This document shows, piece by piece, positions 1 to 64,000 of a stretch of DNA of 64,000 nt. The notes under the pieces were generated by a model, which ran no database searches, was not told the DNA's origin, and saw only the letters and a program-made list of their open reading frames with translations. Numbering within the stretch: position 1 is the stretch's first letter; every line of letters begins with the position of its first letter. A program made the position numbers and the translations under genes. Source of the stretch: an uncultured bacterium (GTDB taxonomy: Bacteria > Chloroflexota > UBA5177 > JANWHV01); NCBI GenBank assembly GCA_963729625.1, contig CAVSOU010000008.1, positions 352,001 to 416,000 on the forward strand, in the 5' to 3' direction.

Positions 1-2147
1 GATCCACCACGGCGGATGGCGGTCCGAAGTTGCTCCACGATCTCGGCGAGAGCGGCAGGATCCTCGATCGCCAGGCTCAGGAAGCGCCTGCCGCTGCCTT
101 CCACATTGTCGGAGGTGTCATGGGCGACAAATGCCGTGCAGTGCTCGGCCGATTCGAAGATAGCGAAGCGTTCACGGAGCAGCTCGTCGCCTTCCGCCAG
201 CGGCACGATGGCGATGCGGGCCTGTGGTGCAGGCACGTGGTCGAGCGCGCCAAATATGTAAAGCTGGCCCTTGTCTCCGGCCAGCTCGCGGTAGCGGGCT
301 TCTTCCTCTAGGTACTGCGATATCTCCTGCACGCCGATAAACAGCGAGAAGGTCCCACTCGCATCGCGGGCACGCTCCTCGACAGCTGCGACGCGATCGA
401 TCACGGCCGTGCGGCTGCGCACCTGAGCCCCATCGCTGTTCTCGATGAGCCGGCGGAAGCTCAGCTCGCGCAGGGTAACAACCCGGGCAAGCGGCTTCGG
501 GATAGTCGACGGTATCACCACACGCTGCAACAGCGTGGCGTCCGGAGCCGCTTGTACCGGCGCCCCCGCTGCCGGCTCCGCATCAGATACGGCGTCCTCG
601 GCGGCCGTCGTGCCCGCGGACTCGTCGGGCGCGGTCTCCGGCACGGCAGCGCGGCCAAGCTCGCCTGCTCGCACGCGCTCGGTGATCTCCTGCAAGTGCG
701 TGACCAGCCCCTCGGGATCGCGCAGAAGCGGCTGCACGGGGCTGCCCCCGCCTGAATTCACGTGCTCGAGATTGTCCAGGAGAGTCTGGAGAGCGTCTTC
801 GGCGTCGAGCACTCCGTCGAGCACGTCCTTTGGTACTTCACGCAACTCGCCGCGGAGCTGGAAGTCCTCGATCAGCTCGAAGAGGTCCTCTGCATGGTGC
901 GCGATCATCTGGATGTCGGCGGCCTCGGCGCCAATGAGGGCGGCGCCGCCCTTGAGGGTATGCAGCTTGCGGCGAGCCACCAGCAGCGAGGCTTCGTCGG
1001 TCGGATCGGTGCTCAAGATCCCGAGCGAATGATGGAGGTCGGGCATCAAGCGCTTCGCCTCGTCCAGGAAGGTCGGCAGCAGCGAATGTCCGGTCGCGGC
1101 AATCGGCGCCTGCCGCTGCGCCTTCGGCGCGGCGGCCCATGCGCTGGGCAGGGGAATCTTGGCGGCGAGCGACTCCTCATCGATCACCACACCGGCCTGA
1201 GCCGCGGCCTTCCGCTGCATCGCCCCCAGCCGCTTGAGCAGGGCCACCTCGTTGTCAAGCGGGCGGCGAATCTCAAGCCGCCGCACTATGGCGGTAGCGA
1301 CCTCATTCAGCAGGCTGAACGCGCCGGCAGGCAGCCCCGGAGCAGGCTGCGAGGGATCGTAGTCGTCGCCGAGCAGGTAGTCGATAATATCCTCTGCGGC
1401 TTCCGAGAGCACGGCGAGCCCCTCGAGCTCCTCGGCAACCTCTGGCGGCGCGGAGACTTCCGTCATGCGGGCATCGCCCTTGATTGTATGGAATCCACGG
1501 CGGACCGTCAGCATGCAATCCATCGACTGCTGGTTACCCCAGAAGTTCTGCAGGGCAACTGGCAGCTCCTTGCTGGCACGAGTCTTGGCATCGCGACGGA
1601 AGAGCGTCTCGAGATCTTCCTCTTCCTCAGGCTGCGCGGCCTGGCCCGCTATGCCCACGGCGACCGGCGCCTCATCGTCGAAGCCAACGCTCGTAAGTGT
1701 GCCGACGAGTCCGAACGCTTTAGCTTCCTCCAGCGTCATGCCGAGCGCGGCGGCGATGGCTGCCGCGTCGTCTTCGCGCGGCTTTATGCCCAGGTATTCA
1801 TCCTCGATGTCGCCCACGTCGCTCGCGCTCGGCTCGCCCTCGGAAGCGGCTGCGAGCAGGGCAATACCCCGGCGCTGCAGATCGAGCACCTTGCCGCGGA
1901 GCGTCGCGTGCTCGTGCCATACGCACATGTCGCCCAGGACTCGGCACAATTGCTCGCCCTGGCGTTGATCGCGGTCCCAATACAGCTCCATGCAGTCGCG
2001 CAGGGCAGCCTCCAGCCGGGCGGCGGCTTTGGCGCGGGGAGTAGCAATATCAGCGCCCTCGTCATCCTCGAAGCTGCCTGGGATGGACGGCGGGGCGGCC
2101 AGCGCCGCGGCAAATGCTTCTTGCAGAACGTCCACAGCACCACTCAT
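1..2147 (-). CDS. CheA/ChpA-like chemosensory protein, N-terminal part (two Hpt domains plus DICT-like sensory domain); runs off the window edge
   Basis: Not in the ORF track (no stop in window). Manual translation from ATG 2147, which overlaps the upstream stop, gives Hpt motifs RRGFHTIKGDARM and RKLHTLKGGAALIG, then SLFIGVQEISQYLEEEARYRELA..LYIFG..VPLAEGDELLRERFAIF. The kinase domain is not visible. Confidence 0.8.
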   Translation of the reverse strand, partial: MSGAVDVLQEAFAAALAAPPSIPGSFEDDEGADIATPRAKAAARLEAALRDCMELYWDRDQRQGEQLCRVLGDMCVWHEHATLRGKVLDLQRRGIALLAAASEGEPSASDVGDIEDEYLGIKPREDDAAAIAAALGMTLEEAKAFGLVGTLTSVGFDDEAPVAVGIAGQAAQPEEEEDLETLFRRDAKTRASKELPVALQNFWGNQQSMDCMLTVRRGFHTIKGDARMTEVSAPPEVAEELEGLAVLSEAAEDIIDYLLGDDYDPSQPAPGLPAGAFSLLNEVATAIVRRLEIRRPLDNEVALLKRLGAMQRKAAAQAGVVIDEESLAAKIPLPSAWAAAPKAQRQAPIAATGHSLLPTFLDEAKRLMPDLHHSLGILSTDPTDEASLLVARRKLHTLKGGAALIGAEAADIQMIAHHAEDLFELIEDFQLRGELREVPKDVLDGVLDAEDALQTLLDNLEHVNSGGGSPVQPLLRDPEGLVTHLQEITERVRAGELGRAAVPETAPDESAGTTAAEDAVSDAEPAAGAPVQAAPDATLLQRVVIPSTIPKPLARVVTLRELSFRRLIENSDGAQVRSRTAVIDRVAAVEERARDASGTFSLFIGVQEISQYLEEEARYRELAGDKGQLYIFGALDHVPAPQARIAIVPLAEGDELLRERFAIFESAEHCTAFVAHDTSDNVEGSGRRFLSLAIEDPAALAEIVEQLRTAIRRGG

Positions 2148-2833
2148 GCTGCCGTCCCCCGACTGTAGCTGGCCAGAGTCACGCGAAGTGACTCGGCATA
2201 GCCGTTCTGCGACTGCTGGAAGATACGCAGATCGGCCGTAGCATTCCGCAAGCGGTCGGCCAGCAATCGAAGCTGGTTGGCCATGACGCAGAAAAGCTCT
2301 ACAGGTGCGGAAGCGTCCGCGCTACCTGCTCGGCAGGCAGCGATCTCGATGTTGTTGCCCATCAGCGCCAGGCGGAGACTCAAGGCCGCCAGGGTCTCGC
2401 GAATACCCTCATACTCGCGCTCCAGCGCCTCGCAGTACATGTCGATCCGCTCGCGCAGCCGGACAGAGCCTGGCCGCTCATCTTCAAGGTCGACGACGTC
2501 GAAAATGCGCGTGAGCGGCCGCAGGGCTTGGCTGTCGCGAAGCAGACGCTGCTGTAAGTCAAATACCGTGCGGTTGAGCACGGAGCTTGCTTCGTCGAGC
2601 TGATGGTCGAGCGCTTGCAGCTCGGGGCTGCGAATGTCGGAGCGGATGACGTGGCCACTAAAGTTAAACGTCAGCGACGACAACTCACGTGTCACCCGCT
2701 GAACAGCGCCGATCAGTTGGTCAGCATTGTCCTGGCTGGCCTCGAGCATGCGCTCAAGCAGGTGGTTGACCACCGGATCGGAGGTGTTCGGATCACGTTC
2801 TCCGATCTGCGCGAGCGGCTCCGTGGCGTTCAT
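2144..2833 (-). CDS. Soluble degenerate MCP-signalling-like protein
   Basis: LALMGNNIEIAACRAG..FCVMANQLRLLA resembles the MCP tip LLALNAAIEAARAG..FAVVADEVRKLA; translationally coupled on both sides. Confidence 0.6.
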   Translation of the reverse strand: MNATEPLAQIGERDPNTSDPVVNHLLERMLEASQDNADQLIGAVQRVTRELSSLTFNFSGHVIRSDIRSPELQALDHQLDEASSVLNRTVFDLQQRLLRDSQALRPLTRIFDVVDLEDERPGSVRLRERIDMYCEALEREYEGIRETLAALSLRLALMGNNIEIAACRAGSADASAPVELFCVMANQLRLLADRLRNATADLRIFQQSQNGYAESLRVTLASYSRGTAA

Positions 2834-3984
2834 GCCGCGCTTTCCGTGGACATAGCAGGCTTGCTGTCGCTTTCCGGGCCCACCTTGAGATCGGCAACCG
2901 ACTCACGCAGACCGGCTACGACGAGGCGCATGTTTGCAATCTCGTCGCCGGAGGTGATCAACAGCTCGGTGAACTGTTCGAATACCTGGGCGATCTCGCC
3001 AATAGAGCGAGCTGCCTGCTGCGCGGAATATGCCTGCCCGCCGGCCGCCTCCGCCACATCGTCGATGAATTGAACCAGCGACGTGTTGGTCTGGGTGATC
3101 TGGTCGAAGGTCGTGCGCACGGTGCGCACTTCTTCGACACCATGCCGCACTTGCTCGGAAATACGCTCGATACGCCGGTTTACTTCATCGATGGAGGTAA
3201 CTACACTGCGCACCGCGCCTTCCGCGTCGGCAAGCGTGTCCTGCGCTTGGCGGGCGAGACGACCGATGTTCGTAGCAAACGCGGAGCCGGATTCCGTGCC
3301 CAGGTGGCGCGCTTCGAGGGTGGCATTCGCGGCCTGCATGTCGAGGTTTTCCGCGTTGCTCTTGACCGAAGCCACAAGGGCGGTCAGGCGGATAGAGTCC
3401 TCCTGCAGGCGCTTGAACTCCCGCGTTGTGCCGATAGCCGCTTCCTTGATGGCGTCTACTGCTTCGGCGATGCGGCCTACGGATTCCTGTCCCGAGTTCA
3501 CCGCGAGGCGGGAGTTAGCGGCAAGAGTGGTCGCTGTCTCCGTGGCGGACTGCACGTCCACGGCCGAGGCCGCCACCACGTCGACGCTTGCCGCCACTTG
3601 AGCTACCGACTCAGCCTGGCTCGTTGCCACATCCACGATGCGCCGCACGCCTTCGTCTACACGGGCCGCACCTTCCTGAACCGCCTGGGAAGCGTGGATG
3701 ATGCCGCCGACGATTTGGCCGTAGTCGTTGATCAGGCCGTTGAGCGAGAGGGAGAGGAGGCCGACTTCAGATTCGCTGTCGGGCACCTGCACGGTGAGAT
3801 CACCCTCTCGGGCGTTCGCCAGCGCTTGCGACACGGCGACGATGTCTTCGGCCAGTGCTTCGGCCTTTTCGCGTATCTGCGCTTCACTTCGCGCGATGCT
3901 CTCTTCGATTCTCTTGTTGGCGCGCATCCAGATAGCCAACGTGAGAATCACTATGAGAACGATAACGAATATGGTTGTTAACAT
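2830..3984 (-). CDS. Methyl-accepting chemotaxis-like protein (single TM, HAMP, divergent signalling domain)
   Basis: N-terminal hydrophobic helix; HAMP-like GDLTVQVPDSESEVGLLSLSLN; heptad coiled coil with QAESV/QAYSA-type segments; RBS GGAGG. Confidence 0.8.
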   Translation of the reverse strand: MLTTIFVIVLIVILTLAIWMRANKRIEESIARSEAQIREKAEALAEDIVAVSQALANAREGDLTVQVPDSESEVGLLSLSLNGLINDYGQIVGGIIHASQAVQEGAARVDEGVRRIVDVATSQAESVAQVAASVDVVAASAVDVQSATETATTLAANSRLAVNSGQESVGRIAEAVDAIKEAAIGTTREFKRLQEDSIRLTALVASVKSNAENLDMQAANATLEARHLGTESGSAFATNIGRLARQAQDTLADAEGAVRSVVTSIDEVNRRIERISEQVRHGVEEVRTVRTTFDQITQTNTSLVQFIDDVAEAAGGQAYSAQQAARSIGEIAQVFEQFTELLITSGDEIANMRLVVAGLRESVADLKVGPESDSKPAMSTESAA

Positions 3985-4342
3985 CGTCCCTCCAATCGTA
4001 GTATCTGGGTGCGCCGCACGGGCGCGTGCTTCCCCTCGACTCTTCTAACTCCTTGATCGTCGGTGCATTCCCGTGCCTGCGTATGTCTCGCGTGGCCTTT
4101 CAATTGAGCGTCATAGGCTCGAGCGGAAGAGAGACCTTGGGATTCTGGACAACTCAGCGCGAGCACACCAGCAAGTGTCACACCAGGGACGACAGGAGAA
4201 AAAACGCGCATGCGCCCGCGTACCACAGTATAGTTCGCCACCTCTCGCCAGAACATAGCCTAATGGTACCACCACACTATTGTTTCATCAGCGCAAACAG
4301 CGCCAAAAAATGTGCAATATGCGCAAAAATGACTGGTTAGTT

Positions 4343-4909
4343 CTATGCATCAGCCTCGCGTCGGCCGTGCGCCGGCTCATTCCAGGGCCGCTCGGCTCCC
4401 ATATCCCTGAGTACCGCGTTGCACACTTCTTCCATATCGAGCTTGGCCGCTTCTCCATGCGGCGTCTCTACGATGGACGTGACGAATGCGCCAAGCGGGT
4501 GGTTGGTGCTCGGAGTGGTTTGGGCGGCCTGAAGCAGCTCGTAGCCGTAGTCAACCGCGAATGCGAGGCGGTACTCGCCGATCTCCGGTGGTATGGCCTC
4601 GCCAATAACCACCACGCGGCGGCTTTCGGCGATGCTCAGCCCAATGGGACCGCTGCGCAGGCCGAGAAGGCGGGGAAGGTCGATCAGCAGCTCACCGCGC
4701 TGGGCCACATTGATAAGTCCCAGCACGTAGGTGGGCACCAGGCCCTTTGGCAGGGGAGTGATCGTGGGAACGCCACTGATGTATGGGAGCAAGACTGTCC
4801 GGTCATTGTCCGGCACTGCGAAAAGGCTACCGCCCAGTGACACCAGATAGCACCACTCGGAGTCCGCTATTTCCGTTTCCTCATGGCTTACCGGTTTTTC
4901 AGCGATCAT
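4343..4909 (-). CDS. CheW-like adaptor
   Basis: ITPLP..VPTYVLGLINV.RGELLIDLPRLLG and LAFAVD pattern; upstream of the MCP genes; start choice uncertain. Confidence 0.8.
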   Translation of the reverse strand: MIAEKPVSHEETEIADSEWCYLVSLGGSLFAVPDNDRTVLLPYISGVPTITPLPKGLVPTYVLGLINVAQRGELLIDLPRLLGLRSGPIGLSIAESRRVVVIGEAIPPEIGEYRLAFAVDYGYELLQAAQTTPSTNHPLGAFVTSIVETPHGEAAKLDMEEVCNAVLRDMGAERPWNEPAHGRREADA

Positions 4910-5349
4910 GCTTGCTCTCCTGTTTGATTCGCGTTTGCCACTGGAATGGTGGTGCCACAACCCCTAGCCACGAATTCAGCTGCTGCTGGATCCTGCCACG
5001 ATCAATGCAAATCTCGGTGTCCGGATTGTATCCGCCCGATCGGAACCGGCCCGCCCTCCGCGAGCATAGCCGCATGCTTGTTGCACGCGCTATCCAGCCC
5101 CGGCCAGGCGCCCAGGATGGGTCTCATTCTAGCCCCATAGAGCCGTGTGCTATACGGCCCGATAGTACCAGGGCGCTCCGGCTTCCCGCGCGACATGCGG
5201 CGCAATCGATGCGGGAAGGGTTCCACATAGCCATATTATCTACTACCTCGCCTGCGAACGCGATCGACAAGTGTGGACACGACCCTTGAGTTCCGCTCTA
5301 CATATGCTTATCGGCAGGGACACCTGACAGCAATAGGGCAGAATTGCCC

Positions 5350-7017
5350 CTAGCCCGGCAATCCGAGCAGTTCGCGGAAGGACTGCACCAGGCCTTGCCA
5401 GCCGATCCTCCGCCCCTGCAGCCAGTCGCGCAGTCCGCAGCACTCGCACACCGGTCTGAGTCGCTCCGGGCTTTGCTTATAGTCGTGCACTTCGAATTCG
5501 TGGCCGCACCAAGCGCACTTGCAGAGGCGCCGCCGGCTCCAATCCTTGGCGCTACAGCGATAGCATTGTTGCGGCACACTGTCACCCACTGCTTTGCTTG
5601 TCAACCAGCGATGCCCGCAGCGCCGGCAATAGCAGGTGCGCCCGGCGCCGACCTTGACATCCCAGATGACGATCTGATGGTTGGTCAGCAGTTCCTGTCT
5701 GAGCGTCAGGTCGAGGTGAACCGACTCGGTAGCAGGCACCACTTGTTGCGCGTCGGTTCCCAGGTCGCGAAGCCGCTTGAGCCGCGTGCCGAGCTGGGAG
5801 ATAGTCACGAGTGGCGTCACCACCGGTAGGCGACGGAGTAGCTGCTGCGCCTCGGCGGTGGTCTGGCCGGTAAGCGGCGCCAGCTCGTTCGCCAGGGTGG
5901 CCAGGTCGGCCCCGCGTCGAACGCGCGTGATCACGATCACCAGTGTTCCAGGCATGAGCATGGTCGTTGCAGCCGATTGCTTCGTGCCGTTCATCTGCGT
6001 AGCCGTAGTCTGTGCCGGATCGGCCGCGGCAGTGTTCCTGGGCGAGCTGCCTGCCGCCGGCCGCGGCCGGACGGGCCGTGGCTTTCCCTGGAGCGCCGCC
6101 TCGAACTCGGGCACATCGGCAAAGCGCTTGGTACGATCGGGATCCAATCCCCTGACAATGATCTGCTCCAGCTCGGGCGAGACTGCCGGATTGAGGCTTC
6201 GCGCGGACGGGAACTGGAATGGAGGCTGCCGTGAGGGATCGCGCAGCGTCAGCAGGTGGTGCATCGTAGCCGCCAGCGAATAGATGTCGGATCGAGCGTC
6301 GGTCTGCCCGGTGTAGTGCTCCGGCGACGCGTAGCCGCTCGTGCCCAGTGCAGTCGTGTCGGTGGTCTGGCTGTGCTTGAAAAAGCGCGCGATGCCGAAG
6401 TCGATCAGCCGCATACGGCCGCCGGGCTCCACGAGTATATTGCCGGGCTTGAGATCGCGGAAGATAATCGGAGGCTGCTGATCGTGCAGGTAACGCAGAA
6501 CCGCGCACAGCGCCAGAGCCCAGGTGCGGACCTGCGCCTCCGAATAGGGCTCGGAGCGCGCCGCCACTGCTTTCTCCAGGTTCTCTCCCGCGATGTACTC
6601 CATGACAAGGTAGTGGCGGCTGTTGGCGCTGAAGCGATCGAACACCGCGGGAATAGCCGGGTGGCGGAGGCCCGCCAGCAGATCCGCCTCGCGCAAAAAG
6701 TCGCGCTCGGCCTCGGCGCGTTCCTCGGGTGTGGCGAAGGTATCGACCATCTCTTTCACGGCGACCACGCGGTTGGAGAAGTGGGTGTCGAAGGCCCGAT
6801 AGACCGTGCTCATGCCGCCGCGGCCAAGCACGTGGTCCACTGCGTACCGCTCGCCGAGGACGAGGCCGCCGCTGGTCACCGGCGCGCCCGGCACAACCTT
6901 ACTCGGCGGTCGCACCGGCGCCGCAGGCACGGGCCCGCCCAGACGTGCACCGCAGACCAGGCAATAACGATGATTACCCGATACAGTGGCTCCACAGTGG
7001 CCACAGGTGCTCTGCAT
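5350..7017 (-). CDS. Hanks-type Ser/Thr protein kinase with N-terminal zinc ribbon and C-terminal Cys-rich domain
   Basis: LGRGGMSTVY, VAVKE, IFRDLKPGN, DFG, GTSGYASPE; CxxC pairs at both termini. Confidence 0.95.
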   Translation of the reverse strand: MQSTCGHCGATVSGNHRYCLVCGARLGGPVPAAPVRPPSKVVPGAPVTSGGLVLGERYAVDHVLGRGGMSTVYRAFDTHFSNRVVAVKEMVDTFATPEERAEAERDFLREADLLAGLRHPAIPAVFDRFSANSRHYLVMEYIAGENLEKAVAARSEPYSEAQVRTWALALCAVLRYLHDQQPPIIFRDLKPGNILVEPGGRMRLIDFGIARFFKHSQTTDTTALGTSGYASPEHYTGQTDARSDIYSLAATMHHLLTLRDPSRQPPFQFPSARSLNPAVSPELEQIIVRGLDPDRTKRFADVPEFEAALQGKPRPVRPRPAAGSSPRNTAAADPAQTTATQMNGTKQSAATTMLMPGTLVIVITRVRRGADLATLANELAPLTGQTTAEAQQLLRRLPVVTPLVTISQLGTRLKRLRDLGTDAQQVVPATESVHLDLTLRQELLTNHQIVIWDVKVGAGRTCYCRRCGHRWLTSKAVGDSVPQQCYRCSAKDWSRRRLCKCAWCGHEFEVHDYKQSPERLRPVCECCGLRDWLQGRRIGWQGLVQSFRELLGLPG

Positions 7018-7436
7018 GGTTTCGTCGTGCCTCGATCAGCAGATGATGCTCCGCCGGGTCAGCCCGGCGGCTTCTGGACTCGATTCTCAGCATACAGCGT
7101 AAGGTAGGACCGGTGCGCCGAAAACGACGAGCGGCGGCGAAGCGCAGATCGAGCCCAGAGGCAAGGGTTCGTCTCGATCGCGACCGCCGGCGCGATCGAG
7201 CCTGGAGCTATCGAGGCTACGTGTTCGCCCCGCGGACCGCGGCGAGTACCTGGCGTCACATACGTGTCGGCCCTTCCAGGCCGCATCGTCAGGGCGAGGC
7301 GCTGGCCGGTTCTGTTCTCTGCTCACCAGCCCCGGAGCCAGCATGCCCGCTTTGTGCTTTCCTGGCTCACCTGTTGAGAATCAGGCAGAAAGCGGCACCG
7401 TGTGTCTGTGCGCGAAGCTTCACCCGCTCGCGACCG

Positions 7437-7751
7437 TCATGGGCTGGCAAGAGGCAAGCGCCGGCTATGGCGAATGTGAAGCACATACACTGAATCGCCG
7501 TCGATAGTGAACAGAATCCGATACACATGAGGCTTGCGCCCATACAGCAACTGCCGCACCTCGAAAGGAAACCGCGCATTCTCGGGGGCTAGGGGGCAGC
7601 GTTCAGGCAGCTCGGCGAGGGTGTCAATCGCCTTCTCCAAGGCCAAGAACCATCGGAGGCCGGTTTCGCCTGCACCTTGAGCTAACAGCCATTCCAGTAT
7701 TGCGCCCGCGTCGCGCTCGGCTTCGGCCGAAGTCTCAACCCGAAAGGGCAT
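7437..7751 (-). CDS. RelE/ParE family toxin
   Basis: MPFRVETSAEAERD..LAELPERCPLAPE..YRILFTIDGDSVYVLHIRH. Confidence 0.88.
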   Translation of the reverse strand: MPFRVETSAEAERDAGAILEWLLAQGAGETGLRWFLALEKAIDTLAELPERCPLAPENARFPFEVRQLLYGRKPHVYRILFTIDGDSVYVLHIRHSRRLPLASP

Positions 7752-7980
7752 GCTTCTGTCGAAGCTCGGCAAGAAACTCGGCAGCGGGCCTGGTGCGTCC
7801 GGCTTTGACATCCGCATAGCCGCTGCGGATACCTTGCAGCGCCTCTTCGAAATCCTGCCGCTCCCATTCCAGGTAAGTGGCCAGCGCTTCATCAAGGGCG
7901 GAAGCAGGGTCTTGTCCGCGCCGCTGGGCGTATTCCTCCAATTGTGCCAGGCGTTCCGGTGTGAGGGGGATCGCATTCAT
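7735..7980 (-). CDS. RHH/CopG-like antitoxin
   Basis: Small protein overlapping the toxin start; IRSGYADVKAGRTRPA C-terminus typical of ParD-like antitoxins. Confidence 0.8.
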   Translation of the reverse strand: MNAIPLTPERLAQLEEYAQRRGQDPASALDEALATYLEWERQDFEEALQGIRSGYADVKAGRTRPAAEFLAELRQKHALSG

Positions 7981-8388
7981 AGCTGGCGCCTCGCCTTTCC
8001 TACCTCTTATCGTATTGGGGTGAGGCCGCAAGGTCAAAGACTATGTGCGCACTGGTGGCTGGGCAGCTTGGCAGCCCGCGACGCCAGCGGTACCTGCAGC
8101 CTCGCCTGGTCCGCCTGCCACAGGGCATTTTCCCGCTGCCGCCGGGCGAGGGCGGCCGGGCGCCGGGCGTGCAGCAGCAGTCGATGGTCCTGCGCCGTCA
8201 CATACACGGCAATACGCCGGGTCATGGTAATCCCCGCATCCCGGTGGTAAAGTACTCGCAGTATCGGCTGAGAAGCCGGCTCCATGGTTCATGCTGTGTG
8301 AGCTGATCCACGATTTCCACCTCGCAGCACATTCCGCGGAGTTTGTTCTTGAGACTGTCTGAACACCGTGGGAAGGGATGCCGCAGGC

Positions 8389-8670
8389 ATGGATGTCTTT
8401 GGACTACGCGAGACGGTCGTCAGTCAGTACGCGGATTACATTCGCAGCTTCCTGCGCATCAAAGATCCCGGCATCGATGCCTATGTGACGGAAAACCTGG
8501 ATAGAGGCCGGTACTGGCCGGACCCGCTCGTCCAGCTGAACCCGAGCTTCGAGCCCGGCGACACTGTCGATGACTTGGTCGCACGCGGCGTGCTCGCGGA
8601 GGGCTGTCGCAGGATCTTCCGGCGCAACAAGGATGCCAACGGCTTGGGCGACACGCTACGGCTGCATCGG
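8389..8670 (+). pseudogene. N-terminal fragment of an RM-associated DEAD/DEAH helicase
   Basis: MDVFGLRETVVSQYADYIRSF..WPDPLVQLNPSFEPG; breaks at LRLHR, just before the Q-motif. Confidence 0.75.
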
Positions 8671-8711
8671 CTCAGGCAGCCTAATTCCCGTGCTTTCTTG
8701 TGACTACGTGC

Positions 8712-9101
8712 TTAGTCTATACCGCCTGGGACATGCAGCCCTTGGCCCGCGACCTGGATTATGAGGGACCGCCTTTCGACTGGGACGAGAGGCGCCGCGG
8801 GCTCCTGCGGTCAGAGCTCGACGCATACTACGCCCGACTCTATGGCCTGACGCGGAAGCAGCTGCGGTATGTTCTGGACCCGCACGACCTGACGGATCGC
8901 GAACTGGCCGACATCTTGGACCCTTGGGAGGACGACCCCGAAGCCCCGCGCACCAAAGGCTTCCCTGGCGAGACGTTCAGGGTGCTCAAGCAACGCGAGC
9001 TACGTGAGCAACGCGAATACCGAACGAAGCGGTTGGTTCTGGAGGCGTGGGATCGGCTGGCTGCGCTCTCTATGTCTCGTGCATGGGGCCTTTGTACCTA
9101 G
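8712..9101 (+). pseudogene. C-terminal fragment of an Eco57I-like type IIG restriction-modification enzyme
   Basis: LVYTAWDMQPLARDL..PPFDWDERRR.LLRSELDAYYARLYGL..ETFRVLK..EYRTKRLVLEAWD. Confidence 0.8.
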
Positions 9102-9240
9102 AAGCCTGCCGGCCGCGTTCTACTGCTCCCTGCGCAGCCCGGCACACGTAGAGGACACGCTGCTACTCGCGATCAACGCCCACCATGATGCCGACACCGT
9201 GGCCTCGATGGCCAGTACGTTGGCCGGCGCGCTCGGGCCG
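9081..9240 (+). pseudogene. ADP-ribosylglycohydrolase C-terminal fragment
   Basis: SLPAAFYCSLR..AINAHHDADTVASMASTLAGALG matches the DxDT motif region. Confidence 0.6.
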
Positions 9241-9447
9241 ATCATGTCGCAGAAGGATGATTCTACGTCGAGTGTTCTGCGACAAGCGGCTTCGGTAGGG
9301 CCTGAGATCGCTGAGGAAGCCTCTGTCACATAGCTCTGTAGGCCCGGTATTTCACCGGTCGTGCTCATAATCATGGCACAGTCTGTTATTCTCATTTCTA
9401 GACTTTGCCCAAGTACAATGAAGGAACCGGCGCAAGGACTGCAAGTT

Positions 9448-10650
9448 ATGATCGGTCTCCGCGACGGCCGGGATGTTGAGCTCCACGACGATGCTCGTGA
9501 GGTACGGCTCCTCGAATCACTGCACTCAATGAGGTCAGCCGAAGGCCTAACCCACAACTTCTACCGTTATCCAGCCAGTATGTCCCCATATCTAGCTCGC
9601 GAGGCAATCGAGCAGTTCACTAAGCTTGGCGACGTGATACTCGATCCCTTCGTAGGCGGCGGTACGACCGTTGTAGAGGCGCTGGCCGCTGGCCGCCGAG
9701 CTGTGGGGATCGATCTGAATCCAATTGCGACGTTCGTGACCTCAGTCAAGACGACACCTTTGAGCGATCGTGACGCGCGCACTATTCGGGATTGGGTTCA
9801 CTGTCTTGACCTGGAGACCGGTGTCTTCAACCACGACGTTGACGCCGAGCTGCGCACGAAGAACATGCCGATCTCGACATCCCGGATATTCGAACGTGCT
9901 CTTGAAGCAGTGGGTAGGCTACCGTTCCGACGGCAGCAGCTCTTCGTCCGCTGTGCCCTTCTGCGTCTCGGGCAGTGGGCCATTGACTGCAAAAGCACGT
10001 TTCCGGATCAGCGAATGATGAAGGACAGGCTGTGCGCCTTCGTCGATGAGATGATCTGCAGCCTTGACGAGTTGGTTACAGTGGCCCGAGCCAAGGGCAC
10101 TTCCAAGAGCAAGCTGAGCAGTAAACGTCAGCTGTTACAGCGATCGGCGGCGGGAATTGACGAAGACGACCGCTTGCGCAACTTACTCGGTGAGGCCCGG
10201 CTTGTGCTGACGTCTCCGCCTTATCCCGGGGTGCACGTGCTCTATCATCGCTGGCAAGTGAACGGTCGACGGGAAACTCCCGCGCCGTACTGGTTGATTG
10301 ACGAACAGGACGGCCACGGCGCCGCATACTATACCCTTGGAAGTAGGACACCATGCGGACTCAACAACTACTTCGAGACAATCACCAAGATTTTCCAGTC
10401 GGTGCGCGCCCTTATGCATCCTTCAGCCTTGGTCGTCCAGTTGGTGTCCTTTTCCGACGTGGCGAGCCAGCTGCCAGCCTTGTTGCAGGCAATGGAAACT
10501 GCGGGCTACGAGGAAGACGCACGAGTGACTGTTGATCGTTCATCGCTGTGGCGCGTGGTCCCGAACCGCCGTCGATGGTACAACCATATCGACCTCTGCC
10601 AGGAGGCGACGCGTGAGCTGCTGCTCTTCCACCGCCCATGCGGGGAGTGA
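9448..10650 (+). CDS. Amino-DNA methyltransferase, alpha motif order, probably N4-cytosine
   Basis: THNFYRYPASMSP, DPFVGGGTT (motif I), TSPPY (motif IV); start uncertain (9361-9448). Confidence 0.88.
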   Translation: MIGLRDGRDVELHDDAREVRLLESLHSMRSAEGLTHNFYRYPASMSPYLAREAIEQFTKLGDVILDPFVGGGTTVVEALAAGRRAVGIDLNPIATFVTSVKTTPLSDRDARTIRDWVHCLDLETGVFNHDVDAELRTKNMPISTSRIFERALEAVGRLPFRRQQLFVRCALLRLGQWAIDCKSTFPDQRMMKDRLCAFVDEMICSLDELVTVARAKGTSKSKLSSKRQLLQRSAAGIDEDDRLRNLLGEARLVLTSPPYPGVHVLYHRWQVNGRRETPAPYWLIDEQDGHGAAYYTLGSRTPCGLNNYFETITKIFQSVRALMHPSALVVQLVSFSDVASQLPALLQAMETAGYEEDARVTVDRSSLWRVVPNRRRWYNHIDLCQEATRELLLFHRPCGE

Positions 10651-10681
10651 CGTTGTAGCCCTACTCCCGAAATCCACGTGT

Positions 10682-13075
10682 TTAGACTGCTACCAGGCTC
10701 CGACCAAGAGTCCGAATAATGGGCACGATCACTTGAGCCAGGCCACTACAATGCTGGCTGATTGCATCCAGGTCTTCACTGTCGTCGTCCTCGTGAGCGC
10801 TATCGCTTGCTCCTCCGGCTGTGACGCGAGCCGCCGCGATGCGCAGGTTATGCTTGATCATGCCAACAGCGGCCAGCACAAGACCGTACGTATACCAGTG
10901 CTTGACCAGTGGCTTGTCTTCAGGCTTTGACTTTGCAAGCTCCGTGAGCAGGAACGTGTTGTCAACGTTGATCAGGTAGTCGTACCCACCTTCGCCGTCG
11001 TGCCGGACGCGTGGGGCATCATACAGATCGAATGCAGGGTTCTCTCTCTCCCAGTCCTCTTTGCGTATCTCCCTGATCTTCGGCAGTGCAAGGCCAGGTG
11101 TCCTTAACTGCCCAACTTTGCTGGCCGACTTACCCGAATTGCCGTGCGGCTCGCCTGGTCGGCCGGATTCATGCGCCGCGTCAGGTACTTCTGGCTCTGC
11201 CTTGAGCGTGAACGATGAGGCGAACGGCATGCCTCGGGTCCCGCGGTCAGGGTCGTCCACTGTGACCCTTACCACAATGAGGTCACCAACACTCGCGTCC
11301 CAAGGTACTCTGAAGCGTGTGTCGAACTTGCCGTTCCACAGACGCGAGTGCTCGCAGAGATTTGGTGGATCGAAGGAAATAGCGCCTGGCTGGTTGTGGC
11401 GCGAGAAGTAGTCGTTGACCGCGTCGGTCTCGAACTCGACATGGCAGGTCCTGTTCAGAGGGCAGCCCTTGACCAAGCCGGTCTTTGGCTCGTGAGCCAG
11501 CCGGAAATACGTGGGGAATCGGCGGCCCACGAACGGTGGCGCATCGCCTGGGCCAGTTGACGTGACCAGGCGCGCGCCGGCTGCAAACAAGTTCGATAGG
11601 GTAGGATCCGCGTCCAGCAGAGCCTGGAAGGCGCTCAGGGGGGCATCGGCATCAAGGTGCTTCTCCATCTCTTTCTTGCGCCGAACCTGGTTGATGCGCT
11701 GCAGGCCGGGGTGCTCCTTCAGCGCGGTCGTCAGCGCCTCCTCAATTTTGAAGTACACCTCATTGCGCCGAACGCGGTCACGCGAGGCCATAAAGAAGTC
11801 TTCCCGGACGCGGGCGTCCATGGCTGTGCAGTCGACCGTGACCAGTAGAGGTCGGCGACGATCATCCAGGTAGTCGAACTTTAGCTTGCGCTTGACGAAA
11901 TCGGGCGGAAGCGATCCATGTACCTGGCCGTTGACCATGAACGAGACACCGTGTGGCACATGCCGGTCGATGGTTCCTTCCTTGTAGACGGCGATCTGGT
12001 ATGGAAGGGTCCCGATCGTTTGCAGTGAGAGCGCGGACGAAGCAGGGAAGCCGTCCTCCAGCTTTGCGCTATCGCCGTCGTCATTCTCGGCAACGGCACT
12101 AACCCACCCGCCGATCACCGAGGCACTATAGTAGTTCGCCGCGTAGTCGCGCGTCTCCACGACTCTAAACGGGAGACAGGGAAGGTACAGCAATCGCTCA
12201 AGCTCATAGCGACCCTCGGCGGTTATGATACTCTTGGCTCTCCAGCGATAGTCATAGAGCTTTACGCACGTGCCATACGCAAGGTCGACCGCGTAGGCGG
12301 GGGCCGGGTAATTCTTTCGGGACTTGCCCGGAAGCACTCTTACACCGTCTGCCTTGAACGACGGCACCTTGCCGTTTGGCGCCAGATACACATAGACTGA
12401 GCTTCTGCGTCCGCCAGATGGCAGCATGCGCCGGACAAGCGTGAAGCCCCAGTCCTCAGCTGTGTCGTCGTCTGGGGCGACAGGGCCGTAGGGTTGCCGA
12501 CGCGATGCAATCAGCTGGTAGTTCTCCTGACCACAGAACTGCAAGATACCTGTGCCACCAGAGTTGAATTTCCCTTGTACGAAAGGAATACGCATCTTGT
12601 TGGAGCGTTGTAGCGAAACCAGTGTGTCTGGGAACCTGGCTGGCGTCTGGCCCTCGCCCCGATCGATGATGAGATAGCCCGGGTTCTGCTTGCTACCAAC
12701 AGCGACGACATTGATGTTCTCGGCGAGTGCACTCTGTTCCCTGCCGCTGAGGTTGCTGAGCCGACCTTCACGTACAGCGAAAAAGCGCTCGACAGCTTCG
12801 GTCATCGTCTGGGGAGCGTCGGGGCCTTCAGGATCAATGCCCAGCTCAAAGCACTTCGCCATGAGCATAGCGTCTATGCTATTGATGATCTTCTCCACCA
12901 GAGCAGCTGACGCATCGCTCTGCTGGTTGCCGATCGTAGAGAAGTTGTTCTCAAAGCCCAGGGGCTGCCACACGGACTCGTCGTCAACCAAGTATCCCGC
13001 GTTGCTGAGTATGGCAGTCACGGCGTCTTCGGTCTCTGCTTGGAGTAAGTGGCTGAACAGGGTCAAGGTGTCCAT
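10682..13075 (-). CDS. Large GHKL (MORC/MutL-like) ATPase-domain protein
   Basis: EKIINSIDA (N box), IDRGEG (G1), QGKFNSGG (G2), YGTCVKL; RBS AAAGGAG before ATG 13075. Confidence 0.75.
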   Translation of the reverse strand: MDTLTLFSHLLQAETEDAVTAILSNAGYLVDDESVWQPLGFENNFSTIGNQQSDASAALVEKIINSIDAMLMAKCFELGIDPEGPDAPQTMTEAVERFFAVREGRLSNLSGREQSALAENINVVAVGSKQNPGYLIIDRGEGQTPARFPDTLVSLQRSNKMRIPFVQGKFNSGGTGILQFCGQENYQLIASRRQPYGPVAPDDDTAEDWGFTLVRRMLPSGGRRSSVYVYLAPNGKVPSFKADGVRVLPGKSRKNYPAPAYAVDLAYGTCVKLYDYRWRAKSIITAEGRYELERLLYLPCLPFRVVETRDYAANYYSASVIGGWVSAVAENDDGDSAKLEDGFPASSALSLQTIGTLPYQIAVYKEGTIDRHVPHGVSFMVNGQVHGSLPPDFVKRKLKFDYLDDRRRPLLVTVDCTAMDARVREDFFMASRDRVRRNEVYFKIEEALTTALKEHPGLQRINQVRRKKEMEKHLDADAPLSAFQALLDADPTLSNLFAAGARLVTSTGPGDAPPFVGRRFPTYFRLAHEPKTGLVKGCPLNRTCHVEFETDAVNDYFSRHNQPGAISFDPPNLCEHSRLWNGKFDTRFRVPWDASVGDLIVVRVTVDDPDRGTRGMPFASSFTLKAEPEVPDAAHESGRPGEPHGNSGKSASKVGQLRTPGLALPKIREIRKEDWERENPAFDLYDAPRVRHDGEGGYDYLINVDNTFLLTELAKSKPEDKPLVKHWYTYGLVLAAVGMIKHNLRIAAARVTAGGASDSAHEDDDSEDLDAISQHCSGLAQVIVPIIRTLGRSLVAV

Positions 13076-13103
13076 CAAGTTCTGACGCTCCTTTCTAGGG
13101 CCG

Positions 13104-14273
13104 TCAGGCGACCGGGTCCGACACGAGTTCAAGGGATAGCTGTGCGGTTGAGGCCCGACTGGAGGAGCCTCCCTTCCAACCGGCGGAGCGCAGGTTGGTG
13201 AGTATCTGCTTCTCCTGAGCACCCAGGGGAAGCTCCAGGTGATCCTTCAGCACAGCCTGAGTGGCAGTACGGGCCTGGCGATTAGACACGACGGACCCGG
13301 CGACAATGCAGACATTGTCCCAGAGGGGGTTGACCTCCCTCCCAACAGCCTTTCGCCAGTCGACCAGCTTGAGCTCTGCAAGGCGTTGACGCCAATCCTT
13401 GGGATGGTATTCAAGGAGCGCATTTCCAACGGCGCCGAGGGCGCGCAGCACGACGCTATGCGTGTTGATCTGCTCCTGGCGCAGGAGTTGCGCCGGCATC
13501 TTGTCGTCCTTGACCCGCTGCCAGTCAGGGATTGCAGAGGCGACTTCGGCCCAATACTCGACGGCAAGCGCCAGCTTCTCCTTGTAACCCTTCGTCCCCT
13601 TAGCATCGATTTTGGACCCGAGCAGCTCGCCGGTGGCGTCGTACAAGGACGACAGAGTCAGCAGTTTGGGAGAGCGCAGCGGAATCGACATGCGCTCTTT
13701 GTCGATCATGCCCTTGAACACTGGGACCTCTTCAGTCATCTCCATGGTAAGGGTGGACAGATTGTCGCGGTGGTCGTACAGAATGTCGAGCGACTTAGAC
13801 GTCTTGTGCGCAAAGCGGTTGAGGTCGGAGAACATCTGCTGGAGTCTATCCAGGTCCTCCATCGGAAACAGTAGGACGCTGATGCGGTCCTTCCCGATTG
13901 CGGGACTGTCCTTGAGCGCCAGTGCGATTGCGGCAGCTCGGTGCTGTCCGTCGTTGAGTATGAACTGCATGTTCTCTAGGTCCATCTCGATGGTGCCGAC
14001 ATTCTCGTCACCGTCAGATTGGACGAAGTTCACTGGGCAGTCATAGGAAGCTGTGATCGATGAGAAGATGTAGCCATCCTCATTATCGATCATGTACTTT
14101 GCGATCTCCGGCACGCGCGACGCGTTTAGGACGCGCTGGGCACGCAAGGAGGGCTCCAGCTGCTCCCAGTCATTGAACTTGAAGAAGCGCGGCACCTCGC
14201 TGAGGGCCATCGTGGTTGCATAATAGGATCTCTTGCCGAGTGTGGCGCGCAATGCGGGGAATCTCACTTTCAT
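13104..14273 (-). CDS. dndB: DndB-family DGQHR-domain protein
   Basis: RAQRVLNASRVPEIAKY..YIFSSITAS..ILNDGQHR..QQMFSDLNR; RBS AAGGAGG. Confidence 0.88.
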   Translation of the reverse strand: MKVRFPALRATLGKRSYYATTMALSEVPRFFKFNDWEQLEPSLRAQRVLNASRVPEIAKYMIDNEDGYIFSSITASYDCPVNFVQSDGDENVGTIEMDLENMQFILNDGQHRAAAIALALKDSPAIGKDRISVLLFPMEDLDRLQQMFSDLNRFAHKTSKSLDILYDHRDNLSTLTMEMTEEVPVFKGMIDKERMSIPLRSPKLLTLSSLYDATGELLGSKIDAKGTKGYKEKLALAVEYWAEVASAIPDWQRVKDDKMPAQLLRQEQINTHSVVLRALGAVGNALLEYHPKDWRQRLAELKLVDWRKAVGREVNPLWDNVCIVAGSVVSNRQARTATQAVLKDHLELPLGAQEKQILTNLRSAGWKGGSSSRASTAQLSLELVSDPVA

Positions 14274-14286
14274 GGTCTGCCTCCTT

Positions 14287-14418
14287 AGCTCAGATTACTG
14301 CAGCTCCTATACACCAAGGCTTGAGCTGGCCTGAAACAAGATTATCAGCTCTTGTGATGAGTGTCAAGAGCTCTTAAAGTATTTCGGTAGAGCTCCTATT
14401 ACTTGCGTCTAGCAGCTC
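14287..14418. repeat. Phased array of seven AGCT sites (six at a 22-23 bp period)
   Basis: AGCT starts at 14287, 14302, 14324, 14347, 14369, 14391, 14414; every site reads AGCTC on at least one strand. Confidence 0.85.
14339..14367 (-). promoter_or_regulatory. Sigma70-type promoter of dndB
   Basis: TTGACA (14367-14362), 17 bp spacer, TGn-TAATCT (14344-14339). Confidence 0.8.
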
Positions 14419-14778
14419 CTACTTACGAGGTTGCCACCGCCGTCCACAGGAGCCGGTTTCGCAATCCTTCCCCCGATCCCACCGCTGCGCTATCGGGATC
14501 CGGCGGCGCTGTGATCGCCACCCGAGCAGGGAGTCTCTAGTCGTCTGGCTTTGCGGTGTATTTCGGCAATCGCGACAAGATCTTGGTGGATCAGCGATGC
14601 ACCGGGTTGTCGAAAGCCGTCGCTTGCCTGCCCCGAGTGTCATTCATCGCCCGTGAGTGCTGCCGCCCATCTTCGCCAGGCGTGTACCAGCTCAGCGGGT
14701 CAGCACAACAACAACTGGATCGAGCTGCGCAAGTGGGCCTTGTTACCGGCTACACTCGTGGAGAAAGGCGCTTTCGGA

Positions 14779-15156
14779 TTATTCGCGGCCAATATCCATG
14801 TCATAGGCAGCACGTGCCGTATAATGGGCGAACTGTGTGAGTATTGCCGTGGCACGTGGCTGACATAGGCGGTCGAACCGCTCACAACTGTAGGTCAGCG
14901 TACTCGCCTTTTCATCGCGGGTGATGGTACTGCTGAACACGGCTGAGCGCGACCATTTCGGGATTGCGAGCTGCGCATATTCGGGAGAGACCTTCTCACT
15001 CAGGACGCTGTAGTCTCCAATTACCTTTGATGCGGCTGCTTGCAGCTGAGAATAGTGCGCGAGCCATGAGGGAATAATCCCTACCGGCTCTGGCTCTGGC
15101 ACTGTGATTCGTGCCTTACCGTTGTCACGACGCACTATCTCGCGGCGCGCCACCAC
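14779..15156 (-). CDS. Hypothetical protein or fragment
   Basis: 125-aa ORF in AT-richer sequence; no recognised motif. Confidence 0.25.
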   Translation of the reverse strand: MVARREIVRRDNGKARITVPEPEPVGIIPSWLAHYSQLQAAASKVIGDYSVLSEKVSPEYAQLAIPKWSRSAVFSSTITRDEKASTLTYSCERFDRLCQPRATAILTQFAHYTARAAYDMDIGRE

Positions 15157-15241
15157 CGCCTTCCCGACCAGGCGCAGCTTCTGATCCCGCAGGCAGGCAC
15201 GCGGCCCGATTTCGTCCTAGACGGCGCCCGACCGGCAAGCA

Positions 15242-16124
<883 letters not shown>

Positions 16125-16150
16125 TTGCCACAACGCCAACGGCCACCATA

Positions 16151-16597
16151 CTACGGCTTCAGCAGGTCACTCAGCACGACTACATCCAGACCCTGCAAGC
16201 GATTGAACACCGGATCGTTGGTGATAAGGTGGGTGCAACCGGCAACCAGCGCACTGGCGGCGTGGATGGCGTCCGGTGTGCGTAGCCCCAGATCCGCTCG
16301 GATCTGGGCAGCTCGCTCCAGAACCTCCAGGGAAACATCGACAAGCCGCAGATCGGGCGACTCTTTGAGCAGGCGGCGATATGTGTCCGCAATGAGCGCG
16401 TTGCCCGACTTGAGCGGCGCCACCAGCGTCTCGGTAAGCGTCAGGCCGCTGGTGTGGAGGCTGCACTCGCCCGCACCTGCGCTCCGCCACAGAGGGTAAA
16501 GCAGTGCCGCGTACGGTGCCACGTGTTCCACGCTGTAGATGACACAGTTCGTGTCCAGATAGATGAGGCTGCCGGTTGGCAGCGTCAGCCGTCCCAC
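16151..16597 (-). CDS. vapC: PIN-domain VapC toxin
   Basis: IYLDTNCVIY, TLTETL, LRTPDAIHAASA, LITND. Confidence 0.9.
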   Translation of the reverse strand: MGRLTLPTGSLIYLDTNCVIYSVEHVAPYAALLYPLWRSAGAGECSLHTSGLTLTETLVAPLKSGNALIADTYRRLLKESPDLRLVDVSLEVLERAAQIRADLGLRTPDAIHAASALVAGCTHLITNDPVFNRLQGLDVVVLSDLLKP

Positions 16598-16818
16598 GTA
16601 TCGCGCTCGGCACTTATGTAGGCATCCACCTCGTCGGCAGTCGTGAACAGCTGCTGCCCGGCACTCTCCTCGAGCAGCTCGATTGCGTGCCTGGCAGGCG
16701 TGGCCGATTCCAGCTCAATGGTGACACGGACGCGCTGACCAGGCGCCAGTTCCGGGACACACACGGCGAGCGTGCCGTCAACGGCGACCACGGCGCTGCG
16801 ATGCAGGGACGAGACCAT
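16585..16818 (-). CDS. VapB-type antitoxin
   Basis: 77 aa, overlaps vapC; ends DEVDAYISAERDTWD; RBS GGAGG. Confidence 0.75.
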   Translation of the reverse strand: MVSSLHRSAVVAVDGTLAVCVPELAPGQRVRVTIELESATPARHAIELLEESAGQQLFTTADEVDAYISAERDTWDG

Positions 16819-16911
16819 TGTATGCCTCCAGATTGCCGTCGATTTGACTTGTATGGTACCAGATGCACATTGGTGCCGGGCGGCACCGCTCGTTAGGTTA
16901 TCGTGCAGCGC

Positions 16912-17172
16912 TCACTCACCATAACATCTTCGAACGCCCTGGCGCCTGAACCATACTTCCAGAAATGGTTGCGCGCGCTCGCAGACCCTTGGTTGCGGAA
17001 TGCCCAGGGCGGCCGCGGCCTGGACTCGGGTCCAGCCTCGCTCTACGATGGCGTCGTGAATCTGGAGTCCCAGGGCAGCCTTAGCCGGCAACTCCTCTGG
17101 TTCCAGCAGGCCAAGATCGGCGAAGATAACGCCGCTGCCATGCACCACCTCGATGTCTTCATCCGTGTTCAT
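16912..17172 (-). pseudogene. HigA-like XRE antitoxin, 3'-disrupted
   Basis: GSGVIFADLGL..RGWTRVQAAAALGIPQPRV, then similarity is lost. Confidence 0.7.
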
Positions 17173-17335
17173 GCTCCTCGCCATCCTTGAGGTGCTTGGC
17201 GTCAAGCTGTCGCGCCCAGGCTAAACGGGCGCGGATCAGCTCTTGGTCTACCCGCGCTATCTCCATCCCGTGGGGTGATTTCTTCTGGAACGCATGCAGC
17301 ACGTAGATGGCGCTCCGCAGCACCACAGTGACAAC
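17159..17335 (-). pseudogene. HigB/RelE (gp49-like) toxin C-terminal fragment
   Basis: AIYVLHAFQKKSPHG..IRARL; the 5' part is replaced by the GNAT gene. Confidence 0.75.
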
Positions 17336-17337
17336 GC

Positions 17338-17865
17338 TCACCATCTGCCGGCTGCTCGCAGCGTCGCCTCGATCGTCCGCAGCGGCAGTATGGGCGACAG
17401 CGGCGCATCCAACAGTGGGACCGCGCCATAGCTGCCGTACCATGTCGCTACCCGCGCATTCTTCGCATCGATGAGCAGCGCGACACCGCCTACTTCCGTC
17501 GCGGCCAACAGGCAGCGTCTGCCTGCCGCGAGCAGCAATTGCCCACCCAAGCCCCGCCCCTGCAGCCGGCGGTCGACGGCAAGACGAGCCAGGCGGAAGC
17601 ACGGTACGTCATACCGTGCGAGCCCCCTTCGTACAATCTCCGGCGTCCGCGCATAGTCGACGGATGCAGGGCTCACACTGTAGAAGCCGAAAACGATGTT
17701 GTCGTCCATGTCGTCGACCGCGACGAAGGTCTTGGCGCCGCCCAGCTCATGGCTCCGACGCGCGTGGTGGCGCAGGAATTCATTCAACGCGTCTTCGCCG
17801 CAGTCGAATGCCTCCCTGTTGTGTCGCTTGCCGATCGGCTCTTCATGCCAGGCCGTGAGGCTCAT
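17338..17865 (-). CDS. GNAT acetyltransferase toxin (TacT/AtaT family)
   Basis: [34 protein letters not shown]. Confidence 0.92.
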   Translation of the reverse strand: MSLTAWHEEPIGKRHNREAFDCGEDALNEFLRHHARRSHELGGAKTFVAVDDMDDNIVFGFYSVSPASVDYARTPEIVRRGLARYDVPCFRLARLAVDRRLQGRGLGGQLLLAAGRRCLLAATEVGGVALLIDAKNARVATWYGSYGAVPLLDAPLSPILPLRTIEATLRAAGRW

Positions 17866-18140
17866 GCCTGGCGCGGGAGCGCCCGAGCAGCGGCGAGAAG
17901 CCGTGCGTTTGGCGGAGGCGGATTTTCCAGCAGGTCCAGCACCCGTAGACTGTCCCGCTCGCTGAGGCGCAGGTGCTCTGCTTCTTCGATGATGTCCGTG
18001 GCAGCACGTAAGGCATGCCGCACGACAAAATCCGTCAGGTCGGTGTGCTGCAGTGCCACCGCGCGCAGCAGGATGGCCTTTTCCTCAGGCCGAATGCGGA
18101 GCGATATCCGGTTGTTGTCTTCTACCGCTAATCGGGGCAT
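17862..18140 (-). CDS. DUF1778 RHH antitoxin (TacA/AtaR family)
   Basis: RISLRIRPEEKAILLRAV..LTDFV..LENPPPPNARL. Confidence 0.92.
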   Translation of the reverse strand: MPRLAVEDNNRISLRIRPEEKAILLRAVALQHTDLTDFVVRHALRAATDIIEEAEHLRLSERDSLRVLDLLENPPPPNARLLAAARALPRQA

Positions 18141-18158
18141 GAACCTGATCCCTCCTCG

Positions 18159-18200
18159 TGTACGTATTCAAATAGTACAGCGGAACGGAGAAAAGGTCAA
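18159..18200 (-). promoter_or_regulatory. Promoter/operator of the DUF1778-GNAT operon
   Basis: TTGACC-17-TACTAT with overlapping TGTAC-N11-GTACA inverted repeat. Confidence 0.65.
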
Positions 18201-18376
18201 CGCAGTGACGACGTCCGCGCCCAGGCTATTCGAGCGCGGATCGGCTCCTGGTCTACCCGCGCTGTCTCCATGAAAGACAGCTGCTTCCGATCCGGCAATC
18301 CCTGCCGATGCAGGCGCAGCGGCCTTCGCCGTGCAGGGGCATTGTCAATCCGATTGGATTGTGCTACAAGTGACAC

Positions 18377-18652
18377 ATGACATCAGTTGGAATTCGCGAG
18401 CTGCGACAACGCGCCAGCGAACTGCTCAGACTGGTCGCGCAAGGCGAGATCGTCGAGGTCACCGATCGCGGTCGGCCGGTAGCGCACCTCGTCCCGGTGC
18501 CGGCAGGAACCGCCCTTGAGCAGATGCGTGCGGCCGGTGAGATTGACCCGGCCTCGGCCGACCTTGACGATCTCCCTGAGCCTCTGGTGTTGCCCGACGA
18601 TGCGGAGACGCCATCGGCTGCTCTGGTCCGGCTACGCCGTGAGGAACGCTAA
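18377..18652 (+). CDS. Phd/YefM family antitoxin
   Basis: MTSVGIRELRQRASELLRLV..VTDRGRPVA. Confidence 0.92.
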   Translation: MTSVGIRELRQRASELLRLVAQGEIVEVTDRGRPVAHLVPVPAGTALEQMRAAGEIDPASADLDDLPEPLVLPDDAETPSAALVRLRREER

Positions 18653-18655
18653 GCG

Positions 18656-19048
18656 ATGGCGGCCACCTATCTGGACTCATCGGCCATCGTCAAGCTGGCC
18701 GTCCGCGAGCCAGAGTCTGATGCCTTGCGGCGCTATTTGCGTCGCCGGCGCCCGCTGCTCTCAAGCGCGCTGGCGCGCACTGAGGTGCTTCGGGCCCTGC
18801 TGCCAGGCGGAGAGTCGGCCGTGGCCGCCGGTCGGCGTGTTCTCGAGCGGGTTGATCTGGTACGAGTGAACGACCGAATACTGAATCTGGCCGGCTCACT
18901 GCTGCCGCTTGAGCTGCGATCCCTGGATGCCATCCATCTGGCCACCGCTACACGTCTTGGAGCCGAGCTGAGCGAGATCGTTACCTACGACGAACGGATG
19001 ATGGCAGCCGCTCGCTCCATGGGCCTCAAGACTGCCACGCCGAACTGA
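18656..19048 (+). CDS. vapC: PIN-domain VapC toxin
   Basis: YLDSSAIVKL, LARTEV, LRSLDAIHLA, VTYD. Confidence 0.92.
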   Translation: MAATYLDSSAIVKLAVREPESDALRRYLRRRRPLLSSALARTEVLRALLPGGESAVAAGRRVLERVDLVRVNDRILNLAGSLLPLELRSLDAIHLATATRLGAELSEIVTYDERMMAAARSMGLKTATPN

Positions 19049-19205
19049 TCCGCCCTGTCCCACACACGGCGCTCCAGCACACGCCAACTGGGCAGGATAC
19101 ACGTCTGTGCCACGAATGTCAGGGTCCGAGTGAGGGAAAATGCCTGTGTGGTAGTCGCGCGCGGCTTGCGCGAAGCGAGATGTGCCCTGGTACACTAACC
19201 GCACC

Positions 19206-20759
19206 ATGAGTAACACCTTCTACATCACTACCCCCATCTACTATGTGAATGCCGAGCCGAGCACCGGCAGCGCGTACACGACAATCGTGGCCGACACGGT
19301 GACCCGCTACCAGCGCCTGTTTGGCAAGAACAGCCGCATGTTGACCGGAACCGACGAGCACGGCGATAAGGTGGCCCAGGCCGCCGCCGCCGCCGGTGTC
19401 TCGCCATTGGACTACGCCACGCGTATCAGCGACGTGTTCCGCGGCACCTGGCCGCGGCTGGGGATCGAGACAGACGACTTCATCCGTACCACCGAGCCAC
19501 GCCACGCCAAAGTCGTGCAACAGATACTGCAGATCGTGTACGACAAGGGCGAGATCTACTTTGGCGAATACGGGGGTCTCTACTGCTATGGCTGCGAGCG
19601 GTTCTACACCGAGAAAGAGCTGGTAGACGGCAAGTGCCCGCAGCACCGAACCGAGCCGACGTACATAAGCGAGAAGAATTACTTCTTCCGCATGAGCGCG
19701 TACCAGGAGTGGCTGATCCGCCTGCTTGAGGAGCGGCCGGAGATCGTGCGGCCGGACCAGTACCGGCGCGAAGTCCTCGGCTTCCTGCGCGACCCTCTTG
19801 AAGATCTGTGCATTTCGCGCCCCATCGAGCGGCTCACCTGGGGCATTCCGTTGCCGTTTGATGCCAACTACGTGACCTACGTCTGGTTCGACGCCTTGAT
19901 CAACTATGTCTCGGCTCTGGGGTTTCCCGACGGCGATCTGTACAAGACCTACTGGCCGGTAGCGCAACATATCATCGCCAAGGACATCCTGAAGCCGCAT
20001 GCCATCTTCTGGCCGTGCATGCTGCAGGCGGCAGGGATTCCTCTCTTTCAGCACCTGAACGTGCACGGCTACTGGACCATGGCCGGGCAGAAGGGATCGA
20101 AATCGGTCGGCGTCGACGGCAGCCTTGCCGAGGCCATGGCCCTCTTCCGCGCTCCGCTTGACCTGGTGCGCCGATTCGACGTCGACGGCACACGCTACTT
20201 GCTTCTGCGCGAGATGCAGTTTGGGCAGGATAGCGAGTTCAGCCCGGAGGCGCTGGTCCGGCGCTATAACGCGGATCTGGCGCATGACCTGGGAAACCTG
20301 GCGAATCGAGTCGTCAATATGACCGCCCGCTACTTCGATGGGCATATACCCGACCCGCCCGGGGAGACCGACACGGATCGCGACCTGCGCGACGCGGCCA
20401 TCGCCGCGCCCGACGCGGTGAGGTCCGCCATCGACGCCATGCTGCCGCACCAGGCGATCGGCGCGGCAATTGCCCTGGTGAAGCGGACCAACGGCTACCT
20501 GGAGCAGAAGTCGCCCTGGACGGCAGCGAAATCCGGCGACATGGAGAGCGTCGCAACCACCCTGTATTACGCGGGAGAAGCCCTGGGCATCGCCGCTACA
20601 CTGCTGCTACCGGTCATGCCGCGAAAGATGGCAGCGCTTCGCCAGGCCCTCGCATTGCCCGATCAGCCGCATGTCGGAGGTTGGGGCCACCTGGAGCCCG
20701 GCGCCGCCTTGGGCGCGTTGCCCATCCTCTTCCCGAAGATCGAGGAAGCTTCAGCCTGA
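19206..20759 (+). CDS. metG: Methionine--tRNA ligase, short form, with atypical signature motifs
   Basis: FYITTPIYYVN, TGTDEHG, FIRTT, Zn knuckle CYGC..CPQH, YVWFDAL, KDILKPH; HIGH reads STGS and KMSKS reads KGSKS. Confidence 0.93.
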   Translation: MSNTFYITTPIYYVNAEPSTGSAYTTIVADTVTRYQRLFGKNSRMLTGTDEHGDKVAQAAAAAGVSPLDYATRISDVFRGTWPRLGIETDDFIRTTEPRHAKVVQQILQIVYDKGEIYFGEYGGLYCYGCERFYTEKELVDGKCPQHRTEPTYISEKNYFFRMSAYQEWLIRLLEERPEIVRPDQYRREVLGFLRDPLEDLCISRPIERLTWGIPLPFDANYVTYVWFDALINYVSALGFPDGDLYKTYWPVAQHIIAKDILKPHAIFWPCMLQAAGIPLFQHLNVHGYWTMAGQKGSKSVGVDGSLAEAMALFRAPLDLVRRFDVDGTRYLLLREMQFGQDSEFSPEALVRRYNADLAHDLGNLANRVVNMTARYFDGHIPDPPGETDTDRDLRDAAIAAPDAVRSAIDAMLPHQAIGAAIALVKRTNGYLEQKSPWTAAKSGDMESVATTLYYAGEALGIAATLLLPVMPRKMAALRQALALPDQPHVGGWGHLEPGAALGALPILFPKIEEASA

Positions 20760-20839
20760 GGGAGGATGAGCGACGCCACGACACTGAAGGTGGCGCCGGC
20801 GAAAGGCTCGGCTCACCAGGTCGCGCTCAAGTGTTGCAT

Positions 20840-21095
20840 GCCCTTGCCCAATACGATCGCCGATCGTCCGTGCCGCGTACTCGCCGACGAGCACCTTGGG
20901 AGCGTCGTGGCTGTAGCTATCGAAGTAGGTTGCGTGGCTGTAGCTATCGAAGTAGGTTGCGTGGCTGACAAACCAATCGGGCGTTTCATAGAAATGCGGC
21001 TCGAACAGGTCCGGCCTCCGGCTGTTGATGTCGGCAGACGTTGAGATCAGCTTGATCGAGGGGTACGCCGCCTTGATCGCGTCGGAGAACTGGGC
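20840..21095 (-). pseudogene. GH51 alpha-L-arabinofuranosidase internal fragment
   Basis: FSDAIKAAYPSIKLIS..PDLFEPHFYETPDWF..FDSY..PKVLVGEYAA. Confidence 0.65.
20906..20967. repeat. 27-bp tandem duplication
   Basis: cgtggctgtagctatcgaagtaggttg twice plus an 8-bp partial copy. Confidence 0.95.
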
Positions 21096-21440
21096 GACCT
21101 CTTGGGGGCCTGTGCAGCTCCCAGCATAGTACGAGACGCGATAGGCCGCGCGTGGCCGTACTGGAATGCCGAAATAGCCTGGATTGGCCTCGCCGATGCG
21201 CTCGCCTGCGGCTACATGCGAGACAGGCAACCGCAAGCTCTCTGTACGGGCCCGCTCACGCGTGCGGAGCTGCCGGGACACTTGCGGCCGGTGCCGAGCA
21301 GCGGAAGGCCCGACAATACCGGACGGCACGGCGCTTGGACTCTTCCCAGGCCGCACCACGCCGCGCCGCCGTACCGCGTGCGGGCCCGTCCAGAAGATGG
21401 ACGGGCGTTACACTCAGGAGTAGAGCGATACAGGAGCACG

Positions 21441-22625
21441 GTGTTGAGGATCATTCTCTACACGGGCAAAGGTGGCGTCGGCAAGACAAGCACGGCCGCC
21501 GCGACGGCACTTCGCTGCGCCGACCGCGGCCAGCGCACCATCGTCGTCAGCACCGACATCGCCCATAGCCTGGCGGATTCGTTCGATATGCCGTTAGGCC
21601 CCGAGCCCGTGCAGGTTGCCTCCAACCTCTGGGCGCAGGAGACCGACGTCTACTACAACGTCGATCGTTATTACCGCGTCATCCAGGATTGGATGCACAC
21701 GCTGTTCACGTGGCGTGGACTGGACGACGTGATGGCCGAAGAGCTGGCCATATTGCCGGGCATGGACGAATTGTCCAGCCTCTTTTGGATCTCCGACCAT
21801 CACGACTCCGGCAACTTCGACACGATCATCATCGATTGCGCACCGACCGGCGAGACACTGCGCCTCCTGGCAATTCCTGACAGTGCCCGCTGGTGGCTGG
21901 AGAAGGTCCTCCCGGTGCAGCGCCGCATAGCGCAGGTCACCGGTCCGGTGGTGCGCCGTTTCACCGGCATGCCCGTGCCGAACAGCGCCGTCTTCGACGC
22001 GGGCGAGGCGCTATTCCACAGGCTGGATCGCATGCATACGCTGCTTTCCGACCCCGACCTGACGTCCGTCCGCCTGGTGGTCAACGCCGAGAAGATGGTA
22101 ATCAAGGAGGCCCAGCGGACGTACACCTACTTGAACCTCTACGGCTACGCGATCGACCTCGTCATATGCAACCGCATGCTGCCCGAGGGAGCCGAGGACG
22201 GCTATCTTGCCATCTGGCGGCAGCAGCAAGCACGCCATCGACAGACCATCGACGAGGCTTTCTCACCGCTGCCCATACGGCAGGCGCCCTATTTCGAGCA
22301 GGAGGTGTTTGGCCTGCCCATGCTCCGCCGCCTTGGCGAGGCCGTCTTCGAGCAGGACGACCCGAGCACGTTCTTCTATCGAGGCCGACCGTACGAGGTG
22401 ATGAGGGATGGGGACAACTATCGGCTTGAGATGACGCTGCCGTTCATGAGCAAGGAGCAGGTCACGGCGAAGCGGCTGGGCGACGAGCTGTTATTGCAGG
22501 TAGGCAGCTATCGTCGTACTTTGGTGTTACCACGCGCGCTCGTCGATCTGCGCGTCGAGTCGGCAGCCATGCAGGATTCCAAGCTTACTATCGCGTTTGG
22601 AGGGAAGAGAGATGGCACAGCCTAA
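21441..22625 (+). CDS. ArsA/Get3-family ATPase with C-terminal Hsp20-like domain
   Basis: GKGGVGKTS, STDIAHSL, DCAPTGET; RBS AGGAG before GTG 21441. Confidence 0.92.
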   Translation: MLRIILYTGKGGVGKTSTAAATALRCADRGQRTIVVSTDIAHSLADSFDMPLGPEPVQVASNLWAQETDVYYNVDRYYRVIQDWMHTLFTWRGLDDVMAEELAILPGMDELSSLFWISDHHDSGNFDTIIIDCAPTGETLRLLAIPDSARWWLEKVLPVQRRIAQVTGPVVRRFTGMPVPNSAVFDAGEALFHRLDRMHTLLSDPDLTSVRLVVNAEKMVIKEAQRTYTYLNLYGYAIDLVICNRMLPEGAEDGYLAIWRQQQARHRQTIDEAFSPLPIRQAPYFEQEVFGLPMLRRLGEAVFEQDDPSTFFYRGRPYEVMRDGDNYRLEMTLPFMSKEQVTAKRLGDELLLQVGSYRRTLVLPRALVDLRVESAAMQDSKLTIAFGGKRDGTA

Positions 22626-22878
22626 CGCTCCGATAGCCAGTGAAAGCCTTGAGGAAAAGGTGCGACGGCTCGAAGATCAGGTCCGCGAGCTGCGCCAGCG
22701 GGAGGCCCTGTGGCCCGGGTCGCTCGTGCGCCTTCTGCTGCCGTCCGAGGTTCGGAAGCATCTGCGCGCCGCCCAGCGCGAGCGCCTGCTTGCCGTGCGT
22801 GCTCTGATCGACGCGGCCATTCAGCGAACGGAGGAAGCGCCTGGTCCCAAGCGCGCGGAGAGCCTGCACATCGAGTAG
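22612..22878 (+). CDS. Small helical hypothetical protein coupled to the Get3-like ATPase
   Basis: Overlaps the upstream stop; EVRKHLRAAQRERLLAVRALID. Confidence 0.7.
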   Translation: MAQPNAPIASESLEEKVRRLEDQVRELRQREALWPGSLVRLLLPSEVRKHLRAAQRERLLAVRALIDAAIQRTEEAPGPKRAESLHIE

Positions 22879-22908
22879 CGCTCGAACCGTGGCGCTTTTG
22901 CGCAATTC

Positions 22909-23292
22909 GTGGTTTCACCCACACAGTACCGGTTTTCCGATGTCGTGGTCACGTGCGATGAGCGCGATCGTGGCGCGGCACGGGAAGCACAGAGCCCGCG
23001 CGTCGTGCTAGAAGTGCTCTCCGACTCGACCGAGCGGGAAGATCGCACCGATAAGTTTGCCCTGGTGCGCACCTGTCCCAGCGTCCAAGAATATGTGTTG
23101 ATCTTGACGCGGTACCAAGCAGTGGAAGTCTACCGCCGCGCGGAGCCTCACTGGACGTACGAGGGTTACGGACCAGAGGATAGCGTGGAGTTGACGAGCA
23201 TCGGCGTACGGCTCTTGGTCTCAGACCTCTATCAGCTCACGGACGTCCCAGGGCGCAGTGAGCCGCGGCAGCACGGAGAGAGCAGGACATGA
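22909..23292 (+). pseudogene. Uma2/DUF820 endonuclease, N-terminally truncated
   Basis: DVVVTCDERD..PRVVLEVLSDSTE..DK..SVQEYVLI; N-terminus missing. Confidence 0.75.
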
Positions 23293-23316
23293 CACGTCAC
23301 CGTACCACTATGCCTG

Positions 23317-24285
23317 TCAGTTCCGCGCTTCCAGCCTGACGGCTGCCGCGCGCCGGGCCGGCCATGGCACACGCAGCCGCTCCTGCGAGACGGCCACGCC
23401 AAGAACGACGACCACGGCGCCGATTGGCTGGTTCCAGCTCAGGTGCTCACCGAGGAAAGCCACGCCCGCTACCGTCGAGAAGAGCGGGATCACATAGGTT
23501 ACGGTCGAGGTGACCGTGGCTCCGGCATCGCGTACCAGCGCATAGTTCAACACGTAGGCAATACCGGTGCCCAGTGCGCCGAGGGCAAAAATGCTCAACA
23601 CCACCCGAAGCGGTATGGTGGCCGGCATGTGCGTGGTGAAAGGTGCGACGACGCCGAGCTCGACGGTGCCGCACAGCAACTGGCCGGCCGCTAGCGCCAG
23701 CATGGACTCCGATCTGCCGGTCAATACCCGCCGCGAATAGGGATAGCCAAGACCGTAGCAGCCGGCCGCCGCCAGGCAGGCCAGGCTTCCGAGCAGCGCG
23801 GCCCCGCCAAGCCCGCTCCAGATACCCAGCACCACCAGGACACCCAGGAAGCCGATCGCCAGTCCGGCAACGCGCGACCGCGTCGGGCGCTCCTCCGGCA
23901 AGGCCGCGAGCACCACCACGAGCGTGAGAAGCGGGGTCGTGGCATTCCAGATGCCTGCCAGGACCGACGTTACATGTGTCTCGCCGTAGGCAAAGAGCGT
24001 AAACGGCAGCGTGTTGAGCAACAGTGCCGCCGCCGCCAGCCTGATCCAGATCGAGCCGAAGGCAGGCAGTCCCTCGCGCCTGACGGCAAGAATAATCAAC
24101 AATGTGCCTGTGCCCACCGCCATGCGGCCGAGCGCGACCTGCACCGGCGCCAACACTTCGTCGCCGACCTTGATGAACAGGAAGCTCATGCCCCAAATGG
24201 CTGCTAGCAGGAGGAAGCGGCCGCGCCAATCTGATGTTTCCCGATCGGGATGAGGGGCCGATTGTCGATGGTTCTTGAAGCTCAT
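23317..24285 (-). CDS. EamA/DMT family transporter
   Basis: LLLAAIWGMSFLFIKV; about ten TM helices; FLGEHL. Confidence 0.92.
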   Translation of the reverse strand: MSFKNHRQSAPHPDRETSDWRGRFLLLAAIWGMSFLFIKVGDEVLAPVQVALGRMAVGTGTLLIILAVRREGLPAFGSIWIRLAAAALLLNTLPFTLFAYGETHVTSVLAGIWNATTPLLTLVVVLAALPEERPTRSRVAGLAIGFLGVLVVLGIWSGLGGAALLGSLACLAAAGCYGLGYPYSRRVLTGRSESMLALAAGQLLCGTVELGVVAPFTTHMPATIPLRVVLSIFALGALGTGIAYVLNYALVRDAGATVTSTVTYVIPLFSTVAGVAFLGEHLSWNQPIGAVVVVLGVAVSQERLRVPWPARRAAAVRLEARN

Positions 24286-24469
24286 TCCCCTACTGTACCG
24301 GAGTCGGACTCGCCGGCGCTGGCGGAATCCGGACATGGTCGTGGGCGAGTTGCCGACACCATGAAGCAACTGCTGGAGCAGCTCCGCTCGAGACTACTCC
24401 AGCAGTCGCAGAGACATATACCGGGGTCAACCTAGGCGGCGAATTCTGACGCATCACCGCAAAGAGGCG

Positions 24470-25657
24470 CTAGAACTGCCCTTGGGCGATTCCCGCAACG
24501 GTGATTCCAGAGGGCGTGGCACCGGCCGGCAACGCCATCGGTGAGGTTGGGCTTGCCAACATGTAACCGTCATGGAGATGGACCATGCTCACGGCCTTGG
24601 GGCCGTTATCGATCCCATAGAGGTTGCGGCCACTCGGATCGACGCGCAGGTCGAGCGGAGCCGGGCCAGTGCCGGCCATGGGAAGATCCCCGAGCAGGGA
24701 CAGCGATCCATCGAAGTTGATGGCGTAGCTCGAGATGGAGCCGCTCCCGGTGTTGGCGGTGAAGAGATACTGGCCATCGGGCGAGATCGCCACCCAGCAA
24801 GGAGCTGCCTGCTGATCCGCAAAGGGGGAGGTGCCAATCGACGTCAAGGCACCATTCCAGGCTACGTGAAACGCGGACACCGTGCCAAGAAGCGCGCCGT
24901 TGTGGGCGTTGGAGACAAACAGCTGGGAGGGATTGGTGGGCCGGAACGCGCTGCCGAATGGACCGGCGCCTTGCGCAGTGAACGGCGAGCCGGATGCCGG
25001 CGTGAGCCCGCCCTGCCGGTTCACCATAAAGCTGTCGATCAGGTTATCGGCAACCTCGACGCCGATCAGGTGCGTGCCGTCGCCGCTGAAGAGCACGTCG
25101 CCGAGATCGTTGGCGGCGCCGGGGACCTGCACCGGCGCGCTGGTCACGGGCGATAGCTGGCCGGCACCATTTAGGAAGAAGCCGGCATAGTTGGCGGAGA
25201 CGGAAGAGATAGCCGAGCCGTCATTCGCCACGTACACCAAGGGTCCATGGACCGCGATGCTCACCGGCTGAACACCGCCGGAGGCGAACGGGCTGTTGGC
25301 TACCGGCAGGAGGCCGCCGCCGGGCTGGATAGTCAGGACCGAGATCTGGTTGCTGCCCCCATCCGCCACGAGGAGGAAGCGGTCATCCGGCGTGACCTGT
25401 ATGGCATCCTGCGAGCCAAGACCCTTGCCGAGGCCCGCCCCGCCCACCGCGAACGGGGAGCCGGGGAGGACCGTCAGCGAGCCATCGGCGTTCTCGCTGT
25501 ATCCGGCGACGGTGTTCCCGGCGGCCGTGTTGTCATTCACATAGACATATGCCGGCGCGTTTCGGTCAGCGAGGATGTGCTGCGCCGAGCTTACCGTCCC
25601 ACCTGCCGCCAGGGCAAGCAGGCCGGCGATTGCGGCGAGACGTGGTAGTACCTGCAT
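24470..25657 (-). CDS. Secreted lactonase-family beta-propeller protein
   Basis: Signal peptide; repeated GSPF/PCWVAISPDG blades. Confidence 0.85.
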   Translation of the reverse strand: MQVLPRLAAIAGLLALAAGGTVSSAQHILADRNAPAYVYVNDNTAAGNTVAGYSENADGSLTVLPGSPFAVGGAGLGKGLGSQDAIQVTPDDRFLLVADGGSNQISVLTIQPGGGLLPVANSPFASGGVQPVSIAVHGPLVYVANDGSAISSVSANYAGFFLNGAGQLSPVTSAPVQVPGAANDLGDVLFSGDGTHLIGVEVADNLIDSFMVNRQGGLTPASGSPFTAQGAGPFGSAFRPTNPSQLFVSNAHNGALLGTVSAFHVAWNGALTSIGTSPFADQQAAPCWVAISPDGQYLFTANTGSGSISSYAINFDGSLSLLGDLPMAGTGPAPLDLRVDPSGRNLYGIDNGPKAVSMVHLHDGYMLASPTSPMALPAGATPSGITVAGIAQGQF

Positions 25658-26113
25658 GGTGACGCTCTCCTGTACTGCTATGTTGTGCGCTGAGCGTATA
25701 CTCGCTCAGTCCGCGTGATGCTATGGACGTGGGTCTCGACTGGGTGCGCAACGCGCTGCGCGGCATCGCCGGCTTCGGGGCGAAAGTGGGTATCGGTGTC
25801 CGGGGCCGCTGGAGCCCGCGCGTAGGCAGGTTGTTGGCCTGCCCAGCCGGTTGCGCGTGCGGCTATGCTGCGCGCACTATCTTGGGTTGATGGAGCCTCC
25901 TTTCGATCCCGCTGGCGCTGGACTTTATCAACTCACCCACACTCTCTAGTCTTGCCAGGCGGCCAAACGTTACGGAGCGATTGTGTTTGCCCTCGAATCC
26001 CTGATCGGGTACCGTGGTCGCCGCTACGCATGTTGCTCCGAGAGTGAGCGCGCGACGAGTGGCACGAATCCAACACGGCACGCCGGACGAATCTCTCTCA
26101 CGGGGAGGGAAAG

Positions 26114-26815
26114 ATGGAGCAGTCGGCAACGAACGCAGTCGATCGTCTACCTGGCGTGCATGGCTCCGGAGATGGGTTGGTGGTCGCGGCACTGCAACGG
26201 GGCGACGAGACTGCCTTTGCCGCGCTGATCGAGGCGTATCACGCCTCCATGATGCGCGTTGCTCTGGTCTATGTATCGCACATGGACGTGGCGCGAGAAG
26301 TCGTCCAGGAAACCTGGCTGGAGGTGTTCCGCGGTCTGGCAAGGTTTGAAGGCCGCTCGTCGCTCAAGACCTGGATCTTCCGCATCCTCGCCAACACTGC
26401 CAAGAGCCGCGGCCAGCAAGAAGCACGCAGTGTGCCATTCTCCGCGCTCCCCGGCCGCGATGCCGATCTGGACGGGCCCGCTGTGCCGCCTGAGCGCTTT
26501 CGTCACAGCGAGCCGTGGCAAGGGGGCTGGCTCATTGCGCCTTCCAGTTGGGAGGATCGCCCAGAAAACCTCACTCTTTCGAGGGAAGCGCAGGCCTGCA
26601 TCGACGCGGCGATAGCAGCACTTTCCCCTCAGCAGCGTGAGGTAATCCGGCTGCGCGACGTGGTCGGTTGCACGGCGGACGAAGTCTGCGCCCTCCTCGA
26701 CATCAGCGCCGCCAATCAGCGCGTCTTGCTGCATCGCGCCCGTTCCAAAGTGCGCGGTGTTCTTGAAGCGTATTTCGATCCCGATCTCGGTGCGACCTCC
26801 GGTCACGTGCCTTGA
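26114..26815 (+). CDS. ECF RNA polymerase sigma factor
   Basis: EVVQETWL..FEGRSSLKTWIFRI; region 4 QRVLLHRAR. Confidence 0.92.
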   Translation: MEQSATNAVDRLPGVHGSGDGLVVAALQRGDETAFAALIEAYHASMMRVALVYVSHMDVAREVVQETWLEVFRGLARFEGRSSLKTWIFRILANTAKSRGQQEARSVPFSALPGRDADLDGPAVPPERFRHSEPWQGGWLIAPSSWEDRPENLTLSREAQACIDAAIAALSPQQREVIRLRDVVGCTADEVCALLDISAANQRVLLHRARSKVRGVLEAYFDPDLGATSGHVP

Positions 26816-27008
26816 GCCCGCACAGTGTGTTGACCGGGGTGTGCCTCGATTCGGCCGCAACACTGCTGTAACAACTTGGCACCTCGCGGGACTATACTCT
26901 ATACGGGCGAGTGTGGATAGCGGGAGATTTCCGAGCAACTGCGGTGCGCCTCGAAGGCTACTCCTGCGCCCCGGTGTTCCGCCTGGGTGTGCCAAAAGGT
27001 ATGTGATG

Positions 27009-27254
27009 ATGGCGACGAACGAGCTAACCTGTCAAGAGCTGGTTGAGCTCGTGACCGAATACCTCGAGGAGACACTCCCCCCAGAGGCGAAACGACGATT
27101 TGAAGCGCATATCGACATGTGCGCTCCATGCACGATATACCTGGCACAAATGCGCCAGGCCATCGCCATGACCGGCTGGCTGCGTGAAGACGACCTTGAG
27201 CCGCACATTAAGGAAAAGCTGCTCGACCTCTTTCGCCATTGGAGAGCAGGCTGA
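27009..27254 (+). CDS. zf-HC2 anti-sigma factor (soluble)
   Basis: LTCQELVELVTEYLE..FEAHIDMCAPC (HxxxCxxC). Confidence 0.88.
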   Translation: MATNELTCQELVELVTEYLEETLPPEAKRRFEAHIDMCAPCTIYLAQMRQAIAMTGWLREDDLEPHIKEKLLDLFRHWRAG

Positions 27255-27324
27255 TGCCTCAAGTGGGCAATGGCAGGCAACCGTCCACGCCGACCTTCGG
27301 CCTGACCAATGCCACGCGTTCCTG

Positions 27325-28551
27325 CTACATCGCCGCCATCTCGACCATAGCTGGCGTGGGCATCCCGCTGGTAAGCGGCTCGATATAGCGGCGGATGGCC
27401 AGCGCGACCGCCGCTCCTTCGCCCGCAGCGGAGGCTGCCTGCTTGGTGCTGCCGGCACGGCAGTCGCCCGCGGCGAAGAGGCCCGGCACGTCAGTCTGGA
27501 GCATGCCGTCGGTGCACACGAAGCCCTGCGCGTCGAGCATCGCCACGCCTTTTACCAGAGCGGTATTGGGACTCAGACCAATGAAGACAAACACCCCATC
27601 CGGATGTAGCTCCCGCACGTCCCCCGTCCTAGTGTCCCGCACGACCACCGTTTGCAGCTTGTCGGTACCCCGAAACTCGGCAGGGGTCGCGTTGGTAAGC
27701 ACCGTCATCCGGGGATGCATATGTACTTTCTCCACCACCACCTTGCTGGCCGAGAGGGCATCAGCGCGAGTGACGATCGTGACATGCTCGGCAAACTTCG
27801 TCAGGAAGATCCCCTCCTCGCCCGCGGAATTGCCTCCGCCGATCACCAGCACGTCTTTGCCGCGGTAGAAAGCGCCGTCGCAGGTGGCGCAGAAGTGCAC
27901 GCCGGCGCCGATGAAGTCCTCCTCGCCGGGAATGCCCAGGCGGCGATAGGTAGAACCGAGCGCCAGCAGGACAGCCCACGCACGATACTCGTTGCCGTCG
28001 GCGGTGCACACCACCCGGTAGTTGCCGTCGACTCCGATGCTCGTCACCTCCTGCGCGGAGAGGATCTCCACGCCGAACCGCTCCGATTGCTGGCGAAGGC
28101 GGCCGGCGAACTCCGCGCCGGTGATACCCTCCGGGAATCCGGGGAAGTTGTCCAGGCGCTCCGTAATGCCGGCCTGTCCGCCGATGCCGGCGCGCTCGAT
28201 CACCAGGGTGTCTATCCCTTCGCGGGCGGCGTAGAGCGCGGCAGTCAGACCAGCAGGCCCGCTGCCGACCACGATCAGATCATAGAAGCGGTTCCTAGCC
28301 ATCGTCTGCAGGCCGAGCTTGGCTGCAAGCTCGGCGTTCGAGGGTTCCACCAGGGTCGATCCATCTTCGAAGACGATTACGGGAATAATGTGCTTGCCGC
28401 CGTTGGCCCGCTCGACCACGGCCAATCCCTGGGCATCGGCGTCCACGTCCACGAAGCTGTAGTGAACTCGCTGCTCGCCAAAGAACATCTTGGTCCGTTT
28501 GCAGTCGCTGCACCAGTGTGTGCCGTAGAGAGTGATGTTGGTGTGCGACAT
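27325..28551 (-). CDS. Thioredoxin reductase with fused N-terminal glutaredoxin domain
   Basis: WCSDC Grx motif; GSGPAG, CATCDG, GGGNSA, AAGD. Confidence 0.92.
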   Translation of the reverse strand: MSHTNITLYGTHWCSDCKRTKMFFGEQRVHYSFVDVDADAQGLAVVERANGGKHIIPVIVFEDGSTLVEPSNAELAAKLGLQTMARNRFYDLIVVGSGPAGLTAALYAAREGIDTLVIERAGIGGQAGITERLDNFPGFPEGITGAEFAGRLRQQSERFGVEILSAQEVTSIGVDGNYRVVCTADGNEYRAWAVLLALGSTYRRLGIPGEEDFIGAGVHFCATCDGAFYRGKDVLVIGGGNSAGEEGIFLTKFAEHVTIVTRADALSASKVVVEKVHMHPRMTVLTNATPAEFRGTDKLQTVVVRDTRTGDVRELHPDGVFVFIGLSPNTALVKGVAMLDAQGFVCTDGMLQTDVPGLFAAGDCRAGSTKQAASAAGEGAAVALAIRRYIEPLTSGMPTPAMVEMAAM

Positions 28552-28917
28552 TCCAGATTCTCCTTCCTCCAGCCAGATTCTCACCGTCCCGGCGGCCAAC
28601 CGTAGCGAATTTGAACGGCGTACCTTGTCGAATGATGCGTGTAGAACTGCCTGCGCGATGGGTCTGCCGGCGTGGCGAGTTGGCACCACGGCGCGGCTTT
28701 GACGCGGGGAAGGACCCGCGTTGTCACTTAAGGATATCGAGAACCCGGCGGACTTGCGGGCCCTCTAGCGATTGCAGACGTGAGCCACCGAAGCGCTTCC
28801 ATGCGCGAACGTCGCACACCCGGCGCGAGCCTGGGCATAGAGCCGCACACAGCGTGCTCGTCAGACGAGGAGCGGGCCCAGCCGAAAGGTTGCGCACGGC
28901 GATCGGGTGATCGGTGC

Positions 28918-29694
28918 TTAGTTCCCGCGAAAGACGGGCTTTCGCTTCTCCAGGAACGCGTTGATCCCTTCCTGGTAGTCGTTGCTGTCGTAGACCTCGC
29001 GGCGCAGGGCCTGAATGCGTTCATACGCTTCCGGGTTCAACGGATGCGCGCCCGCCAGGACACGGATCTCTTCCTTCATAATCCTGTGCACGAGTGGCGC
29101 CGCCTCGGTAATCTTTCTTGCCAGATCCATGGTGAACGGTTGCAGTCGATCGCGCGGCACGACGTGATTGATCACGCCGCAGGCCAGGAGCCGCGCCGCC
29201 GGAACCGGCTCGGCGGTAAATAGCATCTCTTTGATGAAATGCATATCGGCACCGTTCATGAAATTGAGAATGCCGGACAGGTTGTAGGGAACGCCGAGCC
29301 TCGCCGGCGTGATGGCAAACGTGGCGTCGTTGGCGGCAATGATCAGATCGCAGCTCATGACCAGCTCACACGCCCCGCCCCAGACGGAACCCTCGATCAT
29401 CGCCATGACCGGGAGCGGGCACGTTTCGATCTTGCGCACAACCGTGCGCAGGGGATCATTGTAGGTCAGTGGATCGCGGCCATTGGTTGGGAGCTCCCGC
29501 ACGTCATGGCCGGCAGAGAAAATAGCGGCCCCTTCCGGTGCGCGGAGAATCACGACGCGGGCCCCCTGGCACGTCATCTCCTCCAGAGCCGTGGTAAGGT
29601 CGGCCATCAGCTCCTTGTTGAGAGCATTGACCCGCCCATGATTCAAGGTGATGGTGCCGATTGTGTCGGCAATACTGGTGAGAACAAGCGGCAT
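28918..29694 (-). CDS. scpB: Methylmalonyl-CoA decarboxylase (crotonase fold)
   Basis: FSAGHDVRELPTNGRDPLTYNDPL, GSVWGGACE, YERIQALRR. Confidence 0.88.
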   Translation of the reverse strand: MPLVLTSIADTIGTITLNHGRVNALNKELMADLTTALEEMTCQGARVVILRAPEGAAIFSAGHDVRELPTNGRDPLTYNDPLRTVVRKIETCPLPVMAMIEGSVWGGACELVMSCDLIIAANDATFAITPARLGVPYNLSGILNFMNGADMHFIKEMLFTAEPVPAARLLACGVINHVVPRDRLQPFTMDLARKITEAAPLVHRIMKEEIRVLAGAHPLNPEAYERIQALRREVYDSNDYQEGINAFLEKRKPVFRGN

Positions 29695-29722
29695 GTTGCG
29701 GTCCCTTTCGACAGGCTCCGGG

Positions 29723-30124
29723 CTAGAGCACCCCCAGATCCCGCAGCCAGGTGACGAAGTCTTCCGGCACGGGCATTGTCGAGAGGCGCCCCTGGCGAAT
29801 GAGGCTCCAGTCGTCAAACCTGTGCGTCTCTCTGATGGTCTTGAGGCTGATTGGTTCCGCAAGCTTCCGCGCAAAGCGCACGTCCACGACCGAGCTCTTC
29901 TCATCGTTCGGATCGGGGCGCGGTGCCGAAATCACGTCGGCGACACCCACGATGCTGGACTGGCCCTGGCTGTGATAGATCAATACGCGATCGCCGGGAG
30001 CCATGCGCCTGATCACAGCCACGGCCTGGGCGTTCCGCACGCCGTCCCAGACCGTCGTCCGGTCGCGAGCCAGGTCGTCGATGGAATAGGATCCCGGATC
30101 GGTCTTGGCGAGAAAATACGGCAT
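29723..30124 (-). CDS. EVE domain protein
   Basis: YFLAKTDP..YSIDDL..WDGVRNAQA..GDRVLIYHS..RQGRLS. Confidence 0.92.
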   Translation of the reverse strand: MPYFLAKTDPGSYSIDDLARDRTTVWDGVRNAQAVAVIRRMAPGDRVLIYHSQGQSSIVGVADVISAPRPDPNDEKSSVVDVRFARKLAEPISLKTIRETHRFDDWSLIRQGRLSTMPVPEDFVTWLRDLGVL

Positions 30125-30624
30125 CGATCGTTCCTTTCTTTTGTGCTCGCTGGAGTGTGCCGGTTGACGCCGGGCCAACCGCGGCTTAGTGCTGAGCTGC
30201 AGTGCCTCGGGTAGCTCCGGGCCCACTGCCGGGTCTCCTTTCGCGCATGTATTTCGAGCGCCCAGATCGTAACAGGTTCGTCCACCACTGTGCGTGCTGT
30301 GGGTGACGTGCAGGAGATGCGGTACGATCAGAGCAGCACTCCGGGCAGGCCGCTGTCCAGCCCGGTTCGCAGACGGCCTTTGGAGACCAACGGCGCGGCC
30401 GGAGGAGACCTGCCGAAGCACAGTTTGGAGGTTGCACAGAACAACTCACCGTCTGGCTGTACGCATACGCCCGGGAGTGTCCACCGCGTGATCCCACATA
30501 GTGTCGTTGCGTACATCCTTCGAAGCGCTTATAGTTGAGAAGAATCTCAAAACGAGGCTGTTGCCGTCGATTTGCGGCCTCACTATCACGATCTTGCGTT
30601 TGCCAAAGTAGGAGTGGGTAGCTT

Positions 30625-32487
30625 ATGAATACAACGCGTCTCCTTTCAAACGATGGAGTCTCCAACCCTGCGACGATCGGGCTCGCCCCGCGATCCGCCC
30701 GTGCCGTGAGCGGGCGACGACGCCTTGGCGTGCTTGGCGCTGTCGCGCTTGCCGTGCTGCTTGTGGGGAGCGGTCCCGCGGCCTCTGCGGCCCAGGCGCG
30801 ACAGGGCAGTGCTGCAGCGCGCGTGCAGGCAGCCGTGCCGTCGGGCGACGCCGCCTACCTGCCGGCGTCCACTGCCTTGTTTGCCAGCGCTAACCCGTCG
30901 ATTGGCGGTGTCCAGGGAACGTACCTGCACGGGCTGGAAAGCATCTTCCTGAGCGAGCCCGGGTTCGGCGGCGTTATGAAGAGCGTCACCGGGGCCAAGA
31001 GCACGAACTGCCTCGACGTCAACAACCAGGTTCTGTCGTGGATTAACGGATCGGTCACGCTTGCCATCACCGATCCGTCGGTCTTCAGTACGATGACCAG
31101 TACGCTCCCGTTAACCGGCACGAAGTCTACGAAGTCCTCCTCGACCCAGGGACTCGCCGTCCTGTTTGCCGTAAAGCCCGCCACGGTGCTGAGCATGCAG
31201 GCGCAACACAAGCTGGATGTGTTGCCGGGCATCCTCGCGCATTACCGGCTGGGCACCGCCAAGGCGGCGGGCAGCTACAGCGGCGTGAACGAGTATTCCG
31301 TGCGCATTACCGCGTGCGGCATGGATATGGGCTCCAAATCGCCGGCCTATGCCGCCATTGTGAGCAATGAGGCGCTGGTGACGCCGACATTGAAGGACCT
31401 GCAGAAAGAGATCGACACCGTCCAGGGTAAGGCAGCGTCGCTGGCAAGCACTGCACCCTACCAGCGCCTGATTGCCGCCGTACCGCCCACCGGGCTTGGC
31501 TATCTTTACGTCGATACGCCGGCGTTGGTACAGGCAGGCTCGGGCGTTGCCAGCTCGCTGAGCGGCACGACCGGCATTACAAGCACCGTGCCAAGCGTGG
31601 GCGGTGTTGCCAAGGAATTCGGGCCGTTCGGCGCCGCGCTCCTTGCTCAGGCGAACGGGTTGCGTATCCAGAGCGTACAGCTGATGAACGCTGCATCCAA
31701 GCAGAAGACTTCGATGGTCACGCCGAATCTGGGCGCGACCCTGTTGCCAGCGGGCACGATGGTCTATATGTCGATTGGCAACCTCCAGGGCGTGATCAAC
31801 AGCGTGATCGCAACGCTCAAGGCCGCGGCCGGCCCGCAAGGCGCCAAGACGTACGATCAGCTCACCGCTTCTTTCTCCAGCGTGCTCTCCCTGCTGAACG
31901 GCGAGTTTGCCCTCGGCCTGCTGCCGATGAGCGGAAAGGACGCCGCTGCCCTGGGCGCCGGCAATATCAGCGGCCTACCCCTGGCGGCGCTGTTCGGCAT
32001 GAAGGACCCTGCCGCGGCCGGCGCGGTCGTGTCCAGTCTCCTCGGCCTGGCTGGCGGATCGAGCGCCGCGACCACGCTGAAGCCGACCAAATTGCCAGGT
32101 GGCGCCATGCAGTACGCGAACGTTGCCGGGTACGGTTACGCGACCTTGCCGAACTGGCTGGTGGCTTCTACGTCTATCAAGAACGTGGTCGGTTTGATTC
32201 GGGGCGTGTTGGCCAGCCCGAAACACAGCCTCGCGGCCAGCAGTGCCTACCAGCAGGCGGCGGCAACGCTGCCGCAGCACTCGTCCGCAACCGTGTACTT
32301 AGACATCTCTGCCGTTCGCACGCTCGTGGAAGGCTTGGTCCTGGGAGGCATGTCCAAATCGGATCAGGCCGGGTATCAGCAGGCGCGGCCGTTGCTCATA
32401 CCGTTGAAGGCATTGGAAGCCGGTAGCAGCGCGGCGGAAGACGGTAAGGCTCTTCGTACCGATGTCTTCCTGCTGATCGGCAAGTAA
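30625..32487 (+). CDS. Exported/membrane-anchored DUF3352-like protein
   Basis: N-terminal signal/TM; internally duplicated YLPAST/LLPAGT and LYVD/VYLD pattern. Confidence 0.65.
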   Translation: MNTTRLLSNDGVSNPATIGLAPRSARAVSGRRRLGVLGAVALAVLLVGSGPAASAAQARQGSAAARVQAAVPSGDAAYLPASTALFASANPSIGGVQGTYLHGLESIFLSEPGFGGVMKSVTGAKSTNCLDVNNQVLSWINGSVTLAITDPSVFSTMTSTLPLTGTKSTKSSSTQGLAVLFAVKPATVLSMQAQHKLDVLPGILAHYRLGTAKAAGSYSGVNEYSVRITACGMDMGSKSPAYAAIVSNEALVTPTLKDLQKEIDTVQGKAASLASTAPYQRLIAAVPPTGLGYLYVDTPALVQAGSGVASSLSGTTGITSTVPSVGGVAKEFGPFGAALLAQANGLRIQSVQLMNAASKQKTSMVTPNLGATLLPAGTMVYMSIGNLQGVINSVIATLKAAAGPQGAKTYDQLTASFSSVLSLLNGEFALGLLPMSGKDAAALGAGNISGLPLAALFGMKDPAAAGAVVSSLLGLAGGSSAATTLKPTKLPGGAMQYANVAGYGYATLPNWLVASTSIKNVVGLIRGVLASPKHSLAASSAYQQAAATLPQHSSATVYLDISAVRTLVEGLVLGGMSKSDQAGYQQARPLLIPLKALEAGSSAAEDGKALRTDVFLLIGK

Positions 32488-32509
32488 GCGCGTCAAGCAG
32501 GTCACGCGA

Positions 32510-32541
32510 AGAGAGCCCGGCGCACGTGCGCCGGGCTCTCT
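32510..32541. terminator. Bidirectional terminator-like hairpin
   Basis: Perfect 32-bp palindrome agagagcccggcgcac/gtgcgccgggctctct between convergent genes. Confidence 0.75.
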
Positions 32542-32577
32542 GTATCGTGTCTGCGAACGACCAATCCCCGCCAGGGA

Positions 32578-33861
32578 TCAGGCAGGCTCGTCCTGGACCA
32601 AGAGGTCTTCTTCTTCGCGCGCTGGCAAACGCACGGGCTCGAGGATTGGGCTTTCTTCCTTGAGGATCACCTTCTCGGTAATCTTGCAGCGCCGAATGTC
32701 CTGCCTGGAAGGTATCTCGTACATCACGTCGAGAAGCACTTCCTCGACGATAGTACGAAGGCCGCGCGCGCCCGTCTTGTGCTTGAGCGCTTCACGTGCC
32801 GTGGCCCGAATCGCTTCCTGGGTGAAGACGAGCTCCACTTTGTCGAGGTCGAAGAACTTCTTGTATTGCTTGACGATGGCGTTCTTCGGCTCGGTCATGA
32901 TCTTGATCAGGGTATCCTCGTCGAGTGCCTCGAGCATGACGACCACGGGCAAGCGGCCGACAAACTCGGGGATGAGGCCATACTGCAGCAGATCTTCAGG
33001 GATGACATGCTTCTGCGCCTCGCTCGGTTCTTCAGAGTTGTCGATCGTCTGAAAGCCGAGGCGCTTGTGCTTGTTCAGTCGCGTATCGATGATCTTGTCG
33101 AGCCCTTCGAACGCGCCGCCGCAAACGAAGAGGATATTCGACGTGTTGATCTGAATGAAGTCCTGGTGTGGATGCTTCCGGCCTCCCTGGGGGGGAACGT
33201 TCGCAATCGTTCCTTCGACGATCTTCAGCAGGGCCTGCTGCACACCTTCGCCGGAGACATCGCGCGTAATGGAAGGGTTGTCCGACTTTCGCGAGATCTT
33301 GTCGATTTCGTCGATGTAGACGATGCCCTTCTCGGCGCGCGGGATGTCGAAATCCGCTGCCTGGATCAGGCGAAGCAGGATGTTCTCCACGTCCTCGCCC
33401 ACATAGCCGGCTTCGGTAAGCGCCGTGGCGTCGGCAATGCAGAATGGGACGTCCAGCACGCGTGCCAGGGTTTGCGCGAGCAGGGTCTTGCCGCAGCCCG
33501 TGGGGCCGACGAGCAGGATATTGCTCTTTCCCAGCTCAACGTCGTCGATCTGCATTCCGGCCGCTACGCGCTTGTAGTGATTGTAGACGGCGACGGAAAG
33601 CACTCGCTTGGCGCGGTTCTGCCCTACGACATACTGGTTGAGCTGTTCGAAAATACGCTTGGGAGGGGGGATTTTCGTGATCGGAAGCTTCTGCTTGGGT
33701 GCGTTTGCCTGCTCTTCTTCGATGATCTCACGACACAGGTCGATACACTCGTCACATATGTAGACACCGCCGGGACCCGCGATAAGCCGGTGAACCTGCT
33801 CCTGGCTCTTGCCGCAGAATGAGCAGCGATACTGGACACGAGGCGGCTTCGTGTTGGCCAT
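32578..33861 (-). CDS. clpX: ATP-dependent Clp protease ATP-binding subunit ClpX
   Basis: CSFCGK zinc finger, [21 protein letters not shown]. Confidence 0.98.
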
Positions 33862-33866
33862 GGTAG

Positions 33867-34472
33867 TTAGTCCTCCGCGAGTTCCGGAAAGCTTGGGTCG
33901 ACGAGCACCTCGTCCACGATACCGTAGTCTTTGGCCTCTTTCGCGGTCATGTAGTAGTCGCGCTGCGTGTCCTTCGCTACCTTCTCGTATGGTTGGCCAC
34001 AGTGGTGTGCCAGGATCTGGTTCAACCGGTGAACAGAACGGATGATCCAGCGTGATTGTATCTCGATATCGGGTGTGGCGCCCTGGAAACCGGCGCTGCC
34101 TTGGTGAATCATCACTTCCGCGTTCGGAAGTGCATAGCGCTTCCCCTTCGCGCCGGCTGCCAGAAGAATCGACGCCATGCTCGCACACATGCCCATGCAG
34201 TACGTCGCGACGTCGGGCTTGATCTGGCGCATTGTGTCATAGATCGCCAAGCCGGCAGTCACCTGCCCTCCTGGGCTGCTGATATACATGCTGATATCGC
34301 GCTCTGCGTCTTCGCTTTGCAGGAAGAGGAGCTGAGCCACCACCAAGCTTGCCATCTGCGGCTCGATTGGGGTGGTGATGAAGATAATGCGATCTTTGAG
34401 CATGCGCGAGAAAATATCATAGGCACGCTCACCACGATTTGTGGATTCGACGACCATCGGCACAAGGCCCAT
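33867..34472 (-). CDS. clpP: Clp protease proteolytic subunit
   Basis: [29 protein letters not shown]. Confidence 0.98.
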
Positions 34473-34474
34473 CG

Positions 34475-35929
34475 TCAGTTCTCCTCTTCGCTTTGCTGGA
34501 CCGGCGCCCGCTCCTCTTGAGCGCTCTCCGAGGCCGGCATGGAAACCGTTGCCTGCTCGGTAGCCGCCGTCACCGACGTGCCCAGAGCGGCGCTCTCTAC
34601 GCTTTCGGTCATGTCGCCGTGATCCTCGGGGCTGGCTATTTCGAGCAGTCGATTAATGACATACCGCTTCCGCAACTTGGTGGCAATTCGCTGCCGCAGA
34701 GAATCGGAGGCCAGCAGCCGGCGCCGTTCCTTATTACTGTACGCAGGCTGGCTGGCGACAAGATGAAGCTGCGCATCGATCTCACTGTTTGGCGCTTCAA
34801 TAGTCTCTGCCTTGGCAATAGCGTCGAGCACCAGATCGGTACGCACGCGCGTCTCGGCGCTCGATCGTGCATCCGCACGAATCTGCTCTACGGTCTTCCC
34901 TAGGATGCGGGCATAGGTATCCATAGAGATTTTGCGTTCACGCTCGACGTTTTCCTGAAGTTGTCGCATCATCTCGTCGAGCTCTTCCTCGACGAGCGGA
35001 GGTGGTACCGAGACGGCCGACAGCTTGACAACCTCTTCGATCACCTGCTCCACGTACTCGTCCATGGCCCGGCGTCGCGCCTGGGCCTGCATGCTCGAGG
35101 TGAGCCGTTCGCGGAGCAGGGCAAGAGAGTCGACCTTTGCAATCGTCTGAGCGAAGCTGTCGTCGATCTCCGGAGCATGCTTCCGCTCGACCTTCAGAAG
35201 TTCCACGTGCAGAGCCAGTTGCTTGCCGGCATAGGTAGTGGGAGCGTAGTTCTCAGGCAGATCGATAGTCTCATCCTTGACATCGCCCTTGCGCATGCCG
35301 ACAAGCCGTTGCGAGAGCCCCGGAATCGGCACAGTCGGAGCCTCGCCCTCGCGCAATTGGTAGTCCCACGCTTCCTGGTCGACGAGAGTCTCCTCGTCGA
35401 CGGTGGCAAGCAGGCGTAGCGTGGCCATGTCTCCCAACTCGGCGGCGCCGTCCTCGACAGGAGTCCAGGCCGCCTGTTGGTCCGCGAGCTCTTTCAGGAA
35501 CCGATCCACGTCACCCGGCGAGATTTCAGGCGTTTCGGGCGCCAGGCGAACTGACGAGTAATCACCAAGCTGAACCTCAGGGCGGACGTAGACTGTGGCT
35601 GTGAAACTCAGCGGTTTCTGCGCATCGATCTCGCCGGCCTTTGGAGATTGCACGTCCGGGTAGCCAAGTGGATGCAGGTCATGCTCTTTAATCGCCTGTG
35701 TATAGGCGTCATTGATGGCGATGTCTGCCGCCTCGGTCAACAGCACCTCCGGGCCGATCGCACGCTCGAGCACGGCGCGGGGCGCCTTACCGGGGCGAAA
35801 TCCCGGTACATGGTACTTTCCGGCCAGCCGCTGGTAGGCCCGGCCGACCGCTTGACCCAAGGCATCCGGATCGATCTCGATTTGGAGCTGGACTTGACTC
35901 TCTGGAAGACGCTCAACTTCAACCCGCAC
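34475..35929 (-). CDS. tig: Trigger factor
   Basis: [10 protein letters not shown]; tig-clpP-clpX synteny. Confidence 0.95.
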
Positions 35930-36083
35930 GGGCCCTCGACCTCACTCCCTGACAATGTGTGTGTATGCTTCTGCGTTTCACCGCGGCGACGCTACAAATC
36001 TGTTTGCTCATCGGGCCCGCATAAACCCACGAAGCGGGAAATGACCAAAATGCCGTGCATGGTACCTCGCCTCGGAGCCGTAG

Positions 36084-36165
36084 TGGGGAAGGAGGGACTC
36101 GAACCCTCACGCATTGCTGCACATGATCCTAAGTCATGCCCGTCTACCAATTCCGACACTTCCCC
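36084..36165 (-). tRNA. tRNA-Leu(TAG)
   Basis: GGGGAAG/CTTCCCC acceptor stem, CATGA-CTTAGGA-TCATG anticodon arm, long variable arm, GGTTCGAGT; CCA not encoded. Confidence 0.96.
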
Positions 36166-36331
36166 CAGCGAAGCACTGGCATGAACGCGGGCTCTGACGA
36201 CCATGGGGAAGGCAAAGAGCCTTTGCCCCATGATATGCACAGCTTTCTGATGGTGTCAAATAGCCCAATTGAGGTAAGATCGCCGCGAAGCGATAGAAGA
36301 AAACAATCGCCCCAGAGGAGATTTACTCTTC

Positions 36332-37513
36332 GTGGACCTTGTACACCGTGCGTTCGGCGACGAGTACCTCGCGTTACAGTGTATCATCACGGCTGCTTTT
36401 GTCCTGGGGTTATCCCTCTGTCTTACACCTTTGCTTGCCACGTTTGCCCGCCGCTTCAACATCCTCGCGCCTGTTCGCGATCGTGATGTGCATGTGCGGC
36501 CTGTCCCATACCTCGGCGGCGTGGCCATATTTGCCGCCTTCGTCGCCGGTATGCTGCTGTTCATGCCCCTGGCCGGAACGCGGCACGATGTGCTGAACAC
36601 GTCATTTCTGATCGGCGAGCAAACGCTCAAGCAGTTCCGTGGGTTGCTCCTTGGCGCCACGCTTGCCGTGCTCGTGGGCGTGCTCGACGATATTCTTACC
36701 AGCCGCAACGGGCGGGGGTTGCGCCCGTCAGTCCATTTCCTCGGACAGCTGTTCGCCGCGGCGGCAGCGCTCTTTGGGGGGCTCGATCCGGTGCGCGGTG
36801 TATCCAATCCCCTGAGCAGCGTGCACTTCATCTACGCGCATCCGGAAAAGCACCTCCAGATTCTCCTGACCCCTTCGTTCCTGGGTGTCTCCCTGGGCAT
36901 GGCGTTTACCATATTCTGGATCGTCGGCATGATGAACACCGTCAACTTCATGGATGGCCTGGATGGTCTCGCGGGCGGCGTGGTGATGATCGTAGCCGTT
37001 CTGCTGGCGATCTGGAGTGGCTGGACACATGGCGAGGGCGCGACCACCCTCCTGGGCAGCCAGGTGCTGCTGCTGCCGCCGTTGATTCTCGCCGCAGCTC
37101 TGCTGGGATTCCTCGTCTACAACTGGGCGCCCGCGCATATCTTTATGGGCGATTCCGGCGCGCAGTTTGCGGGATTTACCCTTGGCGTGCTGGCCATTCT
37201 CGGGCCGGCAAAGATCGGCACGGCCCTCCTGATTCTGACCGTGCCGATACTTGATACCGCTTGGGTGTTCGTTCGCCGCCCGATCGAAGGGAAAGCGTTC
37301 TTCAGAGCGGACAGCGAGCACCTGCATCACCGGCTGCTCGAGCGCGGGTTCAGCCAGCAGCAAATTGTCCTTATCTTTTATGGCATGTGCACGGCGCTCG
37401 GTTTGATCGATCTGTCCGTCGACAGGGCCATCAAGCTGGTGGCCTTCCTTGTGGTGGTTGGGCTCACCATCGCCGTGTTGATCAGCATGACCGCCTGGAA
37501 GCCACAGGCATAG
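36332..37513 (+). CDS. WecA/TagO (MraY-like GT4) undecaprenyl-phosphate GlcNAc-1-P transferase
   Basis: PYLGGVAIF, GVLDD, NFMDGLDGLA, IFMGDSG, HLHHRL. Confidence 0.93.
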   Translation: MDLVHRAFGDEYLALQCIITAAFVLGLSLCLTPLLATFARRFNILAPVRDRDVHVRPVPYLGGVAIFAAFVAGMLLFMPLAGTRHDVLNTSFLIGEQTLKQFRGLLLGATLAVLVGVLDDILTSRNGRGLRPSVHFLGQLFAAAAALFGGLDPVRGVSNPLSSVHFIYAHPEKHLQILLTPSFLGVSLGMAFTIFWIVGMMNTVNFMDGLDGLAGGVVMIVAVLLAIWSGWTHGEGATTLLGSQVLLLPPLILAAALLGFLVYNWAPAHIFMGDSGAQFAGFTLGVLAILGPAKIGTALLILTVPILDTAWVFVRRPIEGKAFFRADSEHLHHRLLERGFSQQQIVLIFYGMCTALGLIDLSVDRAIKLVAFLVVVGLTIAVLISMTAWKPQA

Positions 37514-37521
37514 GCTTTCAC

Positions 37522-38391
37522 TCAGGCGGACGGGTTGGCTTCATCAACCGCGCGCAGATCCTCAGCACTCAAGTGGAGACCCGCTGCTCCGAGATTCTCA
37601 CGCACACGTTCCGCGCGCGTGGTGCAGGGAATCGGCACGATGACCGGCGACTTGGTCAGCAGCCAGGCCAGCACCACCTGATATGGCGTCGCATTGTGCT
37701 TGCGCGCTACCTCGGCGACCGCCGCGATCTCGCCCAAGCGCTTTGCGCGGCCCCCACCGCCAAAGGGCGAGTAGGGAAGATAGGCGATGCCACGATCGGT
37801 GCAGGCTTGCAGCACGCCGTTGTGTTCGTCGTTGCGATGCCAGTGATGGAACTCGTTCTGCACGCTGACAACCTCGACCAGGCGTTGCGCCGTGTCGAGC
37901 TGGGCAACGGAGACGTTGGAGATGCCGACCATACGCACCTTGCCGGCGCGCTGCAGATCGGCGATCGCGCCGATAGACTCGTCATAAGGAACCTTGGGGT
38001 CGGGTCTATGATACTGGTAGAGATCGATCACCTCTACGCCAAGAGCCTTCAAGCTGGCGTCGCAGGCTTTCCGCAAGTAGTCCGGCCGGCCGTTCACGTC
38101 CCATCCGCCATCAGGCTGGCGTGTGTGGCCGCCTTTCGTGGCCACGAGGACCTCATCGCGTGACTTCCCTGCCGTTGCCAGGGCCATGGCGATCAGCCGC
38201 TCATTGTGCCCCACGTCGGCGTCGTTGAGGCAATAGGCGTCGGCGGTATCGATCAGCGTGATGCCGCCGTCGAGCACTGCCTTCAACGTCTGCAGGGCCT
38301 GTGCCTCCAACGGTCTGCCCTGTATCGACAAGTACATGCCTCCATAGCCAAGCTCGTTTACGCGGCGTGTGCCAATTGTCCGCTGCTCCAT
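37522..38391 (-). CDS. Aldo/keto reductase
   Basis: IDTADAY, ATKGG, IDLYQYHRPD, VGISN. Confidence 0.95.
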   Translation of the reverse strand: MEQRTIGTRRVNELGYGGMYLSIQGRPLEAQALQTLKAVLDGGITLIDTADAYCLNDADVGHNERLIAMALATAGKSRDEVLVATKGGHTRQPDGGWDVNGRPDYLRKACDASLKALGVEVIDLYQYHRPDPKVPYDESIGAIADLQRAGKVRMVGISNVSVAQLDTAQRLVEVVSVQNEFHHWHRNDEHNGVLQACTDRGIAYLPYSPFGGGGRAKRLGEIAAVAEVARKHNATPYQVVLAWLLTKSPVIVPIPCTTRAERVRENLGAAGLHLSAEDLRAVDEANPSA

Positions 38392-38660
38392 ATGCATCTC
38401 TCCTACAACCGCCGACCGGCGGTTCACTCGCAAGCCGATTCCTTCTCAAGATACCTTCTGGCCACAAATCTCGATACACGGGAGCGTCGATCCACTGTGA
38501 GAGATGCGCACGCGAGTGTCTTGACTGTAGGCGCATTCCAGAATGGTGGCGCTTAGCCCGACGATCAGGCAATTGCTCGAGCTTGGGCAGACCATGGCGC
38601 AGAGGACTCTCAGGAAGGAATCGGTAGCCTGCAATGCGGTGCTCGGACCGGACCTAAAGG

Positions 38661-38999
38661 CTACGAATCCGCAAGAGCCTGTGCCGCGGTAGTCAGGGTG
38701 TCCTCGATCCATGTGTTCATTGATTTGCCCTGTGCCTGAGCAGCGCGGACAATCTTGGCGTGCTGCTCCGGCGTGGTGCGCACGACGAACTTGCCTGAGT
38801 GTGGCTTACTGGGCGTCTTTCCTTGCTCAGCGCAGACTTCAAGGTAAACGTCTACTGAGATATGAAACTCACGGTCGAGGTCGGCGACTCGATCGGCTTG
38901 GAACATGACCACATCGTCAATGTCGAGCACGCGACCGATCAATAGTCCGGCTGTGTAGTCGATTTCCACGGATGCGGAGTAGCCCTTGTATGGCTTCAT
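38661..38999 (-). CDS. hicB: HicB antitoxin
   Basis: YKGYSASVE..FHISVDVYL..SGKFVVR. Confidence 0.93.
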   Translation of the reverse strand: MKPYKGYSASVEIDYTAGLLIGRVLDIDDVVMFQADRVADLDREFHISVDVYLEVCAEQGKTPSKPHSGKFVVRTTPEQHAKIVRAAQAQGKSMNTWIEDTLTTAAQALADS

Positions 39000-39250
39000 G
39001 GCATAACCCCTGCTCGCTCCAGGAAGTCTCGCACGCCGCGCACCGTGGCGTAGGGTGCGTGGCGATTCGGGTGCGGTTGATGAAACACGGCAACGACCCC
39101 GCTAAGCGAGAAGCTGACACGAGAGCCTTCACGCTGACCTACCTTGGCACCGGCGGCTTCTACCATGCTCACAATGTCGTTCCAGATGATGTCCGAACGG
39201 GTTGGTATTTCAAAGACCTTGGCGAGCGTGATGCTCTGCTTCTTGTTCAC
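38996..39250 (-). CDS. hicA: HicA toxin
   Basis: IIWNDI..GSRVSF..FHQPHP. Confidence 0.92.
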   Translation of the reverse strand: MNKKQSITLAKVFEIPTRSDIIWNDIVSMVEAAGAKVGQREGSRVSFSLSGVVAVFHQPHPNRHAPYATVRGVRDFLERAGVMP

Positions 39251-39256
39251 GCCTCT

Positions 39257-39279
39257 ATAGTATCACTTATCGATACTAT
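39257..39279. promoter_or_regulatory. hicAB operator inverted repeat
   Basis: ATAGTATC-N7-GATACTAT directly upstream of hicA. Confidence 0.7.
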
Positions 39280-39970
39280 TGTCGAACCTGTTCCGTCGCT
39301 TCGGCGCTGAACTGGTCTTTCGAAGCGAGCCCGTGTGGTGACCGCCGAATGCCGCCGCCAGCCAATCGCGCGCGCTCGCCACCTCGCTGGCGCTGAGCGC
39401 GTGACCGCCAGGCGCCCAATGGAGTTGTACCGTGGCTCCCGCGTCTTGCAGTACGGTTGCCAGGCGCTGTGTCTGGTCAGGGCTGATCAGTGCGTCGGCC
39501 AACCCGCCGCTGAGAAACACGGGCAGGCCGGTGAGATCGGGCACGACGACCGGCTGACTCGGCAGCTGCGCATGGAACAGCACGGCGCCGGCGAGGACGC
39601 CCGGGTGTGTCACGATCAGGTTCGCGGCGACGTTAGCCCCATTTGAGTAGCCGGCAGCAATCACGCGGCCGGGATCAAATCCATAGATCCCGGCCGCGGC
39701 AACCACGAAGTCGGCAAGCTCACGGGTTTGCTGCTTAAGGTCCTCCAGATCGAACACTCCCGGCGCGAGCCGACGGAAGAAGCGCGGCATGCCCTGTTCC
39801 AACACCTTGCCGCGCGGGCTCAGGCGACCGGCGCCGGGCCACAGCATGTCGCCGAGATCGAGAAGATCGTGCTCATCTCCCCCGGTTCCATGCAGCAGCA
39901 GAAGGGTTGGCGCGTCCGGCCGCGCCGGCGGCACGAAGCGGTGTATGAAGGCGAGATCGGCGGCGGTCAC
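39263..39970 (-). CDS. Phospholipase/carboxylesterase alpha/beta hydrolase (MhqD-like)
   Basis: LLHGTGGDE, GYSNGAN, GGH. Confidence 0.92.
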   Translation of the reverse strand: MTAADLAFIHRFVPPARPDAPTLLLLHGTGGDEHDLLDLGDMLWPGAGRLSPRGKVLEQGMPRFFRRLAPGVFDLEDLKQQTRELADFVVAAAGIYGFDPGRVIAAGYSNGANVAANLIVTHPGVLAGAVLFHAQLPSQPVVVPDLTGLPVFLSGGLADALISPDQTQRLATVLQDAGATVQLHWAPGGHALSASEVASARDWLAAAFGGHHTGSLRKTSSAPKRRNRFDNSIDK

Positions 39971-40950
39971 TGTGCTGCTACCGGCTGCGTGTATCGCGGC
40001 GGGATCGAGGGGAGCGGGCGCAGTCCAGCCTCAATCGCCGCGCGCCGGGGCTCCAGGAACGGCGGCAGCGCGAGCCGTTCGCCCAGGTGCTCGGCGTCCT
40101 CATCGGTGGCAAAGCCCGGTCCATCCGTGGCAATCTCGAACAGCACGCCGCCGGGCTCGCGAAAGTAGAGCGAGCGGAAGTAGAAGCGGTCGATGACCGG
40201 GGTGGGGTGCAGGCCCGCGGCGGTCAGCCGCTGCTGCCATGCCAGGTGTTCGTCGCTGTTCGGCGTGCGGAATGCGACATGGTGCACGCCGCCGATCCCC
40301 ACGGTGCCATGAGGCGCATCCGGCCGCACCGCCACGTGCACTTCGGCGCCCGCTCCGGCCGCGCCTACGGAGAAGACGAGCACTACCTGCCCGTCTTCCG
40401 GCGCCGCGTACTCGCCGATCTGTTGGAAACCCATGGCCGTGGTCAGCGTGTGTGCGGTCGGCTCGAGGTGCATAACGGCCAGAGTAACGGCGCCCAGTCC
40501 GCGGATAGCCATGCCCACCGGCACAGGGCTGCCAGTCCACGGCGTACCGCCGGTATCTCCGTCGGCAATGAACTGCAGGCGCTGCCCCTCGGGATCGGAG
40601 AAGGCGAGCGTTTGGCGGCCGGCGCGCTCGGCAATATCGTCATGCGCCACGCCGTTTGCCTCGAGCCTCTCGACCCACCAGTCGAGCGAGGCAGCGGGCA
40701 CGCGCAGACCGGTAGCGGAGACCATGCCGGCGCCCGGGCGGCGACGAATCGCCTGCGGCCAATCAAAGAAGGTGAGATCGGTGCCGGGACTCCCGGCGGC
40801 ATCGGCGTAGAAGAGGTGATAGGCCGAGACATCGTCCTGGTTGACGGTCTTCTTGACCAGCCGCATGCCCAGCACCTGCGTGTAGAACGCGAGGTTGTCG
40901 GCTGCCCGGCCGGTGACGGCGGTGACGTGGTGAATGCCATGCAGGTTCAT
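39967..40950 (-). CDS. Ring-cleaving dioxygenase (VOC, MhqO-like)
   Basis: GIHHVTAV, VKKTVNQDD, VHHVAFR, DRFYFRSLYFREPGG. Confidence 0.95.
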   Translation of the reverse strand: MNLHGIHHVTAVTGRAADNLAFYTQVLGMRLVKKTVNQDDVSAYHLFYADAAGSPGTDLTFFDWPQAIRRRPGAGMVSATGLRVPAASLDWWVERLEANGVAHDDIAERAGRQTLAFSDPEGQRLQFIADGDTGGTPWTGSPVPVGMAIRGLGAVTLAVMHLEPTAHTLTTAMGFQQIGEYAAPEDGQVVLVFSVGAAGAGAEVHVAVRPDAPHGTVGIGGVHHVAFRTPNSDEHLAWQQRLTAAGLHPTPVIDRFYFRSLYFREPGGVLFEIATDGPGFATDEDAEHLGERLALPPFLEPRRAAIEAGLRPLPSIPPRYTQPVAAQ

Positions 40951-41000
40951 GATGTGCTCCTTCAGCGGCTCAGTAGTGGAGAGGTTGAAAAGGGGGAGGC

Positions 41001-41453
41001 TCAGCGATAGGTGCGCGCCAGCTTGCGCAGCAGAGCGAGGAAGGCGCGCTGTTCCTCGAGATTGAGCACGGCTAGCCGGCTCGCGTGCCAGGCCTCCTGC
41101 CCCGGTACGACCTGCCTGAAGAGCGCGCGCCCGCATTCCGTCAGGAAAAGACGGTTGCAGCGTCCGTCCGCGCGGCGCTCCACCAGGCCACGCCGCGCCA
41201 GTCTATCAACGTGATATGTCACGTTTCCCTGGGTCACGAGGAGCGCGCGTGCGAGCTCTTGTTGCGTCAGGCCTTCACGGACCCCAACCTGTGCCAGAAT
41301 GTCGATCTCGGCGATCGAGAGCCCCATGGCGCGCAGGTGCCGTTCTTCGGCCCGCATCATGTCCCTCGCCAGGCGCATCAGCCGCACCCAGGCGATGGCG
41401 CCCAGCCGTGTGGCACGGGCTGTTGACCCTGCCGGTATTTTCATTGTGTCCAC
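41001..41453 (-). CDS. MarR family regulator
   Basis: LTQQELARALLVTQGNVT..DGRCNRLFLT. Confidence 0.92.
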   Translation of the reverse strand: MDTMKIPAGSTARATRLGAIAWVRLMRLARDMMRAEERHLRAMGLSIAEIDILAQVGVREGLTQQELARALLVTQGNVTYHVDRLARRGLVERRADGRCNRLFLTECGRALFRQVVPGQEAWHASRLAVLNLEEQRAFLALLRKLARTYR

Positions 41454-41474
41454 ATCGCCTGCCTCCCTACTCTC

Positions 41475-41503
41475 AGTTTAATATTAAAGAGTGTTTATGT
41501 CAA
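41475..41503 (-). promoter_or_regulatory. marR operon promoter with palindromic operator
   Basis: TTGACA-17-TAAACT overlapping the TTTAATATTAAA palindrome (41477-41488). Confidence 0.7.
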
Positions 41504-41574
41504 ACACGGGTGGCGCATGCATTGGTATGTTGAGAATGTGCGGCGTGATGAGACTGAAGACTCAGAGGGAGATC

Positions 41575-42321
41575 ATGAAATACGAAGGGATGCTTGCCGA
41601 AACGATCCGCATCACCGGGCACGGCGGCGATGAGATTGGCGCTTACTTTGCTCGCCCCATCGGCAGCGGCCCCTACGCGGGCGTCGTGGTCATTCACCAT
41701 ATGCCGGGCTGGGATGAAGCTACCAAGGAAATCACGCGCAAGTTCGCTGCACACGGCTACGCCGCCATCTGCCCGCACCTGCACTATCGCGAGGGACCCG
41801 ACGCCAGTCCCGACGACGCGGCGGCGGCGGCCCGGGCGGCCGGCGGCGTGCCGGACGATCGCTTCGCGGGCGACGCGGCGGGCGCGGTTCACTACCTGCG
41901 CGCGCTGCCCTACTCGAATGGGAAGGTGGGCGTCATCGGCTACTGCTCGGGAGGCCGCCAGGCCTATCTGGCCGCCTGCCGGTTACCGCTGGACGCCGCC
42001 GTGGACTGTTACGGCGCGTTCGTGGCAGGCCAGCCGCCTGCCGGATCGATGTCCCGCATTCAGCCGATCGTCGGGTTGACTCCTTCGCTGTCGTGCCCGG
42101 TGCTGGGTCTCTTCGGCGCTGAGGATCAGCACCCCTCGCCCGAGGAGACCGCGCAGGTTGGGGCAGCGCTCAAGGCCCACAATAAGGTCTACGAATTCCA
42201 CACCTATGAGGGCGCCGGGCATGGGTTCTTCGCGCCGGACCGTGCCAACTATCGCCAGGCGGCTGCCGTTGAAGGTTGGCAGCGGATCTGGACCTGGTTC
42301 GATCGTTACCTGAGCGCTTGA
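41575..42321 (+). CDS. Dienelactone hydrolase family protein
   Basis: GYCSGG nucleophile, AGHGF. Confidence 0.92.
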   Translation: MKYEGMLAETIRITGHGGDEIGAYFARPIGSGPYAGVVVIHHMPGWDEATKEITRKFAAHGYAAICPHLHYREGPDASPDDAAAAARAAGGVPDDRFAGDAAGAVHYLRALPYSNGKVGVIGYCSGGRQAYLAACRLPLDAAVDCYGAFVAGQPPAGSMSRIQPIVGLTPSLSCPVLGLFGAEDQHPSPEETAQVGAALKAHNKVYEFHTYEGAGHGFFAPDRANYRQAAAVEGWQRIWTWFDRYLSA

Positions 42322-42332
42322 GGAGGGACGGC

Positions 42333-42659
42333 ATGTGCTCCTACGTCACCAGGAAGACTGCCATTGCCGGCAGCGGTAAGGGACCCGACGGCTGGTTTCG
42401 CCTTGGCACGGCCACGGTATACTTCGACCACCCGTATCACGCGCCGTACGAGCATACGCTCAACATCGACTTCGCCAACGAGGCACTGGGCCCCGGCAGC
42501 CGCGTGGCCGTAGAGCTCAGCGCCGATTCTGCCCGGGAGCTTGTCCGCTGTATCGAAGAAGCGCTGGTCGAGGCAGGACCGTCGGCCCTTCACGCCACGT
42601 CCCGCGACGTTCGCGAGGCGGACAGCAGACGACACGGCGAGAGGGTGGCTACTACCTAG
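42333..42659 (+). CDS. Conserved small protein (DUF6295-like)
   Basis: MCSY..GSGKGPDGWF..YFDHPYHAPYEHTLNIDF..RVAVEL. Confidence 0.7.
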   Translation: MCSYVTRKTAIAGSGKGPDGWFRLGTATVYFDHPYHAPYEHTLNIDFANEALGPGSRVAVELSADSARELVRCIEEALVEAGPSALHATSRDVREADSRRHGERVATT

Positions 42660-42887
42660 CGCTGCGGCAACATTGCTAGGTGCCTTCAGGGGCCGCCTGC
42701 CGGATCCAGCTACCAGATTGGCAATTGACGGCCACGCCACACCTCCATACGATTCGCTTGAAGCGGAGTGGCGAGCGTCGCGCATCGGCAGCCGAAGTGG
42801 CGCCCGCTGCGGCGAGACCGCGATGCAGCCGATTCCGCCGGCAATCGAGGCGACGCCGGGACGGCGCCAAAAGGCAGACGATAGATT

Positions 42888-44057
42888 ATGCCCGGGCAGG
42901 CAGCAGCTTCCGTGGCTTCCGGCGCCACCGCGCCGGATGTACATACGGCTGCGCTTCGTGGTATTCCATGGCTCCGCATTGGCATGGCCGTGCTGGCATT
43001 GCGCGTGCTCATCAGCGCCGTGGGCGCCGGCATCGTCATCGTGCTTCCGAAGCCGCACCAGCTGCTCTCGGCCACAGGCTTGCTGCTGGATCCATGGCGT
43101 CAGTTTGACGCCTACCGCTTTATCGACATCGCCGCGAACGGCTACCAGGCAAACAGCTTGAACACCGCCTACATGCCACTCTATCCGCTGCTGCTGCGCG
43201 CAGTGACGTACCTCACCGGTGGTCACTATCTCACCGCCGGCCTGATTGTCTCGAACGTGGCCTGCGTGGCCGGCGTTGGGCTCTTCTGGCGCTGGGTCGC
43301 GGACTGCTTCGGGGAAGCCGTAGCGTGGCGGGCAGTAGCCGTGATGCTCTTCTTCCCCGATTCCTTCTACTTGCTTGGCGCTTACAGCGAGTCGCTCTTC
43401 CTTGCCTTCAGCGCCGGCTGCCTCCTGGCCTCGAGGCGGGGACATCCGGCCATAGCAGGAACATTGGGCGGGCTGGCCGTACTGACGCGGTTGCAGGGCC
43501 TGGTCCTGCTGGTCCCTATGGGTGTCGACGCGTGGCTGCGCGCCGGGCGGCAGGGCCGATTCAGTGCCGGTGACGCGTGCGTTGTCATTCCGCCCATTGC
43601 ACTGCTCATCTACCAGAGGCTGCTCACCGTCTCCGTTGGAGGCGCCGGCATCGTCGACACGTTTCAGCGCACCTGGCATATCACGCTACAGCCGCCCTGG
43701 ATGACGATCCGCCAATACCTCCAGGTAATCCATTCGCCGCAGTTCAGCTTCCTCCATTCCACAACCGCCAACTACGTGATGGTCTGGGACCTGCTGGTCG
43801 CGCTTCTCGTTCTCGGCGTTCTCCTGGGCGCCGCCAGGAGACTTGGCCCCGGGCTGTCGCTCTATGGCCTGGCCGCCTGGTGTTTCGCGCTCAGCCGGTG
43901 GTACTCGACCGGCCGGTACATGCTCGCGGTGCTGCCGTTCTTTGTCGCGGTGGCCCTGTTCGCGGACGCGAAGCGGATACAACGGGTCACGATCGTCAGC
44001 GCCCTGTTGATGGTCTTCTTCGCGTCGCAGTTCGCGCAGGGCAGCTGGATAGACTGA
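42888..44057 (+). CDS. GT-C (PIG-V-like) mannosyltransferase-family membrane protein
   Basis: WRQFDAYRFIDIAANGY, YMPLYP, YSESLF, multiple TM. Confidence 0.85.
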   Translation: MPGQAAASVASGATAPDVHTAALRGIPWLRIGMAVLALRVLISAVGAGIVIVLPKPHQLLSATGLLLDPWRQFDAYRFIDIAANGYQANSLNTAYMPLYPLLLRAVTYLTGGHYLTAGLIVSNVACVAGVGLFWRWVADCFGEAVAWRAVAVMLFFPDSFYLLGAYSESLFLAFSAGCLLASRRGHPAIAGTLGGLAVLTRLQGLVLLVPMGVDAWLRAGRQGRFSAGDACVVIPPIALLIYQRLLTVSVGGAGIVDTFQRTWHITLQPPWMTIRQYLQVIHSPQFSFLHSTTANYVMVWDLLVALLVLGVLLGAARRLGPGLSLYGLAAWCFALSRWYSTGRYMLAVLPFFVAVALFADAKRIQRVTIVSALLMVFFASQFAQGSWID

Positions 44058-44548
44058 CGCGGTCAAGGCGTGCCTGAGTGAAATGGCCTTGCTCGAGGCT
44101 GTCTGGGAACGCTCTTGTATCCGCCCTCAGCCGGCACGCTCGCGCGCGGGCGCCCTGGTGCCTCCTCACCAGCCATCATGCCCTCTTGCGCAGTCACGCC
44201 GCCGTACGCTCAGCAGTCTATGGTTATGGCACGCGGCGATCGCGAGCAGGGCGGACAGCGCATGTCCGCGCTCCCAGGAGTCTGCGAGCACAGCGAATGA
44301 TCGCACGCCCCCAATTACTTCATCCAGATGCGCGGGCGCAGGCAGTCGCAGTGGTTGCGGACGGGAACAAGGCGTAGAATCCTAGCCGTGCATGCCGGGT
44401 GGCGCCGGCATGGCACGCCGGAGTCGTGCCGCGCAGGGCCCGTAGTCGTAGCGAGCGTTCCGGGCGCGTGTGCGGATAAGGTTATCTTCATAAGGGTAGG
44501 TGTTTGGCCTCCGGCCGCGGCCGGAGACCAAACGTCCAGGGAGATGGC

Positions 44549-45286
44549 ATGGGACGGCGCGAGCCAGATAGACATACCGCATATTTCGACCTGCTCGAAG
44601 CGTGCAAGCAGGAGGGCTGCCCTGTCTGTACGCTCACGCTCGTGGCAGTAGCCCACTACCTGGACGCCATCATCTATGAGAGTGTGAACGACCCTCCCAC
44701 GCGCCTGGAGCTCGTAGCGGCCTCGGGCTATTGCAACGAGCATTCCTGGCAGCTGCGCGACATGGGCGCCGCCCTGGGCGCGGCGATCATGTACCGCGAT
44801 GTGCTGCGCCAGGCGGCCGCGGCCTTCGATAGCCGGGCGCGCCGCGATGGGTTGCGGCTGTTTTCCGGCAGGCGCAGGGTAGGGTGGTCGCGGCGCTGGC
44901 TGCGTGGCAGGGCACGCATCACGGGCCGCGCCCTCGCCGATCCCCATACGGACTGCCCAGCCTGCCGGATGCGGGAACACGCCGAGCTGCTCTATCTGGG
45001 GGTCTTGCTCGAACACGTCGGCGAGACAGAGGCGACGGACGCCTTTCGCGGCAGCGCCGGCCTGTGCCTGGTACACCTCGATCGGGTAGCGGCGATCGCA
45101 CCCAAGAAAGCAGCGCTCGATCGCCTGCTGAAGCTGGAAGGAGAACTGCTGCGCGCGCTCGACGACGACCTGAGCGAGTTCGCACGCAAGCACGACTACC
45201 GGTTCCAGGGCGAGAAGATCGGGGCCGAGGGCGATGCCTGGATCCGCGCCATCGGTCTGGTCGCCGGCAAACCGGGCATTCGCTGA
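44549..45286 (+). CDS. DUF6062-like Cys/His-rich protein
   Basis: Duplicated CPxC..G.C..H pattern. Confidence 0.75.
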   Translation: MGRREPDRHTAYFDLLEACKQEGCPVCTLTLVAVAHYLDAIIYESVNDPPTRLELVAASGYCNEHSWQLRDMGAALGAAIMYRDVLRQAAAAFDSRARRDGLRLFSGRRRVGWSRRWLRGRARITGRALADPHTDCPACRMREHAELLYLGVLLEHVGETEATDAFRGSAGLCLVHLDRVAAIAPKKAALDRLLKLEGELLRALDDDLSEFARKHDYRFQGEKIGAEGDAWIRAIGLVAGKPGIR

Positions 45287-45606
45287 ACACGGACGCCAAC
45301 ACCGGCTGGCTCATCGACAAGGGCATCCAGGTCATTCATTGCCAGCAGCCAAGCAGCGACTTCCGCTTGCACGCACAGCCCACGGAGCAGGTCAGGGAGC
45401 AGGCTCAAGCGGGTATCATCGCGGAGGTTTCCCGGACCCTGCCATAAAGCAGTAGAGTAGTGGCATGTGTGGACAACCAGGCTGAAATGCCCGGCGCTAC
45501 ATCCGGCCACAGCCGGCCCCGGCCCTGCCATCCGCCGCAGCTGGAGGTCATATGCATGGGAAGTCGGGCCGGAGGCTCAATAGTTACCCTTACAGGGAGG
45601 CGCGCC

Positions 45607-48420
45607 GTGGCTGAATACCGCAAGAAGCTGATCGAGGTGGCGCTGCCGCTCGAAGCCATCAACGTTGCGTCGGCGCGCGAGAAGAGCATCCGGCATGGCC
45701 ACCCCTCCACGCTCCACCTCTGGTGGGCGCGCCGGCCGCTCGCCGCCTGTCGCGCCGTCCTGTTTGCCTCACTGGTTGATGACCCCAGCTCGCTTCCCGA
45801 GCAGTTTCCCACCCTCGAAGCGCAGGAAACAGAAAGGCAGCGCCTGTTCCGCATCATCGAGAAGCTGGTGTTGTGGGAGAACACCACCAACGAGGGGGTG
45901 CTGGACGAGGCGCGCGCCGAGATCATGCGATCGACTGGCGGCCATCCGCCCCCGGTGCTCGACCCCTTCTGCGGCGGCGGCTCCATTCCACTGGAGGCCC
46001 AGAGGCTGGGCCTGGAAGCGCACGCCAGCGACCTCAACCCGGTGGCCGTGCTGATTACCAAGGCGCTGATCGAGATCCCGCCGAAGTTCGCCAACATGCC
46101 GCCCGTGCATCCGGGCGAGCGCATGGCCCGGTCGTGGAAAGGCGCGCAGGGACTGGCTGAGGACGTCCGCTATTACGGCAAGTGGATGCGCGACGAGGCG
46201 TTCAAGCGTATCGGCCATCTTTACCCGAAGGCCCAGCTGCCCAAGGAGCACGGCGGGGGCGAGGCCACGGTGATCGCCTGGCTGTGGGCGCGCACCGTCA
46301 CCTGTCCAAATCCCGCGTGTGGTGCCAGGATGCCCCTAACACGTTCCTTTTGGCTTTCGACAAAGCCAGGCAATCGGGCGTTTATCGAGTATGCTGTCGA
46401 TCGCACCACGAAGGAAGTTGGGTTCAAGGTATTCATCGGGCAGGGAACCCCGCCCGATGGCACTCTGGATCGCCGTGGCGCGCGCTGCGTTGTCTGCGAC
46501 GCTCCAATTCCATTCGACGTTGTGCGGGCAGAAGGAAATGCTGGACGATTGGGCGCACAACTCATGGCGATCGCCGCTGAAGGAAATCGCGGGCGGATTT
46601 TTCTGTCGCCTACACCCGAGCATGAACTCGTGGCCAAGAACGCAACGCCCACTTGGAAGCCCGATTCTCAGTTGCCGGAACATGGGTTAGGTTTCCGGGT
46701 TCAACCATATGGACTGACAAGACACTCGGACCTCTTCACAGATCGCCAACTCGTAGCACTAACTACGTTCAGCGACCTTATCAGTGAGGCGCGTGGGAAG
46801 ATACTTTCTGACATGGCGACGTCTCACGATTTGGCAGGTCGAATCGCACCTGTAGCTGAAAGCGTCGATGGACCGACTGACTATGTTGACGCACTTTCGA
46901 CATACCTTGCGCTGTCGGTCAGCAAAGCAGCCGACCTGGCTTCGACACTTTGCCACTGGCAGCCGAATCCACAACACCTGAAGATTGCGCCAACTTTCTC
47001 TAGGCATGCGGTCCCAATGTCTTGGGATTACGCGGAGGGAAACCCGTTCAGCGGCTCATCTGGAAACTTCAGCAGGCAGTGGGAGTTGATAGCTGAACTC
47101 CTTGATGAGACTTATTCCGAGATCCCGTCCGTTGTCCAGCAACAGGATGCAATGACATACCGACAGGATGAACCCAAAGTATTGGTCTCGACAGATCCAC
47201 CTTACTATGACAACATCGGATACGCTGACCTTTCGGACTTCTTCTATATTTGGCTGCGTGCCGTGCTCGAGAGAACTCATCCAGCCTTGTTCACAACCTT
47301 GCTCGTCCCCAAGAGCAACGAGCTTATAGCTGATCAGCACCGACACGCCGGTAGGGCTGGGGCTCATCAGTTCTTCGAAAATGGACTGGCAACGGTGTTC
47401 AGCGGGCTCCGGCGGGTGCAGGATTCGAACGTCCCGATGACGGTCTTCTACGCATTCAGGCAGGTTGAAAATGATAACAATCTAGGCGAGTCGGGCGACG
47501 ATCAATTGGTCGTGGCATCTACCGGCTGGGAAACCATGCTGGAGGGTTTGCTCAGCGGCGGATTCACAGTTCTTGGTACATGGCCGATGCGCACCGAGCG
47601 CTCCGGCCGCCTGCGAGAGAACGGGAGCAACGCCTTAGCCTCCTCAATCGTGCTCGTCTGTCGTCCTCGGTCGGAGGCGGCAACCGTCGGGACACGCCGT
47701 GAGTTCCTTCAGACTCTAAAGCACGAACTGCCCGAGGCGCTGCGATTGATGCAACACGGCAATATCGCGCCGGTGGACCTGGCGCAAGCGGCCATCGGCC
47801 CCGGCATGGCAGTGTATTCGCGCTACTTGAAGGTGCTCGAGCCCGACGGCAGCCCCCTGCCCGTACGTGCCGCCCTTGCGCTGATCAACCAGACCCTCGA
47901 CGAGGTTCTGGCCGAGCAGGAAGGTGAGTTCGACGCCGATACGCGCTGGGCGCTGGCCTGGTTTCAGCAGTTCGGTGTTGACGAAGGACCCTACGGCACC
48001 GCGGAGACGCTCTCCACCGCCAAGAACACCAGCGTGGCCGGCATGGTGCAGGCCGGCATCGTCCAGGCTAGCGGCGGCAAGGTGCGATTGCTCAAGCGCG
48101 AGGAGCTATCAGCAGATTGGAATCCGGCGAACGATGCACGCCTCACGGTGTGGGAGACCTGCCAGCACCTGATCCGTACACTGCAGGATGAAGGCGAGCA
48201 GGCGGCTGCCGCGCTCCTGGCTGCATCAGGGCAGGCGGGCGAGAATGCCCGCGACCTTGCATACCGGCTCTACGTGATCTGCGAGCGGAAGGGCTGGGCC
48301 TCCGAGGCGCTTGCCTACAACAGCCTGGTGACGACATGGTCGGCGCTGGGCAGGACGGCGGCGCAAGCGGAGGAGCGGAAGCGCGCGCCGGTGCAGGGTA
48401 CTTTGCAAGGAATGGCCTAG
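45607..48420 (+). CDS. DUF1156 DNA methyltransferase (HmaB-type)
   Basis: KKLIEVALPL, HLWWARRP, DPFCGGGSIP, TDPPYY; RBS GGGAGG before GTG 45607. Confidence 0.93.
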   Translation: MAEYRKKLIEVALPLEAINVASAREKSIRHGHPSTLHLWWARRPLAACRAVLFASLVDDPSSLPEQFPTLEAQETERQRLFRIIEKLVLWENTTNEGVLDEARAEIMRSTGGHPPPVLDPFCGGGSIPLEAQRLGLEAHASDLNPVAVLITKALIEIPPKFANMPPVHPGERMARSWKGAQGLAEDVRYYGKWMRDEAFKRIGHLYPKAQLPKEHGGGEATVIAWLWARTVTCPNPACGARMPLTRSFWLSTKPGNRAFIEYAVDRTTKEVGFKVFIGQGTPPDGTLDRRGARCVVCDAPIPFDVVRAEGNAGRLGAQLMAIAAEGNRGRIFLSPTPEHELVAKNATPTWKPDSQLPEHGLGFRVQPYGLTRHSDLFTDRQLVALTTFSDLISEARGKILSDMATSHDLAGRIAPVAESVDGPTDYVDALSTYLALSVSKAADLASTLCHWQPNPQHLKIAPTFSRHAVPMSWDYAEGNPFSGSSGNFSRQWELIAELLDETYSEIPSVVQQQDAMTYRQDEPKVLVSTDPPYYDNIGYADLSDFFYIWLRAVLERTHPALFTTLLVPKSNELIADQHRHAGRAGAHQFFENGLATVFSGLRRVQDSNVPMTVFYAFRQVENDNNLGESGDDQLVVASTGWETMLEGLLSGGFTVLGTWPMRTERSGRLRENGSNALASSIVLVCRPRSEAATVGTRREFLQTLKHELPEALRLMQHGNIAPVDLAQAAIGPGMAVYSRYLKVLEPDGSPLPVRAALALINQTLDEVLAEQEGEFDADTRWALAWFQQFGVDEGPYGTAETLSTAKNTSVAGMVQAGIVQASGGKVRLLKREELSADWNPANDARLTVWETCQHLIRTLQDEGEQAAAALLAASGQAGENARDLAYRLYVICERKGWASEALAYNSLVTTWSALGRTAAQAEERKRAPVQGTLQGMA

Positions 48421-48471
48421 ACAAGCCTCGATAAACCTGTCCATCACGTTGTGGGTGTATGCCTAGTTTGA

Positions 48472-49644
48472 ATGCGTAGGGCGATGAATAGCGGAGTGCT
48501 GGCAGCACTCGTCGTGCGCGGCGACGGTCTATTCGCACGTGCCGGCGGACTTGACCCAATAGCGGATGGTTTGCAGGCGTATTGCGCCGACTGTGGTGTG
48601 GTCATGCTGCTCCTGGCTCGCGACTGGGGTGCCATGCCAGTGCTCTCACAGGCTCGCCTGTCTCGTCCGCACGAGATCCTGCAAGTTTCGAGCACAGCCG
48701 ATTCTGCGCGTCGACTTCAGGAGCGCCTCAGCACGATGGGAGTGCCCCTCTCGCACGTTGTGTATATCGGCTACGGTGTGCACGACGCCGACGATGCCCG
48801 GCACCTACGTGTTCCCTATCTGTCAGCCGCATGGGCGGGCAAGAGTCCGGGATCGGGAGTGCAGTTGGATAGCGCCGACCACCTGACCGAGTATTTGCGA
48901 ACCTTCCTTGCAAAGCAGCGTCTGTGGCTTCAAGAAAACGCTGTAGCTGGCAGCTGCGGCCTTGCTGACTTTGCGTGGCTGAGCGTAGCCGCTGAAAGTG
49001 AAGGATCGCGGGCTTTTCGGTTGGCGTTCTTCTGCGAGCACTTGTTCACGAGTCTTGCGCTTAGTGACCTTGGGCGTTGGGCAGACGTATGGACGGTCGA
49101 CGGCGACTCTGACGGATCTGATCGACTGCTGAAGTTGGCACGCGCCCGAAGCTGCCTGTTTGGTGCGCCTGTGGTGCGACTGCCTCTGACATCACACTTG
49201 CCAGAAGGCCGCTCGCTCGCCGGCAAGAAGGCATTGCTGCTGCAGTATTGCCCTAGTCGACATGACCAGGACGTTGCCACAGCCGAATTGACTCACTCGG
49301 GTGCGACTTCTGTTCGTTGTGCGAGTCTGTTCACGACACGAGACGACAACTCCCAGCTCGACTTTGACGCCGATTGTGCTCGGTATGCTGATGAAATGCT
49401 CGCTGCGGCGGACCGGTTCGTCCAGCGTTACACTGAGCGACGGCGTAGACGTCAAGGTACGGCTGAGGAAAGAGCATGGGAGTCAGATGACGCAGACGGT
49501 GAGCATTGGATGGCGCACTGGAGCGACGCCAACCGCCATGAGACGAGATTTGGAGACAAGCGTCTCGGATGGCTAGCGCATGAGGGGGGTGCCTTTGGCT
49601 CTGTCTCGCTCTACGATGACTACAGTGACGAAGGCGAGGCATAG
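48472..49644 (+). CDS. Hypothetical cargo protein with degenerate HAD-like and PRTase-like segments and an acidic tail
   Basis: VVYIGYGVHDADDAR..AAW (HAD motif IV-like); LAGKKALLL..GATSVRCASL (ComF/PRT-like). Confidence 0.55.
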   Translation: MRRAMNSGVLAALVVRGDGLFARAGGLDPIADGLQAYCADCGVVMLLLARDWGAMPVLSQARLSRPHEILQVSSTADSARRLQERLSTMGVPLSHVVYIGYGVHDADDARHLRVPYLSAAWAGKSPGSGVQLDSADHLTEYLRTFLAKQRLWLQENAVAGSCGLADFAWLSVAAESEGSRAFRLAFFCEHLFTSLALSDLGRWADVWTVDGDSDGSDRLLKLARARSCLFGAPVVRLPLTSHLPEGRSLAGKKALLLQYCPSRHDQDVATAELTHSGATSVRCASLFTTRDDNSQLDFDADCARYADEMLAAADRFVQRYTERRRRRQGTAEERAWESDDADGEHWMAHWSDANRHETRFGDKRLGWLAHEGGAFGSVSLYDDYSDEGEA

Positions 49645-49715
49645 TCCAAGCATGGCAGCTCGAGGCTGGAGGGGGGTTCCCTCGCAACACCGCATTCAAA
49701 GTGGACTGCAAGTAG

Positions 49716-49979
49716 ATGACTGTAACCGCCGATATGGTTCGGGATGCATACGAGGCAGATCGCCTTGCCAGACATACAGGGACCCGGAGGATGTCGGTTC
49801 CGCAGTTCCTCAAGTTGACGAAGTCCGGTGCAGCCCTCATTGATGCACTCGCTCAATTCGAGAGAGGTCGCCTGGTGCTCCGGACTTATCAGCTCATGAG
49901 AACTTCAGCCGAGGGTGTCGGCGCCGAAGCGAGATCTGCGAATGAAGGGTGTGTCTGGGCCAATCTGGTCCGTCAATGA
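49716..49979 (+). CDS. Hypothetical protein
   Basis: 87-aa ORF co-oriented with the cargo; no motif. Confidence 0.3.
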   Translation: MTVTADMVRDAYEADRLARHTGTRRMSVPQFLKLTKSGAALIDALAQFERGRLVLRTYQLMRTSAEGVGAEARSANEGCVWANLVRQ

Positions 49980-50180
49980 GTACCTAACCGAATCGCCGTG
50001 GACTACAACGGCGGTTGGACTTCGACCATACGATGACGCCGATGAGCCTGGCTAGGCCCATGCTACCGTGTAGACAAAGCGTCCCACTTCCGGCTTCTGC
50101 CTTTGGGTATAGAGTCTAGTGCGGAAAGCAGCGAAACTGCGCAGATTAGCGACAAACATGCCGCCATGAAGGGTTGATGC

Positions 50181-50261
50181 ATGGCTACCTAAAACTATGA
50201 ACGTGTCGGCCGAACCCTTGAAGTCCTGAAGGACGCGCTCCGCCCATATATCAAGCGCGAG
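50181..50261 (+). pseudogene. Remnant 1 of the DUF499 ATPase 5' end
   Basis: MAT*NYERVGRTLEVLKDALRPYIKRE vs MATSNYERVGRTLELLKDALRPYIERE at 57510. Confidence 0.92.
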
Positions 50262-50268
50262 CGTCCCG

Positions 50269-50397
50269 ACCGCGCGGCACATCGATAGTGACACACCAGC
50301 TTCTTGTTCAGGACTGAGATGCCAAACGCTACCAGGAGCGCGACATCCGCAACGCGCTACGCCGAATCCAAGAGGCCGGTCAAGGGACGGGCGCAAA
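50269..50397 (+). repeat. 129-bp direct repeat, copy 1 (copy 2 at 52774-52902)
   Basis: Offset 2505; one mismatch seen. Confidence 0.92.
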
Positions 50398-50851
50398 GAT
50401 CCCTGGCCCTCCTGGTCGCGCTCCTGGCCGGCGCAGAGTCCGATGCGAACCGTGGGCGCAGTCTCATCCTGCTGGAGGAGCTGGAGACTGCGCTGCACCC
50501 AGGGGCCACGAGAGTGCTGCTGGATGCGATGTCCGAGGCCAGCGAACACTCGCAAGTAGTAGTCACGACGCACAGCCCGGACCTTCTCGACCAGAAAGAC
50601 ATCCCCGAAGATTCCGTCCTCGCGGTCGAAGCCGAGGAGGGAGTCGCGAGGATCGGCCCGATCGATGAGGTGGGACGTTCGGCCATTCGCGACCGCCTGT
50701 TCACAGCCGGCGACCTCTTGCGAACCGCGGGCCTGCACCCCACTGGCGCCGAGGCAGGCGGAGCCAGCCTAGATGGGCGAATGGGCCAGGCCAGTGTGCA
50801 TTGCCTGCATCGTCGAGGGCGCTGGCGAGGCAGAGGCAGTCCCGGAGCTCG
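50397..50851 (+). pseudogene. Duplicate of the AAA ATPase 3' end and DUF4276 start (54027-54489)
   Basis: RSLALLVALLAG..LHPGATR..TTHSPDLLD; small deletion near 50755. Confidence 0.92.
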
Positions 50852-51079
50852 CTCAGCGCCGGCGGGCTGGTGGCGGCGCCGGGTGAGCAACCTGCACTGT
50901 AGGGTGACCCCCAGGCCGCGCGGCAGAAGCGACTGACCGCGGTGCTGCAGGCACACGCGCAGCGGCATGGAAAGACGGCCTTCCACCACTGGCAGGTCGA
51001 CCCGCTGGCGGACGATGAATGGCAACAGGAGGATGGCATCGCATGACTCGGCGTCTGCGCCGAAAGCAGCCTGGTCGAG

Positions 51080-52186
51080 TTAATACGGCGTTGCTGAGGG
51101 AATCACTGTCGGATATGCAAGGGAAGTGGGTGATGGAGCAAAGGTAGGCACGGCGGTCGGCGAGGCAATCACTGTCGGATATGCAAGGGAAGTGGGTGAC
51201 GGAGCAAAGGTAGGCACGGCGGTCGGCGAGGCAGTCGCGGTCGATGGGGCAGCGAGGACCGGAGTCGCGATCAATGCGGCAGTGGAGTTCGGCAACTTCA
51301 ACACCCACCGCACCCGAGCCTGCACATCCACTGTTTTCGGCGAGGTGGGCGGCAAGTCCCCGACCACAGTCGTTTGCATCCCGGCGGGCACGAGGACAGA
51401 GTACTTCCCGTTGGTGACAAGCATTAATCCCTCGATGACTGTGACCACCACGGTGCGGGAGCGCTGGGCATAGCGAATGTCGAAGCGCGTGCCCTTGGTT
51501 GCGGCCACGGCAGTACCAGCCTGCACTGTATGGCTCACTGCGCCGTGAACGACTGCCCAAAAAAGGTCGCCACCGCTCATCGAAGAATGCAGGGGGTCCC
51601 GAATCTGCACATCGCTGTTGCTGTTGAGGTCGATCAGAGTCCCATCACGCAAGCCGATAGAGGCCAGCTGGCCCTGAGCCGTGAATGCATGATAATCCTG
51701 AAACAGATCGCTGCCTACGGTTCCGCTGCGCCCCGGCGCGTTCGGCGGCAGAATAGTGATACCGTGCACGAGGGAAACGACACTGGCCGGCGGACCAGGC
51801 ACGATCGGGATACTCAATGAGGCCGGCGGGAATCCAGGGGATGCGGCCTGCACCTCCGCCTTGCCCAGCGTCGTGGCATGGACAGTCAGTGCGATGGTGC
51901 CATGCGCTGCCATGCCGCCGACCGTCGTACCGGTGCCGACGACATGTACTTGCGCCGGTACCAGCTCACCTGCTGAGCTGCGCACGGTTACAGTCAGCAC
52001 CACGTCGCGGCCGACGTTGATCTGCGCAGGTGTCACGGCAATACGCAGCGTGGCGGCGGCCTTTGCGGGCGGCGGAGTCGATGCAGCGAGAAACAGGATG
52101 ACTGCGAGAGAGAGCAGGCGGCCGACGATATGCACGATCACTCCTGTCCATGGGTGGGCGTTGGCGCAAGCATGAATGCACGTCAC
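51080..52186 (-). CDS. Exported FecR-domain protein with Pro/Thr-rich tail
   Basis: Signal peptide; LRDGTLIDLNSNS, AATKGTRF, VTVIEG; start uncertain. Confidence 0.75.
   Translation of the reverse strand: MTCIHACANAHPWTGVIVHIVGRLLSLAVILFLAASTPPPAKAAATLRIAVTPAQINVGRDVVLTVTVRSSAGELVPAQVHVVGTGTTVGGMAAHGTIALTVHATTLGKAEVQAASPGFPPASLSIPIVPGPPASVVSLVHGITILPPNAPGRSGTVGSDLFQDYHAFTAQGQLASIGLRDGTLIDLNSNSDVQIRDPLHSSMSGGDLFWAVVHGAVSHTVQAGTAVAATKGTRFDIRYAQRSRTVVVTVIEGLMLVTNGKYSVLVPAGMQTTVVGDLPPTSPKTVDVQARVRWVLKLPNSTAALIATPVLAAPSTATASPTAVPTFAPSPTSLAYPTVIASPTAVPTFAPSPTSLAYPTVIPSATPY
51101..51232. repeat. 66-bp tandem repeat, two copies (ASPTAVPTFAPSPTSLAYPTVI)
   Basis: Copies start at 51101 and 51167. Confidence 0.92.
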
Positions 52187-52465
52187 GCTACAGCAGCCTG
52201 ATCATGGCGTCAAGTGGCAGCGCCTGAAAGGAGAGCACCTATAACTCGGGGGTGTTGTCCTATCTTCGCGCGACGTCACGCGTAGCCGCTGACACAGTTG
52301 CGTGTTTGGTCACAGCGCCGAAGTCCTGTTTCCGGATTTGCCCGGGAACGGAACCAAGACGGCCGCGCGCAACCGCTTATGCTCTTGCACGGTTATCACC
52401 TGATGTCCCGGCAAGAGCCGACCAAGTCGGCGCGGCAAGCACTCGTCGAGTACAATGCGCACGGA

Positions 52466-52729
52466 TCAGCGGCGACCAGTGACCCTGGTCTGCGGCGGCA
52501 CGTGGTGGGATTGTTGACGCGCAAGTGATTCCACGGTGTCATCAGCTATGTGAATAACCGCAGCGGCGCTCTCCGCTGAGACCCTGGGGAAATCTTCGAG
52601 AAATTCCGCCAGTGGCTGCCCCGCGGCGAGATAGTCGAAGAGATTGCGCACGGGTACCCGAGTACCGGAAAAACATACTTCGCCGTCAAGACGCTCGGGG
52701 TCGCTGTCAATTATGGTTGAGATGTCCAT
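52466..52729 (-). CDS. DUF433 antitoxin-like protein (no partner toxin seen)
   Basis: DPERLDGEVCFSGTRVPV..FDYL..FLEDFP. Confidence 0.88.
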   Translation of the reverse strand: MDISTIIDSDPERLDGEVCFSGTRVPVRNLFDYLAAGQPLAEFLEDFPRVSAESAAAVIHIADDTVESLARQQSHHVPPQTRVTGRR

Positions 52730-52773
52730 CTGTCCTGTCTCTCCCTATGCCGTGCAGGGTTCTATTCCAAGAT

Positions 52774-52902
52774 ACCGCGCGGCACATCGATAGTGACACA
52801 CCAGCTTCTTGTTCGGGACTGAGATGCCAAACGCTACCAGGAGCGCGACATCCGCAACGCGCTACGCCGAATCCAAGAGGCCGGTCAAGGGACGGGCGCA
52901 AA
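52774..52902 (+). repeat. 129-bp direct repeat, copy 2
   Basis: Matches 50269-50397. Confidence 0.92.
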
Positions 52903-52939
52903 CCCACCACCTTCAACAGCGCGAGACGGGCAGGCTAGA

Positions 52940-53092
52940 CTCCACGCGATCCGTGAGCGGAAGGGCTGGGCCTCCGAGGTGCCGGCGTGCAACAGCGTGG
53001 TCACGACGTGGCCGGCGCTCGGCAGGGCGGCGGCGCAGGCGGAGGAGCGGAAGCAGGCGCCGGTGCAAGGGACGTTTGTAGGGATGGGGTAA
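52940..53092 (+). pseudogene. Remnant 1 of the DUF1156 MTase 3' end
   Basis: Colinear with 48268-48420: ERKGWASE..NSVVTTW.ALGR.AAQAEERK.APVQGT..GM.*. Confidence 0.92.
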
Positions 53093-53195
53093 GACTCGGA
53101 CGAATAGTCCGCATCATATTTCCTGATATCGGGCTTGCGGAGTCTGGGGTGTTACAATGCCGTCAAAAGCGTCGCAAGAACCGGAGGATCTCAAG

Positions 53196-54410
53196 ATGGC
53201 GCCGGCTAAGCAGATCACGCGCCTCGTGCTCGAAAACTACAAGAGCATTGCCGGATGCGACGTGCGGCTGCAGGCGCTTACGCTCCTGGTCGGACGGAAC
53301 GGCGCCGGGAAGTCCAACTTCCTCGATAGCCTCCGGTTTGTGAACGACGTGCTCTTGAGCGGATTTCAGCAGCCGATAGCCGAGCGTGGTGGAATCGAAG
53401 AGCTGATGTGCCACGCCCCGGGCATGCTGCGAACTGGGCTGAGGCGTGAGTTGGCCGTCGGACTGGAAATGCGGTTAGGCGACAAGACCGACGTGCAGTT
53501 CTCCTTCAAGTTGGTGTCTCGCTCACCGGGCAGCTACGTACTTGACCGGGAAGAGTGCACGATCGACGAGCACAGGGACGGGCATCTGCCGGTCCACTAC
53601 CGCAACGAGATGGGTAAGGTCGACACGAACGTCACCCTTGCAGCAGGCCTCCGGCTGCTTCCAGATCGGCTGTACCTACAGGGTGCGGCTGGGCTGGACC
53701 AGTTTCAGTCTGTCTACGACGCGCTGACTCACGCGCGCTCCTACCGCGTGGATCCCGCTGCTATGCGCATCCCTCGCACATTCGCTGCAAGCAATGAGCT
53801 AGCAACCGATGCTTCGAATATTGCGAGTGTTCTGTGGCAGTTACAGCAAACAGATCGCCTGCTACTGGATCGCATCGAGAGATATCTGGAAGCCATCGTG
53901 CCGGGTCTGCACAGCATCGAGATCAAACAGATAGGCTCATTTCTTATACCTCACTTCCGCACAGCGACCGACGACGGAAGAAGAACCACAGAGTTCCCGA
54001 TCGCCAGTATGTCTGACGGTACTCTCAGATCCCTGGCCCTCCTGGTCGCGCTCCTGGCCGGCGTAGAGTCCGATGCGAACCGCGGGCGCAGTCTCATCCT
54101 GCTCGAGGAGCCGGAGACCGCATTACACCCAGGCGCTACCAGAGTGCTGCTGGATGCGATGTCTGAGGCCAGCGAACACTCGCAAGTAGTAGTCACGACG
54201 CACAGCCCGGACCTTCTCGACCAGAAAGACATCCCCGGAGATTCCGTCCTCGCGGTCGAAGCCGAGGAGGGAGTCACGAGGATCGGCCCGATCGACGAGG
54301 TAGGACGTTCGGCCATGCGCGACCGGCTGTTCACAGCTGGCGAGCTCTTGCGAACCGCGGGCCTGCACCCCACTGGCGCCGAGGCGCCGAGGCAGGCGGA
54401 GCCAGCCTAG
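53196..54410 (+). CDS. AAA_21/ABC-type ATPase
   Basis: LENYKSI, GRNGAGKSN, MSDGTLR, LLEEPETALHP, TTHSP. Confidence 0.93.
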   Translation: MAPAKQITRLVLENYKSIAGCDVRLQALTLLVGRNGAGKSNFLDSLRFVNDVLLSGFQQPIAERGGIEELMCHAPGMLRTGLRRELAVGLEMRLGDKTDVQFSFKLVSRSPGSYVLDREECTIDEHRDGHLPVHYRNEMGKVDTNVTLAAGLRLLPDRLYLQGAAGLDQFQSVYDALTHARSYRVDPAAMRIPRTFAASNELATDASNIASVLWQLQQTDRLLLDRIERYLEAIVPGLHSIEIKQIGSFLIPHFRTATDDGRRTTEFPIASMSDGTLRSLALLVALLAGVESDANRGRSLILLEEPETALHPGATRVLLDAMSEASEHSQVVVTTHSPDLLDQKDIPGDSVLAVEAEEGVTRIGPIDEVGRSAMRDRLFTAGELLRTAGLHPTGAEAPRQAEPA

Positions 54411-55028
54411 ATGAGCGAATGGGCCAGGCCTGTGTGCATTGCCTGCATCGTTGAGGGCGCTGGCGAGGCAGAGGCAGTCCCGGAGCTCGTGCGCCGAATC
54501 GCGCACCATCTGGAGCCGCCGGTTACGGTGGACCCCGTCCTGTCCCAACGCATCTCCAGGAGCAGACTGGCCGGAAAGCCTCCATACCTGGAGAGGGCAA
54601 TCGAATTCGCTGCACGCAGGGCCGGGAGCGGCGGAGCAATTCTGTTGGTTCTGGATGCAGACGACGACTGTCCTAAGACTCTTGCGCCATCACTGCTCGA
54701 GCGGGCACGCGCCGTGAGAGGCGATATGCGGGTAGCGGTAGTGCTGGCCAAGTGCGAGTACGAAGCCTGGTTCCTTGCCGCCGCCTCCTCCTTGCGCGGG
54801 CAGCATGGGCTGGCAGCAGATCTGGTGCCGCCTGCTGAGCCCGAGGCCGTCAGGGACGCAAAGGGCTGGCTTACCAGACACATGCCGATCGGGGCTCCAT
54901 ACAAGGAAACGCTCCATCAGCTGCAGCTCACTCGATACTTCGATCTGGCGCTAGCGCGATCGGCCGGCTCGTTTGACAAGCTCTGGCGAGATATCCAGGT
55001 ATTGGTCGGCGCTGTAAACCAGAGCTGA
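54411..55028 (+). CDS. DUF4276 family TOPRIM-like protein
   Basis: IVEGAGE, LDADDDCP, EYEAWFLA; abuts the ATPase stop. Confidence 0.82.
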   Translation: MSEWARPVCIACIVEGAGEAEAVPELVRRIAHHLEPPVTVDPVLSQRISRSRLAGKPPYLERAIEFAARRAGSGGAILLVLDADDDCPKTLAPSLLERARAVRGDMRVAVVLAKCEYEAWFLAAASSLRGQHGLAADLVPPAEPEAVRDAKGWLTRHMPIGAPYKETLHQLQLTRYFDLALARSAGSFDKLWRDIQVLVGAVNQS

Positions 55029-55127
55029 TGTTCGACTTCCGGACCCAGCTGTCGGATGTAGAGTAGATGGCGACACCGCATTTCTTCCCGGGCCGTGCAG
55101 CGACCGTCAGCAGCAAGGGTGATTCAT

Positions 55128-55179
55128 GTGGCTACTGAAGGATGCGCTTCGCCCTCATATCGAGCGCGAGCATGTGGCG
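55128..55179 (+). pseudogene. Remnant 2 of the DUF499 ATPase 5' end
   Basis: gtggctac, internal deletion, then LKDALRPHIEREHVA; upstream agggtga is shared with 57502. Confidence 0.8.
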
Positions 55180-55282
55180 CGGTTGCCGACGAACCGGCCA
55201 GGCGGCAGTACCGTTGAGACAAGCACCGGGCTGCATGACCGTACTCAGCACAAATGTCTGCCGATCCTTGGCTTTTCGTGTA

Positions 55283-55354
55283 GGCAGGACGGCGGCGCAG
55301 GCGGAGGGGCGGAAGCGGGCGCCGGCGCAGGGCACGATGGCGGAGTTGGGATCG
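55283..55354 (+). pseudogene. Remnant 2 of the DUF1156 MTase 3' end
   Basis: GRTAAQAEGRKRAPAQGTMAELGS vs GRTAAQAEERKRAPVQGTLQGMA*. Confidence 0.85.
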
Positions 55355-55399
55355 CCGCTGCTGGAGGTCTGGCTTCTAACCGGCTTATTACACCCCAGA

Positions 55400-55445
55400 T
55401 TGACACCTTACGGTTACAAGCATAGCATGTAACCGTAAGGTGTCA
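55400..55445 (+). promoter_or_regulatory. hipBA promoter and operator
   Basis: TTGACA-17-TAGCAT; perfect 18-bp inverted repeat 55401-55418/55428-55445. Confidence 0.85.
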
Positions 55446-55456
55446 GGGGAGATCGC

Positions 55457-55738
55457 ATGAGGATCGGGTCCATACGAGACATGGCGGCGGCTATGCGAGG
55501 CCGTCGCACGGACCTCGGGCTGAGCCAGGCAGCGTTGGCTCGACGCGCGCGCGTTTCTCGCAAGTGGATCAGTGAATTTGAAGCAGGCAAACCGACTGCC
55601 GAGCTTGGCCTGGTGATTCGCGTGTTGGATGAGCTTGGCATTGTGCTCGACTTGAACAGCGGCGAAGAGGCAGCGCCGTCCGGGGCTGCGAAGCGGGTGG
55701 ATCTCGATGCTCTCCTCGATGAGCAGCGCGTCAGATGA
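55457..55738 (+). CDS. hipB: HipB-like XRE HTH antitoxin
   Basis: LGLSQAALARRARVSRKWISEFEAGK. Confidence 0.9.
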   Translation: MRIGSIRDMAAAMRGRRTDLGLSQAALARRARVSRKWISEFEAGKPTAELGLVIRVLDELGIVLDLNSGEEAAPSGAAKRVDLDALLDEQRVR

Positions 55739-57015
55739 CCGATTCGCTCATCGTGGTCCTCGACAACGCTATCGCCGGCGTACTGACCCGCCTGTCTGGA
55801 GGCAAGCTTCGCTTCGACTACCACGACGACTATCGTGGCCGACCGAGCTCTACGCCTCTCTCGATCTCCATGCCGGTCCAGGTGCGCTCCCATCCCGACC
55901 GCGTTGTCACCCCATGGCTGTGGGGTCTGCTCCCCGACAACGAAGCGGTACTCGCACGCTGGGCGCGACAATTCCAGGCCTCGGCATCGTCCCCATTCTC
56001 ATTGCTGGCCACTCCCATCGGACATGACTGTGCGGGGGCAGTACGTTTCGTCACGCCGGATGCCGTCGACCAGCTGGCGGACCGGCCCGGCGACGTCACC
56101 TGGCTCACGGAGGATGAGGTAGCACAGCGCCTGCGGGAGCTGCGAGAGGACGGCACGACCTGGTTGGGTCGCTCGTACACGGGACAATTCAGCCTGGCGG
56201 GCGCGCAGGCCAAGACCGCGCTCTTATTGCAAAATGGCCGCTGGGGAGAACCCTCCGGCCGCACTGCAACCAGTCACATTCTCAAGCCTGCCGTGGCCGG
56301 TCTCGACGACCATGACCTCAATGAGCACATCTGCCTTGATGCAGCGCATAGGGCCGGCCTTCTCGTGGTTCGGACGCATGTCGCGCGTTTCGGCGAAGAG
56401 ACGGCAATCGTCGTGGACCGTTACGACCGGCGGGGCCTCGACGGCGGCGTGATCCGCATTCATCAAGAAGACCTCTGCCAGGCACTTGGCATTCTTCCAT
56501 CGCGCAAGTATCAAAACGAAGGCGGCCCTGGGCCGATGGATATAGCGAGAGTCTTTCGTCAGGCCATGCCGTACCGCGCCGCCGTCGACGCGGTCTGGCG
56601 ATTCGTCGAGGCGCTCGCCTGGAACTGGCTGATTGCCGGCACGGATGCGCACGCAAAGAACTATTCACTGCTCTTGGCCGCCGACCAGATTCGTCTGGCT
56701 CCCCTCTATGACATCGCATCTGCTCTTCCCTATGGCATGCACGAGAAGAAGCTTCGGTTCGCGATGAAGATAGGGGGCGATTACCGCGTATTCCCGCATC
56801 GCAATACGTGGAGAGAAGCTGCACTCGAGCTCGATATCGATGCCGACGAGACAGTCGCGCGGGTCGAGACCCTTGCGGCGCGCGCACCGGATGCCTTCGC
56901 GGCCGCGGCCTCATCCCACGACATCGTCTCTCTGAAGCGTGACTTGCCTGGACGGCTGGTCGACCTCGTCGCTGCCCGTGCCGCTCGATGTGTTCAACTT
57001 CTTCGCGCGACTTGA
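55735..57015 (+). CDS. hipA: HipA family kinase toxin
   Basis: LSISMP, FSLAGAQAK, HQEDLCQALG, GTDAHAKNYS, LAPLYD. Confidence 0.95.
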   Translation: MTDSLIVVLDNAIAGVLTRLSGGKLRFDYHDDYRGRPSSTPLSISMPVQVRSHPDRVVTPWLWGLLPDNEAVLARWARQFQASASSPFSLLATPIGHDCAGAVRFVTPDAVDQLADRPGDVTWLTEDEVAQRLRELREDGTTWLGRSYTGQFSLAGAQAKTALLLQNGRWGEPSGRTATSHILKPAVAGLDDHDLNEHICLDAAHRAGLLVVRTHVARFGEETAIVVDRYDRRGLDGGVIRIHQEDLCQALGILPSRKYQNEGGPGPMDIARVFRQAMPYRAAVDAVWRFVEALAWNWLIAGTDAHAKNYSLLLAADQIRLAPLYDIASALPYGMHEKKLRFAMKIGGDYRVFPHRNTWREAALELDIDADETVARVETLAARAPDAFAAAASSHDIVSLKRDLPGRLVDLVAARAARCVQLLRAT

Positions 57016-57039
57016 ATGGTGCATCCGGCAAGTTCGCCG

Positions 57040-57330
57040 GACCTTGAAGCGCCCGTGTGTGTCGTTTCACCGCGCCGCTGCTGCCACGATATACTCGATT
57101 ACCGCGGCGCCTTTCACGCCGCGCTATCCGAATGGGGTAGCAATTCCGGTGGGCGAAGCCGGCCGGACCCGAGCCGGCGTCATCCTCTGCCACCAGGTCC
57201 GTACGATCTCGCTTGCGCGTAGAGGCAACTCACTCACCCCGATCGGTTATCTCACCGATCCGGATCTGCGGAACAAGGTGCGTGGCGCACTGGCACGGCA
57301 GCTGGGGCTCGACATCCCGTCAAGCGCTGA
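57040..57330 (+). pseudogene. MazF/PemK-like toxin remnant
   Basis: GVAIPVGEAG..GVILCHQVRTISLAR..IGYL..KVRGAL; no clean N-terminus. Confidence 0.6.
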
Positions 57331-57509
57331 CGGCGCAACGGGGCGCCGCGTCTTCGAGATCCGCAGGGTGTCTACCCGTTGCCTGTGGTTCCGGCTTGCC
57401 GGTCCGTTCGCAGGCTACCTGCCCTACTCGTTGGGTGTAGAGTATAAGGCGATAACAGAACGCTTCTCACGCCGCAGACCGGCGCCGCGCACGAAAGGCG
57501 GAGGGTGAA

Positions 57510-60500
57510 TTGGCTACATCGAACTACGAACGTGTTGGCCGAACGCTCGAGTTGCTGAAGGACGCGCTCCGCCCCTACATCGAGCGCGAGTACGAGGCGA
57601 AGTACGGGCCGAGCTGGATGGGGCAAGCCGCGCAGGTGCTGCGCAACGATCGCAGCCTGACGGTCGAGGAGGGCCAGCCGCATCTGGACGTGCAGGCGCT
57701 CCTCAACCTGATGACCTACCAGTGGAACGAGGTGTTCGCCGGTACGCTCGGCCAGGCGGAGCGCAGCCTGGCCTTCGAGCTGCGCGACATCCGCAATCGC
57801 TGGGCGCACCAGCACGCGTTCAGCAGCGACGACACCTACCGCGCGATGGATACCGCGCACCGCCTGCTCACGGCGATCTCCGCACCCGATGAAGCGCGTG
57901 AAGTGGACCGGCAACGCCAGGAGATCCTGCGCGTCCGTTTCGCCGAGCAGGAGCGCAGCGAGGTGCGCCGCGTGACCAGGCAGACCACCGAAGGCACGCC
58001 GCTAGCCGGACTGAAGCCCTGGCGCGAAGTGATCACGCCGCATCGCGACGTGGCCAGCGGCCGCTACCAGCAGGCGGAATTCGCCGCCGACCTCGGCCAG
58101 GTCTATCGCGACGAGGGATCGGACGAGTACCGGGACCCGCGTGAATTCTTCCGGCGTACCTACGTGACCGAGGGCCTGCACCACCTGCTGACCGGCGCCC
58201 TGCTACGGCTGACCGGCGCCGGCGGAGACCCGGTGATCGAGCTGCAGACGAACTTCGGCGGCGGCAAGACTCACTCCATGCTGGCGCTGTTTCACCTGTT
58301 CTCCGGCACGCCCGCCGGCGATCTGGCCGGTATCGAGGCGGTTCTGCGCGAGACCGGCGGATTTCAACCGCCAAAGGCGCGGCGAGCCGTGCTCGTGGGC
58401 ACCGCGCTCTCGCCGTCCCAGCCGCACACCACGCCGGAAGGCCTGACCGTTCGCACGCTGTGGGGCGAGCTGGCCTATCAGCTGCTCGGCGTCGAAGGCT
58501 ACGCATTGGTCGCCGCAGCCGACGCCGAGAGCGTGAGCCCCGGATCCGACGCCCTGCGCGAGCTGTTCAGCAAAGCCGCGCCCTGCCTGATCTTGATCGA
58601 CGAGTGGGTGGCCTATGTCCGCCAGCTCTATCACGTGCAACATCTGCCGGCCGGCTCTTTCGAGGCCAATCTTACGTTCGCTCAGGCGTTGACCGAAGCG
58701 GCGAAGGCGGCGCCCAAGACACTCGTGGTGGCCAGTATTCCGGCGTCAAACATCGAGATCGGCGGCGAAGGCGGGCAGGCGGCCCTCGAGCGCATCAAGA
58801 ACACTTTTGGGCGCGTGGAATCGGCGTGGCGGCCTGCGACCGCGGAGGAGGGCTTCGAGATCGTGCGCCGCCGCCTCTTCCAGCCGATCGACGATCCGGC
58901 GCGTTTCGCGGCGCGCGACGCGGTGGTGAGCGCGTTTGCCAACCTCTACCGCGACCAGGCGCAGGAGTTTCCGGTTGCGGCGCGCGAGGGCGCCTATCGC
59001 CGCCGCCTGGAAGCGGCCTACCCCATCCATCCCGAGCTGTTCGACCGCCTGTACAACGACTGGTCCGCGCTCGACAAGTTCCAGCGCACCCGCGGCGTGC
59101 TGCGCCTGATGGCGGCGGTGATCCACGAGCTATGGGAGCGGCAGGATGGCAGCCTGTTGATCATGCCGGGTAATCTGCCGATCGACGCCCAGCCGGTGCA
59201 ACGCGAGCTGACCCATTATCTGGACGACAACTGGCTGCCGGTAATCGAGAAGGATGTCGACGGGCCGCACTCGCTGCCGCTGACGATCGATCGCGAGAAC
59301 ACCAATCTCGGCCGCTACTCCGCCTGCCGCCGCGTGGCACGCACCCTGTTCATGGGCTCAGCGCCCACTCTTCGAGGCGCCAACAAGGGGCTCGACGACC
59401 GCAGCATCAAGCTCGGCTGTGCCCAGCCCGGCGAGGCGGTGCCCACGTTTGGCGACGCGCTGCGCCGGTTGACCGACGCGGCGACCTTCCTCTTCGTCGA
59501 CGGCACACGCTACTGGCTCTCTACCCAGCCGAGCGTGAACCGTCTGGCGCAGGACCGCGCGGCCCAGCAGCCGATCGACAGGGTATGGCTGGAATTGCGC
59601 ACGCGACTGAAGGCGAACAAAGACGAGCGCGGCCTCTTCGCGGCAGTGCACCCAACGCCGGCCGGCAGTCTCGACATACCGGACGAGCCGGCTGCGCGCC
59701 TGGTGATCCTCGATCCCGAGAAGGTTCACAGTTTGCGCGCCACTGATAGCGATGCGTTGAAGACCGCGGCGAACTGGCTCGACCACCACGGAAACGGCGC
59801 CCGCAACTTCCGCAACATGGTGGTCTTCCTGGCACCCGACAAGGCGCGGCGAGATGACCTCGAAGTGGCGGTTCGCCAGTACCTGGCCTGGCAGTCCATC
59901 GCTTCCGAGAGCCAGACGCTGAATCTCGATCCCTTTTCACTCGGCCAGGCCCAGACCAGGCTCAGGGAAGCGAACGGCGCCGTCGACGCGCGCATCAAGG
60001 AGACCTACTTCTGGCTGCTGGCGCCCGCACAGCCCGACCCGCTCGGCCCGGTCGAGTGGCTGGAGCTGCGGCTGCAGGGCCAGGAAGCGCTGGCCGTGCG
60101 GGCCGGGAACAAGCTGAAGAACGAGGGACTGCTGATCGTCGAGCTCGGCGGCGTGCCGCTGCGCATGGAGCTGGACAAATACCTCTGGCGTGACAGGGAT
60201 TATCTGTCGATCAAGCAGCTGTGGGACTATTTCGCTCGCTACATCTACCTGTCTCGGCTCAAGGACCAACAGGTGCTGCTTGGCGCGATCAAGCAGGGTG
60301 TCGGTACCCTGGCCGGCGATACCTTTGCCTATGCCCAGAGCTTTGACGGAGCGACCGGACGGTACCTGGGACTGGCGACCAATCAAATCGTGAGTCCTAT
60401 CCTGGATGGTTCCAGCGTGATCGTCAAGCCCGCTGCCGCACAGCGCCAGATCGACGCCGACGGGGCAGCCGAGCAGGCGAAGAAGGCGCGACAGCCGGAG

Positions 60501-60851
60501 CCTGGGGGCAGCTACGGTGTGCCCACGGAGCCACCGCAGCCTGCCAACGGCGTGCGGGAGTCCGGCGCCGCCCTGGCCGAACGTCCCGCGGCAGCGCCGG
60601 CCGAGCGCGCACGGACGCCGCGCCGCTACCACGGCAGCGTGGAGACCGGGTCGCAGCGATTGGGCGTGTTCGCCGGGAACATCGCCAACGAGATCGTGCA
60701 GCACCTCGCGTTGCTGCCAGGCGCTGAGGTGACGATCACGATCGAGATCCAAGCGACCGTGCCGGACGGCGTGCCCGACAACGTGGTGCGCACCGTGGCC
60801 GAGAACAGCCGGACGCTGCACTTCAGCTCCAGCAGCTTCGAGGAAGAGTAA
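57510..60851 (+). CDS. DUF499 AAA+ ATPase with N-terminal Swt1-like HEPN domain (HmaC-type)
   Basis: RNRWAH HEPN motif, LKPWREVITPH, QTNFGGGKTH, LIDEW, YPIHPE. Confidence 0.93.
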   Translation: MATSNYERVGRTLELLKDALRPYIEREYEAKYGPSWMGQAAQVLRNDRSLTVEEGQPHLDVQALLNLMTYQWNEVFAGTLGQAERSLAFELRDIRNRWAHQHAFSSDDTYRAMDTAHRLLTAISAPDEAREVDRQRQEILRVRFAEQERSEVRRVTRQTTEGTPLAGLKPWREVITPHRDVASGRYQQAEFAADLGQVYRDEGSDEYRDPREFFRRTYVTEGLHHLLTGALLRLTGAGGDPVIELQTNFGGGKTHSMLALFHLFSGTPAGDLAGIEAVLRETGGFQPPKARRAVLVGTALSPSQPHTTPEGLTVRTLWGELAYQLLGVEGYALVAAADAESVSPGSDALRELFSKAAPCLILIDEWVAYVRQLYHVQHLPAGSFEANLTFAQALTEAAKAAPKTLVVASIPASNIEIGGEGGQAALERIKNTFGRVESAWRPATAEEGFEIVRRRLFQPIDDPARFAARDAVVSAFANLYRDQAQEFPVAAREGAYRRRLEAAYPIHPELFDRLYNDWSALDKFQRTRGVLRLMAAVIHELWERQDGSLLIMPGNLPIDAQPVQRELTHYLDDNWLPVIEKDVDGPHSLPLTIDRENTNLGRYSACRRVARTLFMGSAPTLRGANKGLDDRSIKLGCAQPGEAVPTFGDALRRLTDAATFLFVDGTRYWLSTQPSVNRLAQDRAAQQPIDRVWLELRTRLKANKDERGLFAAVHPTPAGSLDIPDEPAARLVILDPEKVHSLRATDSDALKTAANWLDHHGNGARNFRNMVVFLAPDKARRDDLEVAVRQYLAWQSIASESQTLNLDPFSLGQAQTRLREANGAVDARIKETYFWLLAPAQPDPLGPVEWLELRLQGQEALAVRAGNKLKNEGLLIVELGGVPLRMELDKYLWRDRDYLSIKQLWDYFARYIYLSRLKDQQVLLGAIKQGVGTLAGDTFAYAQSFDGATGRYLGLATNQIVSPILDGSSVIVKPAAAQRQIDADGAAEQAKKARQPEPGGSYGVPTEPPQPANGVRESGAALAERPAAAPAERARTPRRYHGSVETGSQRLGVFAGNIANEIVQHLALLPGAEVTITIEIQATVPDGVPDNVVRTVAENSRTLHFSSSSFEEE

Positions 60852-63800
60852 TGGCTCGGCTCGAGGATCTGCGGCCCGGCTCCGCCATCCGGGGTATCGT
60901 GCCCGACGCCTTGGTCACCGTGCTGAACGTTAACTGGTACGGCGACAACGTGGTCGAGCTGACCTACAAGGATGCACAGGGCAAACCGGGCATCGAGCTG
61001 CTGTACCGCGATCGCGAGGCCTCGCTCGAGGTCGCCGTCACCGGCCGCCCCTGGAGCTTCGACGCCGACGGCGGGTTGCTTCGCCTGGTGTCCGAGGCCT
61101 ACCGCATCCGTCTTGCCTATCTGTTCGACCCGGTACTGGCCGTCCACACCTCCCTGGTCGATCCGCTCCCGCACCAGATCACCGCCGTCTACCACGAGAT
61201 GCTCACACGGCAGCCGCTGCGCTTCCTCCTTGCCGACGACCCCGGCGCCGGCAAGACGATCATGGCCGGTCTGCTGATCAAAGAGCTGCTGATCCGGGGT
61301 GACCTGCGTCGCTGTCTGATCGTCTGCCCCGGCAACCTGGTGGAGCAGTGGCAGGATGAGCTATACCGCCGCTTCCACCTGCCCTTCGAGATCCTCACGA
61401 ACGACAAGCTGGAGTCGGCGCGCACCGGCAACTGGCTCGCCGAGACGTCGCTGGCCATCTGCCGCCTGGACAAGCTCAGTCGCGACGAGGATTTGCAGGA
61501 GAAGCTCGGCGTGACGGACTGGGATCTGGTGGTCTGCGACGAGGCGCATAAGCTCTCAGCCAGCTACTTCGGTGGCGAGGTCAAGTACACCAAGCGCTAC
61601 CTGCTCGGCCAGAAGCTCTCCGGACTGACCCGCAACTTCTTGCTGATGACGGCGACGCCGCACAACGGGAAGGAAGCCGACTTTCAGCTCTTCATGGCCT
61701 TGATCGACAGCGACCGCTTCGAGGGGAAGTATCGCGAGGGCGTGCACGAGACCGATGCCTCGGACCTGATGCGCCGTCTGGTGAAAGAGAAGCTGCTCAA
61801 GTTCGACGGCACGCCTCTCTTCCCCGAGCGCATGGCCTACACGGTGAACTACGCCCTGTCGCCGGCCGAAGCCGTGCTGTACAAGCAGGTCACGGACTAT
61901 GTGAAGGACGAGTTCAACCGGGCCGACGACCTGGACAAGAGTCGCAGGGGCACGGTCGGCTTCGCTCTTACCATTCTGCAGCGACGTTTGGCCTCCTCAC
62001 CGGAAGCGATCTACCAGTCGCTTTGCCGGCGGCGGGAGCGCCTGGAAAAGCGTCTGCGCGAGGAGCAACTGCTCAAGCGCGGCGCCGACGCGCGCATCGA
62101 CCTGACGCAGGATCTGCCGCTGCTGGACGACGACGACCTGGACGATCTCGACGATGCGCCGGAAACAGAAGTCGAGGCGGCCGAAGAACGTGTGGTCGAT
62201 CAGGCTTCGGCAGCGCGGACTATCCAGGAGCTGCAGGCGGAGATTGCTACGCTCAAGCGCCTGGAAGACCTGGCGCAGCAGCTCAGGGTCAGCCGCGCGG
62301 ACAAGAAATGGGACGAGCTGTCTCGCGTGATCCAGGATGAAGTCAATTCTCCATCGCCGCTACGTGGCGAGACCGCAAGCGCCTCGCAGGAGGGCAGCCA
62401 CCGCAAGCTGGTGATCTTCACCGAGCACCGTGACACCCTTACCTATCTGTGCCTTCGTATCCGCGCGCTGCTCGGACGGGCTGAAGCCGTGGCGACCATT
62501 CACGGCGGCATGAGCCGGGAGGAGCGGCGCCACGCGCAGGAGGCCTTCACCCAGGACAGGGAGGTGCAGATACTGGTGGCGACCGACGCGGCGGGCGAAG
62601 GCATCAACCTGCAGCGCGCCTATTTGATGGTCAACTACGACCTGCCCTGGAATCCCAACCGTCTGGAGCAGCGCTTCGGCCGCATCCACCGTATCGGGCA
62701 GACCGAAGTGTGCCACCTCTGGAACATCGTGGCCAAGGAGACCCAGGAAGGCCACGTCTACACCACGCTGCTCAAGAAGCTCGAGCAGGAACGCGATACG
62801 CTGGGCGGCCAGGTCTTCGACGTGCTGGGCAAAGTGACGTTCGACAACCGGCCGTTGCGCGAGCTGCTGGTCGAAGCTATCCGCTATGGCGATCGGCCGG
62901 ACGTGCAGGCGAGATTGACCCAAATCGTCGACACGGCGCTCGACCACGAGCAGCTCATCACGCTGCTCGACGAGCGGGCGCTGGCGGACGAGACTATGGA
63001 CGTGGGGCGGGTGCAGCAGATCCGGGAAGAGATGGAGCGCGCCGACGCCAGGCGCTTGCAGCCTCACTACATCGCCAGCTTCTTCCTGGAAGCCTTCCGA
63101 CAGCTGGGAGGCACCGTGCACGAGCGCGAGTCACACCGCTACGAGATCACGCACGTGCCGGCGATCATCCGCAATCGCGATCGGCAGATCGGCACAGGCC
63201 AGCCGGTGCTGCAACGATACGAGCGCATCACCTTTGAGAAGCCGTTGATCAGCCTGCACGGCAAGCCCGTGGCCTCGTTTGTCTGTCCGGGTCACCCGCT
63301 GCTCGACGCCACCATCGACATTCTCCGCGAGCGGCACCGCGACCTGCTCAAGCGCGGCGCGGTGCTCGTCAATCCGAGCGACGGCGGCGACGGCCTGCGC
63401 GTGCTTTTCTATCTGGAGCACGCGATCCAGGATGCGCGCATCGGACTTGATGGGAATCGCCGCGTCATCTCGCGCCGCCTGCAGTTCGTGGAGATCGACG
63501 GGCAAGGCAACGCTCGCGCGGCCGGCTATGCGCCTTACCTCGACTACCGGCCGCTGCACGACGACGAACGCGAGCTGCTGGCCGGCACGCTCGAGGCCCC
63601 GTGGCTGCGGGCCGACCTGGAGAAGCAGGCCATGAGCTACGCGATCCAGCAGCTGGTACCGCAACATTTCGAAGAAGTGAAGAAGCGCAAGGAAGCGCTG
63701 CTCGACCGCACGATTGCCGCCGTCAAAGAACGGCTCACCAAGGAAGTCAACTACTGGGATCTGCGTGCCCAGGAGCTGAAGCTGCTGGAGGAAGCCGGCC

Positions 63801-64000
63801 GCACGCCCAAGCTCAATTCGGCTCGTGCCCAGCAGCGTGCCGGCGATCTCGAGGCGCGCATGCAGAAGCGGCTGACCGAGCTGGAGCAGGAGCGGCATCT
63901 GTCCGCTGCGCCGCCGGTAGTGGTCGGCGGGGCCGCGATCGTGCCTGCCGGCCTGCTCGCGCTACTGCGCGGCGAGGCAGCCGATTCCACGTACGCGTAT
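60851..64000 (+). CDS. SNF2-family helicase (HmaA-type), runs off the window edge
   Basis: Not in the ORF track. ATG overlaps the TAA of the ATPase; PLPHQ, LADDPGAGKT, DEAH, TATPH, GEGINLQ, EQRFGRIHRIGQ. Confidence 0.93.
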   Translation, partial: MARLEDLRPGSAIRGIVPDALVTVLNVNWYGDNVVELTYKDAQGKPGIELLYRDREASLEVAVTGRPWSFDADGGLLRLVSEAYRIRLAYLFDPVLAVHTSLVDPLPHQITAVYHEMLTRQPLRFLLADDPGAGKTIMAGLLIKELLIRGDLRRCLIVCPGNLVEQWQDELYRRFHLPFEILTNDKLESARTGNWLAETSLAICRLDKLSRDEDLQEKLGVTDWDLVVCDEAHKLSASYFGGEVKYTKRYLLGQKLSGLTRNFLLMTATPHNGKEADFQLFMALIDSDRFEGKYREGVHETDASDLMRRLVKEKLLKFDGTPLFPERMAYTVNYALSPAEAVLYKQVTDYVKDEFNRADDLDKSRRGTVGFALTILQRRLASSPEAIYQSLCRRRERLEKRLREEQLLKRGADARIDLTQDLPLLDDDDLDDLDDAPETEVEAAEERVVDQASAARTIQELQAEIATLKRLEDLAQQLRVSRADKKWDELSRVIQDEVNSPSPLRGETASASQEGSHRKLVIFTEHRDTLTYLCLRIRALLGRAEAVATIHGGMSREERRHAQEAFTQDREVQILVATDAAGEGINLQRAYLMVNYDLPWNPNRLEQRFGRIHRIGQTEVCHLWNIVAKETQEGHVYTTLLKKLEQERDTLGGQVFDVLGKVTFDNRPLRELLVEAIRYGDRPDVQARLTQIVDTALDHEQLITLLDERALADETMDVGRVQQIREEMERADARRLQPHYIASFFLEAFRQLGGTVHERESHRYEITHVPAIIRNRDRQIGTGQPVLQRYERITFEKPLISLHGKPVASFVCPGHPLLDATIDILRERHRDLLKRGAVLVNPSDGGDGLRVLFYLEHAIQDARIGLDGNRRVISRRLQFVEIDGQGNARAAGYAPYLDYRPLHDDERELLAGTLEAPWLRADLEKQAMSYAIQQLVPQHFEEVKKRKEALLDRTIAAVKERLTKEVNYWDLRAQELKLLEEAGRTPKLNSARAQQRAGDLEARMQKRLTELEQERHLSAAPPVVVGGAAIVPAGLLALLRGEAADSTYAY

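Follow-up and report, generated by a model that had tools for sequence, protein, structure and literature searches.

A DndB-family gene in the window, by which we mean the whole 64-kb stretch of DNA analyzed here, is preceded by a run of AGCT tetranucleotides spaced at close to two helical turns. The locus raises the question of which protein reads this array, and what its binding would do to the promoter underneath. To our knowledge, DndB is known only as a repressor of phosphorothioation operons, with a single footprinted operator, that of Salmonella.

Array of AGCT Sites Upstream of DndB

A recount of the window letters places AGCT starts at 14287, 14302, 14324, 14347, 14369, 14391, and 14414, with spacings of 15, 22, 23, 22, 22, and 23 bp, which bears out the seven sites and the spacings reported in a preliminary description of this DNA. 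The six sites from 14302 to 14414 read SAGCTS and together extend over 14301-14418, and three of them (14302, 14391, and 14414) read AGCTCCTA, again as previously described. The remaining AGCT at 14287 is T-AGCT-C on the plus strand, lies out of phase, and overlaps or adjoins the AGGAGG ribosome-binding site at 14280-14285. The sites and the elements of the putative promoter are as follows, with site centres counted from a predicted transcription start placed about 7 nt past the -10 hexamer.

14413-14418, in-phase site 1: CAGCTC on the plus strand, GAGCTG in gene orientation; centre about -83 from the predicted start
14390-14395, in-phase site 2: GAGCTC; centre about -60
14368-14373, in-phase site 3: GAGCTC; adjoins the -35 hexamer; centre about -38
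14362-14367, minus strand, putative -35 hexamer: TTGACA; the same hexamer stands in the same place in homologues
14346-14351, in-phase site 4: GAGCTG in gene orientation; within the promoter spacer; centre about -16; its final bases are the TG of the extended -10
14339-14344, minus strand, putative -10 hexamer: TAATCT, preceded by TGa (extended -10); homologues have TAtAAT-like sequences here
14323-14328, in-phase site 5: CAGCTC in gene orientation; over the predicted start; centre about +6
14301-14306, in-phase site 6: GAGCTG in gene orientation; in the 5' leader; centre about +28
14287-14290, seventh AGCT: 15 bp away and out of phase, with one flank not S; adjoins AGGAGG at 14280-14285

The array region has a G+C content of 47% vs. 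62.7% for the whole window, and matched no known RNA family at E ≤ 1. Tandem Repeats Finder reports no tandem repeat; therefore only the short words recur and the intervening sequence is unrelated, in agreement with the earlier account.

Rarity of the Array in the Genome

Seven AGCT in 135 bp is the maximum for the 64-kb window and is reached here alone. The 5.41-Mb assembly contains 20256 AGCT in total, with an observed/expected ratio of 0.96 and hence no depletion, and when these are joined into chains with steps of 21-24 bp, 19471 chains have length 1, 373 have length 2, and 11 have length 3, while none has length 4 or 5 and the only chain of length 6 is that of the DndB locus. Similarly, the pattern SAGCTS-N16/17-SAGCTS-N16/17-SAGCTS matches this locus only within its own genome, and the reversed control pattern has 0 matches. 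The array is far beyond chance. These chain and pattern counts, the Tandem Repeats Finder result, and the internal controls given below rule out an origin by chance or from a repeat.

Conservation Upstream of DndB Homologues

We compared the window with loci encoding DndB homologues. Three loci with 60-72% identity were recovered by a genome scan, from Hyphomicrobiaceae, Bryobacterales, and Latescibacterota assemblies, and a metagenome scan supplied others with 52-73% identity. The resulting 83 loci include the window; upstream sequence of at least 147 nt is available for 73 of them (the ten with less were dropped), and 63 non-redundant upstream sequences were kept after removal of ten that were identical or >80% identical, a number that, like the counts derived from it, overstates independence, as the metagenome loci are kin, the best 80 of 133 relatives.

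Within the last 200 nt of these 63 upstream sequences there are 4.8 AGCT per locus, with three or more in 56 loci, one in 4, and none in 3. Consecutive sites are 22 bp apart in 138 cases, 23 bp in 38, and 21 bp in 5, such that 181 of 242 spacings fall at 21-23 bp. Distances between all pairs of AGCT peak at 22, 44, 66, 88, and 110, and the period, averaged over loci, is about 22.2 bp, a little longer than two 10.5-bp turns. The preliminary description had named periodicity upstream of homologous dndB genes as a check on its proposal, and both the sites and the 22-bp spacing prove to be conserved there.

The pattern is confined to the region next to the gene. Among 57 loci used as an internal control, the proximal 200 nt hold 271 AGCT and 160 of 217 spacings are 21-23 bp, compared to 43 AGCT and none of 13 spacings at -420 to -221, and 18 AGCT and none of 1 spacing in 200 nt inside the gene. 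Between the sites, the sequences of different loci do not align. One homologous locus (L002) has six AGCT at 23, 23, 22, 22, and 23 bp with the promoter layout seen in the window, another (L004) has three AGCT sites, and a third (L003) has CAACTC/GAGTTG/CAACTC in place of AGCT.

In other DndB subfamilies sampled in the same phylum, AGCT chains were not found. Three of six other DndB upstream regions (L091, L092, and L095) carry direct repeats of 7-8-mers at exactly 21 bp near promoters, which hints that a two-turn register with lineage-specific words may be a trait of the DndB family.

Anatomy of the Sites

Among 248 chain sites, 244 read S-AGCT-S (GAGCTG 80, GAGCTC 79, CAGCTC 72, and CAGCTG 13). 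The palindrome extends into the flanks, where an A or G at -2 has a T or C as its counterpart at +5, and thus each site is a two-fold symmetric element of 10-12 bp, with an extended form of approximately (a/t)(A/g)S-AGCT-S(T/c)(T/a). Other words also take in-phase positions, in some cases flanked by AGCT sites within a single array, and include GACATC/GATGTC, CACCTG, GACCTC/GAGGTC, CAACTC/GAGTTG, CACGTC, and GAACTC; two loci (L050 and L056) carry whole arrays of the GATGTC type, and three (L045, L049, and L052) carry fully mixed arrays. Judged from these words, the general form is the palindrome S-A-N-N-T-S, in which AGCT, with its GC centre, is strongly preferred without being obligatory. The earlier view of AGCT as the recognized word accordingly stands as a strong preference and needs widening to this general form, given the other words found in phase.

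Neighbouring sites are paired in all orientations (+- 22, -+ 15, ++ 12, -- 11, and palindrome-palindrome 36). A strict alternation of CAGCTC and GAGCTG, which is perfect in two loci (L002 and L023), was rejected as a general rule.

Putative Promoter Beneath the Array

On the minus strand, the window promoter reads AGCTC-TTGACA-(17 nt including GAGCTG)-TAATCT. Measured against the sigma-70 type, its -35 hexamer matches at 6 of 6 positions and its spacer is 17 nt, but its -10 hexamer matches at 3 of 6, with A2, T6, and an upstream TG, which puts it below the scanner threshold; because of this -10 hexamer, a consensus promoter scanner called nothing in 14100-14700. We kept the assignment because homologous loci carry TTGACA-17-TAtAAT at the equivalent place relative to the sites, with 9-12 of 12 hexamer matches. 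One AGCT lies in the promoter spacer (14347-14350) and another lies one base from the -35 hexamer (14369-14372), as the preliminary description had it.

Counted from the first T of the -35 hexamer, sites in the main register start at -49, -27, -5, +17, +39, and +61. The position at -5 is AGCT in 37 of 63 loci, with the consensus AGAGCTCTTGACA. Slot occupancy was counted in 38 loci anchored on AGCT-S-TTG, where the anchor slot is filled in 38 of 38 by construction; the other slots are occupied in 15 (S-2), 36 (S-1), 32 (S+1), 34 (S+2), and 13 (S+3) of these loci, and the spacer site S+1 is GAGCTG in 20 of its 32 occupied loci. The sites that overlap the core promoter (-5, +17, and the predicted start) are kept in 32-38 of the 38 anchored loci. 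Moreover, 35 of 63 loci have an AGCT no more than 32 nt from the start codon, compared to 5.9 in shuffles.

A second register is used by about 7 loci, in which sites start at -58, -36, -13, +9, +31, and +53 from the -35 hexamer. Here the spacing is kept and the phase relative to the promoter is not, which indicates that the spacing is set by the binder and not by the promoter.

A site centred at -38/-40 would also suit a class II activator.

DndB and Its Neighbours

Three genes make up the unit at the window locus.

13104-14273, minus strand: DndB-family gene, 389 aa; predicted ParB/Srx-like N-domain with a DGQHR motif, and a helical C-domain
10682-13075, minus strand: partner gene, 797 aa; predicted GHKL-fold ATPase; start placed by alignment at M50 of the open reading frame
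9361-10650, plus strand: convergent amino-methyltransferase of the N6_N4 class (PF01555, E 7.4e-15)

The assignment of the first protein to the DndB family is supported by PF14072 (E 1.1e-100), a PADLOC DndB match, TIGR03187 (230 bits), and TIGR03233, the NCBIfam DndB equivalog, for which it passes the cut-off of 328 with 341.6 bits. Its DGQHR motif (D108-G-Q-H-R112) is invariant in 60 DndB sequences. Searched by sequence against the PDB, the protein returned nothing at E ≤ 0.01, and a Foldseek search with its structural model (pLDDT 82) returned nothing at E ≤ 0.001, the best match having E 0.026. By VIA-align, residues 7-158 of the model superimpose on ParB/Srx-fold proteins, namely PadC (Z 7.3, rmsd 3.9, 100 aligned), sulfiredoxin (Z 6.2), KorB (Z 6.2), pNOB8 ParB-N (Z 5.2), and SspE (Z 5.0); these Z values are modest and the list is coherent, and on this modelling the N-domain has the ParB/Srx fold. 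The helical C-domain has no recognizable DNA-binding fold and no clear structural match, and a canonical ParB helix-turn-helix was not found in the model. According to published descriptions, DndB joins a ParB-like domain to a HEPN-like or helical one (PMC3632139, PMC12065111), and a charged groove has been proposed to arise from the C-domain in the dimer (PMC12065111).

A homodimer was predicted for DndB with a score of 0.76, against 0.00 for the best of 3 controls, a mark that was reached by 20 of 30 proteins solved as one-chain pairs and by 1 of 23 solved as single chains. The contacts agree by at least 84% between runs, partner pLDDT is at least 80, and the predicted interface spans residues 6-155 of the ParB-like domain, including the DGQHR motif. 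The model supports, but does not show, self-binding of DndB. As a weak lead for specificity-determining residues, K192 is replaced by M in the three partner-bearing loci with non-AGCT arrays. A scan of viral contigs with the DndB alignment recovered no relative, and a phage origin was set aside on that result.

The locus is not a Dnd phosphorothioation (dndBCDE) system, since the defining association with dndCDE was looked for and not found. The genome has one DndB, and a search of it with the DndC model (TIGR03183) gave no match in an assembly that is 87.5% complete, such that absence is not proven. Genes around the window locus are chemotaxis-type, kinase, and ParE-like, with no dndCDE, and no dndCDE was found among the downstream open reading frames scanned in related loci. 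The preliminary description had placed the array on a dnd promoter, and this part of it fails: what lies downstream is the predicted GHKL-fold ATPase and the methyltransferase.

The partner protein has no match in Pfam (HATPase families at E ≤ 10), PADLOC, or NCBIfam, and a PDB sequence search returned nothing at E ≤ 0.1. Its AlphaFold model (pLDDT 77) gave 417 Foldseek matches in the PDB at E ≤ 0.001, led by GyrB 43K (E 1.8e-10), Hsp90, and Topo VI-B. By this structural comparison, the partner is a GHKL (Bergerat-fold) ATPase in fold, in which a transducer-like domain follows the GHKL fold and a beta-rich/helical part forms the C-terminus. The family is large, with 3100 clusters at 50% identity and at least 1431 at 90% identity (both at E ≤ 0.001); none of the 120 clusters listed among the latter has a Pfam domain, and source names, where given, read 'hypothetical'. 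PF13589 occurs in 26-30% of members of the Atlas neighbour clusters of the partner.

The methyltransferase has motif I (DPFvGGGT) near residue 95 and motif IV (SPPY) near residue 285, and its true start is probably downstream of 9361. The SPPY motif is typical of N4-cytosine enzymes. Homologues of the methyltransferase occur in 35 related loci, mostly convergent and directly after the partner gene.

The G+C content of the three-gene unit is 55-60% vs. 62-66% around it, and four genomes of the same genus have no DndB match; because of these two observations, the unit fits an acquired island.

Reader of the Array

We called a locus well flanked if it extends 3.8 kb or more downstream and 147 nt or more upstream. 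Of the 41 such loci, 29 contain the partner together with the methyltransferase and 12 contain neither, and the two genes are never found apart; all three loci from the genome scan carry the partner gene. The 12 loci that have neither still carry arrays, which average 4.5 in-phase sites (70% AGCT), and the genes downstream of them include those for SbmA/BacA-type ABC transporters, ParB, primase, deaminase, and an Hsp70-like protein. When open reading frames of at least 100 aa were clustered, DndB, the partner, and the methyltransferase were the only recurrent families, antisense shadows aside. Upstream of the arrays, no conserved coding sequence was found in 56 loci, a few kin pairs aside, and an open reading frame of 74 aa at 14419-14643 has no relative in any locus. 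A conserved small regulator encoded upstream is ruled out by these last two results. Since the partner and the methyltransferase are missing from 12 of the 41 loci and no upstream gene is conserved, DndB is the only constant companion of the array. These comparisons show that the array is linked exclusively to DndB.

The preliminary description had also raised the possibility of a methylation-sensing switch, should AGCT be the target of the neighbouring amino-methyltransferase. In such a switch, the unit's own enzyme would methylate SAGCTS and DndB would bind one methylation state only, such that expression of DndB and the GHKL protein would report host modification, as a timing device comparable to the C-protein control of restriction-modification operons. 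The methyltransferase is a true member of the system, accompanying the partner in 29 of 29 well-flanked partner-bearing loci, and the sites are short palindromes of the kind read by type II methyltransferases, with invariant positions A2 and T5. Against this, the 12 well-flanked loci discussed above have AGCT arrays and no methyltransferase homologue within about 4 kb, and single arrays mix AGCT with GACATC, GAACTC, CACGTC, or GAGGTC, a range beyond one narrow methyltransferase. Nor does the word track the middle region of the enzyme, which is presumed to recognize the target: this region diverges to 18-27% identity among loci that all keep AGCT, and is 18-42% identical to that of the window in such loci, whereas it is 71% identical between L003, with its CAACTC array, and L004, with its AGCT array. 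In addition, AGCT is not avoided in the genome (see the ratio above). A switch set by the neighbouring methyltransferase is accordingly disfavoured, and we regard it as quite unlikely.

The array might instead be a centromere-like loading site of the parS type, on which DndB would form a nucleotide-gated clamp or filament acting beyond local repression, by sliding, by silencing at a distance, or by recruiting or holding the GHKL ATPase. ParB and KorB clamps close through the ParB-type domain, and the iterons of partition sites resemble arrays of 4-8 phased sites. The fold of the DndB N-domain, as aligned with PadC and KorB, and a predicted dimer that closes through this same ParB-like domain would suit such a role, as would a GHKL partner that is always adjacent in the main clade. 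However, each genome has a single array, which lies exactly on DndB's own promoter where local autorepression explains it fully, no canonical ParB helix-turn-helix was found in DndB, and arrays persist where the GHKL partner is missing. A parS-type function is therefore distinctly improbable.

It is less probable still, and indeed very improbable, that another binder (the GHKL protein, the methyltransferase, or a host factor) reads the array or that it is derived from chance or repeats. The C-domain of DndB is without a known DNA-binding fold, as such a reading would allow, yet chance is ruled out, there is no tandem repeat, arrays occur without partner or methyltransferase, and no other gene nearby is conserved. 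Moreover, arrays are found in hosts of different phyla, which argues against a single shared host factor.

Proposed Mechanism of Autorepression

As the array follows DndB and not the methyltransferase, a cooperative autorepressor operator for DndB is the best reading. From the arrangement of the sites, we consider it fairly probable that the six in-phase SAGCTS form such an operator, bound by dimers of DndB. One dimer would occupy each two-fold symmetric palindrome, and the 22-23-bp register would set neighbouring dimers near one face of the helix, allowing contact between them and cooperative binding. A filled array would cover about -85 to +30 and, as it adjoins the -35 hexamer, enters the spacer, and lies over the start, would shut RNA polymerase out of what would otherwise be a strong promoter of the sigma-70 type, with the result that dndB and the downstream GHKL-ATPase gene would be under switch-like autorepression. 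Nucleotide binding by the N-terminal ParB/Srx-like domain may modulate binding to and release from DNA, by analogy with Salmonella DndB and with ParB-fold switches. Autoregulation by DndB is reportedly modulated by ATP. Binding of ATP and GTP has been observed in vitro for a DndB-like protein (bioRxiv 10.1101/2025.10.10.680097). We infer the identity of the binder, its stoichiometry and cooperativity, the direction of repression, and the nucleotide control.

The preliminary description had envisaged DndB on a same-face operator array. The sites, their spacing, and their position on the promoter are conserved as that model would have it, while the shared face is only approximate and concerns neighbouring sites, given the 22.2-bp period. 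Each step overshoots two turns by about 40 degrees, which adds up to about 200 degrees over six sites. The step is no exact multiple of the 10.5-bp turn, which makes a strict 'same face' model too simple, and we regard a filament that spirals gently, or DNA that is locally underwound, as likelier than proteins lined up flat along one face.

Comparison With Known Systems

DndB of Salmonella enterica Cerro 87 (DptB) footprints two TACG-N10-CGTA boxes in its own promoter (He et al., 2015, PMC4507180) and represses dndBCDE (PMC4507180; reviewed in PMC6435447). The window protein belongs to the same family, and the two cases share short palindromic words on DndB's own promoter, with DndB acting as a negative autoregulator in Salmonella. 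There, two boxes control the dndBCDE operon and binding has been demonstrated, whereas here 4-8 single S-AGCT-S palindromes stand in a strict 22-23-bp register before a unit without dndCDE, in a genome with no DndC found, and binding is read from sequence. The regulatory logic would be the one known from the Salmonella DndB operator; the strict multi-site 22-bp architecture differs from the one described there.

Many short phased repeats over an own promoter, filled cooperatively, are also known from ParR-parC of R1 and pSK41 and from the omega heptads. Their binders are ribbon-helix-helix proteins, the repeat periods are 7, 10-11, or 20 bp, and the arrays double as centromeres. Unlike these systems, the window locus has no ParA or ParM partner. 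The controller (C) proteins of restriction-modification operons are small helix-turn-helix dimers that use two adjacent operators to activate and to repress. Their operators resemble the array in being autoregulatory and in lying on a defence-operon promoter beside a separately transcribed methyltransferase, but DndB has no relation to C proteins in sequence or fold. KorB reads one 13-bp palindrome via a helix-turn-helix and works with KorA, whereas the helical C-domain of DndB is of another type, and the many sites next to its gene are lined up in phase over one promoter. KorB of RK2 (PDB 8qa8/8qa9) is nonetheless similar in its ParB/Srx-fold N-domain, its role as a repressor, its palindromic operators, and the nucleotide switch expected of DndB.

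A literature search, supplements aside, found no account of a phased DndB operator or of a DndB-GHKL-methyltransferase unit; neighbourhoods of this kind may appear in the supplements of PMC10853773. Iyer et al. (2008; PMC2292703) make no mention of ParB, DGQHR, or Dnd.

Implications for the DndB Family

These loci point to a large clade of bona fide DndB proteins that crosses phyla and lies outside the dnd system. The operator architecture of this clade is rigid and easily recognized, with 4-8 palindromes at 22 bp over a near-consensus promoter, and the array offers a ready substrate for studying how a ParB-fold protein that lacks a helix-turn-helix may read DNA, oligomerize, and respond to nucleotides. 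The widespread and unannotated unit of DndB, GHKL ATPase, and methyltransferase with a hypervariable middle region can furthermore be flagged as a candidate defence system.

A more far-reaching possibility, which we consider unlikely, is that the array is more than a repressor site and serves as the single cis-acting nucleation platform of a methylation-linked immunity system formed by these three genes, on which DndB would load as a nucleotide-gated oligomer. If so, occupancy of the array would report the state of the cell, such as nucleotide pools, takeover by phage, or methylation of its own sites, and release of DndB would unleash the GHKL effector and hand over to it. DndB and its phased array would then constitute a portable sensor-switch cassette placed before many cargo genes. 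The array also provides a simple sequence signature by which further DndB-controlled cassettes may be found.

A conserved three-gene unit

The DndB gene belongs to a conserved three-gene unit (window 9361-14273), in which it is accompanied by a gene for a 797-aa GHKL-fold ATPase and by a convergent amino-methyltransferase gene. Among the well-flanked loci, defined by at least 3.8 kb of downstream and at least 147 nt of upstream sequence, the methyltransferase is present in all 29 that have the GHKL partner. The partner itself belongs to an unnamed family of about 3100 clusters, and the combination has no counterpart among the PADLOC models. The unit is a candidate for an undescribed defence or restriction-modification-like system.

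The methyltransferase (9361-10650) carries motif I at its N-terminus and SPPY near its C-terminus, a permuted motif order compared with that of its nearest solved relatives. Across related loci, its middle region has only 18-42% identity to that of the window enzyme, as expected if target specificity varies.

Three further open reading frames lie near the unit:

7437-7976, 179-aa ORF, ParE-toxin domain in the C-terminal half
9004-9333, 109-aa ORF, with a match confined to the final 52 positions of ADP-ribosylglycohydrolase
15546-16124, 192-aa ORF, with DUF559 / MTES_1575 (Vsr-like endonuclease) matches

Because its match is so partial, the 109-aa ORF probably represents what is left of a gene at the edge of the island. 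The DUF559 ORF sits approximately 1.1 kb upstream of the AGCT array and is not conserved beside the array in the other loci.

Leader elements near the start codon

In 35 of the 63 non-redundant DndB upstream regions, an AGCT is found no more than 32 nt from the start codon, against about 6 expected from shuffled sequences. This proximal copy, at 14287-14290 in the window, is frequently out of phase with the array, and could serve as a roadblock or affect translation. A second leader element, the inverted repeat GAGCG-N5-7-CGCTC, is conserved at -48 to -74 in 15 of 83 loci (a set that includes the window and draws on a genome scan and on the best 80 of 133 metagenome relatives); in L067, for example, it is found roughly 50 nt before the DndB start. 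It is placed between the promoter array and a last AGCT that lies close to the ribosome-binding site; all loci bearing it (among L062-L084) come from the more distant DndB group, and the window lacks it.

Variation among DndB groups

Lysine 192 of DndB (window codon near 13698-13700) is kept in 93% of the proteins with pure AGCT arrays. The three loci that combine the partner gene with non-AGCT array words (L003, L050, and L056) have methionine instead; as a candidate specificity residue, position 192 is a weak lead. In one DndB subclade (L026, L029, and L035, joined by L022 and L024 through clustering), a gene for a fused SbmA/BacA-type ABC transporter lies downstream of DndB, in place of the GHKL gene, and the arrays adopt the second of the promoter registers, in which sites fall at -13 and +9 relative to the -35 element.

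Other DndB subfamilies sampled in the same phylum (L091, L092, and L095) carry 7-8-nt direct repeats exactly 21 bp apart near their DndB promoters, with the words TATACTT, TGGTATA, and CGTACATC. These repeats suggest that a two-turn register, with differing words, may be common to the whole DndB family.

Follow-up and report, generated by a model that had tools for sequence, protein, structure and literature searches.

Hma systems frequently host additional genes: in the survey of Payne et al. 2024 (10.1101/2024.01.29.577857), 931 of 1,485 systems carry embedded genes, with up to three allowed between the hma genes and pseudogene-bearing systems excluded. The text of that survey does not settle how embedding arose, although it speaks of a 'genomic sink'; it does not contain the words 'recombination', 'remnant' or 'truncated', and similar loci might stand in its supplementary tables. 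The same systems are described under another name, as DUF499-centred Type-1 BREX-related systems, in the catalogue of architectures by Rakesh & Krishnan 2026 (PMC12839542), the text of which is free of 'remnant', 'recombination', 'pseudogen' and 'cassette'. Strings of displaced genes have been reported for other loci. The T6SS effector-immunity arrays of Vibrio cholerae are described as forming by sequential displacement, and Kirchberger et al. 2017 (PMC5361080) explain this by homology-facilitated illegitimate recombination, in which one end is anchored by homology and the other is joined illegitimately; they note the parallel to integrons, minus the integrase. Orphan toxin arrays of Rhs and CDI loci are attributed to C-terminal displacement (Jackson et al. 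2009, PMC2935791; Koskiniemi et al. 2014, PMC3967940), with the orphans downstream of the intact gene and repeated conserved fragments able to recombine later (via PMC5361080).

The locus described here was found in a window of 64,000 nucleotides from a soil Chloroflexota genome, where a stack of cargo genes sits in the known cargo slot between hmaB and hmaC of an intact anti-phage Hma system and this slot has been filled several times. HmaA, HmaB and HmaC are all detected by PADLOC on the + strand (Table 1), and the gene order within the host genus is hmaB, hmaC, hmaA. The three core components, with a HEPN domain carried by the DUF499 ATPase, are those of the catalogued systems (PMC12839542), and the slot and one of its occupants, the named embedded candidate HEC-01AB, are those of Payne et al. 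2024. Unlike the Hma systems described in that text, however, the slot spans 9.1 kb and comprises five to six layers with legible gene-end scars. Indeed, partial copies of the anchor genes are interleaved with unrelated modules and, judging from the repeat map and pN/pS, the copies come from different lineages, as in displacement arrays. The T6SS, Rhs and CDI orphan arrays are believed to arise by the kind of anchored recombination proposed below for this stack. As in the T6SS arrays, modules appear to have been added beside a conserved anchor, with older ones displaced but kept; as in Rhs and CDI arrays, orphaned gene ends are strung beside an intact gene, apparently by repeated displacement. 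The comparison also brings out differences, in that T6SS arrays have a single conserved upstream anchor whereas both flanking genes leave scars here, and T6SS orphans are immunity genes of obvious selective value whereas the Hma cargos are unrelated defence or toxin-antitoxin modules (PMC5361080). Rhs and CDI orphans are alternative 3' ends of one gene that can be re-activated, whereas the Hma scars are non-functional leftovers and the cargo is independent. Moreover, unlike the T6SS arrays, the host locus of the stack is itself an immune system.

Table 1. Features of the hmaB-hmaC slot and flanking genes (window coordinates)
Feature	Position	Strand	Support
hmaB, DUF1156 N6-adenine methylase, intact	45460-48420	+	PADLOC HmaB 1159 bits, profile positions 7-960/967; Pfam DUF1156
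B, final 153 nt of hmaB	48268-48420	+	
Cargo 1, divergent ShosT-like protein, 390 aa, HAD-like + PRTase-like fold	48472-49644	+	
C'1, hmaC codons 1-27, TAA at codon 4	50181-50261	+	83.75%/80 nt vs 57511-57590, E 3e-18
X, first copy, 129 nt	50269-50397	+	128/129 nt identical to 52774-52902
Broken HEC-01: HEC-01A codons 291-417, HEC-01B codons 1-29	50397-50859	+	93%/463 nt vs 54027-54489
Reverse-strand segment (FecR, PIN_10/DUF5615, DUF433)	50860-52773	-	
FecR-domain ORF	51080-52186	-	Pfam FecR E 2.3e-9
PIN_10/DUF5615 toxin, truncated	52310-52462	-	profile positions 1-35 only, E 0.002-0.006
DUF433 antitoxin-like gene	52466-52729	-	DUF433 E 6.6e-16
B'1, hmaB 3' remnant: second X copy (52774-52902) + last 153 nt (52940-53092)	52774-53092	+	tblastn HmaB aa 892-985, 50%, E 3e-19
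HEC-01A, ABC ATPase, intact	53157-54410	+	PADLOC PDLC04178 E 2.6e-122, 6-390/399; Pfam AAA_21
HEC-01B, DUF4276/TOPRIM-like, intact	54411-55028	+	PADLOC PDLC04196 E 4.5e-69, 3-193/197; Pfam DUF4276
C'2, hmaC codons 1-3 + 16-31, codons 4-15 deleted	55128-55182	+	82%/45 nt, E 3e-6
B'2, last 24 hmaB codons, stop codon lost	55280-55351	+	90.6%/53 nt, E 2e-14
hipBA module	55388-57015	+	nucleotide homology to 80 metagenomic hipBA loci, 55388-57011
Operator-like palindrome of hipBA	55401-55445		
hipB	55457-55738	+	HTH_31 E 5e-9
hipA	55735-57015	+	Couple_hipA E 1e-21; HipA_C E 2.9e-47
MazF/PemK-like remnant, 5'-truncated, inside ORF 56939-57508	57047-57300	+	Pfam PemK_toxin 21-107/109, E 2.6e-4, under gathering score
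hmaC, HEPN_Swt1-DUF499 ATPase, intact	57510-60851	+	PADLOC HmaC 1073 bits, 3-941/941; Pfam N-terminal HEPN_Swt1 E 1.2e-36, DUF499
C, opening 81-90 nt of hmaC	57510-57590 for 81 nt	+	
hmaA, SNF2 helicase, cut by window end	60851-64000	+	PADLOC HmaA 1572 bits, 1-1037/1176

The window contains three copies each of the hmaB 3' end and the hmaC 5' end (blastn E 1e-5 to 8e-39), as had been reported in a sequence-only reading of this DNA, where the hmaC copies were correctly located but taken for the DUF499 5' end; what they encode is the opening helix of HmaC's Swt1-like HEPN domain. Every repeat is significant and in register with the gene ends, and the copies run B, C'1, X, B'1, C'2, B'2, C. The repeat map bears out the tandem stacking proposed in that reading: ShosT-like gene, C'1, X, broken HEC-01, FecR/DUF433/broken PIN, B'1, HEC-01AB, C'2, B'2, hipBA and broken mazF. 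C'1 retains 85% amino acid identity to intact HmaC and is matched by 79 hmaC N-terminal peptides of other loci. The first copy of X, which begins 7 nt past C'1, carries a divergent 3' part of hmaB (~aa 892-920, HmaB homology by tblastn on the second copy) and is fused directly to the truncated second HEC-01 copy, with ~1 nt of microhomology at the joint. Within B'1 the hmaB homology begins at ~52823, and its final part, which retains its own TAA stop, aligns with the hmaB end without gaps, so that the two stop codons coincide (84% over 145 nt, E 8e-39). A tblastn search of a small database also recovers C'2 (55099-55182, E 5e-8), and a 97-nt spacer (55183-55279) separates it from B'2, which shows 80% amino acid identity across 20 residues. 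The strict alternation of hmaB and hmaC ends claimed earlier does not hold in view of X, a fourth hmaB fragment that had been overlooked, with its fused HEC-01 copy and the reverse-strand segment behind it, and the layers number five to six. No C' was detected between X and B'1, which is at odds with a simple repeated scheme.

The cargos themselves are unrelated modules in different states of preservation. Cargo 1 has one full-length homologue (P0002, 32% identity, E 1.6e-31), the only convincing one found anywhere. Its link to ShosT is indirect: the distant homologues P0004 and P0007 match PADLOC ShosT at E 3e-31 and 3e-38, and its low-confidence AF2 model (pLDDT 58.5) best matches the ShosT structures 8zvd, 8zvc and 8zvb (E ~1e-12, TM 0.46-0.48); the protein itself matched no Pfam, NCBIfam or PADLOC model. 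The relatives share an acidic PRTase-loop stretch, which we take to be the PRPP-binding motif, and the stretch aligned opposite it in cargo 1 is not conserved. The 537 nt that follow (49645-50180) hold no recognisable gene, and a ShosA (DprA-like) partner was not found, the ORFs in 49580-50055 having no Pfam or PADLOC match. HEC-01A and HEC-01B lie adjacent and near full length, in the order typical of HEC-01 (Hma-embedded candidate 1), for which no phage defence was detected in the assays of Payne et al. 2024 (10.1101/2024.01.29.577857). The broken copy, in which HEC-01A is recognised at profile positions 271-386/399 (PADLOC E 1.4e-40), shares 95% amino acid identity with the intact one (pS 0.154, pN 0.023, ratio 0.15). 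hipB, an HTH antitoxin gene, overlaps by 4 nt with hipA, which encodes an N-terminal coupling domain and a C-terminal kinase domain, as in HipBA type II toxin-antitoxin modules. The limits of the module, taken from the extent of its nucleotide homology to 80 metagenomic hipBA loci, agree with those in these loci. The MazF-like remnant, a weak match to residues 40-111 of EndoA/YdcE, has no antitoxin gene and is overwritten at its start by the hipA 3' end; no such remnant lies downstream of hipA in any of the 80 hipBA relatives. Three layers (the HEC-01 copy, PIN and mazF) are broken, and non-homologous junctions cut HEC-01A at codon 291 and HEC-01B at codon 29 and remove the first ~20 codons of mazF beside the hipA stop. 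The broken layers indicate that additions also overwrote older cargo, so that the earlier picture of cassettes added rather than replacing each other is too neat.

Divergence of the remnants from the intact genes amounts to 10-17%. The comparison with the intact genes that the sequence-only reading had called for agrees with its remark on many synonymous differences in the first ATPase remnant and shows chiefly synonymous differences overall: pN/pS is 0.14 for C vs C'1 (sd 8.5, nd 3.5), 0.19 for C vs C'2, 0.39 for B vs B'1 and 0.41 for B vs B'2. Mostly synonymous divergence would have arisen while the sequences were functional and therefore in other lineages; the remnants look like orphaned alleles that diverged under purifying selection beforehand, rather than local duplicates, in keeping with the suggested origin of the cassettes in other strains. 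Repeated duplication in place of a segment that begins with the hmaB 3' end and finishes with the hmaC 5' end, with later decay of the copies and single exchange of cargos by ordinary double-crossover replacement, would account for the second partial HEC-01 copy, for the X copies (identical at 128 of 129 nt) that bracket a 2.4-kb segment, and for a B' in a species of the same genus (G003) that matches the hmaB end of that genome exactly over its last 53 nt and 20 nt past the stop. We nevertheless consider this quite unlikely, as duplicates that had lost their function and decayed on the spot would not give the low pN/pS of the remnants and of the HEC-01 copy, the C' and B' copies are no closer to one another than to the intact genes, and remnants of only 15-94 codons would be poor arms for double-crossover swaps. 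The X copies are closer to each other (99%) than are the adjoining HEC-01 copies (93%; P ~0.01 for so few mismatches), and the recombination reading favoured here needs an extra event to account for this, such as gene conversion or the single-crossover insertion of the 2.4-kb segment.

An assembly chimera is likewise an unlikely source of the stack. The genome is a MAG (87% complete, 5.2% contamination) and public runs contain related strains with differences, such that an assembler might have joined coexisting variants of the strain that have a single cargo apiece, and the tandem stack would then be false. Against this, the remnants are truncated, diverged and interrupted by stops and deletions, the contig exceeds 1 Mb in an assembly of only 21 contigs, and both the C'1-X joint and the C'2-spacer-B'2 stretch are unique sequences, which could not result from any path through a strain bubble. 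In addition, a 181-nt contig from run X1 spans the C'1-X joint with zero mismatches (50187-50367), a 396-nt contig from run X3, which belongs to another study, crosses the left edge of B'2 and continues into hipB (55222-55617) with 10 mismatches (97.5%), and equal scar types are present in unrelated assemblies, which together leave the false-stack explanation very improbable.

Among 45 further hmaB-hmaC gaps that exceed 250 nt, 5 contain such scars. The B' of G003 comprises 117 nt (78.6% identity, E 5e-24); one locus (L034) has a C' of ~62 codons, another (L079) a 55-aa B' followed by a 21-codon C' between two HEPN/MNT pairs, and two loci of one common lineage (L078, L091) a 15-codon C', then a ~20-codon B', then HEC-01. 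The cargo in the slot differs in each of three species of the genus, being a HigB-like TA pair with an IS200-like gene in G003 and a SoFic-like gene in G004. The earlier reading anticipated relatives with each cargo alone between intact hmaB and hmaC, and the outcome is mixed: HEC-01-type cargo occurs so in 7 of 80 fetched HmaC loci (24-46% identity to the window copy). This does not extend to cargo 1, no relative of which was found in the Hma loci searched, or to hipBA, for which 76 of 80 relatives have no nearby Hma gene and none is embedded between hmaB and hmaC; the single-cargo donors are thus inferred. When hmaC and the 3' end of hmaB were scanned for sliding identity to G003 and G004, no clear mosaic breakpoint of the kind left by an anchor crossover appeared.

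The description of the stack as integrase-free agrees with the Pfam scan, in which no integrase, recombinase or transposase was matched among 45 of the 48 ORFs of at least 120 aa (picked by greedy selection within the window) and the smaller array ORFs scanned. Among these ORFs there is no site-specific recombinase gene of the kind that accompanies integron cassettes, nor do the cassettes share a fixed recombination site as boundary: C' remnants end at codons 15, 21, 27, 31 and ~62, and B' remnants measure ~20, 24, 39, 55 and 94 aa, starting within the window at ~aa 892 and aa 963 and in other genomes at other points. Breakpoints that differ between events and genomes argue against a site-specific process. 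The cassettes could still be discrete units bounded by hmaB 3' and hmaC 5' ends that are excised as circles and return to fixed sites in an integron-like cycle, driven by an undiscovered recombinase or by RecA alone acting on the scars. C'-B' junctions do recur, with two in the window and one in the L078/L091 lineage, and inserted segments lie between direct repeats of 117-129 nt both here and in G003; moreover, an X3 contig joins 50225 in C'1 to 55135 in C'2, skipping 4909 nt, as expected exactly of a loop-out. This joint, however, comes from a single low-depth contig (depth 2.7, shorter side 88 nt) at a 90% threshold, and such joints often derive from other organisms or repeats. Similarly, the C' ends at codons 27 and 31 in the window could hint at a preferred site, but they coincide with the edge of the conserved hmaC block, where conservation over 82 loci falls from 0.62-0.68 (nt 1-90) to 0.39 (nt 90-180). 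We therefore regard a dedicated cycle as doubtful. The similar scars of other Hma loci support the earlier reading, but its notion of an array-like way of collecting defence genes suggests a dedicated mechanism, whereas what is observed agrees with ordinary recombination at an anchor, an idea already put forward for T6SS and Rhs arrays.

We put at about two in three the probability that recombination with an anchor in hmaB or hmaC, and with one junction illegitimate, brought in the cargos. DNA with a different cargo would come in from another Hma locus, and one of its ends would pair with a conserved part of hmaB or hmaC and be resolved by homologous recombination, while the other would join illegitimately, or at short microhomology, a few dozen codons into the neighbouring resident gene. 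This may proceed by homology-facilitated illegitimate recombination or, equally, by single-crossover insertion of a circularised fragment. The intact gene would be restored from donor sequence, with the displaced resident gene end remaining as a scar and the older cargo pushed along, where later events may cut into it; the present stack would then be the outcome of repeated rounds, the anchor gene and order of arrival in each being our inference. Recombination of this kind would make the locus an example of Hma systems gathering extra defence genes by ordinary means, with no integrase. Within the reverse-strand segment, we note that the FecR ORF contains a 66-nt tandem duplication (51096-51227) and has homologues of 83-94% identity in other metagenomes as well as eight matches in its own genome, or seven excluding the array copy.

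The Hma system of the window is intact by PADLOC and Pfam, and the source assembly (5.4 Mb in 21 contigs, 87% complete, 5.2% contamination; window on contig C8) has Chloroflexota MAGs as its closest named relatives. hmaB and hmaC are separated by 9,090 nt, which exceeds every other gap in a set made up of the window, locus L012 from the same genus and 80 loci fetched with the first 397 HmaC residues. Within this set, hmaB-hmaC gaps or upstream stretches longer than 250 nt occur in 46 cases, most other loci have gaps of 0-130 nt, and cargo-bearing gaps usually span 0.4-2.9 kb. The largest gap of the usual layout reaches 4.2 kb (L063); that of L070 measures 8.7 kb, but has hmaA inside it. GC content (0.57-0.67 in the layers of the window) fails to distinguish the layers from the hma genes, and a GC3 frame plot of the unannotated stretches gives no decisive signal.

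The gap contains remnant copies of the hmaB 3' end (B'1 and B'2) and of the hmaC 5' end (C'1 and C'2). All of the repeat copies listed in the sequence-only reading were recovered when the window was compared with itself by blastn and tblastn, and its excess of synonymous differences is borne out by Nei-Gojobori pN/pS ratios of 0.14 (C'1), 0.19 (C'2), 0.39 (B'1) and 0.41 (B'2). At the protein level, the homology of B'1 extends upstream to ~52823 (HmaB residues 892-985, 50% identity). The two kinds of gene end had been thought to alternate strictly; this is not so, since the order, with B and C denoting the intact ends, is B, C'1, X, B'1, C'2, B'2, C. Here, X is a previously overlooked 129-nt block with a divergent hmaB 3' part, located 7 nt beyond C'1 and matching the upstream part of B'1 (52774-52902) at 128 of 129 nt. 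Both C'1 and C'2 end at codons 27-31, precisely the point at which hmaC conservation, measured over 82 genes, drops from 0.62-0.68 to 0.39, such that no special site is needed to explain their shared end.

Features of the Hma locus, its cargo gap and a second defence-like patch, in window coordinates
Feature	Position	Description
ParE-domain ORF	7437-7976	defence-like patch
N6_N4 DNA methylase	9361-10650	defence-like patch
DndB-like protein	13104-14273	defence-like patch
DUF559/REase-like ORF	15546-16124	defence-like patch
PIN gene	18656-19048	farther along from patch
Uma2 nuclease-like ORF	22909-23292	farther along from patch
hmaB	45460-48420	PADLOC + Pfam
Cargo 1	48472-49644	ShosT-like protein, 390 aa
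C'1 (hmaC 5' end)	50181-50261	83.75% over 80 nt, E 3e-18; codon 4 is a stop
X	50269-50397	
Broken HEC-01 copy	50397-50859	HEC-01A codons 291-417 + HEC-01B codons 1-29; 93% identity to intact cassette
FecR-domain ORF		reverse strand, 1.9-kb segment; family with 8 matches in own genome, 7 besides the copy itself
DUF433 antitoxin-like gene		reverse strand, 1.9-kb segment
PIN_10/DUF5615 partner of DUF433 gene		reverse strand, 1.9-kb segment; first ~30 codons present
B'1 (hmaB 3' end)	52940-53092	84% over 145 nt, E 8e-39; aligns without gaps and keeps its own stop (TAA) in register
C'2 (hmaC 5' end)	55128-55182	82% over 45 nt, E 3e-6; lacks codons 4-15
B'2 (hmaB 3' end)	55280-55351	90.6% over 53 nt, E 2e-14
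hipBA module	55388-57015	
hmaC	57510-60851	N-terminal Swt1-like HEPN domain precedes DUF499; PADLOC + Pfam
hmaA	60851 onward	PADLOC + Pfam

The cargo between these remnants is of several kinds. Cargo 1, the first gene after hmaB, has no family-model match, a single full-length homologue (32% identity) and no close relatives in the related-locus search of genome contigs, and in a word-indexed protein search it matched itself alone. Its remoter homologues match PADLOC ShosT, and ShosT structures are the best matches (E ~1e-12) to its low-confidence predicted structure (pLDDT 58.5); no ShosA-like partner follows it. X is joined with ~1 nt of microhomology to a broken copy of HEC-01AB (Hma-embedded candidate 1, an ABC ATPase with a DUF4276 protein), which lacks 1,124 nt relative to the intact cassette and is directly followed by a 1.9-kb reverse-strand segment. 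A search with hmaC N-terminal peptides found no hmaC remnant between X and B'1. HEC-01AB is also present at full length in the window, and HEC-01A has no close relatives in genome contigs. The limits of the hipBA module were set by the start and end of its homology to 80 metagenomic hipBA loci, none of which lies between hmaB and hmaC; the fetched flanks of 76 lack any Hma-like gene and four have distant Hma-like genes nearby, and single-cargo hipBA donors may still exist. The ORF between hipA and hmaC weakly matches a PemK/MazF profile (positions 21-107), overlaps the end of hipA, has no antitoxin and is found downstream of hipA in none of the 80 relatives. In our reading, it is what is left of an earlier mazEF cargo, cut by the incoming hipBA.

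Similar scars are present in other Hma loci. Panels of peptides from the C terminus of HmaB and the N terminus of HmaC, together with the gene ends of each locus itself, were searched against 45 other gaps, five of which yielded clear scars. In another species of the same genus (G003, locus L012), hmaB is followed by a HigB-like/HTH pair, a B' copy (117 nt, 78.6%, E 5e-24), an IS200-like gene, an unknown gene and hmaC; the last 53 nt of this B' and 20 nt past the stop are identical to the locus's own hmaB end. L034 has the order hmaB, C' (~62 codons), HEC-01AB, hmaC, while L078 and L091, which are mutually 80-90% identical and are therefore counted as one event, have hmaB, C' (15 codons), B' (~20 codons), HEC-01AB, hmaC. 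In L079, an MNT/HEPN pair precedes a B' (55 aa) adjoining a C' (21 codons), followed by a HEPN/MNT pair and hmaC. The scar breakpoints vary from case to case. Three weak candidates (L021, L053 and L071) were not counted, the last of which proved to be a short repeated motif.

An assembly artefact is an unlikely source of the stack, since merging of strain variants would not make scars that are truncated and mutated and joined by unique junction sequence. The window lies on a contig of >1 Mb, and contigs from public sequencing runs cross two of the joints: one from X1 (181 nt, no mismatches) spans C'1 into X, and one from X3, which belongs to a different study, crosses the left edge of B'2 and continues into hipB (396 nt, 10 mismatches). 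As X1 may be the source sample or one of its siblings, only X3 is counted as independent cover. A further X3 contig links 50225 to 55135, that is, C'1 to C'2, at a depth of 2.7 and a 90% threshold, and gives only a hint of a collapsed variant. The runs contain only 7-17% of the sampled words, so uncovered stretches, such as 52938-54071 in X1, were not used; joints in run X4 with sides of 21-22 nt were left out.

Were cargo exchanged by a clean double crossover in the two flanking genes, no trace would remain; a scar would require one non-homologous junction within hmaB or hmaC. The simplest scheme is thus one homologous anchor combined with one illegitimate join, as proposed for Vibrio T6SS effector-immunity arrays, with Rhs loci cited for the same scheme, in the available part of PMC5361080. 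The layouts of L078/L091 and L034 favour hmaC as the anchor. In L078/L091 and L034, a cargo-less hmaB-hmaC junction seemingly was opened inside hmaC; for the window stack, an anchor in either gene fits. Rather than this scheme, the repeats of X and that of G003 look more like the product of gene conversion, or of a circular piece inserted by a single crossover, and probably more than one route has been at work. When hmaC, the hmaB 3' end and the hmaA 5' end were compared by sliding identity with G003 and a further species of the genus (G004), no clear signal of mosaic breakpoints emerged.

The best reading is that cargo travels between Hma loci along with bits of the flanking hma genes and that incoming cargo may be added, not just swapped. 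A bolder version, which we consider rather improbable, is that the hmaB and hmaC ends serve as portable homology arms moving hmaB-3'-cargo-hmaC-5' units between the Hma loci of distant bacteria, the scars acting as RecA-dependent att-like sites for loop-out, re-insertion and shuffling of cassettes, integron-like but without an integrase. Were this so, its traces would be the X repeats (129 nt), the repeat of G003 (117 nt) and the single X3 contig joining C'1 to C'2.

That defence genes lie embedded in Hma, BREX, DISARM and type I R-M loci has been published, and the pattern has served for the discovery of new systems; to our knowledge, published work leaves open the route by which embedded cargo enters. 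The scars provide direct sequence evidence on this step and a testable model of it. Polymorphic-toxin loci are known for the same process; here it is seen in the cargo slot of an immune system, where both flanks have left scars. The window array, the most elaborate example so far, is a legible record of former cargos, dead ones included, and orphan hmaB and hmaC ends offer a means of finding old or decayed defence cargo. Surveys that drop pseudogene-containing loci, or those with over three embedded genes, will miss such arrays. A study of embedding in Hma allowed ≤3 embedded genes and excluded pseudogenes, and the words recombination, remnant and truncated are absent from its main text as available (Payne et al. 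2024, 10.1101/2024.01.29.577857). The accessible portion of a BREX-related catalogue (PMC12839542) makes no mention of scars, and that of a 2026 paper on P2/P4 hotspots (PMC13586616) treats recombination remnants and possible illegitimate recombination in general terms only. In the limited collection of anti-phage hotspot literature searched, gene-end scars in Hma are nowhere described.

Several further observations concern individual loci. The MAGs carrying L078 and L091 bear labels from different phyla (Isosphaeraceae, Solirubrobacteraceae), yet their Hma-HEC-01 loci are 80-90% nucleotide-identical with the same C'-B' scar, reflecting either a recent whole-locus transfer or a binning error. 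Extra hmaB 5'-end fragments lie in the hmaA-hmaB gap of L023 (5316-5477, aa 37-94) and L091 (3268-3462, aa 55-122), so similar scars may also be present in this second cargo slot of Hma. The IS200-like Y1 transposase gene of G003 (L012 2257-2676), which adjoins the B' scar in the hmaB-hmaC slot, is the sole mobility gene among the annotated slots. In L022 (8811-9963), the hmaB frame continues ~380 codons beyond the usual stop position, possibly as an in-frame fusion with cargo, and in L019 (9298-9926) an intact hmaC is immediately preceded by nothing but short, scrambled pieces of hmaB, the methylase gene having apparently decayed. Within the cargo gap of L071 (8001-8277 and 9823-9890), a 21-24-nt motif identical to nucleotides 151-180 of its own hmaC repeats about every 32 nt. 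In the window itself, the C-terminal part of the FecR-domain ORF carries a 66-nt tandem duplication in perfect register (51096-51227, 97% identity), and positions 7400-16200 form another defence-like patch.
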